Assembly (NCBI GenBank): GCA_048882505.1
Contig: JBHLRO010000006.1
Location: 30,001 to 62,000 of the forward strand
Direction of reading: 5' to 3'
Source of the DNA: Candidatus Thorarchaeota archaeon
GTDB taxonomy: Archaea; Asgardarchaeota; Heimdallarchaeia; Hodarchaeales; Hodarchaeaceae
DNA length: 32,000 nucleotides
In this document: one piece after another, positions 1-32,000 of the stretch
How positions within the stretch are numbered: the first letter of the stretch is position 1
Layout: each line of letters begins with the position of its first letter
Notes under the pieces: generated by a model
The model's database searches: none
Seen by the model: the letters and a program-made list of their open reading frames with translations, nothing else
What the model was told of the DNA's origin: nothing
Made by a program: the position numbers and the translations under genes

Positions 1-459
1 AGGAGCGATGCACAAGAAATACATCACATTCTATCCGAGGCATTTGAATCGTATCGTGAGTATTATACAGAGGAAGCATATAAGGCTACGATTCTTTCCC
101 CTCCTGAAATCGCAACTCGAATTAGCACTAAAGAAATAGAAGTGCTTGTGGTCTTTTATCAGAATAAGATGGTCGGGACAGTTACAATCAGATTGAAAAG
201 AGCAGGCCAACTCCATATTCAAAGCATGGCGCTAAACCCTGACACTCAGAGGCAAGGAGTGGGGAATTATATGCTTGAAGAAGTGATTCGCTTGGGTAGG
301 AAGAAACAAGTGAAAACTATCTCGCTTGAATGCTTTGAACCACTTAAGAAGGCCATAAACATGTATAAAAAGTTTGGATTCAAGAGAACGGGAAAAAAAA
401 GAGATTTACATGGGAGTGAGGTCTTTGAGATGACCAAGACCCTAGAGTGTCATGGATAG
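1..459 (+). CDS. GNAT-family N-acetyltransferase, 5'-truncated by the window edge
   Basis: Frame is open from base 1 (RSDAQEIHHILSEAFESY...), so the gene starts upstream of the ORF-track start at 142. Motif A (SMALNPDTQRQGVGNYML) and motif B (AINMYKKFGF) are present. Confidence 0.85.
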   Translation, partial: RSDAQEIHHILSEAFESYREYYTEEAYKATILSPPEIATRISTKEIEVLVVFYQNKMVGTVTIRLKRAGQLHIQSMALNPDTQRQGVGNYMLEEVIRLGRKKQVKTISLECFEPLKKAINMYKKFGFKRTGKKRDLHGSEVFEMTKTLECHG

Positions 460-1093
460 GAACAACTACCTATCAAGGGATCGCGGCCCCTGGTCCGTGT
501 GATCTCAGAATGCAGCAGATCTGACAGTTTTCCTCGTGATCCTTATGCTTTTGGGCACCCCTCTTGTTACCGAAATGAATAGGTTGCTTCATCCCTAAGG
601 AGATCCAAAGAACGAACAAGTATCAGTCAAGCTAATGCATCCCCATTAAAGGCAGAAGCAGCTCCTCCACGATGGAAATATCAAACGGAAGGTGACATTT
701 CCTTATCTAACCTTACGAATTTAGATACAGATGAAGACGAGACAAATTCGTGAAAAACTGAAACTAGAACGGTTCGCTGAAGACATCTAGAAGAAGATTT
801 CAGGATTGAAAACCCGCATCTCTCTTTTTTTTAGCCCAAATATGCGCAATTTGTGGTTCAAATAAAGATAGATCACGGAAGTTCCTAACACAAACACACG
901 GAATAGAGAGGTTTGGAATGCGGAGCCATGGATGATAATCAGATCCTAAACCGGAGATTGAGCGATGGTCTCTCCCTTGCTACTAGTCGACTTATATCTA
1001 GATACCTTTGACCATTCGGTGTTTGCTCTTCAATGCCTACCGGCTAACTCATCGCAAAGTGGGCGTTCTTAACTTTATACAGGTTTCATTATC

Positions 1094-1108
1094 CGAAAAA
1101 TTTTTATA
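1094..1108 (+). promoter_or_regulatory. Candidate archaeal BRE + TATA box for the gene at 1186
   Basis: CGAAAAA followed directly by TTTTTATA, about 80 nt upstream of the ATG; GAGGTG Shine-Dalgarno-like site at 1173-1178. Confidence 0.45.
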
Positions 1109-1185
1109 CCATATCAGCCGTAAATGCGTGCATTTAACCGTTTTTTTTTCGAATGGTTAAATATGAGAGAAAGAGGTGAAACAGA

Positions 1186-2163
1186 ATGAAGTCCCAAAAA
1201 GTTATTCCAATAGCTTTTTTGATTGTGATCTGCTCTCTGGCGTTTGCTACGCAGATCCCAATGATGTTCGGCCTTCCAACCGAAGGAGGGGGGAGTGGCA
1301 GTCCATCATACCCAAGAGTTGATGGAAACACCTGGATGAATAAACAAACTAGACCAGGTGACGACCATTATGGAACCTATCTGTCTGGCGCCACAGGTTA
1401 TATAAGCCCTTTGCCACACGTAGTTGAAGTCGATGGAGAAAATAGCCACGGGGCAATATCATTACAAGCTTCTATCGAACATTATGCAGGTATTGGTAAT
1501 TATGATGAAATTAGGGTTCGCTTTACAACATATTACAAATCAAAACTTCCTGATCCATCCTATCCCTCCGAAGCTGGCATTATTTACGGTCAAGGTGTCA
1601 TAGTAGAAGAGGTGGAGGCAACAAATCTGCTTCAGGTAGTCTGGTTTCGTGATTATAACAAGGATCAATGGGCCTGGCCAAAATACTTGAAAAGCGGTCC
1701 CTCTTACGAGGCAGCTCGTATAAGTTTCAACCAGGAAGTCATAGATTGGGTAACGGGAGTAGCGGTGCTTCGTATACTTAGTCGTCTTGATCTTACTGGT
1801 ATTGTTGAAACCGTGACAGATTATATTGTCGAAAGGACTGTCAAGGCAGCTTTTGAACCCCTTTTTGATGTTGGATATGCAGTATATGGAAATTCTGGAG
1901 TAACTGGTTCAGATATCCAAGCACAATACGCTTTCATTAACGGAGGTGGCTATCCTTGGACCACCTATCAGTATTATGACCGAAATTCCTATATAAACGA
2001 AGCTTCAACTCATCACTCTGCTGGTATTCGTATATTTGGAACCTTACCGAGCTATTGCACTCTGATCCGCGCTAAGGCGTATGTAGATTATTATCTCCCA
2101 AATTCCTATGGCGGCGGGATCGATACGATCTACTCCCCAATAATTCAGATATATCTGGTTTGA
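1186..2163 (+). CDS. Secreted hypothetical protein, 325 aa
   Basis: Basic N-terminus plus hydrophobic stretch ending AFA (signal peptide), Gly/Ser linker, Tyr/Gly-rich body, no C-terminal anchor, SD GAGGTG upstream. Confidence 0.85.
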   Translation: MKSQKVIPIAFLIVICSLAFATQIPMMFGLPTEGGGSGSPSYPRVDGNTWMNKQTRPGDDHYGTYLSGATGYISPLPHVVEVDGENSHGAISLQASIEHYAGIGNYDEIRVRFTTYYKSKLPDPSYPSEAGIIYGQGVIVEEVEATNLLQVVWFRDYNKDQWAWPKYLKSGPSYEAARISFNQEVIDWVTGVAVLRILSRLDLTGIVETVTDYIVERTVKAAFEPLFDVGYAVYGNSGVTGSDIQAQYAFINGGGYPWTTYQYYDRNSYINEASTHHSAGIRIFGTLPSYCTLIRAKAYVDYYLPNSYGGGIDTIYSPIIQIYLV

Positions 2164-2384
2164 TCAGGGCCAACATTTTCCCCTTTTTTTTCCAAACCTT
2201 TACGTACGGTTCAATGTAGGAATGAATTTCGACCGTTTGTGCTAGGTGTTGTTTAATCACGGCAGAGGTAGCTTGGCTGATTGGCTTTTGGGGAAACCTA
2301 AGTATAATTTTACTTTATTCCCTAATTGGAAGTCTCCTAGTTCGGAAGAGTCTGAAAGAACCTGAAAAACCCATCTATCTTCCC

Positions 2385-3782
2385 ATGTTTCTAGCAGGCC
2401 TAAGTCTATTCGCTTTTGCCGCGGTGGCCGTCTCGATTGTCCTACTCTATCTTCAAGAATTTCTTCTTAGATATGATCTAACAGAGGCTACAGCTATATG
2501 GCCTCTCTTCATTTGGTTAAGCAACCTTTTATTCACTAGTCTACTTCTCTTGTCACTTCTTAGTTATTATCATGGACCTAGGAAGAGTCCCGTAGTTATA
2601 GGACTACCGAGTATACTATTGCTCTTGGGATGTATGAATGGTTTTTGGGGTTTATCAAGATTCAATGTCTATTGGAGAGGCGGCAAAATTCTGGTTTATT
2701 ATCTTGATAAGCAAGCAGAATTGATCAATTCTATCCTAATCATTCTGGCAATAGCAGGGAGCTTTTATCTGACTTCTAGCTCGTTTCTAGAGACAAAGGA
2801 AGATAGGGATCTTTGGTTGACGGTGGCCTTGCTAATCGCGCTCCTCGGTTTTTTTATCCCACGGACAGAAGCTTGGTCAATAACGGATCCCGTCACAGTG
2901 AAAATATTAGGTTTTTTGGTTTATTATTCATTCTTGGGGTTTTTTATGATCGCCTGGCTGTATCCAAAACCCTTTGCTGTAAAAACTAAGCAAATTATTG
3001 CAAAAATCACTCCAACATCCTTTAAAGACAATTTTCTCGACCAGTTACCTTTTCTCATTTATCACAAGAAAAAAATCCAAACCTTACTAATTATATCCAC
3101 CATAGGCGTAGTGTTGACAATCTTTGGGCCGAGGCTGTTTGAAGGAAGCGTGAAAATTTACCTTACAGCAGCTCAAGCAGTAGAGGAAGGTCAAGCTTTC
3201 TTTCTTGGAATTGTTAATGGCCAACAAGTTTTTTTTCACACAATAGGAACTGTGGTTCCACTACTGGTTACCGCCGTTTTAATTATCTTTGCTTTAGTAA
3301 GAGAAACACCGTGGCGTTCCGTGTTCTCTTATGGATTGAGTCTTTTCATTAGTCAAGTCTTACTTTCAATTTTCTTTAATCATGTCCTAAATCTGGAACG
3401 CGTAAATTACGAAGCGAATTCTCCTTTCATTTTGGGTTTTATTTTACCACCTTTGATAATTACCGTTTTAGTTTCATTTTTTGACCCCATGGAAGATGAA
3501 ACAATCTCGTTCTTCGAAAAGGTACGTCTAAAATGCATGCCTGAAGTTGTATATGGCTGCACGGTCTTATCTACGATAATGTTTGACACGTTCCTTTTTA
3601 ATTCTCCTACTGGGAAGATACTGGTAGGGGGAGGAAGTATCACGGATGGAATCTTTGTACTACCGATTTTAAACGTCTTCCTGATCCTGTTTACATATTC
3701 TCTTATCTCATTAATCATGGAAGTTATTTTCTCCAACAAAAAGGAAAACCAGGGGGAACAACCAAATCTTCGGTGTTCCTAG
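2385..3782 (+). CDS. Polytopic membrane protein with a C-terminal DUF1614-like domain
   Basis: Many hydrophobic segments. The C-terminal half has segments resembling DUF1614 motifs as I recall them: HTIGTVVPLL (NvGGaiiP), ILPPLII, VYGCTVLSTIMFD (AYisGtlGtliGaD) and VGGGSITDGIFV (IGGAGtfDGIF). Confidence 0.65.
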   Translation: MFLAGLSLFAFAAVAVSIVLLYLQEFLLRYDLTEATAIWPLFIWLSNLLFTSLLLLSLLSYYHGPRKSPVVIGLPSILLLLGCMNGFWGLSRFNVYWRGGKILVYYLDKQAELINSILIILAIAGSFYLTSSSFLETKEDRDLWLTVALLIALLGFFIPRTEAWSITDPVTVKILGFLVYYSFLGFFMIAWLYPKPFAVKTKQIIAKITPTSFKDNFLDQLPFLIYHKKKIQTLLIISTIGVVLTIFGPRLFEGSVKIYLTAAQAVEEGQAFFLGIVNGQQVFFHTIGTVVPLLVTAVLIIFALVRETPWRSVFSYGLSLFISQVLLSIFFNHVLNLERVNYEANSPFILGFILPPLIITVLVSFFDPMEDETISFFEKVRLKCMPEVVYGCTVLSTIMFDTFLFNSPTGKILVGGGSITDGIFVLPILNVFLILFTYSLISLIMEVIFSNKKENQGEQPNLRCS

Positions 3783-3875
3783 TGACGAATTTTCGGATCA
3801 CTAGTTCCATGATCTGAGTCTTTGTCAATTTAAGCAAGACCGATACCGATGAACGGGGCGGAGTCTGTTTAGAAT

Positions 3876-4022
3876 CTAGTCTCTATCATCGATATTACTC
3901 TCTGGAAGCAACTCTTTAATCTCTTGCAACTTCCAGAGAATTCTCCTGAGTATGTCAATAATAAATATGACAGAAACACCAAAATATAGCAGGGCAAGAA
4001 GAAGCAGTGGATCTACAGTCAT
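3876..4022 (-). CDS. Small single-pass membrane protein, 48 aa (below the ORF-track cutoff)
   Basis: Manual translation: MTVDPLLLLALLYFGVSVIFIIDILRRILWKLQEIKELLPESNIDDRD*. GAGGAG lies 8 nt upstream of the ATG. Confidence 0.65.
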   Translation of the reverse strand: MTVDPLLLLALLYFGVSVIFIIDILRRILWKLQEIKELLPESNIDDRD

Positions 4023-4517
4023 CGCGCTTACTCCTCTTTTATCTAATTACAGGTAATTAAACCTTCTAGTTTTATGAAAAGGGCAGCGTAGACAAGAACA
4101 GCCTAGCCATTCTGAATTATTCGCGAGTCTGGCAAAGATGTAGCGCCGTTAATTATAGCGATCAGAACAGATGCCCCCTCGGAGAAGCTCATAATAGAAG
4201 GTTTTATTAGAACTCCTCGTTGAAACTCCTTTATATGTTCCGCACATGATCCAGTTCTTGCTACGCCATAGATTTGATCGCCAAGTTTCGATTATTTGGA
4301 ATTTCTTCGCAATTAATTATCTAAGGGGAATAGAGAAAAAAGATATTCTGGGACTACAAACTTTAAAAATGAAAATCGGATTAGTAGACTCGAATTGGCT
4401 TCGAAGAGAGGCCCAAACACGTCGTGGTTTTGATTCTAGCTGTGATCGTTTGACCAACAGACAGTATGAATAGATGGTAATGTCAAGTAGGGACCTTTTA
4501 AAGAAGGACAGAGGGCG

Positions 4518-6116
4518 TTGAAAAGAGGTATTTTACTTTCAATAGTGATTGTAGTTTTTATCAACACTGCTTATTTCCCTGCGGCATTGAGGATTGAATC
4601 CAGCGACCTAGAAACAAGCTCACTTGATTCAGTTCCCGTTTCCGGAAGGTTTGCCTTGCTTTCCCTCCAAAACCATAATCCCATCTATATAACTGGAAAT
4701 CAAGATTTTATTGCTCAGGCGACCGCGGAAGGGTGGCAAGGAAACGGCACTGAGGGTTCTCCTTATCTTATCACAGGATTTCAGATTTACGGAACTGGCA
4801 ATGGTATCCCTGGAGACCCTTTTAATCCTCCTCCTATTGATTATTCCTCTCCAACCCGATTTTTGATTAATATAAAGGATGTTGACCTCCATTTTCGGAT
4901 TACTGATTGCTCGTTGGTTGGAGCGGGGACTTATGGTATTTATCTCGAAAACGTGACACATGCTGCAATCCTTTCAAATAAAGTCACCCGAAGTGATAGG
5001 GATGGAATTCGTTTAGAAAGGTGTCTGAATAGTACAATAAATGACAATCTTGTGTATTCCAATAGTTTAAGAGGAATTGATCTGAGAGGAACGAATAGCA
5101 GCGAGATTTCAAACAATAGTGCGTATTCCAACGGAGTCAATGGCATTTATCTGGGGGGATCATGGAATAATACTGTATCAAACAACGTTGCCCACTACAA
5201 TCTCTGGCATGGAATCAGTATCGATTCCTTGGCCAATTATAACTCCATTATGAAAAACACAGTGTACCAAAATGCTAGAGTAGGAGTAGGTCTGTGGGGT
5301 CAGAGTAATTACAATGTCTTAAGCGAGAACTACATTTATGACAACGAGGAGAGTGGTATTTCCCTCTTTAGCTCCGATTATAATGTTATTCTTTTCAATA
5401 CGATACATGGCAACAATGAAGGATTTTCAAGTTATGAAACGGGCAGCAACACGATTAAACATAACGAAATCGCGTACAGCAACTATACAGGTTTATATCT
5501 TTTCGAATCAAAAGACGCGATTCTCTTTAATAATACCGTTTTTGAGAATGAGGAAGGTCTTATCTTAAGCCTCGCATGGAATACTTCGGTTTCCTTCAAT
5601 CTTATATCCTTTAACCGACATAATGGCATGGTCATTGATGATTCGGAAAATAACAATGTCAACAACAACCAAATTTCCAACAATGGAGAACATGGTGTGG
5701 TTATTAACGCTGAAGCTGTTGGTAACGTCATTACTAACAACGAAATCATGGGAAATGGGGGGTATGGGATTTGGACTGAATCATTGGAAAATACGATTGC
5801 AGATAATGAAATAGCGGAGAATGGGGGTGAAGTTACCACTTATACTGTTATTTCCTCTCCCCAAATAGTACCTCCTCTTCAATTGTGGATTCTATTATTC
5901 CTAGTATTGATTGGTGGCTCTTCGGTTACCATTATCGTTTCTATCGCTCGCAGATCCCGTAGGTCTCCTGTCTATTCGTGGAAGCCCCCGTCTGAAACTC
6001 GATCTTTAAAATACCCAAGTGGGAGGGAAAACCATCCTAAATTTTGTCCTAACTGCGGGGTAGCAACTGCTCCTAAGGATATTTTTTGCATGTCCTGTGG
6101 CAGTCTCTTGGTTTAA
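4518..6116 (+). CDS. Cell-surface right-handed parallel beta-helix (NosD/CASH-type) protein with C-terminal TM helix and zinc ribbon
   Basis: Signal peptide; GWQGNGTEGSPYLI motif; many GI.L..S.NN.I.NN repeats; TM segment LWILLFLVLIGGSSVTIIVSIA; terminal CPNC...CMSC. Confidence 0.85.
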   Translation: MKRGILLSIVIVVFINTAYFPAALRIESSDLETSSLDSVPVSGRFALLSLQNHNPIYITGNQDFIAQATAEGWQGNGTEGSPYLITGFQIYGTGNGIPGDPFNPPPIDYSSPTRFLINIKDVDLHFRITDCSLVGAGTYGIYLENVTHAAILSNKVTRSDRDGIRLERCLNSTINDNLVYSNSLRGIDLRGTNSSEISNNSAYSNGVNGIYLGGSWNNTVSNNVAHYNLWHGISIDSLANYNSIMKNTVYQNARVGVGLWGQSNYNVLSENYIYDNEESGISLFSSDYNVILFNTIHGNNEGFSSYETGSNTIKHNEIAYSNYTGLYLFESKDAILFNNTVFENEEGLILSLAWNTSVSFNLISFNRHNGMVIDDSENNNVNNNQISNNGEHGVVINAEAVGNVITNNEIMGNGGYGIWTESLENTIADNEIAENGGEVTTYTVISSPQIVPPLQLWILLFLVLIGGSSVTIIVSIARRSRRSPVYSWKPPSETRSLKYPSGRENHPKFCPNCGVATAPKDIFCMSCGSLLV

Positions 6117-6274
6117 TTTAGGCATCTCTCTTCAATTTGTCAGTAAATTGTCATGATAGCAAGGGATTGAGAGGAATACAATTTTATTAGGGTAGGTTGT
6201 CAATGGAAATCAAAAACTGGAAGATTAGAGGTGATGAAATACTTTCGTTCTCCGAACCGGTATGTAGAAGCCTT

Positions 6275-6778
6275 CTACCTTAGGATTTGGGCCAAAAGTC
6301 CGCCAAGTATTCCAAATAGTCCGAAAAACGGACCTGAGAAAACAGAGAAAGTAAAAATCATGAATTCAAAAATAAAAAGGGCTGCCAAAGGCGATCCAGA
6401 GTATGAAACGGACACAAGAAATAACGTCGCGTGAAAAAACACAAATGTAGCAAACAAGCCCCCCCAAAATGTCGGCTTGAATCCCTGTCGCCATTTTCCG
6501 ATAACAAAACCTCCAAGGAGGCCACTGAGAATAATTGCACCCAAGATCATGCCAATGTGAAGAAATATTGAGTCCGAAGCTAGGGGATCTGGTAACGATA
6601 AACGAAGTAAAAGCCCAAATACTAGAAGAACAATTCCGACTATAAAAGTGATTAAAAAGCTGTTTATGTTCCTATCGAAAGTCGCGATGTATGTCACGGA
6701 AGATACGCTCGGAGGTTTTGGATCTACCACCGCGATTGTTAATTCGAGAATCCAAGGGCTGTGATCGTCTAGGCCCAT
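6275..6778 (-). CDS. Glycine-rich hypothetical membrane protein (about 4 TM)
   Basis: Four hydrophobic segments with GxxxG-type patterns (GLLGG, GLFGILGGLL). Confidence 0.7.
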   Translation of the reverse strand: MGLDDHSPWILELTIAVVDPKPPSVSSVTYIATFDRNINSFLITFIVGIVLLVFGLLLRLSLPDPLASDSIFLHIGMILGAIILSGLLGGFVIGKWRQGFKPTFWGGLFATFVFFHATLFLVSVSYSGSPLAALFIFEFMIFTFSVFSGPFFGLFGILGGLLAQILR

Positions 6779-6886
6779 TCCCTATATGAACTTTAAGATA
6801 CCCGAAGCATCTTGAGCGACTTCCATGCAGTGAGGAGGACATCAAGATGTAAGGAATTCAAAGAAAATATTGTGATCCTTTTAATT

Positions 6887-7261
6887 CTAATTTTCCGCTT
6901 TAGAGATCCTTTCAAGGAGGTCTAACTCATTATCCTCTGGATCTAAAATACTCGCAACCAAATACCCAAAACCCCCGTCGTGCAGATCTTTAGTGATTCT
7001 GACATTCCGTTCGCGGAGAGTTTGGATGCTTTCAGCAAGATTTTCGACTTCAAAATTGAAATGTATTCTGCCCTGAGAGGGTGGTATTTCGGATGAAGAT
7101 GGCATTTGGTGGAGCAACAAATTCGTGTCCTTCAAGGCGAATTGAGCAAAGCCAGCATGTGAATGGACAAGGGGAAGCTCGAGTATGTCCTTATAGAATT
7201 CAATGGTGTTTTCAACATTCCTAACATAAATTAAAACAGAATTAATCGCGCTAATTTTCAT
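6887..7261 (-). CDS. VOC/glyoxalase-bleomycin resistance family protein
   Basis: IYVRNVENTIEFYKDILEL, HFNFEVENL and ILDPEDNELDLLE match the beta-alpha-beta-beta-beta VOC pattern. Confidence 0.9.
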   Translation of the reverse strand: MKISAINSVLIYVRNVENTIEFYKDILELPLVHSHAGFAQFALKDTNLLLHQMPSSSEIPPSQGRIHFNFEVENLAESIQTLRERNVRITKDLHDGGFGYLVASILDPEDNELDLLERISKAEN

Positions 7262-7486
7262 ATTTATCTCATTCGTGTACTAGGAGTCAAGAAATGAGAT
7301 TCAAAGCCTTAAATATATTTGAATGGCTATGTATCTCGAATTATGTCCAGTATTCCAGACTTATCACCTTTTTTTCGGACTGGGCATCCCACATATATGA
7401 TCTGATGATGACTATATAGATCTGACAAGATTCCATATAACGCCGGAACGGCCTTCTTTCTGGTAATTGGATCTCCAACGAACCTA

Positions 7487-7993
7487 TTATCTTTCTTTAT
7501 AAGGCCAAAGAGGTTTGTTCTGAAAGCTCCTTCCAAAATATCGCCTCATTATTGCAATTAAGGTGATAGTGCCAGCTAGCCCTCCTAAAACAATAGAAAG
7601 AAAATCTAATGGGAAATTAAAGACCATACTTACGGTAAGCCATATCGAGTAATAGAGCAGCCCCATAAATAGTGCATTTGCGTTTCTTAGCCAATCTTTA
7701 TCAAAAATGCCAAAGGCCTCAATGGCAATGAGAGCATCATATCCCTGGGCAGTAAGTTCGTAATCCCCCTGAGCATTAGTTTGGACAAGAACGCCAAGTT
7801 TGGTTAAATGATGACTCAGATTCCCACTGCTTGACAAACCCATCCTAGATTTTAGTTTTGAGAATCCTAGTGTCTCTTTTGCTAGCGATTTTAGTATTCG
7901 TATTCTAGTCGGGTGGGAGATAGCTTCAAAGAGTTCTGCTGCTATGCTTTCTTTTTCGAAGTTTCTTTGCTCTTCGGGTAGTTCATCAGCCAT
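7487..7993 (-). CDS. ArsR-type winged-HTH transcriptional regulator with two C-terminal TM helices
   Basis: LFEAISHPTRIRILKSL...SGNLSHHLTKL...DYELT (ArsR wHTH), followed by two hydrophobic helices and a basic tail. Confidence 0.85.
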   Translation of the reverse strand: MADELPEEQRNFEKESIAAELFEAISHPTRIRILKSLAKETLGFSKLKSRMGLSSSGNLSHHLTKLGVLVQTNAQGDYELTAQGYDALIAIEAFGIFDKDWLRNANALFMGLLYYSIWLTVSMVFNFPLDFLSIVLGGLAGTITLIAIMRRYFGRSFQNKPLWPYKER

Positions 7994-8006
7994 ACGAGTT
8001 CACTCA

Positions 8007-8067
8007 TACCTAGGTACGATCCATTCTCACAATTATATAATTCCTGATATCTTGACCTCTAGGTCAA
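8007..8067 (-). promoter_or_regulatory. Promoter of the wHTH gene with two related palindromes
   Basis: TTATATAA at 8033-8040, flanked by TACCTAGGTA (8007-8016) and TTGACCT-CT-AGGTCAA (8052-8067). Confidence 0.5.
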
Positions 8068-8429
8068 ACATTGAGGACAATGCTGGATAATTGCTGGATA
8101 TTAAAGAGGGGATAAATCGGTATCCGTGAATGATATCATCAACGATCTAACTACGCAGGATGGGGCAACGTTGAATACAATGCCAATACATGCCTCTGTG
8201 TCTAATGTGGTGATCCAATTCTCGTTTATTTTGATGACGATTTTCTTTGTTTTAAAGATAGAGTCCCTAGTCTAATCATATCAGAAAAAAACCACGCTAG
8301 TTTTGGAAATGAACCGACCAATATAACCAACATAATGCGAAGTTTCTCTGACAGCATTTAAAACACGGAACACACTATCCAACCTGTACTGAAGCCTAGT
8401 AAGTTTAAAAAAACAAGGATGGCAATCTT

Positions 8430-9059
8430 ATGAAACTTGAGAGTAAAAATTTAACTGAGGGAAAGCCCATTCCAAGTAAACACGCGTTTTGTGTTTTAAC
8501 ACCTGAAGGTAAGGTGGAGATGGGTTTAAACAAGAATCCCGATTTTAGTTGGTCAAATTTACCAGAAACTACCAAGTCACTGACCCTCATTTGTCATGAT
8601 TCAGAAGTTCCCACATCTGCTGAAAATGTTAACAAAGAAGGTAAAGTTGTATCTAAAAACCTCGCACGAACTGATTTCTTCCATTGGGTTCTGTATGATA
8701 TCCCCGTTGAAATAGATGGGATTAAGGAAGGAGAATTTTCAAATGGTATCACTGCTCGAGGGAAAAACAGTAAAGATGCTCCCCATGGCACAAAACAAGG
8801 ATTAAATAACTATACAGAATGGTTTAAAGGCGATGAAAACATGGAAGGAGAGTACTATGGCTATGATGGCCCTTGTCCACCCTGGAACGACGAGCGAATT
8901 CACAAGTACCATTTTACGTTGTATGCACTGGATGTCCCCCATTTATTAGTTCCCTCGAGGACAGTTAATGGAGCGGATGTATTAAGGGCATTATACGAAC
9001 ATATCTTGGCCTCCTCGAGCATTACCGTAACTTATACCTTGAATAAAGACCTGGTTTAA
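8430..9059 (+). CDS. YbhB/YbcL-family (PEBP, Raf-kinase-inhibitor-like) protein
   Basis: SLTLICHDSEVP, FFHWVLYDIP and YYGYDGPCPPWNDERIHKYHFTLYALD motifs. Confidence 0.92.
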   Translation: MKLESKNLTEGKPIPSKHAFCVLTPEGKVEMGLNKNPDFSWSNLPETTKSLTLICHDSEVPTSAENVNKEGKVVSKNLARTDFFHWVLYDIPVEIDGIKEGEFSNGITARGKNSKDAPHGTKQGLNNYTEWFKGDENMEGEYYGYDGPCPPWNDERIHKYHFTLYALDVPHLLVPSRTVNGADVLRALYEHILASSSITVTYTLNKDLV

Positions 9060-9297
9060 GTACTCATTCAAATTAATCTGGAATCCGTTTAATTCCTGAA
9101 CATCAGGCTTTGGTCAAACTGCAATTTACCTCCTCCTGATTATTTGAAATCAGACTCACAATTGAGAGCCCTCAATTGATTTTTTGGAGAAATCCGGGTC
9201 AAGACTTAAATATCATAGTCTTGGGTTACAGATTTGAAAGCATCTACTAATTCACGTTTTTTTCGAAGTAAAACATAATCTCTGTTGCATTCTCAGA

Positions 9298-12204
9298 TTA
9301 TTCTGCTTTCAAGATGTGGCTAATGTCCCGCTTCGATGCCAGATAGGCAGGAACCAGGCTACCGATGCTTGCGATTCCAACTACACCTAGGATTAAGGTA
9401 CTTAGGAATTCCAAGGGTAAATCTAGAACAAACGGGACATTTTGGAACCCTACCGTAAATAGACGTAGAACTATCGTGGAATAGAATAGGCCCGTTATAA
9501 GTCCGATAACCACTCCAAACACCATAACCAATCCTCCTTCTAATATAAAAGATAATGCGAGTTGACTGCGTGTCATGCCTAGTGCTCTCTCAACTCCAAT
9601 TTCCTGATTCCGTTCAATAAGGGTAAAGAAGGCAAACATGGTTATCGAGATCACGGCTATACTGATTCCGACTATGAGATTGGAATTTAGTACCGAGAGC
9701 AGAAATCGTCGAAGAAAGGATCTCAGATAAGTTCGATATCGAAGAAGGGGAGATTCGATGTCCCAGTTCGTAGGGAGTCTGATTTGTGTGATCAATTCCG
9801 CAGGATCGGCATCAGGCTTCAAACTCATCAGATATCCACTAAACCAATATTCGGGTTCCAAGAACTGCGTCTTATTCAAGACATCGAACAGTCCTAAACT
9901 GCCCACTCCCCAATAGTAGGTAGATTCCTCGGCGATTTCAGGATCGGCATCGAGCTGAGGCCAATAGAGGAATGTGCCTATTATCCCTAAGGATATTGTC
10001 TCTGTTTCATTATCATCTGACCAGGTCAGGGGAAACTGTCTGCCGATTTGATATTTCGGGAACATTCTGGAATTTCCCTCATACAAAATGATTGAGTTAT
10101 TGTCCATGATTCCTTGCATGAGATCTGCCAAGGAGGCGCTTAAACCAAAATTATGTTCATCAAAATAAGCTGCTGATAAGAAAGTCGCGGGATCGACGAA
10201 CAGGAAAGTCATACTTGGACTAGTTTTCCCAGAAGTAAATGTTCGGATGAACGCTGAAACAGAATCAATATTATTCGACTCGCTGATCTGGGTTTTTAAT
10301 GTGTTATTAAGATAGGTGTAGTCTGAGGAAACCCGAACATCAGCACCAATCGACGAATAAGCAAACTGATAATTGAAACTATCATAGAAATAAGAAAAAC
10401 TCCCTAAAAACACGGTGTAGGTCAGGACCAGGGTAACAACTATGACCGTTCGGTTTGCAGGATACTTGTGACGCACTACATTTTTCAATGCAAATGCAGG
10501 AACGCCCCCAGAGAGCTTCCAAAGCAAGCCAGCCAAAAGCATACTCAAATAGGGAAAAACCCGCGATAAGAGAAAAATTCCCCCAATTAAAAGGAAAAAA
10601 GGGGCGGGGATAATTAGAAATGGAGCTATTTCGTACAAAAGAGCGGGTATTTGTTCCGGGCCCAGAGAAAACAAGGTAAAGATGAGGAACAATCCAGCCA
10701 GGCCGAGAGCAGTTGCCCAGATGTCCAAATAATATCGATTCCAAAAGGGAGCACGTTTTTCTACTGGATCTTCAGATCCTACGATTGACATCCGAGCAAG
10801 ACGGATTATGGTAAAAAAATGGGAGACAACCGCAAGTATAATTCCCCAAAATACCAAATCTTGAATACTTCTTTCTGAAACTCGTACCTCGCGCTCCTCG
10901 CCGATAAAATTGAAGAGATCGACCGATCTGACGGTTATTCCTGTTAATAGATATCCCAGGATGAGTCCACCAACCATGGCAAACAGAATGCCCACCAGGG
11001 TCTCCCCGAGCAGCCCCATCAAAACCTGCCAAGACGTCCCACCCCGAGTTTTTATGATACCGATTTGTTTTTGTCGTTGTCGTCTAATCAGTCCGTATGA
11101 ATAAACAACCAAATAAAGGGCAACCCCGAGCATGGGTATGGTGAAGACAAAGAATAGTGCTCCATACATCGAAATGGCATATCTAACTTGCGTCAATCGA
11201 GCTCTAAAGCGGTCTAAAAAACTGATTTCAAAGCCACTTCCGCCGAAACTCTCTTCAAGAGTAAGTTTGAACTTTTGAACCCTGATAATTTCTTCATCTA
11301 TCGCAAAAGCGTCAATCTGAGTATAATCCAGGAAAAGTTTCCCCTTAGCTGCACCTCGAATCTTGAGGGACCCATTTGTAGGATTAAGATGATCGACTAG
11401 AGCGGTAACCAGCTGGGGGGAGGTGACAAGGAAATTGAGGGAATATTCAAAATCCCCCCTTTCCTCCCTAAAATAGTTATATATCAAGATAGTTGAAAGA
11501 TCAGGAGGAGTGGGATTATTCCACGGGATTTCCTGATATTCTAAAACCCCCACGACTGTTAGCGTCACGTTATGAGAAACGGGGAGCCCTGCAGATGGAG
11601 ATAAGCTGATTTTGAAGTGCTGACCGATTTGTACCCCAGAAGGATAAAGCTTCTCCCAACGTGGACCCCATTGGAAGCCATCACCTCCCATATAATTGAC
11701 AAAAACGATTTCGCTATAGTTTTGGGGCCAGCGGCCCTTGAGGAACGATTGGACCTGGGATCTAAACTCTTGGTCAGGGATTTCTAAAGCTAGATCATAA
11801 GCAATTTCCTCCCCAGTTTGATTCTGGTAAAATAAATTAAAAACGTCAATGGTCGAATGCCAATACTGTTGGCGTAGATACCTTTGATAATTTGCATCGA
11901 CAAGGGAATGGGTGGTCAAATCGCGTAATCCTGTAGTATTTGTCCAGGTACTAATCTCCGGTGGCGAGGATCGGGTCGCTTGGATCCGAAGATCACCGAT
12001 AAGATGGCCTCTTTCGCTCCAACCAAAGCTGGCCTCGGAAAAAAAATCTTGGCGGAATGAATTCAGTAACATAGTATCTTCTGAAATCACAGATAAAGCG
12101 ATGATCAATCCGATGAGTGAGACTAGGACAGCTTTCCAACTCCCTCGAACAAAATCTGCTGTAAAAGAAATATGATCCATGAATCGTGAAAGATTCCACC
12201 TCAT
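9298..12204 (-). CDS. FtsX/MacB-type ABC transporter permease with two FtsX modules
   Basis: RQKQIGIIKTRGGT and RNQEIGVERALGMTRSQL FtsX motifs; two large extracellular loops with many N-x-S/T sequons. Confidence 0.9.
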   Translation of the reverse strand: MRWNLSRFMDHISFTADFVRGSWKAVLVSLIGLIIALSVISEDTMLLNSFRQDFFSEASFGWSERGHLIGDLRIQATRSSPPEISTWTNTTGLRDLTTHSLVDANYQRYLRQQYWHSTIDVFNLFYQNQTGEEIAYDLALEIPDQEFRSQVQSFLKGRWPQNYSEIVFVNYMGGDGFQWGPRWEKLYPSGVQIGQHFKISLSPSAGLPVSHNVTLTVVGVLEYQEIPWNNPTPPDLSTILIYNYFREERGDFEYSLNFLVTSPQLVTALVDHLNPTNGSLKIRGAAKGKLFLDYTQIDAFAIDEEIIRVQKFKLTLEESFGGSGFEISFLDRFRARLTQVRYAISMYGALFFVFTIPMLGVALYLVVYSYGLIRRQRQKQIGIIKTRGGTSWQVLMGLLGETLVGILFAMVGGLILGYLLTGITVRSVDLFNFIGEEREVRVSERSIQDLVFWGIILAVVSHFFTIIRLARMSIVGSEDPVEKRAPFWNRYYLDIWATALGLAGLFLIFTLFSLGPEQIPALLYEIAPFLIIPAPFFLLIGGIFLLSRVFPYLSMLLAGLLWKLSGGVPAFALKNVVRHKYPANRTVIVVTLVLTYTVFLGSFSYFYDSFNYQFAYSSIGADVRVSSDYTYLNNTLKTQISESNNIDSVSAFIRTFTSGKTSPSMTFLFVDPATFLSAAYFDEHNFGLSASLADLMQGIMDNNSIILYEGNSRMFPKYQIGRQFPLTWSDDNETETISLGIIGTFLYWPQLDADPEIAEESTYYWGVGSLGLFDVLNKTQFLEPEYWFSGYLMSLKPDADPAELITQIRLPTNWDIESPLLRYRTYLRSFLRRFLLSVLNSNLIVGISIAVISITMFAFFTLIERNQEIGVERALGMTRSQLALSFILEGGLVMVFGVVIGLITGLFYSTIVLRLFTVGFQNVPFVLDLPLEFLSTLILGVVGIASIGSLVPAYLASKRDISHILKAE

Positions 12205-12538
12205 CCTAATCGGCCCTCTGATTTGGCTTATGACATGTGGACTTCATGTGCACCCGATTTTAGATTTTCCCGCTCTTCGGTGAATAAGACAACATTTGTT
12301 TCCTATCATCACAAGATCGGAGACCGCACCTTTCTGAACTAGTTAGCAGTACCCATAAGGCTTTATAAAACCATTCTTGTTGGAAGATAATGCTTGGATT
12401 CGCTAATGATTTTTCGCATTCCAGGCGAATAGTTTAAGCCTCACGACTCAAAATACTCCAGATGGTGTCAGAGGAAGTTCTTTATCAGGGTTGAGGTATC
12501 TTCGAGGTGCCGTGGGTGAAGAACGGAGAGTGTTGGGT

Positions 12539-14443
12539 ATGATTAAGAGAGAGTTACTGGGCAGCTTCCTACTGATCATGTTGACTCTCTTTTGGATTCA
12601 TTCCCCCTTCTTACTTGGAGACACTCAGGAAGGTCGGATTTTTCGAGATTACGAATGGTACTACGAGAATTTTACCACGGAGGATCGCAAGAAAATCCGC
12701 CAAGCATTCGATTACTCGATTCCTCGAGTTCAAATCATCGAGGATCTCCTGCAAGGTATTGGGCAGGCCGTTGCGACACCCCTGTTGGCAAATCAATTGG
12801 GATATAACTCAACCATTGTGCCCAGGGATTTGAATAAGACAAAAGCCTTAGATCTTATGGAAGAGGTCTTTGGTTTCCGGTTCAATGATTCGGTGGAAGA
12901 CCCCGAAGATGACGACAGGTATTTTCAAATGGTCCTCATTACGTTGGCTACACGCCAAGATCGGATTAAATGGGCGGCTAGTATTACGGAGGCACTTGGA
13001 GAAATCGGGGTAGAAATTTTTCTTAAATACGGGAATCGGAACGTTTTCGAACCCCGTGTTTTAGATCCAGATCCTGAAGTAGCCGGAAAAGACTATGCCC
13101 ATGGCGGGATGGATGGGTATTTCATGGGCTGGGAAGTTAACTCCGATCCCGACCTTACACCTTGGTTTTTAAAGGCCGCTCAGGCACCAAACGGGCAAAA
13201 TGCCCACTACATCGAGGATACTACCATAGAAGAGATCCTCAACCGAACATTGAGCAACCGTGACCCCCAAAAACGCTTAGATGCCCTCCAAGAATTCCAA
13301 CAATGGTTTTTCAACGAGAGTCCATTCTATATGGTACGCGAAGGGATGAACATTATCGCTTCTGATCCGGCCCTGAGAGGCGTTGACATAAGTGGGCAGT
13401 TGTATCCCAACTACGGCAACTGGAGCCATGCCAACCAAACCACTGTGACTGTCCATTCCCTGGGAAGGTTCATCGATATAAACCCCATTGTGTCCATTTC
13501 GTATTTTGATAAACTTGCTACAGCTGGGGTCTTTGAAGGGCTCCTCGGTCGGTTCCCCGGGAAAGAGGAGCCTTGGCATGGGATCCTCGCAAAAAGGTGG
13601 ACGCACAGCCCTGATGACTTGGTCTGGGAGGTATCGATTAAGGAGGGTATTCAATTCTCCAATGGGGCCAATTTAACTGTAGATGACGTGGTTTTTTCCT
13701 ATCAGCGAGTACTTGATCCTGATGTAGGATCAGCACTCCGTGGAGCGTTCACTTTCTTCAATGAAGATGCCGTGGAAAAAATCAATGCCACGGCCGCACG
13801 GTTCACGTTTAACGGGTTCTGGCCCTATGCAGAAAATTACTTGAGTCGTGTTCCGATCGTTTCCGAGGCAGAAATGAGCCAATTGAGCGATACTGGATGG
13901 GATTATGATTATATCAATTCGGAAAAGGCGCCCATAGGATCAGGACCATACAAAATAGACCCCTCTTATCTTTCAGCTCAGGAAGTTCATCTTGTCAAAA
14001 ACCTTTACTACAACGCGACCTTACGGGGACACAATCCAGAAAATGGAATCTGGTACCCAAACCCTTCGATCGACACTATTGTGGTCAAATTCTACGATAA
14101 ATTAACCACCGCAATCGGGGATCTCCAAAACGATACAGTGGACATCATTGATCCACACACATTTCTTGTCCCTTACTTGGACACCATTAATGGCAGTAGT
14201 TGGGCGAAACTGAGTCTTACCCCTGCTTATGAATTCGAAGCCCTTTTTCTTAATCATTACAGTCCCATTTGGGGATTAAATCCCGCAGATCCGTGTGAGA
14301 TGTATCCTGGATATTGTGATGATTACCCGTTTGATAGTCCGTTAATTGAGTCTTTCAATGCTTTATTAACGGGGGTACTTGTTATTTTGCTCGTTAGCTA
14401 TTTCGTTCTCGGGCTTTTTATGGTCAAAAAGCGCAGATCTTAG
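12539..14443 (+). CDS. ABC solute-binding protein, family 5 (Opp/Dpp/Nik-like), apparently circularly permuted, with C-terminal TM anchor
   Basis: Start moved to ATG 12539 (MIKRELL..., signal peptide follows). Family-5 motifs RQAFDY, LAKRW, EGIQFSNGANLTVDDVVFS and PIGSGPY are present but in swapped order. C-terminal TM plus KKRRS; many sequons. Confidence 0.85.
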   Translation: MIKRELLGSFLLIMLTLFWIHSPFLLGDTQEGRIFRDYEWYYENFTTEDRKKIRQAFDYSIPRVQIIEDLLQGIGQAVATPLLANQLGYNSTIVPRDLNKTKALDLMEEVFGFRFNDSVEDPEDDDRYFQMVLITLATRQDRIKWAASITEALGEIGVEIFLKYGNRNVFEPRVLDPDPEVAGKDYAHGGMDGYFMGWEVNSDPDLTPWFLKAAQAPNGQNAHYIEDTTIEEILNRTLSNRDPQKRLDALQEFQQWFFNESPFYMVREGMNIIASDPALRGVDISGQLYPNYGNWSHANQTTVTVHSLGRFIDINPIVSISYFDKLATAGVFEGLLGRFPGKEEPWHGILAKRWTHSPDDLVWEVSIKEGIQFSNGANLTVDDVVFSYQRVLDPDVGSALRGAFTFFNEDAVEKINATAARFTFNGFWPYAENYLSRVPIVSEAEMSQLSDTGWDYDYINSEKAPIGSGPYKIDPSYLSAQEVHLVKNLYYNATLRGHNPENGIWYPNPSIDTIVVKFYDKLTTAIGDLQNDTVDIIDPHTFLVPYLDTINGSSWAKLSLTPAYEFEALFLNHYSPIWGLNPADPCEMYPGYCDDYPFDSPLIESFNALLTGVLVILLVSYFVLGLFMVKKRRS

Positions 14444-14603
14444 GCCTTTCACCAAAATTTTTCTTTTTAATCCTCAATTTTGGTTAAAATTATCTGTGTG
14501 GGAAACCCGTGCAATAAGTCCCTCCACTTCATGAAATAGCAAAGTAGTTAGTGCAATTCCTTGCCCACAGACTTGGCCGAAAAGTTTTAGTATAAAAAAG
14601 GGA

Positions 14604-14975
14604 ATGGAAAGTATGTTGGGCATGTCAGATCTATTCCAAGAAGCTTCAAGAGTTTGGATAGTCACGTGGTTTGTTCTCACTGGTTTATTGATCACAATCT
14701 TCAATCTGTCGCTATATCTAATCGTACTTCCCTATTATTACAATCTGATTGATTTCCTATTCATGAACCTTATTACACTCGTTTTTTGGCCCTACTTGCT
14801 GTTTATCCTGTTGTTTGCTGGCGTACAGTTACTGGCTTCACTGCACTACGACCCCTTTTATATTTCTCTCTTACTCATCGTAATCGACTCAAACCTCCTC
14901 TCGTTTCTAATTATCTACATCGTTCGAGTATCTTGGGAACACCAGAAGAGGAAAAAAGGAATGATCTCTGCATAG
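14604..14975 (+). CDS. Small hypothetical membrane protein (about 3 TM)
   Basis: Hydrophobic segments and a basic tail; shares WIVxW and WPxxLF motifs with 18370-18813. Confidence 0.7.
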   Translation: MESMLGMSDLFQEASRVWIVTWFVLTGLLITIFNLSLYLIVLPYYYNLIDFLFMNLITLVFWPYLLFILLFAGVQLLASLHYDPFYISLLLIVIDSNLLSFLIIYIVRVSWEHQKRKKGMISA

Positions 14976-15218
14976 AGCTTAGAAATCCAACTTTAAGACA
15001 CTACTCATCCAATATAGATCCATTGGACACTTGGACTAAAATCTAATGTAAAGCATATTTCTATATCTTGGTCGAGCAGTCAGGCTAGGTATGATGGCTC
15101 TTTTACACATAAAGCACTATTGATCCAGGATCCTGGAGAGTCGGATCATATTACCTTTTTATCCAGTTTAACGATGATTTGAGTCTCGTTATCGAGTTTC
15201 CTCTGAGACCGATCGGCC

Positions 15219-15311
15219 GTGAAGATGCTAAAAGATGCAGGATTTGGCAAAGTAGAAGTTAAAGAAGTTGATGGTGACGCATTCAACTATTATTACATAG
15301 CTAGGAAATGG
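15219..15311 (+). pseudogene. 3' remnant of a class I SAM-dependent methyltransferase gene
   Basis: KMLKDAGFGKVEVKEVDGDAFNYYYIARK resembles the typical C-terminus of such enzymes. I see no upstream body with a SAM-binding motif. The codon after ARK is TGG, where a stop would be expected. Confidence 0.55.
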
Positions 15312-15389
15312 TATCTGATGACACGGGACGGCAAGACCAACGAAAAAGATTGGGAATGGGAATCATCGGATCTTTGTCCCCTGGTACCT

Positions 15390-16892
15390 TCAACTAGGGA
15401 AATACTCGTAATCGTTACGAACTTTAATTGAGTCCGCAATATAATTTTCAATCATTGATTTCTCAATTTTTGTTCCGAAAGAAGAATTGGCAGCCACGAT
15501 ATTCTTCCATTCCATGTAGTTTTCTTGGATTTCATTTTTGATATGGACAATTCGTTCTTCTAGCCTTGCCTGACCTAGATTTTGAACCACTGACCTAGCC
15601 TCGTCTACTTTTTCAAGTGCTTTCTCAATGTTTCCACGAATCAGCCAGATCTGTGCCTTAATGGCGAGAATTTCTGCCAATAAAGAGTTAGATTTTAGGT
15701 TGTCCGCGATTTGATACATTTCGTCTGTTAGACCATGCAGTTCGTTAATGACTTCGTCATCCTCAGCGATCTTCAGTTCAAGGATTAAGAGAGAACATAA
15801 ATTGAGATAGATGTCTATCTTTTCATAAGCAGATAAATTCTGAATTGTGAGCAATTTCTTAAAAATTGCCTGGCTTCTAGCCAGGTTCCTTACTCTTTTC
15901 CCTTGCATCGTTAGAAGTGCGTCAGTAAATTCGCAGAAATATGCAATCCTCTCCGAACGTGTCTGATTATAGAGTTCCTTTAATTGTTCGTATTGGAATT
16001 TGGCTCCATCTATATTATTCTGACTTAGCTCGATCAACGCCAAATCTTTCAGGTCGTATCCCACAGAGTGATACATTTCCGTGTCCATTCTAATTTTTTT
16101 CGCCTTAGTAATGAGTTCTGCGGCTCGTTCATTATTTCCTGCTTTGAAATAGACTCTACCCAGTACTTCATGATAACACGCAACTGCCCAGAGGGTACAT
16201 CGTTCTTCGACAACCTGTAACGCCTGCTCACCATATTTCAGTGCTTCATCAAGCTCTCCTTTTCGTAGATGGATTTCGGATAAGGTTCCATATTGACAAC
16301 ACAGATAAGGTTTCTCAGTAGTTAATGCGATTGCAATACTCTTATGAATGCTTGAAATTCCCTTTTCCAGATCTCCAATTTCACAATACATATTCCCCAT
16401 GTCATTATACAACTTGGTTAGGATGTAGGGAAGATCTGCTTTCTCTCCAATGGCAATCGCCTTTTTCATGTAGTTTATTCCATCTGAATATTTCCCTTCA
16501 GCAAGGGCACAAAATGCCCTCACTCCATACGCGGTTGCCGCCCAAACCATTCCCGCTCGGTCTTCTGGAAGCGGATTTTCTTCAATTTGCTTTAACACAC
16601 CATCAATCACCTTGGTTGCTTCAAATCCCTTGTATTCGCGGAGTAACACCCTGCTTTGGACGATTTTCAACATCAGGTTTTCGAATGGCGGTAATTCTCC
16701 ATACTCTCTGTTAATTATAGGTGCAATGAGACTCCGTACTGTTGTTAAATCTCCGTGTAGAATTGTGAAAAATGCGTCATAGATATCGCCCTTTATTTGG
16801 TTTTGTTTCTTCAGCTCCTCTATTCGGTCATATGCTTGATTAATATTTCCCCCCCAAAAATCGGAAAAGATGTGATATTCCAACTTCATCAT
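15390..16892 (-). CDS. Tetratricopeptide-repeat protein
   Basis: Consecutive TPR-like helical pairs (LYNDMGNMYCEIGDLEKGISSI, YGTLSEIHLRKGELDEALKYGEQAL, VLGRVYFKAGNNERAAELITKA). Confidence 0.85.
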   Translation of the reverse strand: MMKLEYHIFSDFWGGNINQAYDRIEELKKQNQIKGDIYDAFFTILHGDLTTVRSLIAPIINREYGELPPFENLMLKIVQSRVLLREYKGFEATKVIDGVLKQIEENPLPEDRAGMVWAATAYGVRAFCALAEGKYSDGINYMKKAIAIGEKADLPYILTKLYNDMGNMYCEIGDLEKGISSIHKSIAIALTTEKPYLCCQYGTLSEIHLRKGELDEALKYGEQALQVVEERCTLWAVACYHEVLGRVYFKAGNNERAAELITKAKKIRMDTEMYHSVGYDLKDLALIELSQNNIDGAKFQYEQLKELYNQTRSERIAYFCEFTDALLTMQGKRVRNLARSQAIFKKLLTIQNLSAYEKIDIYLNLCSLLILELKIAEDDEVINELHGLTDEMYQIADNLKSNSLLAEILAIKAQIWLIRGNIEKALEKVDEARSVVQNLGQARLEERIVHIKNEIQENYMEWKNIVAANSSFGTKIEKSMIENYIADSIKVRNDYEYFPS

Positions 16893-17407
16893 TCTCCCAT
16901 ATTGAATTCTATTGCATGAAATTAACTAATGAGTACTTCTTCTTCCTTATTTGATGAAAGAGTAATGACTTAGGAAGAATTATATGTCAATAAAATTATT
17001 ATTCATTCTTATCTGAACTTCGTAATTAGATCACGATTAGTTCGCCTCTTCATGAAAACTTTTCAAATCGGATGAAAGGCTCGGGGTTCTGGCTGGTGTC
17101 GGAACTACGGCGCAAGAATTTGCAACCTCCAATAACGCTGGGAAAAGTTGGTGTGCGGACGGGTTGGGAGATAAACAAAGTTACTCCGCGACATGAATTC
17201 AAAGCGTTTTCAACAGCTTCCGATAAAAACCGTTTTTAGCAAAGCATATGGATGAAAAAAGGTGATAGCTAGAGGAGAACGAAAAACAGTCTATCCTGGG
17301 CCTCGCAGGGTTATGGTAGAGCTAATGGGAAAAAATGCTAAACTGCGGCCCGTGATTATTGATTTGTTTCCATAGTTAAATCCAATTCCTTCCTATTAGG
17401 AAGTAAA

Positions 17408-18037
17408 TTGGTAAAGGTTTTTGAAGGAGGAGAACCCCTCAAAATTGAACAGGTGGAAGAGCTGAACATAGACGAAATAATCCTCAAGATCTGCTCTATC
17501 GGTGATTACCAGGTGGGTAAAACCAGTCTTATTCACAGATATGCAGAGAATGTATTCAGTGAAGATTATTTACCTACCTTGGGGGTTGATATTACTACGA
17601 AACGTATTATTGTAGATGATACACCGATTAAATTGATTTTAATGGACACAGCAGGACAGGAACAGTTCGGTCGTATTCGTCGGTCGTATTTCCTAGGATG
17701 TGCAGGTTGTCTGATTGTCTACGATGTTACAAGGCGCGATTCTTTTGAATCTCTGGAACGATGGGTCAGAGAGTTTCGTTCCGGACAACAACGAGAGAAC
17801 AAGCCCATTGCGATTATAGGGAATAAGAACGATCTTAAGCAGGAGCGTCAGGTCGGGCGGCAGGAAGGGGAATCGTTTGCCAAGGTCATGGCAAATGTCT
17901 CCTTTTACGAATGTTCGGCGAAACTAGGGGGTCCTGAAATCCCCAGAATTTATGAAAATATTTCTCGTCAATACCTCAAATCGGTTCAATCGGGGCGGAA
18001 TAGGGGGGACAAGGAACCGACTATGGTAACCCGATGA
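17408..18037 (+). CDS. Rab-like small GTPase
   Basis: G1 GDYQVGKTS, G2 PTLG, G3 DTAGQE, G4 NKND, G5 CSAK; RabF-like LGVDI, YFLG and LIVYDVT; TTG start. Confidence 0.92.
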   Translation: MVKVFEGGEPLKIEQVEELNIDEIILKICSIGDYQVGKTSLIHRYAENVFSEDYLPTLGVDITTKRIIVDDTPIKLILMDTAGQEQFGRIRRSYFLGCAGCLIVYDVTRRDSFESLERWVREFRSGQQRENKPIAIIGNKNDLKQERQVGRQEGESFAKVMANVSFYECSAKLGGPEIPRIYENISRQYLKSVQSGRNRGDKEPTMVTR

Positions 18038-18369
18038 GACCATCGATTTCAAAGGCGGAGACTCCACGTACTACCAGCATTTTTTCGGCCGCTACACCGA
18101 GATCAGGATTGGATGGTTTCTATCACGGTTATCCGTAAAGCTACTCCCCTCTTGATTCGTTAGTTTTTATCAAATCCGCTTAAATTACCTGATTGGTTTG
18201 TTTGCTTGGAAGATGAGCAAAGCGGCTTTGGAATTGGATCGACATTCAAGGGCGTCCTGCACAGAGAGCATCCAACAAAGCTCGGTTGCTCAAAGAATTC
18301 ATCTTATGTCCTCTGCCAAGAGTACGTTGACTTTCCCCCTTAATCGATGTATCTGATCATTGAGAAATA

Positions 18370-18813
18370 TTAAGATAATTTTCTGACCTTCTTAAGAATT
18401 AAGACAAGAATAAAGGCCGTCAAACCTGAAATAAATCCGATTAAAATGATCGGTAAGTAGGATTGTGCCAATTTGGTGTAATAGATTCCAAAAATATATG
18501 GGGAAGTCGAATCGTACAGAGAACCGACCATTTCGCCTGCAATAAGCCAACCTACTGTAATTAATGCGAATAATATCACAGGCCACAAGACTGCGGAAAA
18601 TATCGAGTGAACTATACTACCATTATTGATAGAAAATGAATTCCCACTGAGACTTTCAATAGTAATTGAGTCTGCAAGACTCCAAACTGATACCGACGGT
18701 TGCGCGAGGATGAAAAAATATAATATGCCGAGTAAGTACCATATCACAATCCATAAAGGCAATACAAAACCAATAGGTCGGTATTTTATCGAAATATCTC
18801 TCTTCTCATGCAT
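18370..18813 (-). CDS. Small hypothetical membrane protein (about 3 TM)
   Basis: Hydrophobic segments and a basic C-terminus; motif similarity to 14604-14975. Confidence 0.7.
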   Translation of the reverse strand: MHEKRDISIKYRPIGFVLPLWIVIWYLLGILYFFILAQPSVSVWSLADSITIESLSGNSFSINNGSIVHSIFSAVLWPVILFALITVGWLIAGEMVGSLYDSTSPYIFGIYYTKLAQSYLPIILIGFISGLTAFILVLILKKVRKLS

Positions 18814-19160
18814 CTTGAACCCTTGAGGTAATTAACAAAAAACGGATATTTAAAGCATCCGCAAGTGTTCTTGGGCTCCCAAAGGGACTCCCTTTGAAAT
18901 CCTTGAGCTACATCTGATTTTGGAGTTTTGAACAGCTACATGTGTCCAATACGTGCAATTATGATTCAATAGTTTCCATTAGACCAATATGTCTATCCTT
19001 ACTGTGTTCAAAACATATTAGAAGGAAAATAGCTTCAATTGGGGGAAAGAAATGGACAAAGAGGGATTCCATGCCTTTTTACTTACTGGGATGAAATTGC
19101 TCCCCTCTGCATTGTTTTATTTGAGAATCTTAAAAAAATTGGACAATAAAACTAAACTAG

Positions 19161-20048
19161 ATGAGCAGGATGACCACTCCAAGTGGAATTTATAGCGTGA
19201 TGATATACAGCCTAGAATCACGTCGCATTCTCATTCATCGAATATATTCTCGGGATGAATCTGTGGTTAATAATCTAGACACGCTTTATTCAACCATTGT
19301 GTCCTTTAAAGGTGAAAACGAGGGGAAAGAAGATGTGTCAACGTTTCCAATGAAAACTAGAAAAATCTTAATTACTTCCGCTGAAAACTTAATCTTCATG
19401 ATTGTGGTTGCACCCCATTATGGAACTATCGAAGCGGAAAAAATCCTATCTCATATCAGGGCATCATTTTTCCGTAAATATCCTCTTGGTGATTGCAACT
19501 GGCATTTTGATGAACACATGAACTATCTCGTGGGATTTAAAGCCGTCATAGATGAGATAGTGGAACACTTCGGCGACCCAAAGACCATAGTAAAAATCGT
19601 GCTGATGGGAATAGACTACGCGGGCAAAACGACGTTAACACATGCTTACGCGGGGAGTAATTATCGAGATTATCTCCCTACAATGGGACTGGACATTCTA
19701 AGAATAGAATACAAGAATAAACACATTCGTTTATGGGATCTTGGCGGGCAAATGCTGTTTAGAAGCTTATGGCCTAAGTTTGCGAATGAAGCATCTGGAA
19801 TAATTTTTGTCGTTGATTCAGCCACAACCCGGTGGAGCGAAACCAAAGAAGTATTTGAAATCTCTCTGCTGTTTAAATTACCCTATATCATATTTGCTAA
19901 CAAACAGGATATAGTAAAACGAGCACAAAGCATTAACTTCATTGCGGAGAGGTTACAAGTTCCTGAAGAAAAAATAGTAAAAGGGAGTGCTTTATTGAAC
20001 AAAGGGATCTATGAAGTCTTAGATGGGTTACTGGATGAAATTGGTTGA
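19161..20048 (+). CDS. Longin-domain / Arf-like small GTPase fusion
   Basis: C-terminal GIDYAGKTT, PTMG, WDLGGQ, FRSLW, GIIFVVDS and FANKQD are Arf-type. The N-terminal ~135 aa have the longin pattern: beta hairpin, helix, three strands, then EAEKILSHIRASFFRKY. Confidence 0.8.
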   Translation: MSRMTTPSGIYSVMIYSLESRRILIHRIYSRDESVVNNLDTLYSTIVSFKGENEGKEDVSTFPMKTRKILITSAENLIFMIVVAPHYGTIEAEKILSHIRASFFRKYPLGDCNWHFDEHMNYLVGFKAVIDEIVEHFGDPKTIVKIVLMGIDYAGKTTLTHAYAGSNYRDYLPTMGLDILRIEYKNKHIRLWDLGGQMLFRSLWPKFANEASGIIFVVDSATTRWSETKEVFEISLLFKLPYIIFANKQDIVKRAQSINFIAERLQVPEEKIVKGSALLNKGIYEVLDGLLDEIG

Positions 20049-20111
20049 GCACTTAATTGTCTAAATCAAAGAGGAAGTGAATGTTTTTAGCCATTAAAGG
20101 AAGGTCTAAGA

Positions 20112-21845
20112 ATGATGGAAACATCAGAAGTGGCTACGATTGAGAAATTGCAGGAAAAGCTCAAATTCCGTCGAAAAGTTGAAAGGGCGATTGGGGATAT
20201 TTCGACTTATCTTGTTTTTTCAAGTAGTTTCAACCTGTCCATCGAATATTTCCTCTCCGAAATCGCAGAACTATACCATTTCTATTTTGTAGATGGGGCA
20301 GCTGTTTGTTTATTTGATGAACCTTCTAATGACCAAATTTCGGTACTTGGATGGAATTCAGAAAAAAATATAGATAATCGTGTAAATCTTAAGGAATTTC
20401 CGATTGGAAATTTCATCTGGTTCCAAAACCAGATCAAAGCAGGGCGCGAACTTGTTCTCACTGAAACTTATGAATTCTCGAATGAGGCCCAACCAGAAAA
20501 AGCCTTTTTTAGTGAACATACTATCAAATCCCTCATCGCAATCCCTATCTTCACTCCTGAATATATTGCGGGTACATTTGTGCTGGTTAGCCTATCCAAC
20601 CAGGTGTGGCAGGAGGAAGATCTTCGTACCCTTAGATTGTTCGCTGAACTTTTGGGTACAGCAATCTTTCGAAAAAAAACGGAGGAGACGCTTTCAAAGG
20701 CGAGAGACTATTTAAAGGCTCAAATTGACCGAAAAACTGAGGATTTAAGCACTGAAAAGCAAAGAATCGAATTGATCCTGAATACAATAAAGGATGGAGT
20801 CATCGTACTTGATCAAGATGGGAAGGTGACCATGGCTAATGAAACCTCAAAGCGATTTTTTAATCTGATTATGGATTTGCCGCTGATTATAGGCGTTAAC
20901 CTAGTTTTAAGCACTGGAAATACGTTTTTTAGAACCATAAGAGGTCTCTTTTTGTCGTTTTTTAAAAACGAAGTGACAATTGAACCTAAAAAGGGACTCC
21001 ATCTTCAAATTGCCTCGGCTCGGGGAAAATATCCTGCCCTTCATACCTCCGGCATGATAATTGAGCTTCGAGACGTTACAGCGTTTATAGAGTTTGACAA
21101 TATGCGAAAGCGATTCGTTTCTACCGTGAGTCATGAACTTCGAACCCCGATTACGGTTATTAATCAGTCCATCAATAATTATGAGAAATATGGAAATAAA
21201 CTGCCAGAAAAGACCAAAACGAAATTATTCTCTGCAATCGCACGGAATTCCCGACTGCTTTATGAACTGGTGGAGGACCTACTTTTGATTTCTAAAATAG
21301 ATGAACGAAGGATCGATGAGAGAGGATTTGAGCTCCATTGGCAGGACTACGATATAAAACAGATTATAGATGAAGTCACAACGCAATTAGAGCCCAGGGC
21401 CAAGGCCAAGGATATTAATATCCTTAAATCGGGTTTTGTGAAAGCGCCTATGTTTGGGGACCCGAATCGTGTTGCTCAGATATTTCGTGCATTAATTGAT
21501 AATGCCATCAAATATTCTGGCAGTTCAAGTATAATTAGGATTACAGGAAAGGATGATTATACGGGAAAATACAATACGCAGGGAATAAATGGAATTCTTG
21601 TTAAAGTTATCGATTCGGGGATTGGAATAGACGGGGAGGATCTACCAAAAGTATTTAATAGATTTTTTCGGGCCAAAAGTGTAAGTCACATATCGGGAAC
21701 AGGATTAGGGTTAGGTATTGCTCGTGATCTTGTGAAGATGCATAAAGGGGAATTGTTTGTTGAAAGTGCCTTAGGAAAGGGAACTATTACGCTTGTGTTT
21801 TTGCCTAGAATCACCGAGGCCGAGTTAAGACCTGAAGAGAGCTAA
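20112..21845 (+). CDS. Cytoplasmic sensor histidine kinase: GAF + PAS + HisKA + HATPase
   Basis: IKSLIAIPI...GTFVL (GAF); KDGVIVLDQDGKVTMAN (PAS); SHELRTP H-box; N box DNAIKY; G1 DSGIGI; F box FNRFF; G2 GTGLGL. No TM segment. Confidence 0.93.
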   Translation: MMETSEVATIEKLQEKLKFRRKVERAIGDISTYLVFSSSFNLSIEYFLSEIAELYHFYFVDGAAVCLFDEPSNDQISVLGWNSEKNIDNRVNLKEFPIGNFIWFQNQIKAGRELVLTETYEFSNEAQPEKAFFSEHTIKSLIAIPIFTPEYIAGTFVLVSLSNQVWQEEDLRTLRLFAELLGTAIFRKKTEETLSKARDYLKAQIDRKTEDLSTEKQRIELILNTIKDGVIVLDQDGKVTMANETSKRFFNLIMDLPLIIGVNLVLSTGNTFFRTIRGLFLSFFKNEVTIEPKKGLHLQIASARGKYPALHTSGMIIELRDVTAFIEFDNMRKRFVSTVSHELRTPITVINQSINNYEKYGNKLPEKTKTKLFSAIARNSRLLYELVEDLLLISKIDERRIDERGFELHWQDYDIKQIIDEVTTQLEPRAKAKDINILKSGFVKAPMFGDPNRVAQIFRALIDNAIKYSGSSSIIRITGKDDYTGKYNTQGINGILVKVIDSGIGIDGEDLPKVFNRFFRAKSVSHISGTGLGLGIARDLVKMHKGELFVESALGKGTITLVFLPRITEAELRPEES

Positions 21846-21918
21846 AAGATTTGAGTTTTGATAGCTTTTTAAGAACGGAAAGGAGAAGTCAAGTGAGTAG
21901 AGTACGGAGGCCCGAAGG

Positions 21919-22299
21919 ATTTCAGACTTAATTATGGTCGTAGAAGACAATCCTGATGTTTTGTTTAATCTAGTGGTAACGCTTGAAGCTAATGGATATG
22001 AAGCAGAAGTTGCCACAAATGGTAAGGAAGCCACAAGAGTTCTGTTGAAAAAAGATCCCGAATCACTACCAAGTCTAATAATCAGTGATATTATGATGCC
22101 GGAAATGGACGGGTACGAATTCTACCAATTTTTACAGGGGGATCAAGCATACAAGCATATACCCCTAATCTTTCTCTCCGCCCTCGCGACACCAGATGAT
22201 ATTCGCTTTGCGGAAATATTGGGTGCCAAAGATTACATAACAAAACCATATAATGAAGAAAAGTTGCTTACCTTGATTAGAGAGAAACTGGACGGGTAA
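21919..22299 (+). CDS. Single-domain response regulator (receiver)
   Basis: VVEDN, SDIMMPEMDG, FLSA and KPY motifs. The first ATG is at 21934; an in-frame ATT at 21919 behind GGAGG is my proposed start. Confidence 0.9.
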   Translation: MSDLIMVVEDNPDVLFNLVVTLEANGYEAEVATNGKEATRVLLKKDPESLPSLIISDIMMPEMDGYEFYQFLQGDQAYKHIPLIFLSALATPDDIRFAEILGAKDYITKPYNEEKLLTLIREKLDG

Positions 22300-22306
22300 G
22301 TGATCC

Positions 22307-23719
22307 TCAAAATTCATAGAGGCCCCAACTGGCCGAGACTGTTCTCGGTTGTTGATCCACATGGATTCGTATGATTCTAGAGAACCCGAAAACGTTTCCT
22401 AGACCTGTTAATAACCCTTCGATAACCCCTATAATTAGAAGTGAGCTTCCTTCTCGTGGTATCTCGATGTCTACCTGCATTCCACCAGCAATATTACTTA
22501 TTTCCACCCCAATTAGCTGATGAACTGGTTTATCCAGCATTTTACCTATATTTCCAGATAACCAATCCCTGAAGATATTGTTTGCCAGACTTTCGCCATA
22601 AGGAACGGAGAGCGCCTTAATTTTTTTCCAAAACTCTTTCGAGTCCGATTCAGGAGCTAGCTCTCCAGATAGGGTTTTCCATACGTGGTTCTGAGTCTCA
22701 AAGAATATCGAACTTCTTAAAACATTGATCAATAGATCTTGGGGAATCATTCGGGCTAGAATTCGCATGAAGGCCAAGTAAAGAGAATCATCCAAGATGG
22801 AAGAAAGGAATACAGAATAACGGGGCCAGATAAACAGACCTTTAAAAGCCTTTAAGAAGTCTAAGAGATTGGGTTGGAGCTCGCTCACCTTGTTAGGATC
22901 ATACTTATGAGCTAATAATCCGATGAAGGGCGATTCCTTCATTGCTTTGAGAACATTCATAATATCGGTTAGGTAAATGTACGCCTCTTCGAATTCGGCT
23001 GGGTTTTGGATATCAACCATGAAAATTAATGCTGTTAGGTTTTTCCACTTAAATTCGTCATAAACATGTTTTTTTACGTATTCCGTCTGTCCGCCTAAAT
23101 CAAAAATGGTTAATTCAGTTTTTAAAACGTCTATGAACGAATTAAAAATAGAATAATCGACAGTTGGTCTGATCCTATCCAACTGTTCTTTGTTCCAGGA
23201 ATCAAAAAATCCACGAATGGCTGTGGTCTTTCCTGCTTTTCTTAATCCTGCAACAACTATTTTAGGAAGTTTCCTCCTGGGTTTCTGAGAGGGAGGTGCG
23301 GGCAATTTGAATTCATGCGTAAACCATTCATCGAAAAACGAGTCAACTTTCTCTGTAACCTCAGGTGTAATGAAATCCAACTCTTGGTCTTTGAATCGCT
23401 CTTCAATACTATTCCCCAGATTTTCAATTATCGGATAGAGATCGTCCGAACTAGTACCTAGTGGAGTCATGACTGAGACCAGTACAGAAGCGAACCTTTT
23501 TACATGTAGTTGGGAATTTGAAAAAACAAGCTCCTGAATGTCATCTTTCACGATTTCCTTAGAGAACTGAATTAATGCCGAAAGAAATCCCGATATTAGC
23601 TGACTGTCATGGTCCAGAAAGAACGAGGGTTCAAAGTTTTTTTGATAAAGCTCTATCCCTGTGTCAATGTTTATGACTGAAATCCGTTTAATGGAAGATT
23701 GAGAAGGATCTGACGTCGT
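22307..23719 (-). CDS. Longin + Rag/Gtr-like small GTPase + V4R/Bet3-like three-domain protein
   Basis: The frame stays open upstream of GTG 23551 to a stop at 23774-23776 and encodes IKRISVINIDTG...DSQLISGFLSALIQFSKEI (longin). GTPase motifs: GLRKAGKTT, RPTVD, DLGGQ, HKYD, SSILDDSLYLAF...IP (Rag-type). The start codon is uncertain. Confidence 0.75.
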   Translation of the reverse strand, partial: TTSDPSQSSIKRISVINIDTGIELYQKNFEPSFFLDHDSQLISGFLSALIQFSKEIVKDDIQELVFSNSQLHVKRFASVLVSVMTPLGTSSDDLYPIIENLGNSIEERFKDQELDFITPEVTEKVDSFFDEWFTHEFKLPAPPSQKPRRKLPKIVVAGLRKAGKTTAIRGFFDSWNKEQLDRIRPTVDYSIFNSFIDVLKTELTIFDLGGQTEYVKKHVYDEFKWKNLTALIFMVDIQNPAEFEEAYIYLTDIMNVLKAMKESPFIGLLAHKYDPNKVSELQPNLLDFLKAFKGLFIWPRYSVFLSSILDDSLYLAFMRILARMIPQDLLINVLRSSIFFETQNHVWKTLSGELAPESDSKEFWKKIKALSVPYGESLANNIFRDWLSGNIGKMLDKPVHQLIGVEISNIAGGMQVDIEIPREGSSLLIIGVIEGLLTGLGNVFGFSRIIRIHVDQQPRTVSASWGLYEF

Positions 23720-24032
23720 TGATTTCGCTCCAGTCTGCGAAGATTGAGGATTACAACTTACGTTATGAATACTTTAGTCGAGAAATATCCCGTACAATGT
23801 ATTTCCGAACTGGAATACTATGATGTTCATGTGACCGATTCTCCTTAAGGGTGAAGGAAATTCGTCTGATGCACTGAAACTTGTCAAACCATATTTATTA
23901 ACTTAGTCATATTTATCGATTTCAGAAATTCTCTAGCAGGTTTTCAAATGTTCACTAAAAGCAAAATGTTTTGAAGAAGTATTGATATGATAAAGAAAGC
24001 ATAAGTGAACGATCCCCATTGGAGTGAAGTAA

Positions 24033-24752
24033 ATGGGAAAAGACAACAACGGTCAGGAATACGAATCGTTTTATGATCTTTGGGAACGTATAAAAAGCGA
24101 AGAATTAACTATTTTACCAGAAGAATCCAAAACCCATATTGAAGAGAATTTATTCCTTGATGAACAAGGAGGGGAGTATTTTATGAAGATTGTATTAGCA
24201 GGGGATGGTGCCGTTGGAAAAACTTCCTTAAGACGAAGTTTTTTAGGCGAGGATTTTTCATTTGACTACCAAACGACAATCGGAGCCGATTTTGCCACCC
24301 ATCGGGAACAAATAGCCAATCGATCCGTGAAATTTGTAATTTGGGATCTGGCAGGCCAACCCCAGTTTCATCAGGTAAGAAAAACGTTCTATTCCGGGGC
24401 ACACGGAGCACTTGTTGTATGTGATTTAACCAATCCCACCTCGTTCGAAAACCTGAAGCACTGGATAAATGAACTATGGCGATACAATGCGGAAGGGCCC
24501 GTGCCCTTTGTCATTGTGGGAAACAAATGCGATCTTAGGGATTTGGGATATGCAAGAATTTCTGATAAAAAGATTCATTCTGTTACAAAAATCATTAATG
24601 AAGAAACCTCACGGAAAAGTGGGTTTGGCGTCAAATCCATTACCACAAGTGCACGAACGGGGGAAGGAGTAATAGAAGCGTTCAAGCAGTTAGCTGTCCA
24701 AATTATTGCACATCGTAACTACATCAGGAGAAAGCGTCAAAAACCCGAGTAA
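24033..24752 (+). CDS. Rab-like small GTPase with acidic N-terminal extension
   Basis: G1 GDGAVGKTS, G2 TTIG, G3 WDLAGQ, G4 NKCD, G5 TSA; RabF-like IGADF, KFVIW, FYSGA and LVVCDLT. Confidence 0.93.
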   Translation: MGKDNNGQEYESFYDLWERIKSEELTILPEESKTHIEENLFLDEQGGEYFMKIVLAGDGAVGKTSLRRSFLGEDFSFDYQTTIGADFATHREQIANRSVKFVIWDLAGQPQFHQVRKTFYSGAHGALVVCDLTNPTSFENLKHWINELWRYNAEGPVPFVIVGNKCDLRDLGYARISDKKIHSVTKIINEETSRKSGFGVKSITTSARTGEGVIEAFKQLAVQIIAHRNYIRRKRQKPE

Positions 24753-24847
24753 CCTGCGCGTAACTAATGGACGAATTTCAGATGGTAATTCTGTTTAAGA
24801 AAAATTGCTGTCCATGGTAGAAAAGACTTCTACGAAACGTTCCGCAG

Positions 24848-25747
24848 CTAGCGTAAATTAGAGGAGGTAGTTGATAGAATTTTGACAAAATTATCCCAGT
24901 TCAGATTCTCAGAGAACTGGTTTCCGTGCTTATAGTCTGTTGCCATCTTTTCAAATTCCTCCTTTATTCTGAGGGACGCGAGATAGTTAATTTTCTGAGC
25001 TAGAAGGACGATCATAAATTGGCGTTTGCCCCCTCTAACTTCTGGATCTTCAATCGTATCAAAGTAAATATAGCCGTCTCGGTCGATGTTTGCGATTCGT
25101 AATAAAACCCCTTGTGGCTCATAATAATCCAGCTGGCCGTAGACTGAGACCGCGGTTTGAAACAGCTGGGTGCCAAGCTGGCGTAAGTCAAACTTAGTGT
25201 TGGAATCTGATGGAAAGATATCTCTTACTTTGGGACCATAAGCTTCATCCCATATCACATTAAAGAGTATAACTTCTCCTCTTTCACTTGGGGTCATTGA
25301 AGAACCGAGCTCATTTCGCAAGGATGTAAGCAGGTTTTTTTCGATTTGTTTACCCAGTTCTTTGTTTTTTATACTCCGCTGGATCTTTCCGGCAATTGAT
25401 GATAACAAATCCTTGTCGTTGAAGGGTTTGGTGATATAATCATCTACTCCAAGTATTTTGCCAAAACGTACATCCTCAGGAGATGCTTTCGCTGTAAGAA
25501 AGATAAAAGGGATAAAACTCCACGCCGGGTTATCAGAAACACGGCTGAAAAATTCGTATCCGTCCATTTCCGGCATCATGATGTCACAGAGGAAGAGGTC
25601 TGGGGGTTCATCGAGTTCAGATAACATGTTGAAGGCTTCGATGCCATTTTTTGCGCCTATCGGCCTGTATCCATTGAATTCCAACAATAATTCCAGGTTG
25701 TAGAGGATTTTAGCATTATCTTCAATGATAAATATTGTAGGTTTCAT
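24848..25747 (-). CDS. Response regulator with C-terminal uDENN/longin-like output domain
   Basis: Complete receiver domain (EDN, D55 in CDIMMP, LTA, KPF). Residues ~157-290 carry VIWDEAYGP and TIEDPEVRGGKRQFMIV, resembling the two folliculin/SMCR8 uDENN signatures. Confidence 0.8.
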   Translation of the reverse strand: MKPTIFIIEDNAKILYNLELLLEFNGYRPIGAKNGIEAFNMLSELDEPPDLFLCDIMMPEMDGYEFFSRVSDNPAWSFIPFIFLTAKASPEDVRFGKILGVDDYITKPFNDKDLLSSIAGKIQRSIKNKELGKQIEKNLLTSLRNELGSSMTPSERGEVILFNVIWDEAYGPKVRDIFPSDSNTKFDLRQLGTQLFQTAVSVYGQLDYYEPQGVLLRIANIDRDGYIYFDTIEDPEVRGGKRQFMIVLLAQKINYLASLRIKEEFEKMATDYKHGNQFSENLNWDNFVKILSTTSSNLR

Positions 25748-25799
25748 TTAATTACCCTGAATTGTCTCTAGATCACAGTTAAGTCGAGTTTTTCTTCCC

Positions 25800-27878
25800 C
25801 TAATTGACCAATACGGGGAGAAAAACTGAAAAAGTTGATCCTTTGCCTAATTCGCTGTCCACGAAGACTTCCCCGTTTTGAATTGCTGCTAATTCCTTTG
25901 CGATCGATAATCCCAGCCCGGTTCCAGGCACATCCTTCACATTGCTTGCTCTGAAAAAGCGATCAAATATATAGGGCATGTCCCTTTCACTTATGCCGAT
26001 TCCAGCATCATTAACTTGAATTAATAGACCATCAAGTTTTTTCGGGTTGTATTTCCCCTGATAATCAGTTATAGCCCCAATCGTAACAGTCGTTCTTTCA
26101 GCAGAGTATTTAATGGCATTATCCATTAGGATGCGTAACATTTGGCCAAGTCTTTTCGAATCTCCCACTATTTCAACTGCAGGAGGTATATTGGTGCTAA
26201 TTGTGATATTCTTTACCAGTCGTGCGGGCTCTAATTGGATTAATACTTCGCTTATAATGTCCCAAAGCGCATATGTGCTTACATCCAGCTTCAATTCACC
26301 GCTCTCTATTCTGGATACGATCAAAAGATCTTCTATCATTTGATTCAGAACAGTAGAACTCTCTGCAACCATATCAACAATACTATCAATCTGTGCCGCT
26401 GATAACTGGTCGCGGTAGTTCTGTAAATTCCTAATTGAGAGGTCAATCGCGGTAATTGGAGTTCTGAGTTCATGAGACACCATTGAGATAAATTGCTCTC
26501 TGAGTCGATCCAGTTCCACCAGAGAAGTCACATCGCGGACTGTGATTACAATGCCAATAGGAGGGTTTGGTGGATTTAATACCATAGAGGAGGTAAGCTG
26601 AAGGAAAAGCCCTGGGTGAGGCTCGATGGTTTTGTATTCCTTCTTTTGAGAAAAAAATGCCTTGGCAATCGCCTCGCCAAATGGATGTCCGATACTGGGG
26701 ATATCGCGGAGGAGTGGAGGTAACTCCTTGTTATAAATCCTCTTGTAGAATTTCTTGAATATTTCATTAACATAATAAACTCGGCCTTCAGTGTTAAAAA
26801 CAACGACCCCATCAGGGATGGTTTCCACAATCCTCTCAATTCGCTGTTTTTCTTCCGTTAAGTTTTGTGTGGCTATTTCGACTTTTCGTGCCAAGGAATC
26901 TTTGGTTCGTTTTAACGCTTCTTCAGCCATCTTCCGCTTGGTGATGTCTTCAAAACTGCCTTCATAGTATAATACCGACCCCTGTTCATCTTTTATTGCT
27001 TTCGCATTCTCCCGGATAAAGACCGTGGAGCCATCCAGTCTCTTAAGCTTCTGTTCAAACCCTCTAATCTCGTCTGCTCTCTCGATCAATTCCCGAAAAT
27101 CTTGTCTCGGATAGTCCATCTTGGTCGATAACTCATTCATATTAATGGCACGCATTTCTTCCAATGAGGAAAACCCCATCATTCGTATGAATTCGGCATT
27201 TGCTGCAAGTAGCTTTCCGCCTGGTGTCATTCGATAAAGTCCGATGGGCATACCTTCAAATAACGTGCGATACCTTTTTTCGCTTTGTTTAAGCGCTTCC
27301 TCCATTGATTGACGCTCAATGAGTTGATCTCGGAGTTTATTAACTAATTGCCTTCTTTCTTTCTCCAGATGCAGCCTCTCAAGGGTATCCCGGATCTTAA
27401 TTAGCACATCCTGGACATCAAAGGGTTTAACTATGTAAGCTGATGCCCCCATGTTTAGGGCACCGATTGCTGATTCCTGTGACGCATATCCCGTTATGAT
27501 CATCATCACAAGATCTGGTTGCAATTCCTTCATCACTTTTAACAAGCGAATGCCATCAAGATCAGGTAATCTAATGTCTAAAAGGGCAATATCGTATATT
27601 CTTTCTTTCAGCTTATCCATAGCATCTTTCCCAGTATATGCGGAATTCGCAATATATCCGGCTTTCTTAAAAATTAGTTTTAGTAAACTACATGTATTAT
27701 CATCATCATCATCTACGATCAGAATTCTCCCTGTGATCTTATTGTAAGTACGTTGAATAGTTCGGGCAGATTCATCTAGAATGGATTTGTCAAGTTCTTT
27801 AAGGTTTTCTGCGTTATTTAGAAGTAATGAGAAATCCTTTGGCGAATTCGTGTTTTGATGTTCCCTGTTATTTTCCAT
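25800..27878 (-). CDS. Hybrid sensor histidine kinase: REC + PAS + PAS + HisKA + HATPase
   Basis: RILIVDDD / LLDIRLPD / KPF receiver; PIGLYR...AAN and PDGVVVFN PAS domains; SHELRTP, DNAIKY, DAGIGI, FDRFF and GTGLGL. No TM segment. Confidence 0.93.
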   Translation of the reverse strand: MENNREHQNTNSPKDFSLLLNNAENLKELDKSILDESARTIQRTYNKITGRILIVDDDDDNTCSLLKLIFKKAGYIANSAYTGKDAMDKLKERIYDIALLDIRLPDLDGIRLLKVMKELQPDLVMMIITGYASQESAIGALNMGASAYIVKPFDVQDVLIKIRDTLERLHLEKERRQLVNKLRDQLIERQSMEEALKQSEKRYRTLFEGMPIGLYRMTPGGKLLAANAEFIRMMGFSSLEEMRAINMNELSTKMDYPRQDFRELIERADEIRGFEQKLKRLDGSTVFIRENAKAIKDEQGSVLYYEGSFEDITKRKMAEEALKRTKDSLARKVEIATQNLTEEKQRIERIVETIPDGVVVFNTEGRVYYVNEIFKKFYKRIYNKELPPLLRDIPSIGHPFGEAIAKAFFSQKKEYKTIEPHPGLFLQLTSSMVLNPPNPPIGIVITVRDVTSLVELDRLREQFISMVSHELRTPITAIDLSIRNLQNYRDQLSAAQIDSIVDMVAESSTVLNQMIEDLLIVSRIESGELKLDVSTYALWDIISEVLIQLEPARLVKNITISTNIPPAVEIVGDSKRLGQMLRILMDNAIKYSAERTTVTIGAITDYQGKYNPKKLDGLLIQVNDAGIGISERDMPYIFDRFFRASNVKDVPGTGLGLSIAKELAAIQNGEVFVDSELGKGSTFSVFLPVLVN

Positions 27879-27895
27879 ATAGTTTCCTTCTTAGG

Positions 27896-28297
27896 TCAAC
27901 CGTAGTGTTCTATTCCTTCAGCTTTCACCGTTTGCCAAAGTTCCCTAAAGAACTTAGAATCACTTGCGCAGTATAGACGGTATATTTTTCCGTCATCAAA
28001 GGATTTAAGGAAAAACGAGTGGCCCGACGTGATTCGCAAAAATCGTAGCCAGAACTGATGTAGAATCTTCTGAATGGGATTTGTTTGCCCATGAAATCCA
28101 ATTGAGAATCTCGAGGTATTTCGTGGAACAAGAATTAAGCCATTAGATTCAATTTTAAAAGATTCAAACAAGTATAATGAGAAAAGGATAAGAATTAGGG
28201 GTATCCGTTGGCGATAAATTGTTCTTTCATTTCTATTAACTACCATGGCAACTTTGCTCCAGAAGTAGTTGTTACGGAAAAAAATGGAGAAATGCAT
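27896..28297 (-). CDS. Hypothetical protein (doubtful; may be degraded)
   Basis: 133-aa ORF with one hydrophobic segment and no recognisable motif; an overlapping ORF in another frame hints at a frameshifted remnant. Confidence 0.3.
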   Translation of the reverse strand: MHFSIFFRNNYFWSKVAMVVNRNERTIYRQRIPLILILFSLYLFESFKIESNGLILVPRNTSRFSIGFHGQTNPIQKILHQFWLRFLRITSGHSFFLKSFDDGKIYRLYCASDSKFFRELWQTVKAEGIEHYG

Positions 28298-28323
28298 GCT
28301 TTGACTTTAAACATGCATCATCT

Positions 28324-28473
28324 TCACTTTGGAGGTGGGGGGGAAATTGGATCAGCTATTCCAAGAGTTACTGCCAGTAAGAGTAACGTGAACCATAAGG
28401 CTGTTACCAAGAGCTTAACGAGGAACGTACTGGATAGCACTGATGGTGTTCGAATATTGGTCCTTAGTTGCAT
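28324..28473 (-). CDS. Putative small secreted peptide precursor, 49 aa
   Basis: Manual translation: MQLRTNIRTPSVLSSTFLVKLLVTALWFTLLLLAVTLGIADPISPPPPK*. Signal-like hydrophobic core ending GIA, then a short Pro-rich tail. No clear SD site. Confidence 0.45.
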   Translation of the reverse strand: MQLRTNIRTPSVLSSTFLVKLLVTALWFTLLLLAVTLGIADPISPPPPK

Positions 28474-28722
28474 AATCTACGGCACCAAGGAATATCTCCC
28501 GATTATCCCCTAATTAGTGGGGCATCAACATTTTCATGTATTTTTTTCCCAATAGGTATCATTATCCTCTTCTGATGCCTATATTTGCGAACTAGTGTAT
28601 TCCCTCAAGGATCGTTAGAAGATATAGTCGCTAGTTTGAGACTGAATGGTTATTTAAATGAAGTATCGATAATAGTACCTAGCCAGCAATAATGGCTTAA
28701 TATTTGCTAATTTTGAGTAAGA

Positions 28723-30168
28723 ATGATACATAGCAATTCCCAACAATCACCCGCAGTTCAACAAGTAGAACTATCGTTTATTAGTGATTTCACTAAATAT
28801 TGGGACAAAATTAGGGATTTCTGTTCTGTTGAAAGGAGTACAGTTCGTTCTGTGTGTGCTAAACTATTTGAGGATTGGACAAAACCTTTTTTCGAGAGGT
28901 GGTCAACAACAGAACTAATCAAACCTTACTTGGTTTGGCGAAGTAATTATGCTTCCCGATTTTCTTCCTTCGGTCTTCTGTATAATGGGAAAATGCTGCT
29001 TATACCTCACAAACTCGTTTCTAATATTCTGGACTCCCAGGTCAGGGAGCATGTGTACTTTAGGGAGTTTACAGACATTAAAACCTTCTTCTATTACCTA
29101 TGGCAAGTAACTCAGGTTCAACAGAATTTTCCTCTAAATGCAAGTGATCTGAAACTTATCAGTTTTTATACGAGTTCGGGTTTTATGAGAACTTCTGCGC
29201 GATTCCCCTCGCAAGAACTATTAGCCGACGTGCTTTCTTGTAACCCAAGAACCATTTCTACACGAAGTACGCGGTTGTACAACCACTACATCCTAACACA
29301 TACATATTTAATCGATGTTGCCAAACTGGGTTATCAAACCATGGCATTTCTCTCACAAGATCCTTCAGATATACACGGTTCTCTTACGAAATATTGCCTT
29401 GGAACCCTTCCGATTGACTTAGGATTAACTCGGGGAAATCTAAAGATTTTTCAAATTCCGTATTGGAAACATGATGTTTTTAACGCCGTTACTGATAGTT
29501 TAGGCCCTGTTGCGGGATATAATTTAACCCAATTATCCATCAGTTGGAACCTCAGCCAGTTATCGACAAACCCAGACTCAAGATGGTTAAACGAACCACC
29601 AGTTCTCGTTGGAATCGCCTGGGATGATACAGACATCATTCTGGAGGATATTGGGGTCGATCTTAATTTGGTTCCAGATATCCAACAGAGTCCAGGAATC
29701 TCGAAATCACAAGCCAAACTATTGTCCTTTTACTATTCCCACGGCACAGTTCAAGATAAACAACTATCAGAATTCCTTGAATTAGACCCTCATAGTGTTT
29801 TTCGCCTTTGGCAAGACATTTTGGATAGAAACGTGGCGTACCCGTATACACACGTCAGCAATATAGGTTTAGATTTGTCTCTGTGGGTGATGCTTCTCGG
29901 AAAAACGAAGCAAGACAATTCGGATCTCGTTTCAAAAGTCGTTGCTCACCTTCGCTATTTCCCATATGCACGGACATTCTATTCCTCAGGGAATTCGAAC
30001 GAGGGTACGTTTTTGGTTGCAGAGATTAGAATTCCGTCACTTTGGTATAAGGATTTTGCTACGCATTGGGACAACCTTACTAATTACGAATTAATCCCCA
30101 AAGTGGGCGTATTAACACCCGAATTTCACTTGAAACGAAATATAAATGTTTTAGACACTCTTTTTTAG
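28723..30168 (+). CDS. Transcriptional regulator with two tandem Lrp/AsnC-like (wHTH + RAM) units
   Basis: PSQELLADVLSCNPRTISTRSTRL...IDVAKLGY and QDKQLSEFLELDPHSVFRLWQDIL...VSNIGL each fit the Lrp HTH-linker pattern. Confidence 0.7.
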   Translation: MIHSNSQQSPAVQQVELSFISDFTKYWDKIRDFCSVERSTVRSVCAKLFEDWTKPFFERWSTTELIKPYLVWRSNYASRFSSFGLLYNGKMLLIPHKLVSNILDSQVREHVYFREFTDIKTFFYYLWQVTQVQQNFPLNASDLKLISFYTSSGFMRTSARFPSQELLADVLSCNPRTISTRSTRLYNHYILTHTYLIDVAKLGYQTMAFLSQDPSDIHGSLTKYCLGTLPIDLGLTRGNLKIFQIPYWKHDVFNAVTDSLGPVAGYNLTQLSISWNLSQLSTNPDSRWLNEPPVLVGIAWDDTDIILEDIGVDLNLVPDIQQSPGISKSQAKLLSFYYSHGTVQDKQLSEFLELDPHSVFRLWQDILDRNVAYPYTHVSNIGLDLSLWVMLLGKTKQDNSDLVSKVVAHLRYFPYARTFYSSGNSNEGTFLVAEIRIPSLWYKDFATHWDNLTNYELIPKVGVLTPEFHLKRNINVLDTLF

Positions 30169-30345
30169 CCATTCATTTTAAATTAGATTTCCGAAATTTC
30201 CTAAAAGGTCATCGCGAACTTTTCGGAACCGCTTCTTGATAAGGCTGAGGCGGTAATCTTTGTCGGATTAAAGGCAAAACCATCGTATGGTGGTTTTGAT
30301 CGGAGGTGACAAGGAACGTGATGGATCCTTGGCCGTTCGATTGGG

Positions 30346-31530
30346 TCATAATGCCGAATACACGGGGACAACTGGGAACGTTTCGCGAACTATTCGATTT
30401 AAGGTTTCTGACTCTTCAGTAGAGGAATCCATCTCTGGAAAAGTTTTATATAATGACGCAATACGATTGGTTAAGATATCTAGCGAGTTTTTAAGAGCTT
30501 TAGAAGTGGTAGAAGTGACTATAATATAGCTAAGATTCTGTTGACGGTTTATTAAAAGGACTGAATCCTCCAGATGTAGTTCATGAAGACCTGAGGCAAG
30601 AGCGTCAACTACTGCTTTCATTCCTGGAAAAAAGGCATCTCGATTGTGATGGGGAACTGTGATCCAACTGTACGAAAAGAGTGGTTCCGTAGTGTCCGTG
30701 CGGATAATTACGAGTCGTGAGGAGTGAATGGGTAATACAAACAATAGTTTGGGTTCTGAGACAAAGGCAATCATGAAGAGAAAAGATCCAAACAAATGGG
30801 CTATTTCTATAAGTCCAATGTCTTGACCTACCAGTTGGGTAAACAGCATAATGAGAGCAAGAAGATACACAAACGCTCCTATCAATGCAATACTAGCCTT
30901 GTTCCTTATATCATCCGGTGCATTCAGGTAGAGAGTCCCCGTGTACAGAAGCAAGAGAAGGATTCGAAACCCCCAGAAGGAGAGCTGGATGTAATTTAGA
31001 AACACTGACACCGTCCTGGCCTCCACACCAGGAAGTAATGCGAAGACCACCATTCCAGTCGAGAGGATCGCGTATACGATTAGCTTAATGGGATCTAAGG
31101 ATGGCCGATGCGCGGAATCGACAAAGATAACCAAGAATATGGTAAATCCAGTCAAAATGAAAAATCCCGCAAAACCAAGAACATCTGCGAGGGTCATGGA
31201 TAATACTTCCCCCTTACTCGTTACTTTATACAGAGGAATCCCAATATCGGTCATTAGAACATTTATTGATAGGCTATTGGGATCAAAACCAAGTAAAAGA
31301 ATTTGTAATCCAAGTAACATAAACCAGGCAAACAAACCAGCAAAATCCAAGGAAAGCCACAAGAATTGCCTGTATTGCGTATCTATCCATCTTCTAAATC
31401 CAAAAACAAGGATTATGGAGATTATAAAGGCATGAAACAATGATATCAAGGAAATAAAGAGGAAATCTGCCATTACTTTCAAGTCCTCTGGCATAGTAAG
31501 GATAGATTGCCCTTCCTTGCCCCCCTCCAC
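30346..31530 (-). CDS. Seven-TM membrane protein with C-terminal longin-like domain
   Basis: Seven hydrophobic segments counted by eye, then EPKLLFVLP and a soluble ~125-aa domain (LVIIRTDTTEPLFSYSW...LHELHLEDSVLLIN...SYIIVT...LKNSLDIL...IVRETF). The true start may be ATG 31494. Confidence 0.75.
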   Translation of the reverse strand: MEGGKEGQSILTMPEDLKVMADFLFISLISLFHAFIISIILVFGFRRWIDTQYRQFLWLSLDFAGLFAWFMLLGLQILLLGFDPNSLSINVLMTDIGIPLYKVTSKGEVLSMTLADVLGFAGFFILTGFTIFLVIFVDSAHRPSLDPIKLIVYAILSTGMVVFALLPGVEARTVSVFLNYIQLSFWGFRILLLLLYTGTLYLNAPDDIRNKASIALIGAFVYLLALIMLFTQLVGQDIGLIEIAHLFGSFLFMIAFVSEPKLLFVLPIHSSRLVIIRTDTTEPLFSYSWITVPHHNRDAFFPGMKAVVDALASGLHELHLEDSVLLINRQQNLSYIIVTSTTSKALKNSLDILTNRIASLYKTFPEMDSSTEESETLNRIVRETFPVVPVYSAL

Positions 31531-32000
31531 GATTTTCTTGTCGCCTTAAAGTAGGACTTTTCGAGATTCGAATTTTTTGTTACCGATAGCTTTCGAATTC
31601 TTAGCGAGAGAAAACGTTTAACGAAACCACGCCCAAATTTGCATGAAAATCAAAGGGATATCCTTCAATCAGACGAGTATGGGTCTCGAGAACGACATCT
31701 GTGAAGGACTTGAGGAAGTTCCAAGGCGCTGGCTGTCCTTAGGGAGCCCAGCTGATCATTCCCTTAACCAGATTAAGGACCAAACCATCATAGGATTGTC
31801 ATAATTGGCAGCAGTGGGGATAATAGGAAGGTGTTACCACCTGTTGAATTTTCTGGCTCCTCTCAGGATTAGAATCTCACCAGAAAATTCAAATCTATTA
31901 TCCGCTGGCAAAAAGAAAAGCAGATAGGAATGCGATGATGAGGAAGGTTTCGAGCTGAGAGCACCTGGAGTCCAGAAAATAACCGGAGGATGGTTAATCC

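Follow-up and report, generated by a model that had tools for sequence, protein, structure and literature searches.

A cluster of small GTPases and two-component proteins around a putative receiver-longin regulator in a Hodarchaeales archaeon

The longin GTPase-activating protein (GAP) complexes of eukaryotes comprise FLCN-FNIP, which acts on RagC/D, the NPRL2-NPRL3 pair of GATOR1, which acts on RagA/B, and C9orf72-SMCR8, which acts on Arf and Rab8/11. These GAPs are longin heterodimers, W33-D34 of C9orf72 is essential for GAP activity, and a GP motif is specific to GAP longins and is lacking in the others, the DENND proteins among them (PMC12290439). The same study (Traffic 2025) described Asgard longins of the FLCN/SMCR8 type, made no mention of receivers, kinases or gene context and left it undecided whether their partner is an ArfR or a Rag GTPase. 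Asgard NPRL2-like longins fused to two-component domains had been reported by Liu et al. (bioRxiv 10.1101/2020.10.19.343400; later Nature 2021), so that the REC-longin type of regulator is itself already known, and it was proposed there that growth in Asgard archaea is controlled via two-component systems with 'eukaryotic' regulators. In that account the fusions were reported without a GTPase partner, and most ESP genes were without conserved neighbourhoods. Tran et al. stated that the GTPases of Prometheoarchaeum MK-D1 generally lie outside the operons of their regulators (PMC10933270).

The locus described here resembles the fusions of Liu et al. in that a receiver, or a kinase and a receiver, is joined to a GATOR1/folliculin-like longin. 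It differs from them in that a Rag-type GTPase is tied to the regulator by gene neighbourhood, fusion proteins and a tree, and in that the Hodarchaeales form has been duplicated and gathers several GTPases into one cluster. In contrast to the MK-D1 GTPases, the REC-longin family does lie in operons with GTPases. The long Rag-like protein of the window (the whole stretch of 32,000 nucleotides that was analysed) has a flanked Rag-like G domain, as do the longin-Rag-like-roadblock GTPases of MK-D1 and the Loki Rag-like structures (PMC10933270; PDB 8yl2, 8zla/9m28), but the Roadblock and V4R models both fail to match its C-terminal domain.

Table 1. Genes of the cluster and its flanks, with positions in the window
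Feature	Position	Strand	Basis
Ras/Rab-like small GTPase (Rab-like 1)	17408..18037	+	Pfam Ras E 2e-47; start codon uncertain
147-aa protein, three hydrophobic helices	18370..18813	-	hydropathy
Arf-like GTPase (residues 140-295) after 135-aa N-terminal domain	19161..20048	+	Pfam Arf E 1.4e-28
Histidine kinase HK1, GAF-PAS-HisKA-HATPase, cytoplasmic	20112..21845	+	Pfam
Stand-alone receiver REC1, 121 aa	21934..22299	+	Pfam Response_reg E 1e-23
Rag-like GTPase with N- and C-terminal domains	22307..23716	-	Pfam Gtr1_RagA E 8e-18
Ras/Rab-like small GTPase (Rab-like 2), 50-aa N-terminal extension	24033..24752	+	Pfam Ras E 2.6e-40
Response regulator: receiver, long linker helix and predicted longin (REC-longin)	24848..25747	-	Pfam Response_reg; AF2/fold matches
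Hybrid histidine kinase HK2, REC-PAS-PAS-HisKA-HATPase, cytoplasmic	25800..27878	-	Pfam
133-aa protein, 17 nt upstream of HK2, divergent from Lrp-like gene	27896..28297	-
481-aa Lrp/AsnC-type HTH protein, probable transcription regulator	28723..30168	+	Atlas features, structure
394-aa membrane protein, about 6-8 helices, soluble C-terminal tail of ~125 aa	30346..31530	-	hydropathy

Within about 10.5 kb Pfam identifies four small GTPases, two histidine kinases and two receiver proteins (Table 1), and it bears out the identities that an earlier note had given to the two Rab-like, Arf, HK1, REC, Rag, REC-plus-tail and hybrid HK2 genes. The genome encodes about 70 small GTPases, and this is the only site in its 4.3 Mb at which four of them fall within 8 kb, for which the random expectation is P about 0.017. 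Among its 27 two-component ORFs only those found here have GTPases within 5 kb, and receivers are scarce, with 13 matches genome-wide, three of them in the cluster. HK1 and HK2 are mutual best paralogs within the genome (E 1.5e-84), as are REC1 and the REC-longin receiver (E 3e-32). The close co-orientation of the Arf-like, HK1 and REC1 genes, with gaps under about 90 nt, was confirmed, all three being on the + strand with 63 nt between the first two and 88 nt between the last two. In a genome of the same genus (G181) the orthologs of seven core genes, namely the Rag-like, REC, HK1, longin-Arf, Rab-like 2, HK2 and REC-longin genes, lie together in 10.6 kb in a different order; the HK1-REC1 pair is maintained there, but the longin-Arf gene is divergent from HK1 and an Arf-headed kinase operon is thus not conserved. 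Related gene sets occur in L001 and L044, and a REC-longin ortholog with 50% identity or more is present only where the genome also has an ortholog of the long Rag-like protein. The earlier suggestion of an integrated signalling island therefore stands on both clustering beyond chance and recurrence in relatives, and the cluster is a genuine integrated signalling grouping, not a random one.

The receiver of the REC-longin protein carries D55 and K107, and its 160-residue tail (residues 141-299) was modelled by AF2 with a bb-a-bbb-a topology (pLDDT 87.6 and, for the domain alone, 84.2 with pTM 0.82). The top match of the domain-only model in AFDB Swiss-Prot is the longin of SMCR8 (E 4.5e-7, 20% identity); next come DENND6A, LST7, NPRL2, C9orf72, DENND11 and AVL9. 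Against the PDB, VIA-align gave the Loki longin 8yqg (Z 13.0), Lst4 (11.8), C9orf72-SMCR8 (11.1) and FLCN (10.6), and Foldseek gave DENND10, NPRL2, FNIP2 and FLCN at E about 1e-4; the longins of DENND1A/B, Mon1-Ccz1 and TRAPP were likewise among the fold matches. A profile search of the PDB matched C9orf72 29-159 only, and in the HMMER alignment the WD (W166-D167) and GP (G171-P172) of the regulator fall on W33-D34 and G38-P39 of C9orf72. Both motifs precede strand 2, and R238 (codon 25034-25036) sits in the loop joining strands 4 and 5. The family is 45-63% identical between Asgard lineages, and across 40 sequences drawn from six groups of Asgard archaea W166, G171, P172 and R238 never vary, with D167 at least 90% conserved. 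The Pfam Folliculin model matches seven of these 40, across the stretch that contains R238. From the loop position, this partial Pfam match and the FLCN sequence, R238 presumably corresponds to R164 of FLCN and R147 of SMCR8. As modelled, the tail is thus a longin of the uDENN/folliculin/SMCR8/NPRL2/C9orf72 class, and the earlier reading of a receiver fused to a uDENN-type longin with an arginine at the arginine-finger position agrees with the fold matches, the motifs and the invariance of R238. Since WD, GP and Arg are on one chain, and are split over two subunits in eukaryotes, a homodimer would suffice.

Across Asgard genomes a histidine kinase gene lies within 500 nt, directly before the REC-longin gene, at 20 of 26 loci, as does HK2 in the window at 52 nt, and a small GTPase lies within 4 kb at 20 of 26, counts that overstate independence because many of the loci belong to one family (f13). 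Control DNA from the same genomes held nine GTPases in 398 kb (one per 44 kb) and neither kinases nor receivers. The other six loci have no GTPase within 4 kb, and in one complete Heimdall-group genome the REC-longin gene is without a neighbouring kinase or GTPase. The arrangements seen were GTPase-HK-REC-longin, a GTPase beside REC-longin, and multi-GTPase clusters, and single-chain fusions occur as REC-Arf GTPase-longin (P0288) and HK-REC-longin (P0178, P0194). The partner GTPases match both Pfam Arf and Gtr1_RagA; the usual one is of the Rag type, with the G4 motif HKxDP, as in the Rag-like protein of the window (HKYD), and in most lineages it consists of a G domain alone, some 183 aa long, with no longin.

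The Rag-like protein has its best PDB match in the Asgard GTP-binding protein 8yl2, with Gtr2, Gtr1, RagA/C and Sar1 also matched, and its G domain has conserved flanks of about 120 aa (N-terminal) and 145 aa (C-terminal). A quick tree places it in one subclade with the GTPases that partner REC-longin (SH-aLRT 86), nested in a Rag-like clade of 99% support, with only one other of the 70 GTPases of the genome inside the subclade. Of its description as longin-Rag-V4R, the Gtr1/RagA-like GTPase with extensions stood; the longin label on the N-terminal domain drew weak leads only, and the V4R label fell, as the C-terminal domain had no match to Pfam V4R or Roadblock, none in a PDB profile search and no conserved Cys. 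Homologs of 467-470 aa align end to end, and the gene accordingly extends beyond the ORF as listed. Its reading frame is uninterrupted up to 23773, an ACG (23716-23714) stands at the position of the homologs' Met, and the first ATG, GTG or TTG is a GTG at 23551; lacking a canonical start codon at this conserved position, the gene may be impaired here. The Arf-like protein, with best PDB matches to Arf1, Arl2 and Arl3, was similarly upheld as an Arf-like GTPase with a 135-aa extension. That extension may be a longin, judging from a weak Pfam Longin match (E 0.18), an Atlas lead of 0.77 to Asgard Fuz_longin_1/SRX clusters and a hydrophobic pattern; its homologs were found in two same-genus genomes only. 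Rab-like 2 has orthologs inside related clusters (60% identity in G181, 42% in G127). Rab-like 1 has its nearest paralog elsewhere in the genome (72% identity), and its membership of the island is doubtful, the clusters of relatives having yielded no ortholog of it.

The assignment of the 481-aa protein to the Lrp type was sustained by comparison with HTH_24/HTH_AsnC clusters (Atlas features 0.93, structure TM 0.64-0.69). It has seven paralogs, three of five independent loci having a receiver gene no more than 5 kb away, a relative of 28% identity borders the G127 cluster, and it is possible that it forms the transcriptional arm of the island. The 133-aa protein has no Pfam or NCBIfam match, and its sole paralog adjoins a paralog of the 481-aa protein. 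No Pfam or NCBIfam match was found for the 147-aa protein, for which a search of the genome returned only itself. The 394-aa membrane protein has two paralogs in the genome and no match in family searches; of the 7TM-longin proposed for it the hydrophobic helices and soluble tail were recovered, and the longin label of the tail drew weak leads only.

The reading that we favour, with a probability of about 0.55, is that the two-component system governs a small GTPase, with REC-longin as its likely GAP and the Rag-like protein as the likeliest substrate. HK2 would phosphorylate Asp55 of the response regulator, whose output would be a longin of the folliculin/SMCR8/NPRL2 class, most likely a GAP. 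Phosphorylation, acting via the long linker helix, would change how the longin dimerises or how accessible it is, and Arg238 would enter the nucleotide pocket, aided by the WD and GP motifs. HK1-REC1, a recent paralog of the first kinase-receiver pair, would probably feed or drain the same phosphorelay, the Arf-like and Rab-like 2 GTPases are lineage-specific additions retained in the cluster, and the Lrp-like protein may supply a transcriptional output. The domains, their motifs and fold class, the conserved neighbourhood, the fusions and the phyletic distribution are observed; that the longin works as a GAP and not as a GEF, which GTPase it acts on and what phosphorylation does are what we infer. 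Against this reading, a Rab-like gene separates the Rag-like gene from the regulator, with no shared operon in the window, and the subclade uniting the Rag-like and cassette GTPases has moderate support in the quick tree.

An important consideration is whether abundant Asgard gene families have simply come together by chance, functionally unlinked. The large number of small GTPases in the genome would allow it, the internal gene order of the cluster varies between relatives, and Rab-like 1 and the two membrane proteins have no conserved link to the cluster. However, receivers are rare, every other two-component gene of the genome lacks a nearby GTPase, the gene set has been kept together despite rearrangements in G181, G127 and L001, GTPases near REC-longin genes are far denser than in the control DNA in several arrangements, and fusion proteins exist; chance co-location is disfavoured as highly improbable. 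A functional alternative is that the longin promotes nucleotide exchange, or that it is a scaffold or effector platform which depends on phosphorylation, comparable to DENN, Mon1-Ccz1, TRAPP or Ragulator. Longin/roadblock platforms are mostly exchange factors or scaffolds (PMC10933270), exchange-factor roles were proposed for Asgard DENN modules by Liu et al., and the DENND1A/B, Mon1-Ccz1 and TRAPP longins are among the fold matches. The top matches, however, are the GAP longins SMCR8, LST7, NPRL2 and FLCN, the GP motif is the one reportedly missing in non-GAP longins (PMC12290439), and the arginine is invariant, which leaves a role other than GAP quite unlikely.

It had also been suggested in the earlier note that the longins fused to the GTPases pair with the uDENN longin, so that the N-terminal longin-like domains of the Rag-like and Arf-like proteins would heterodimerise with the regulator and direct its arginine finger onto the GTPase of their own chain. 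This would agree with the heterodimeric build of eukaryotic longin GAPs (PMC12290439) and with the longin-Rag-like fusions documented in Asgard archaea (PMC10933270; Liu et al.), and within the genus a small common set of genomes carries the long Rag-like protein, the longin-Arf and the nearest orthologs of REC-longin. A co-fold of the longin with the long Rag-like protein, GTP and Mg being included, gave 0.42 against 0.20 for the best control and lends weak support to this pairing, as also to the favoured reading; the runs shared at least 62% of contacts with a partner pLDDT of at least 73. Of 80 solved complexes 58 reached the mark for such co-folds, as did 2 out of 110 mismatched pairs; at 0.60 or under it was reached by only seven of the 80 and by both passing mismatches. 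But the co-fold came without a reported interface, WD, GP and Arg are already on one chain, the two N-terminal domains are not demonstrable as longins, and the partner is mostly a bare G domain, so that the regulator cannot generally depend on a GTPase-fused longin. The pairing proposed is unlikely, and regulation of a Rag-like substrate by REC-longin itself is preferred.

Thus understood, the regulator would share with the eukaryotic longin GAPs the longin fold, the GP motif, an arginine in the equivalent hairpin loop and a likely Rag-type client, and with C9orf72 the WD motif, whilst it has no DENN module after the longin and unites on a single chain motifs that are there divided between two subunits. 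Its predicted input is phosphorylation of the receiver by a histidine kinase, in place of lysosomal amino-acid sensing. The MglA-MglB system of Myxococcus with RomR also brings together a prokaryotic small GTPase, a regulator of the roadblock/longin class and a receiver-domain protein, but MglB is a roadblock protein where the Asgard regulator has a GP/Arg longin, RomR and MglB are separate chains and the GTPase is of another family. The Asgard FLCN/SMCR8-type longins (Traffic 2025, PMC12290439) have GP and Arg at structurally equivalent positions and resemble FLCN, SMCR8 and NPRL2 as this domain does, and as to their partner the data presented here favour GTPases of the Rag type, with one of the Arf type in a single fusion.

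The source assembly comprises 4.3 Mb in 83 contigs, and the nearest database relatives of the window are, by name, Hodarchaeales and other Asgard archaea. The genes listed in the earlier note, which had seen Rab-, Arf- and Rag-like GTPases interleaved with a two-component system, were mostly borne out by an ORF listing and Pfam (see the table). The Arf-like gene, HK1 and REC1 run in one direction, separated by 63 and 88 nt, and on the opposite strand a 133-aa gene is followed by HK2 and then by the regulator, with gaps of 17 and 52 nt.

Features of the island and of related loci in the same genome (G000; C numbers are its contigs, other positions are those of the window)
Feature	Position	Strand	Basis
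Ras/Rab-like GTPase (Rab-like 1)	17408-18037		ORF + Pfam
Arf-like GTPase after a 135-residue extension	19161-20048	+	ORF + Pfam
Kinase HK1, GAF-PAS-HisKA-HATPase	20112-21845	+	ORF + Pfam
Stand-alone receiver REC1	21934-22299	+	ORF + Pfam
Gtr1/RagA-like GTPase with an extension on each side (Rag-like)	from 22307 (22307-23716)	-	ORF + Pfam
Second Ras/Rab-like GTPase (Rab-like 2)	24033-24752		ORF + Pfam
Receiver with a 160-residue tail (regulator)	24848-25747	-	ORF + Pfam
Hybrid kinase HK2, REC-PAS-PAS-HisKA-HATPase	25800-27878	-	ORF + Pfam
481-aa/133-aa gene pair and paralog loci	27896-30168; G000:C5:81928-84049; C13:10589-14125; C14:65729-74177

The regulator belongs to a family whose members share 45-63% identity at near-full coverage and come from Hodarchaeales, Heimdall, Loki (Promethearchaeota), Hel, Odin and Hermod assemblies. 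It is a two-component response regulator: its receiver is matched by Pfam Response_reg (E 3.6e-21), the 40 aligned members all have D55 and K107 and nearly all have D10, and the kinase HK2 adjoins it 52 nt upstream. In the tail, the same alignment has W166, G171, P172 and R238 invariant and D167 nearly so. AlphaFold2 models have a confident receiver, then a long linker helix (111-145) and then a longin-type domain with the topology strand-strand-helix-strand-strand-strand-helix (strands 160-167 and 171-178, helix 188-203, strands 212-218, 223-233 and 241-250, helix 255-273). Fold searches with the full model were filled by receiver matches and were uninformative on the tail, and the tail was modelled alone for this purpose. 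Against AFDB Swiss-Prot the tail model found the longin of SMCR8 first (E 4.5e-7, 20% identity), and the top 30 matches are SMCR8, DENND6 (DENND6A), LST7, NPRL2, C9orf72, DENND11 and AVL9. VIA-align against the PDB matched it to longins over spans of approximately 120-140 residues with Z scores of 10-13, the best being 8yqg, a solved longin from a roadblock-longin protein of Lokiarchaeota (Z 13.0, rmsd 2.6, 129 residues), followed by Lst4 (11.8), C9orf72-SMCR8 (11.1), FLCN (10.6) and SMCR8 (10.2), and Foldseek against the PDB returned DENND10, NPRL2, FNIP2 and FLCN with E values from 2e-4 to 8e-4.

The sole match of the family profile in the whole PDB is residues 29-159 of C9orf72, at an E value of 0.8 that is not significant alone, and in that alignment the WD and GP of the tail fall on W33-D34 and G38-P39 of C9orf72. 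Pfam Folliculin matches 7 of the 40 family members, the best at E 0.0011 and every one under the curated cut-off, and the stretch that it matches includes R238. This residue belongs to the loop that joins strands 4 and 5 and, by loop position, may correspond to FLCN R164, which sits in a similar loop, and to SMCR8 R147. The tail thus has a GP motif ahead of strand 2 together with a WD motif as in C9orf72. The GP motif has been defined as specific to GAP longins, W33-D34 is essential for the GAP activity of C9orf72-SMCR8, and both a GP motif and an arginine finger have been noted in Asgard longins (Traffic 2025, PMC12290439). On these models the tail is predicted to be a longin fold nearer to the GAP longins than to those of SNAREs, adaptins or TRAPP. 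The earlier description of the gene as a receiver fused to a uDENN longin with an arginine finger is therefore supported as regards fold class and motifs. Longins of this class are followed by a DENN module (or, in NPRL2, by its C-terminal module), but the regulator has none: its C-terminus lies approximately 25 residues past the last long helix of the longin, and what it has in common with FLCN and DENN proteins is the longin only.

A profile search of 1.8 billion representatives gave 306 clusters with the tail domain, mostly receiver fusions of approximately 295 residues, and the best 150 of these 306 matches are all archaeal-type. Some carriers have other architectures. One protein (P0288) joins a receiver, an Arf GTPase and a longin in a single chain, two (P0178 and P0194) read PAS-HisKA-HATPase-REC-longin, and another (P0281) is a longin-TPR protein. 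A DUF1638-longin protein (P0153) was also seen. The same folliculin-type longin occurs in a 648-aa protein of the window's own genome (G000:C12:90240-92183; E 2.6e-12 to 5.6e-12), and proteins of 635-653 aa with a folliculin-type longin are found in most sampled genomes of the genus. A second neighbourhood of GTPases and regulators in the same genome (G000:C2:271180-288123) includes one Ras-like GTPase and Roadblock/LC7 genes at 273171, 273531 and 280679. A protein of 447 aa encoded there (281497-282837) carries this longin type as well (E 9e-10), and at 287185-288123 lies the nearest paralog to the Arf-like protein of the window.

The tail domain was detected by six-frame profile search in 48 of 201 sampled Asgard genomes, including 9/9 of the window's genus and 34/40 of a family (f13) that supplied many of the loci studied. 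Of 26 receiver-longin genes, at 25 loci read over up to approximately 20 kb each, 20 have a kinase no more than 500 nt away and 20 have a small GTPase no more than 4 kb away, compared with 9 GTPases (one per 44 kb), no kinases and no receivers in 398 kb of control DNA taken as 20 stretches from the same genomes; the counts are given without a P value because the loci are kin. The co-directional order GTPase-kinase-regulator is found at 12 loci in several genera of f13, with a variant at L005, and the GTPase directly adjoins the regulator at L039, L050, L051 and L052. Clusters of several GTPases occur at L001, L004, L042 and L044 as well as in the window; at L038 the nearest GTPase is 7.4 kb away, and at L003 (from a complete Heimdall-group genome), L006, L053, L054 and L056 the stretch read has no GTPase. 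The GTPases of these cassettes match both Pfam Arf and Gtr1_RagA, and they are bare G domains of approximately 183 residues with the same Rag-type HKxDP G4 motif as the window's Rag-like protein. A Rag-like clade has 99% support in a quick maximum-likelihood tree built from 101 G domains. Within it, all of the bare Rag-type cassette GTPases fall into one subclade (SH-aLRT 86) with the window's Rag-like protein and the orthologs of that protein, and only one other GTPase of the window's genome joins them. At the Loki-group locus L004 (GCA_019058315.1; 408-4095) five GTPase genes, the kinases and the receiver-longin gene have two KaiB-KaiC gene pairs immediately upstream, which hints at a clock-like input to the module. 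L001, the closest relative outside the genus, has tandem receiver-longin genes that are 61% and 45% identical to the window's (10001-11875), and a MazE/PIN pair (4186-4888) lies within its kinase cluster.

Nearer to the window the gene set is co-located in relatives with its order rearranged, in line with the integrated island that had been proposed. In a genome of the same genus (G181), orthologs of the Rag-like protein (59%), REC1 (71%), HK1 (57%), longin-Arf (59%), Rab-like 2 (60%), HK2 (42%) and the regulator (54%) lie within 10.6 kb, but the blocks are inverted and reordered relative to the window and HK1-REC1 is the sole pair to keep its arrangement. In G127, another Asgard genome, the regulator, Rag-like, kinase and Rab2-like genes are co-directional and adjoin a relative of the 481-aa protein, and L001 has a kinase, a regulator, a second regulator, a kinase and a Rab2-like gene together with three Rag-like genes and an HK1-like kinase. 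Among the 22 genomes of the genus, five have an ortholog of the long Rag; regulators sharing 50% identity or more are present in four of these five and in none of the others, and longin-Arf occurs in three of them. No such co-occurrence or neighbourhood link was found in the genus genomes and related clusters for Rab-like 1, a 147-aa membrane protein or a 394-aa membrane protein. The window thus adds a Hodarchaeales variant to the general pattern: the two-component system is duplicated, and a Rab-like GTPase, a longin-like Arf and a long Rag-like protein of several domains stay with it despite rearrangement.

An important consideration is whether such a cluster might arise by chance in a genome rich in GTPases, of which Pfam Ras matches 56 and our own G-domain profile 70 ORFs. 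The window is the only place in the genome with four GTPases in 8 kb, and under random placement such a cluster appeared anywhere in the genome in 1.7% of trials. Two-component matches amount to 13 receivers and approximately 20 HATPases, and just 4 of 27 two-component ORFs have any GTPase within 5 kb, all four being in the window. HK1 and HK2 are each other's closest paralogs (E 1.5e-84, next best approximately 1e-23), as are REC1 and the receiver of the regulator (E 3e-32), so that local or recent duplication gave rise to the two systems.

The Rag-like gene is matched by Pfam Gtr1_RagA (E 7.8e-18), its PDB matches include Gtr1, Gtr2 and RagA/C, and H289-K290-x-D292 is invariant in the alignment of homologs; judged by sequence it encodes a Rag-type G domain with HKxD in G4. 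Homologs of 467-470 residues align from end to end. The reading frame is open to 23773, with its first ATG, GTG or TTG at 23551, a start that would halve the conserved N-domain, and the position of the start Met in all 18 aligned homologs is occupied in the window by ACG (23716-23714 on the reverse strand). DNA identical to 23400-24000 is present in sediment metagenomes of two studies, and the ACG is not an assembly slip, since contigs of two separate studies give the same letters; it may be a non-canonical start, mark a truncated product or reflect recent start loss. The N-domain (approximately 120 residues) and C-domain (approximately 145 residues) that flank the G domain are both strongly conserved, and their profiles gave only noise against the PDB and Pfam. 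The C-domain had been labelled V4R, a label that was not upheld. The Pfam V4R model, which matches another gene of the genome (C22, 542 aa), has no match here even at E values up to 1, and none of 19 homologs searched against Pfam is V4R. An alignment of 19 sequences has no conserved Cys in the C-domain, so the zinc-binding cysteines of Asgard TRAPPC3/V4R proteins, a site that mouse TRAPPC3 does not have (PMC10933270), are missing. Given also that longin-Rag-like-roadblock is a published Asgard architecture (PMC10933270), V4R must be regarded as an unsupported guess. The Robl_LC7 model, for the C-terminal roadblock domain through which Rag/Gtr GTPases heterodimerise, likewise failed to match the C-domain, and Atlas features led, at 0.77, to clusters without names and were uninformative.

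For the Arf-like gene, Pfam Arf covers profile positions 5-173 (E 1.4e-28) and the best PDB matches are Arf1, Arl2 and Arl3, which marks it as an Arf-type G domain. The N-terminal amphipathic helix and myristoyl switch of the Arf family are, however, missing, the protein having a 135-residue domain first and no Met-Gly start. This domain has a weak Pfam Longin match (E 0.18) and an Atlas lead (0.77) to Asgard longin clusters, and a region-limited search for its homologs returned the protein itself only.

It was suggested in the earlier note that the longin-like N-domains fused to the Rag- and Arf-like GTPases could heterodimerise with the longin of the regulator. When the long Rag-like protein was co-folded, together with GTP and Mg, with the longin, the score was 0.42 against 0.20 for the best control, in one set of runs and rated 'weak support'. 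The runs share at least 62% of contacts and the partner has a pLDDT of at least 73. Of 80 solved complexes 58 reach the mark used, as do 2 of 110 mismatched pairs; at values of 0.60 or less it is reached by only 7 of those 80 complexes and by both passing mismatches. All-versus-all hhalign across the five domain alignments yielded nothing significant, its top pair being the Rag N-domain with the Arf N-domain (probability 6.5%), although this test has little power here because the verified longin also gave nothing against the other domains. For this lineage such pairing is, in our judgement, possible but rather unlikely. The regulator is most likely a phosphorylation-controlled GAP for the co-inherited Rag-type GTPase, because among longins only those of its fold class, with the GP, WD and Arg motifs, are known as GAPs, because its conserved neighbour is Rag-type, the client class of FLCN and GATOR1, and because fusions place receiver, GTPase and longin in a single chain. 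C9orf72-SMCR8 shares the motifs between two subunits, whereas the regulator carries them on one chain, and from this and the long helical linker we infer that receiver phosphorylation would act through a homodimer of the regulator.

The 481-aa protein (28723-30168) matches Pfam HTH_36 only (E 0.084), but Atlas (0.93, with 215 features in common) and structure comparison (TM 0.64-0.69) lead to clusters made up mostly of HTH_24/HTH_AsnC members, so that the Lrp gene recognised earlier is probably Lrp/AsnC-like on those two grounds. Seven paralogs of it are present, and at three of five independent loci a receiver gene, of which the genome has few, is no more than 5 kb away. The 133-aa gene is divergent from it, and the only paralog of that gene likewise lies beside another 481-aa copy. 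That the two form a repeated module unrelated to the island was considered and rejected: the pair does recur, but with 481-aa paralogs near receivers at three of the five loci the two genes may constitute a recurrent receiver-linked transcription module. For the 394-aa protein, described earlier as a 7TM-longin, several hydrophobic helices and a soluble tail were confirmed and nothing further. Elsewhere in the window, 12491-14443 encodes a family-5 solute-binding protein, its Pfam match limited to residues 365-593.

In eukaryotes a Rag GTPase together with a longin GAP of the folliculin/GATOR1 type gates nutrient signalling. A further-reaching and less probable reading, at a probability of about 0.35, is that this pair was already one inherited module in Asgard archaea, in which a histidine kinase phosphorelay, by phosphorylating the receiver, switches a homodimeric longin GAP on or off, and that Hodarchaeales duplicated it and wired it to Arf-like and Rab-like GTPases and an Lrp-type regulator, producing a multi-GTPase network under kinase control. 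Tran et al. (PMC10933270) reported that genome layout does not allow Asgard GTPases to be paired with their regulators and that, in MK-D1, GTPase genes do not as a rule share operons with roadblock or longin genes, and the study in Traffic (PMC12290439) asks on which GTPases the Asgard GP/Arg longins act. A full-text literature search found no paper linking these longins to kinases and GTPases by neighbourhood. Both points from the two papers become addressable with a small set of proteins: a regulator, its kinase and a candidate Rag-type client that are co-encoded and, in some organisms, fused. The class of receiver- and kinase-longin fusions has already been published, and the window is a lineage-specific elaboration rather than the first example. 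If GAP activity and its control by phosphorylation prove true, the pairing of Rag with a longin GAP would be older than eukaryotes, and lysosomal amino-acid sensing would have replaced a prokaryotic phosphorelay as its input.

Follow-up and report, generated by a model that had tools for sequence, protein, structure and literature searches.

Longin-GTPase fusions have been described in MK-D1 (PMC10933270). According to PMC11914678, the N-terminus is a longin domain in some Asgard Arf-type GTPases (AArfs), many AArfs that carry additional N-terminal domains probably do not act on membranes, and no native regulator or effector of an Asgard Arf is known. The protein analysed here, designated longin-Arf, is like the AArfs with an N-terminal longin reported there: both are from Hodarchaeales, carry a longin before an Arf-type G domain and are without a short N-terminal amphipathic helix. 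The original prediction that the fusion alone would not be new agrees with this report of longin-Arf fusions in Asgard archaea. Forms with a C-terminal GAF domain and a fixed link to a histidine kinase were not found in the text searched in PMC11914678, dataset D8 aside.

The ArfRs of known structure, HodArfR1 and GerdArfR1 (10.1101/2024.02.28.582541; PDB 8OUK, 8OUL and 8OUM), share with longin-Arf the G motifs, the interswitch length, the RxxW motif and the absence of Gly2, but their N-terminal helix is free, and they cannot bind membranes without it. Longin-Arf matches 8OUL with 68 bits, and the true HodArfR1 orthologue of the genome is another gene (G000:C18:355-930, 275 bits to 8OUL). The MK-D1 and Loki longin-GTPases (PMC10933270), which are taken here as ArfL by motif and tree position, have the same domain order and a similar size (about 290-305 aa), but differ from longin-Arf in G1 (xGGV), G3 (DFAGQ) and G5, form a separate clade (support 99-100) and have longins that fall apart from those of longin-Arf. 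An Arf-family G domain is likewise combined with a longin in SRbeta-SRX, in Arf1 with adaptin and COP longins and in C9orf72-SMCR8-Arf1, where the two are separate polypeptides rather than one fused chain. Actinobacterial conservons (AGPS, CvnABCD; PMC13343842, PMC4316618) also bring together a small GTPase, a roadblock/longin-type fold, a histidine kinase and sometimes a GAF protein; their GTPase is MglA-type, their roadblock protein is MglB and their operon order is fixed, and they serve as an analogy only.

With a probability of about 0.5, longin-Arf is a member of the ArfR/AArf group of Hodarchaeales that works as a soluble GTP switch tethered to a partner, and not as a membrane-inserting Arf. 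Its setting is best read as a lineage-specific kinase/GTPase signalling island. The elements added by this analysis are the GAF-tailed forms, an orientation-independent link to one kinase and possibly a deep position in the tree.

Gene and gene product

In the 32,000-nt stretch of DNA analysed (the window), the open reading frame at 19161-20048 on the plus strand is real and encodes a 295-aa Hodarchaeales longin-Arf GTPase; the database gene call (P0001) begins at the second ATG and gives 292 aa. The named close homologues are mostly from Hodarchaeales, two Hodarchaeota MAGs are the nearest genomes that have a name, and no transmembrane segment was found in the protein. Pfam Arf matched residues 134-293 with 100 bits (E 1.4e-28), followed by Ras (38.6), SRPRB (27.3) and Gtr1/RagA (16.7). 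The Arf-like character originally claimed is borne out by this score, by structural matches to Arfs and by the motifs named at the time, all of which were located: WDLGGQ (192-197), FRSLW (200-204), FVVDS (216-220) and FANKQD (245-250). The diagnostic value of FRSLW is limited, as the motif is present in Loki longin-ArfL proteins too. The myristoylation glycine is missing as claimed, with either start codon and in every aligned family member. This absence says little, because membrane-binding Asgard ArfRs also lack Gly2 (10.1101/2024.02.28.582541); with the fusion already reported, neither feature is new. The features of the locus are shown in Table 1.

Table 1. Features of the longin-Arf locus, in positions of the window
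Feature	Position	Strand	Basis and remarks
Longin domain	19161..19574	+	Residues about 9-138; fold, moment/charge, alignment to Arf helix position, GAP motifs absent
Arf-related (ArfR/AArf-type) G domain	19584..20048	+	Residues 142-295; intact G1-G5, catalytic Gln197
HK1, soluble GAF-PAS-HisKA-HATPase histidine kinase	20112..21845	+	Orthologue within one gene in 11/11 informative loci
Stand-alone receiver protein (REC1)	21934..22299	+	Travels with HK1; locus comparison
Longin-Rag-like GTPase	22307..23719	-	Orthologue nearby in 9/11 loci; frame open upstream of GTG at 23551
Rab-like (RasL) GTPase	24033..24752	+	Orthologue in same island in most loci
REC-longin protein (originally called REC-uDENN)	24848..25747	-	GP motif and RGG arginine-finger-like motif

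G domain

The G1 motif of longin-Arf is GIDYAGKT, with Ile in place of Leu; among the family rows Leu is found in 8/10 and Asp in 8/10. G3 is DLGGQ, with the Gly at position 3 of DxxG that marks ArfR/AArf, and it is followed by RxxW (Arg201 and Trp204). The interswitch from Thr174 to Asp193 is 19 residues long, as it is in 17 of 18 eukaryotic Arfs and 7 of 8 ArfRs. NKQD of G4 and Ser276-Ala277 of G5 are invariant in the family. Four signatures are common to the family, ArfR and eukaryotic Arf and are not shared by ArfL, namely L/I-D-x-A in G1, the switch I-G3 spacing of 19, RxxW and SA..G in G5; from ArfL, Rag and RasL the family differs at G1, G3, interswitch, RxxW and G5. The best Foldseek matches of the G domain were Arl2, Arl3, Arl1, Arf1, GerdArfR1 and HodArfR1, the highest structural Z was 21.5 (Arf6), and the best sequence matches among solved structures were Arf1, Arl2, Arl3 and HodArfR1. 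Three residues that we take, from their Arf1 equivalents, to line the Arf helix pocket are retained, with Tyr184 invariant and Leu287 and Leu290 nearly invariant in the family.

Phylogenetic placement

Trees were inferred under LG+C20 from 154-155 columns, with 10 ArfRs sampled and without Sar1, SRbeta or a proper MglA outgroup; the group labels, including ArfL for the reference set, are our own assignment. The longin-Arf family is a clade in these trees. Without Rag it joins ArfR and eukaryotic Arf at 92/88 and is sister to the rest (94/97), within a limited sample of ArfRs, and 275 of 300 bootstrap trees group it there (24 place it with ArfL). With Rag included, the family joins ArfR, Arf and Rag at 80/36, with Rag nested inside. 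A quick tree in which one MglA sequence served as the outgroup gave no information on placement. The Arf-related branching that was originally expected was thus recovered when Rag was left out, but AU tests reject neither the ArfR/Arf grouping (p 0.24) nor sisterhood with ArfL (p 0.54). On motifs and predicted structure longin-Arf is likely an ArfR member, though the trees do not settle it.

A more far-reaching version takes the position as sister to all other ArfRs and eukaryotic Arfs, seen in this limited sample, at face value. Longin-Arf would then be a deep-branching lineage on the Arf side whose interswitch toggle moves the longin instead of a membrane helix, and which stands in a direct regulatory relation to a histidine kinase, either as its controller or as its target. 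We hold this version as a tentative one, with the odds clearly against it; if true, two-component signalling would have an Arf built into its circuitry, one whose ancestral form carried a GAF that senses a ligand.

Longin domain and the question of membrane action

The predicted structure of the N-terminal domain has the topology beta-beta-alpha-beta-beta-beta-alpha-alpha. The model has the five-stranded sheet, alpha1 and two C-terminal helices of a longin and is without an N-terminal roadblock helix. Modelled alone, the domain reached a pLDDT of 79.5 and a pTM of 0.77, compared with a pTM of 0.59 for the full-length protein, in which the relative orientation of the longin and the G domain was not confidently modelled. 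Its top structural match was the VAMP7 longin (Z 15.0, rmsd 3.2, 123 residues aligned), followed by synbindin (Z 14.5), Sec22b (14.4) and sedlin (14.0); the top matches were all longins, and the best roadblock match (Z about 10) spanned the first 110 residues only. The longin proposed from the letters alone was therefore confirmed by structure prediction. The Pfam longin families did not match longin-Arf itself, weak Pfam Longin matches were obtained in the relatives P0022 and P0023, and a profile built from the family longins alone matches other Asgard longins at E about 1e-17. Neither the GP motif before beta2 nor the arginine finger was seen in the fused longin, which is thus not a longin of the GAP type (FLCN/SMCR8/NPRL2).

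Longin-Arf has no free N-terminal amphipathic helix like that of a canonical membrane-binding Arf (N-terminal moment 0.17). The last longin helix (residues 121-137) is amphipathic (moment 0.4-0.8), sits by sequence alignment exactly at the position of the Arf N-terminal helix and ends in a nearly invariant His136-Phe137. These properties would suit a GTPase that still acts at membranes, with the last longin helix or the whole longin as an anchor controlled by nucleotide, or with the longin bound to a membrane protein, as in SRbeta-SRX or Arf with adaptin sigma/mu. We think this improbable: in the model this helix, which precedes the G domain, is built into the longin fold, it is net acidic in 20 of 23 family members, in contrast to the charge of +4 at the N-terminus of the HodArfR1 orthologue, and neither HK1 nor REC1 has a clear transmembrane segment.

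Family and GAF tails

The longin-Arf family is small, with about 25 proteins (22 full-length homologues of 37-65% identity and three more distant). The gene is carried by 3 of 400 Asgard genomes, all of one genus; in five further genomes, in which every candidate was scored, no longin-Arf gene was found, and the Atlas search returned no cluster of the family. Seven members, deep branches included, have a C-terminal GAF domain, and in two others a short remnant of a tail is left; the GAF is probably ancestral and has presumably been lost in this copy. A Rosetta-stone link through the GAF was rejected, as the GAF tail of the relatives does not match the GAF of HK1. A search for longer fusions, for example to a kinase, brought up only eukaryotic Arf fusions, which is weak evidence.

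Several other proteins were observed in the course of these searches. P0127 is a distant longin-Arf of 1336 aa with about 1000 unannotated C-terminal residues (L166:1492-9527, Logan SRR31656001), and its gene lies two genes away from a tandem tubulin pair (424 and 475 aa). P0154 is an ArfL-like longin-GTPase with a weak C-terminal RING/zinc-finger match. A second, commoner Hodarchaeales family consists of Arf-like proteins of about 300 aa with an N-terminal domain (G000:C8:211-1152, which is L172, and L210-L213); it has no DxxG in G3 and is possibly a pseudo-GTPase, and its N-terminal domain gives a faint longin signal at best. The genome that encodes longin-Arf has about 50 small GTPases, including a 317-aa Arf-like protein (G000:C13:92286-93239) that has a long extension at its C-terminus and reads DLGGH, with His at the place of the catalytic Gln, as Sar1 does.

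Gene neighbourhood

Neighbours were compared in 11 distinct loci with enough flank, which are close kin, so that the counts are not independent. HK1 begins 63 nt past the longin-Arf stop in the window, as originally noted, and its orthologues, which lie within one gene of longin-Arf in 11/11 loci, are 55-60% identical, over the full length where complete. HK1 is co-directional with longin-Arf in 3/11 loci (the window, L012 and L087), divergent in 4/11 (G052, L004, L006 and L011) and convergent, with the receiver gene between, in 4/11 (G051, L008, L009 and L010). The link to HK1 is conserved and the operon arrangement is not; of the original description of longin-Arf as heading a kinase operon, only the physical linkage holds. 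Of the genomes in this genus, those with an HK1 orthologue are the three that carry longin-Arf and two more in which the island is cut by a contig end.

A promoter and terminator scan, with bacterial models on an archaeal host, gave chance-level counts. At 20084-20104 a T5-A tract lies 23-28 nt ahead of the HK1 start codon, with a purine-rich stretch nearer to it; the tract could be a TATA-like box or an oligo-T terminator, and transcription of HK1 may therefore start from a promoter of its own. The frame of the Rag-like gene (22307-23780, minus strand) runs on without a stop for about 75 codons ahead of the GTG at 23551, with no ATG, GTG or TTG in that stretch, and its orthologues are 467-470 aa long, which makes a non-standard start codon likely. 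In L008, L009, L010, L012 and L167, longin-Arf lies directly downstream of the smc operon and is co-directional with it; two scpB genes are present in four of these five loci.

It is doubtful that longin-Arf is a passenger, independent of the kinase, in a lineage-specific signalling cluster beside the smc-scpAB operon. Such incidental linkage would fit the varying orientation, the placement directly behind smc or smc-scpAB in several loci and the lack of an HK1-type kinase near the distant relatives P0022, P0122 and P0127; the linked loci are without exception from close relatives, and the linkage may reflect shared ancestry of the island, and gene layout is a poor predictor of Asgard GTPase partners (PMC10933270). 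Against this, adjacency to HK1 has persisted while the sequences diverged by about 50% and the locus was rearranged at least twice.

REC-longin protein

The combination of a REC domain with a GAP-type longin has been noted earlier (10.1101/2020.10.19.343400), and GAP longins are marked by a GP motif and an arginine finger (PMC12290439). In the REC-longin family the GP motif is invariant and RGG is mostly conserved. Two REC-longin orthologues (L158 in G007 and L159 in G006) keep the GP motif and are without the RGG arginine.

The original prediction made longin-Arf a likely substrate of this protein. It would then be the client of a phosphorylation-controlled GAP, comparable to C9orf72-SMCR8 acting on Arf1, with the fused longin as a possible heterodimer partner. 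The GAP marks and the sharing of one island in 5/11 loci are consistent with this; in three loci no REC-longin gene lies within 7-10 kb, and the gene is present at full length in 9 genomes where longin-Arf was not found, three of them single-contig with 92-96% completeness. The steady neighbour of REC-longin is an HK2-type kinase, its tie to longin-Arf being loose, and in G050 a Rag-like gene directly adjoins it. The GAP family to which it belongs also acts on Rags (FLCN, NPRL2). A complex prediction of full longin-Arf with the REC-longin domain (GDP, Mg) scored 0.00, which speaks neither way. The substrate claim was weakened accordingly and now appears unlikely; REC-longin may act on longin-Arf, and Rag-type and Rab-type GTPases are equally plausible targets.

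Relation to ArfL

It is highly unlikely that the G domain branched off from the longin-fused ArfL group and owes its Arf likeness to convergence or retained ancestral motifs rather than to ArfR descent: the unrejected ArfL sisterhood, the common layout and FRSLW, and the identity of ArfL to the family (28%, compared with 23-24% to other Arfs) are outweighed by the G1, G3, G5 and interswitch agreement with ArfR/Arf, by the few bootstrap trees with ArfL once Rag is removed and by a longin tree that does not unite the family's longins with those of ArfL (p-AU 0.059). That tree also gives no support to a single ancestral longin-GTPase fusion shared with ArfL. The high rank of ArfL longins in a first genome profile search was due to two ArfL rows in the profile; with a profile of the family alone, GTPase-free longins outrank them.

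Proposed mechanism and significance

If longin-Arf is the soluble, partner-tethered switch proposed above, its mechanism can be outlined from that of Arf, where on GTP binding the interswitch moves out into the pocket otherwise occupied by the N-terminal helix. GTP loading would push out the interswitch hairpin of longin-Arf in the same way. The linker from the longin to the G domain is about 5 residues long and lies at the site where the Arf helix docks, and the pocket residues are kept, so the toggle would be expected to move the longin or to change how it binds a protein partner. This partner probably belongs to the same island, HK1/REC1 or the longin-Rag protein being the candidates; through it, the nucleotide state would be linked to two-component signalling, in loose analogy to the actinobacterial conservons. 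In the GAF-tailed members a small ligand probably feeds in directly. The constant HK1 neighbour suggests a role in signalling rather than in membrane shaping.

The fusion itself is known from earlier work and the family occurs only in a narrow lineage, so that it has limited relevance to the origin of eukaryotes unless the deep position holds. For the regulators and effectors of Asgard Arfs, the constant neighbours (one kinase, one receiver, a longin-Rag and a Rab) provide a short list of candidates, and the family shows what an Arf switch may do without a membrane helix.

Follow-up and report, generated by a model that had tools for sequence, protein, structure and literature searches.

The locus raises the question of how a protein that joins a seven-helix membrane domain to a longin tail passes a signal inward, and whether that tail contacts a small GTPase directly. 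Behind it stands the wider question of how signals reach the small GTPases of Asgard archaea, and it is difficult to pair these GTPases with their regulators by gene order (PMC10933270). The gene lies in a 32,000-nucleotide stretch of a Candidatus Thorarchaeota archaeon contig, referred to here as the window. A preliminary description, made from the letters alone, had proposed a membrane sensor coupled directly to small GTPases.

The open reading frame on the reverse strand at 30346-31530 contains no interruption. Translation likely starts at the ATG at 31473, giving 375 rather than 394 residues; this start is preferred because five of five close homologues and the database records begin there and a GAGGA lies upstream, and the GTG at 31530 was dropped in its favor. 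The 375-residue form, P0002, is the one recorded in the Atlas and in the protein collection, and residue numbers refer to it throughout. The close homologues carry NCBI labels of Heimdallarchaeota or Hodarchaeales, which point to an Asgard archaeon of Hodarchaeales type. Comparison with four of them gave dN of 0.2–0.37 with dS saturated (>1.5), which indicates that the gene has been maintained under purifying selection. An independent sequencing run from a second study reproduces positions 30437-31070 with 0 differences and 0 gaps and spans the junction with the neighboring gene. Scans for promoters, terminators and repeats found nothing above chance.

Table 1. Positions of the 7TM-longin gene, its parts and associated genes. 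Positions without a prefix refer to the window, and prefixed positions to the genome or locus named.
Feature	Position	Strand	Remarks
7TM-longin gene (P0002), 375 aa	30346..31473	-	ATG 31473, stop 30346-30348
Shine-Dalgarno-like GAGGA	31484..31488	-	10 nt upstream of ATG; putative function, from sequence
Seven-helix membrane domain and short helix, residues 1-245	30739..31473	-	N terminus out; GPCR/rhodopsin/CREST-type arrangement; probable distant HisKA_7TM relative
Extracellular insertion of ~33 residues, loop 1, residues 62-95	31189..31290	-	columns filled in 5-21 of 116 rows
Conserved cytoplasmic motif, end of TM3 and loop 2	31084..31119	-	D119 94%, R123 72%, K130 93%
Cytoplasmic longin domain, residues 250-371	30361..30726	-	AF2 model, structure matches
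Longin helix alpha1, residues 278-292	30598..30642	-	shortened by six residues relative to the family
Convergent neighbor, 481-aa putative tandem helix-turn-helix protein	28723..30168	+	adjacency not conserved; without Pfam family
Response regulator with folliculin-like tail	24848-25747	-	Pfam Folliculin E 0.12
Module copy in source genome	C6:104277
Module Arf-like GTPase	L111:5070-5654	+	corresponds to G000:C6 about 108570-109153
Fn3 single-pass and two-helix proteins	L111:1982-3088 and 3112-3825	-
7TM-longin-HisKA-HATPase	L090:6155-8074	-
7TM-longin-HisKA-HATPase	L091:7001-8875	+
7TM-longin-HisKA-HATPase	L114:6988-8853	+
7TM-longin-HisKA-HATPase	L115:3-1628	-
7TM-longin-HisKA-HATPase	L117:3-1547	-
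Winged-helix fusion	L116:2458-4485	+
Presumed split or degraded SecY/Sec61-alpha paralogue	L001:14062-15555	-	ORFs of 283 and 204 aa, one after the other

The hydropathy profile of P0002 has seven peaks, the weakest being TM5 (about 1.3), and the AlphaFold2 model, built with 116 homologues (pLDDT 87, pTM 0.84), shows seven long helices, then a short one (residues 241–245) and a longin topology over residues 251–365. An excess of Lys and Arg on the side formed by the TM1–2, TM3–4 and TM5–6 loops and the segment after TM7 is present in 116 of 116 members, which by the positive-inside rule places the N terminus outside and the tail in the cytoplasm. The helix count of seven and the inside position of the tail, both read earlier from the letters, are upheld by these results, and we take the modeled combination of a 7TM domain with a cytoplasmic longin to be real.

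Structures that match the predicted helix bundle include a de novo GPCR-like fold (Z 14.7), ACER3 (14.1), Ste2 (14.1), mGlu5 (13.0) and rhodopsins (about 12), with rmsd near 4 Å and 4–12% identity, and AdipoR2 is also among the top membrane matches. Because the top rows are tied, identity is low and such Z scores are common for helical bundles, the likeness is evidence of a shared arrangement and not of descent. The arrangement and orientation of the seven helices resemble those of GPCRs (Ste2, mGlu, TAS2R and class A; Z 11–14.1, rmsd about 4 Å), as do the short helix after TM7 and a conserved motif of charged residues where TM3 ends on the inner side, whereas the output of the P0002 family is a fused longin. 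No heterotrimeric G proteins are known from archaea. Membership in class A is ruled out by the absence of D/ERY (0/116), NPxxY (0/116) and conserved TM3-ECL2 cysteines (at most 7/116 members). The preliminary description had claimed no homology to GPCRs. In its modeled fold the protein does resemble bundles of GPCR type (Z 13–14.7, 7–11% identity), tied with CREST hydrolases and a de novo design. Membership in the microbial rhodopsins is likewise ruled out: as had been noted, TM7 of P0002 has no Lys for retinal, and only 2 of 116 members have any Lys in that helix. A PDB sequence search with the family profile gave nothing under E 0.26, the rhodopsin matches being weak (E 0.26 and 2.1). CREST hydrolases bind zinc through SxxxH in the TM2 region and HxxxH in TM7; these motifs occur in 2/116 and 0/116 members, and membership in that group (ACER3, AdipoR) was rejected.

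Pfam searches with P0002 and the 116 members placed no family over threshold, and the gathering threshold of HisKA_7TM (PF16927), one of the families to which the membrane part had been suggested for comparison, was not reached. Local alignment by hhalign with a HisKA_7TM set of 11 sequences nevertheless gave a probability of 73% (E 3e-5, score 39); 20 shuffles scored no higher than 15.5, 16 other membrane families no higher than 26, and a reversed control lower as well. The global alignment reached 86% over 205 columns in helix register. The nearest named Atlas clusters carry HisKA_7TM in 10–29% of their members (score 0.82–0.84), a weak lead only. The similarity is thus found in the profiles (73–86%) and not at the Pfam threshold, and there is moderate support for the membrane domain being a distant relative of HisKA_7TM, its nearest relative in sequence, and not a member. 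HisKA_7TM is a sensor domain of bacterial and archaeal histidine kinases (for the archaeal kinases, PMC5847659). Like it, the P0002 membrane domain is N-terminal, seven-helix and N-out, in register helix by helix, and a small alpha/beta domain comes after it on the cytoplasmic side, with HisKA-HATPase next in the fused members; unlike in HisKA_7TM proteins, the next domain is a longin and not PAS-type, and most 7TM-longin members have no kinase.

The family is unnamed and widespread in Asgard archaea. It contains 299 representatives at 50% identity (E up to 0.001), its Atlas clusters are 93–100% archaeal, mainly Promethearchaeota, and full-length members occur in at least 12 Asgard families (12 of 28 sampled); the 208 of 251 genomes matched are an upper bound that counts in longin-only matches. 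The source genome alone has seven full-length copies. Conserved features face the cytoplasm, namely D119, R123, K130, P186, the PKLxYILPF linker and the longin, with a mean entropy of 2.42 in the inner half versus 3.04 in the outer half and 15 strongly conserved columns versus 1. A conserved inner and a variable outer face would suit receptors with differing inputs and a common output, and this pattern, together with the expansion of paralogues and the histidine kinase fusions described below, sustains the receptor-like role first proposed. A variable outer face can also mean that nothing functions there, as would be expected of an anchor or adaptor holding a longin platform at the membrane (in sorting or membrane remodeling) or of a lipid-handling protein or enzyme of CREST/rhodopsin fold. 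The presence of ACER3 and AdipoR2 among the top membrane matches and of adaptor and SNARE longins, not GTPase regulators, as best tail matches would agree with such a non-sensory role, but no His, Lys or other catalytic residue is conserved inside the bundle, one helix would be enough for anchoring, and the kinase fusions require a signal input; we judge this reading very unlikely.

Folded alone, the tail matches the VAMP7 longin (Z 12.9, rmsd 3.0, 113 aligned) and, more widely, the longins of VAMP7, Sec22, AP, COP and TRAPP (Z 11–12.9). Foldseek gave 10 matches at E up to 0.001, every one a longin, with AP sigma subunits at E 1.6e-4 (TM 0.68–0.74), and the earlier assignment of the tail to the longins is confirmed by these matches. 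Roadblocks scored below VAMP7 (Z 8.3–10.2 over 86–97 residues), the GAP-type longins FLCN, C9orf72 and GATOR1 (Z 8.5–9.3) scored below the SNARE and adaptor longins, and Fuz_longin_1 was matched weakly in Pfam by 4 of 116 members. Fold and topology are shared with the longins of VAMP7, Sec22, AP sigma/mu, COP zeta/delta, TRAPP, Mon1-Ccz1/Fuzzy and SR-alpha (Z 10–12.9; TM up to 0.74) at 4–18% identity. The position of the tail C-terminal to a seven-helix domain is absent among the structure matches to known longins, and the P0002 clade further differs from these in its short alpha1.

Longin dimers assemble through beta3 and alpha1, a long form of alpha1 accompanies dimerization, and the alpha1 face is where GTPases bind (PMC3747258). 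The canonical alpha1 of the family is highly conserved (LFSGMLQGI). Between positions 281 and 298, P0002 has 18 residues versus the 24 found in 107 of 116 members, leaving a predicted alpha1 of 12–15 residues, and this six-residue deletion is borne out, with no gap, by independent sequencing runs. The side-by-side dimer platform of the TRAPP and Mon1-Ccz1 type uses a long alpha1, with an alpha1' extension, together with beta3. The P0002 clade lacks the hairpin glycine, and of the glycines conserved in the family G262 is replaced by T/K and G288 by V/A. Since alpha1 is shortened and G262 and G288 are replaced, the surface on which the originally proposed GTPase mechanism depends is the part altered in the P0002 lineage. 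The GP motif in the beta1-beta2 hairpin, defined for the GAP-type longins FLCN, NPRL2 and SMCR8/C9orf72 and their Asgard look-alikes (PMC12290439), is present in 0 of 116 members; the 7TM-longin tails thus share the fold of these proteins (Z 8.5–9.3) without their motif. R310 at the end of beta4, 59% conserved and present in P0002, is at most a possible counterpart of the catalytic Arg (arginine finger) of the GAP-type longins.

These features bear on the possibility of a GPCR-like receptor, in which the tail, as a monomer, a homodimer or a heterodimer with a paralogue, would bind a small GTPase directly and control its nucleotide state. The presence of GTPases in most longin complexes (PMC3747258), the conservation of the canonical alpha1 as expected of a binding surface and the resemblance of the bundle fold to GPCRs are consistent with such a receptor, whereas the shortened platform helix of the P0002 clade, the absence of the GP motif and the greater nearness of the tail to SNARE and adaptor longins than to FLCN, C9orf72 and GATOR1 argue against it. 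By analogy with SR-alpha, a monomeric longin that still binds a GTPase (PMC3747258), direct binding would still be compatible with a shortened alpha1.

Some members carry fused outputs. Five are 7TM-longin-HisKA-HATPase proteins, two identified by Pfam (L090, L091) and three by sequence (L114, L115, L117); all belong to a single Asgard family and may derive from one single event. A winged-helix domain is fused in one further member (L116), and an alpha/beta-hydrolase in another (P0086, 630 aa). No GTPase fusion was present among the extended members examined, and a search for longer fused forms came back empty for the range 675–2000 aa, a result that carries little weight. That the 7TM-longin unit is a signal input is supported most strongly by the kinase fusions. 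The L090 and L114 fusions are followed by a gene for a 120-aa receiver-like protein, and that of L114 is positioned after a cluster of RNA polymerase and ribosomal protein genes. A subfamily of ~435 aa (L057-L070) has an extra helical tail and an adjoining winged-helix gene, the two being joined in L116. The L090 and L117 fusions are co-directional with two Rag-like GTPase genes, and since these two kinase fusions lie among such genes, GTPase and kinase outputs need not be mutually exclusive.

P0002 belongs to a five-member clade (support 1.0) whose other members are located in or beside a five-gene module encoding an Arf-like GTPase, a winged-helix-like protein, a two-helix protein, an Fn3 single-pass protein and a 7TM-longin. 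The module was seen in seven genomes or samples (G000, L107/L113, L109, L032, L033, L050 and L112). In the closest relative both clade copies are in tandem within the module, whereas in the source genome the P0002 gene lies 44 kb from the module copy. The gene is best explained as a relocated second copy of the module's sensor, and at that distance P0002 may act with other partners. The loop 1 insertion is confined to the P0002 clade and a few relatives, and the other module-linked 7TM-longin copies have Glu at the position of G284. The module GTPase has EIGGQ instead of DxxGQ in 7 of 7 orthologues, an amphipathic-looking N-terminal helix that lacks Gly2, and an acidic tail with a conserved KF at its end. 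Homology (hhalign 99.9%) links the cytoplasmic tail of the Fn3 single-pass protein with that of the two-helix protein, and a GP[FI]P motif is common to both; these tails gave no profile match to the 7TM-longin tail and are candidate direct regulators of the module GTPase.

At its present site the P0002 gene converges on the putative tandem helix-turn-helix gene, paralogues of which lie 4–8 kb from the home-module 7TM-longin in G062 and G253. Orthologues of the response regulator with the folliculin-like tail are found outside any similar island in three relatives. The position of the gene beside the window's GTPase/two-component island was rejected as evidence of a partnership, as orthologues of its REC-uDENN and tandem-HTH proteins occur in four relatives without an adjoining 7TM-longin. 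About 10 kb past the end of the window are two consecutive ORFs that, judged by eye, may be a split or degraded SecY/Sec61-alpha paralogue.

A small GTPase gene lies within about 7 kb of 21 of 60 7TM-longin loci (35%) versus a 20.5% background in the source genome, and is directly adjacent at 7 of 60, in three lineages, versus 4.1%; the 60 loci are related and not independent, so these counts are not a statistical test. The adjacency, the kinase fusions amid Rag-like GTPase genes and the about 75 small GTPases encoded in the source genome add to the case for a GPCR-like receptor, with the module Arf-like GTPase as its most likely partner, but the lack of GTPase fusions and the dependence among the loci weigh against it, and we consider it rather doubtful. 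L049, L051 and L052, from three related genomes, each have a tandem pair of 7TM-longin genes in direct convergence with a gene for a Rab-like GTPase. With kinase, winged-helix and hydrolase domains as the fused outputs, only mild GTPase enrichment nearby, an unconserved link to the window's GTPase island and a shortened alpha1, direct coupling to small GTPases, the core of the preliminary description, stays a proposal and would be one output among several; the description as a whole is supported in part.

The commonest direct neighbors are HTH genes, of one family at 12 of 60 loci and of another at 7 (19 in total), although these families were derived from the very loci counted, which makes the counts circular and lineage-bound. 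They raise the prospect of an input to transcription control without a GTPase, in which the longin would dock a winged-helix regulator or a histidine kinase in a ToxR/CadC-type or membrane-sequestration manner. The kinase and winged-helix fusions, the winged-helix-like gene of the home module and the putative tandem HTH gene abutting that of P0002 are in keeping with this, but an adjoining regulator may merely control the gene, and orthologues of the window's HTH protein have no 7TM-longin alongside; we hold this reading distinctly unlikely.

We consider the chances about even that P0002 is a membrane sensor whose longin serves as a general relay by docking another protein, probably a module product, with a GTPase reached indirectly. 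Computation shows the fold and topology, the distribution of the family, its fusions and its gene context; ligand, signal path and partner are inferred. The sensor would combine a prokaryotic HisKA_7TM-like input with the longin as cytoplasmic relay, filling the slot that PAS-type domains occupy in HisKA_7TM kinases. A stimulus acting on the variable outer face or within the membrane would shift the helices, and the conserved inner loops (D119/R123/K130 and P186) and a rigid TM7 linker would carry the signal to the longin, which would then dock its partner. In the P0002 clade the likeliest partners would be the module products, namely the Fn3 single-pass, two-helix, Arf-like GTPase and winged-helix proteins. 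Given the shortened alpha1 and the missing hairpin glycine, indirect contact with the GTPase is likelier than contact by way of a classical longin-dimer platform.

Both component domains are of known kinds. The papers searched contain no description of a 7TM-longin fusion. A 2026 preprint names '7TM proteins' among the Asgard families that Eme 2023 or Liu 2021 had reported, and an earlier catalogue entry for the family may exist. Liu et al. (bioRxiv 10.1101/2020.10.19.343400, Fig. 5c) described Asgard NPRL2-like longin fusions with two-component domains, which likewise join a longin to prokaryotic signaling domains; the text mentions no 7TM fusion, and the 7TM-longin family differs from those proteins in having no NPRL2/FLCN-type GP motif. 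New here are the fusions to kinase, winged-helix and hydrolase domains, the comparison with HisKA_7TM against controls, and the eroded platform and relocation of the P0002 copy.

The erosion of alpha1 beside canonical paralogues, such as C1:271411, in one genome is a natural experiment on the role of the platform helix, and the kinase fusions offer a measurable output for finding ligands. It is unlikely that the family forms a class of Asgard receptors whose membrane domain, of GPCR fold, acts on a small GTPase by means of the longin fused to it; if it did, it would be a prokaryotic forerunner or parallel of receptor-to-G-protein signaling, expanded in the lineage closest to eukaryotes. Throughout much of the phylum the family unites a prokaryotic sensor domain with a docking fold of eukaryotic type, and it is a concrete place to seek surface-to-GTPase or surface-to-kinase signaling that predates eukaryotes.
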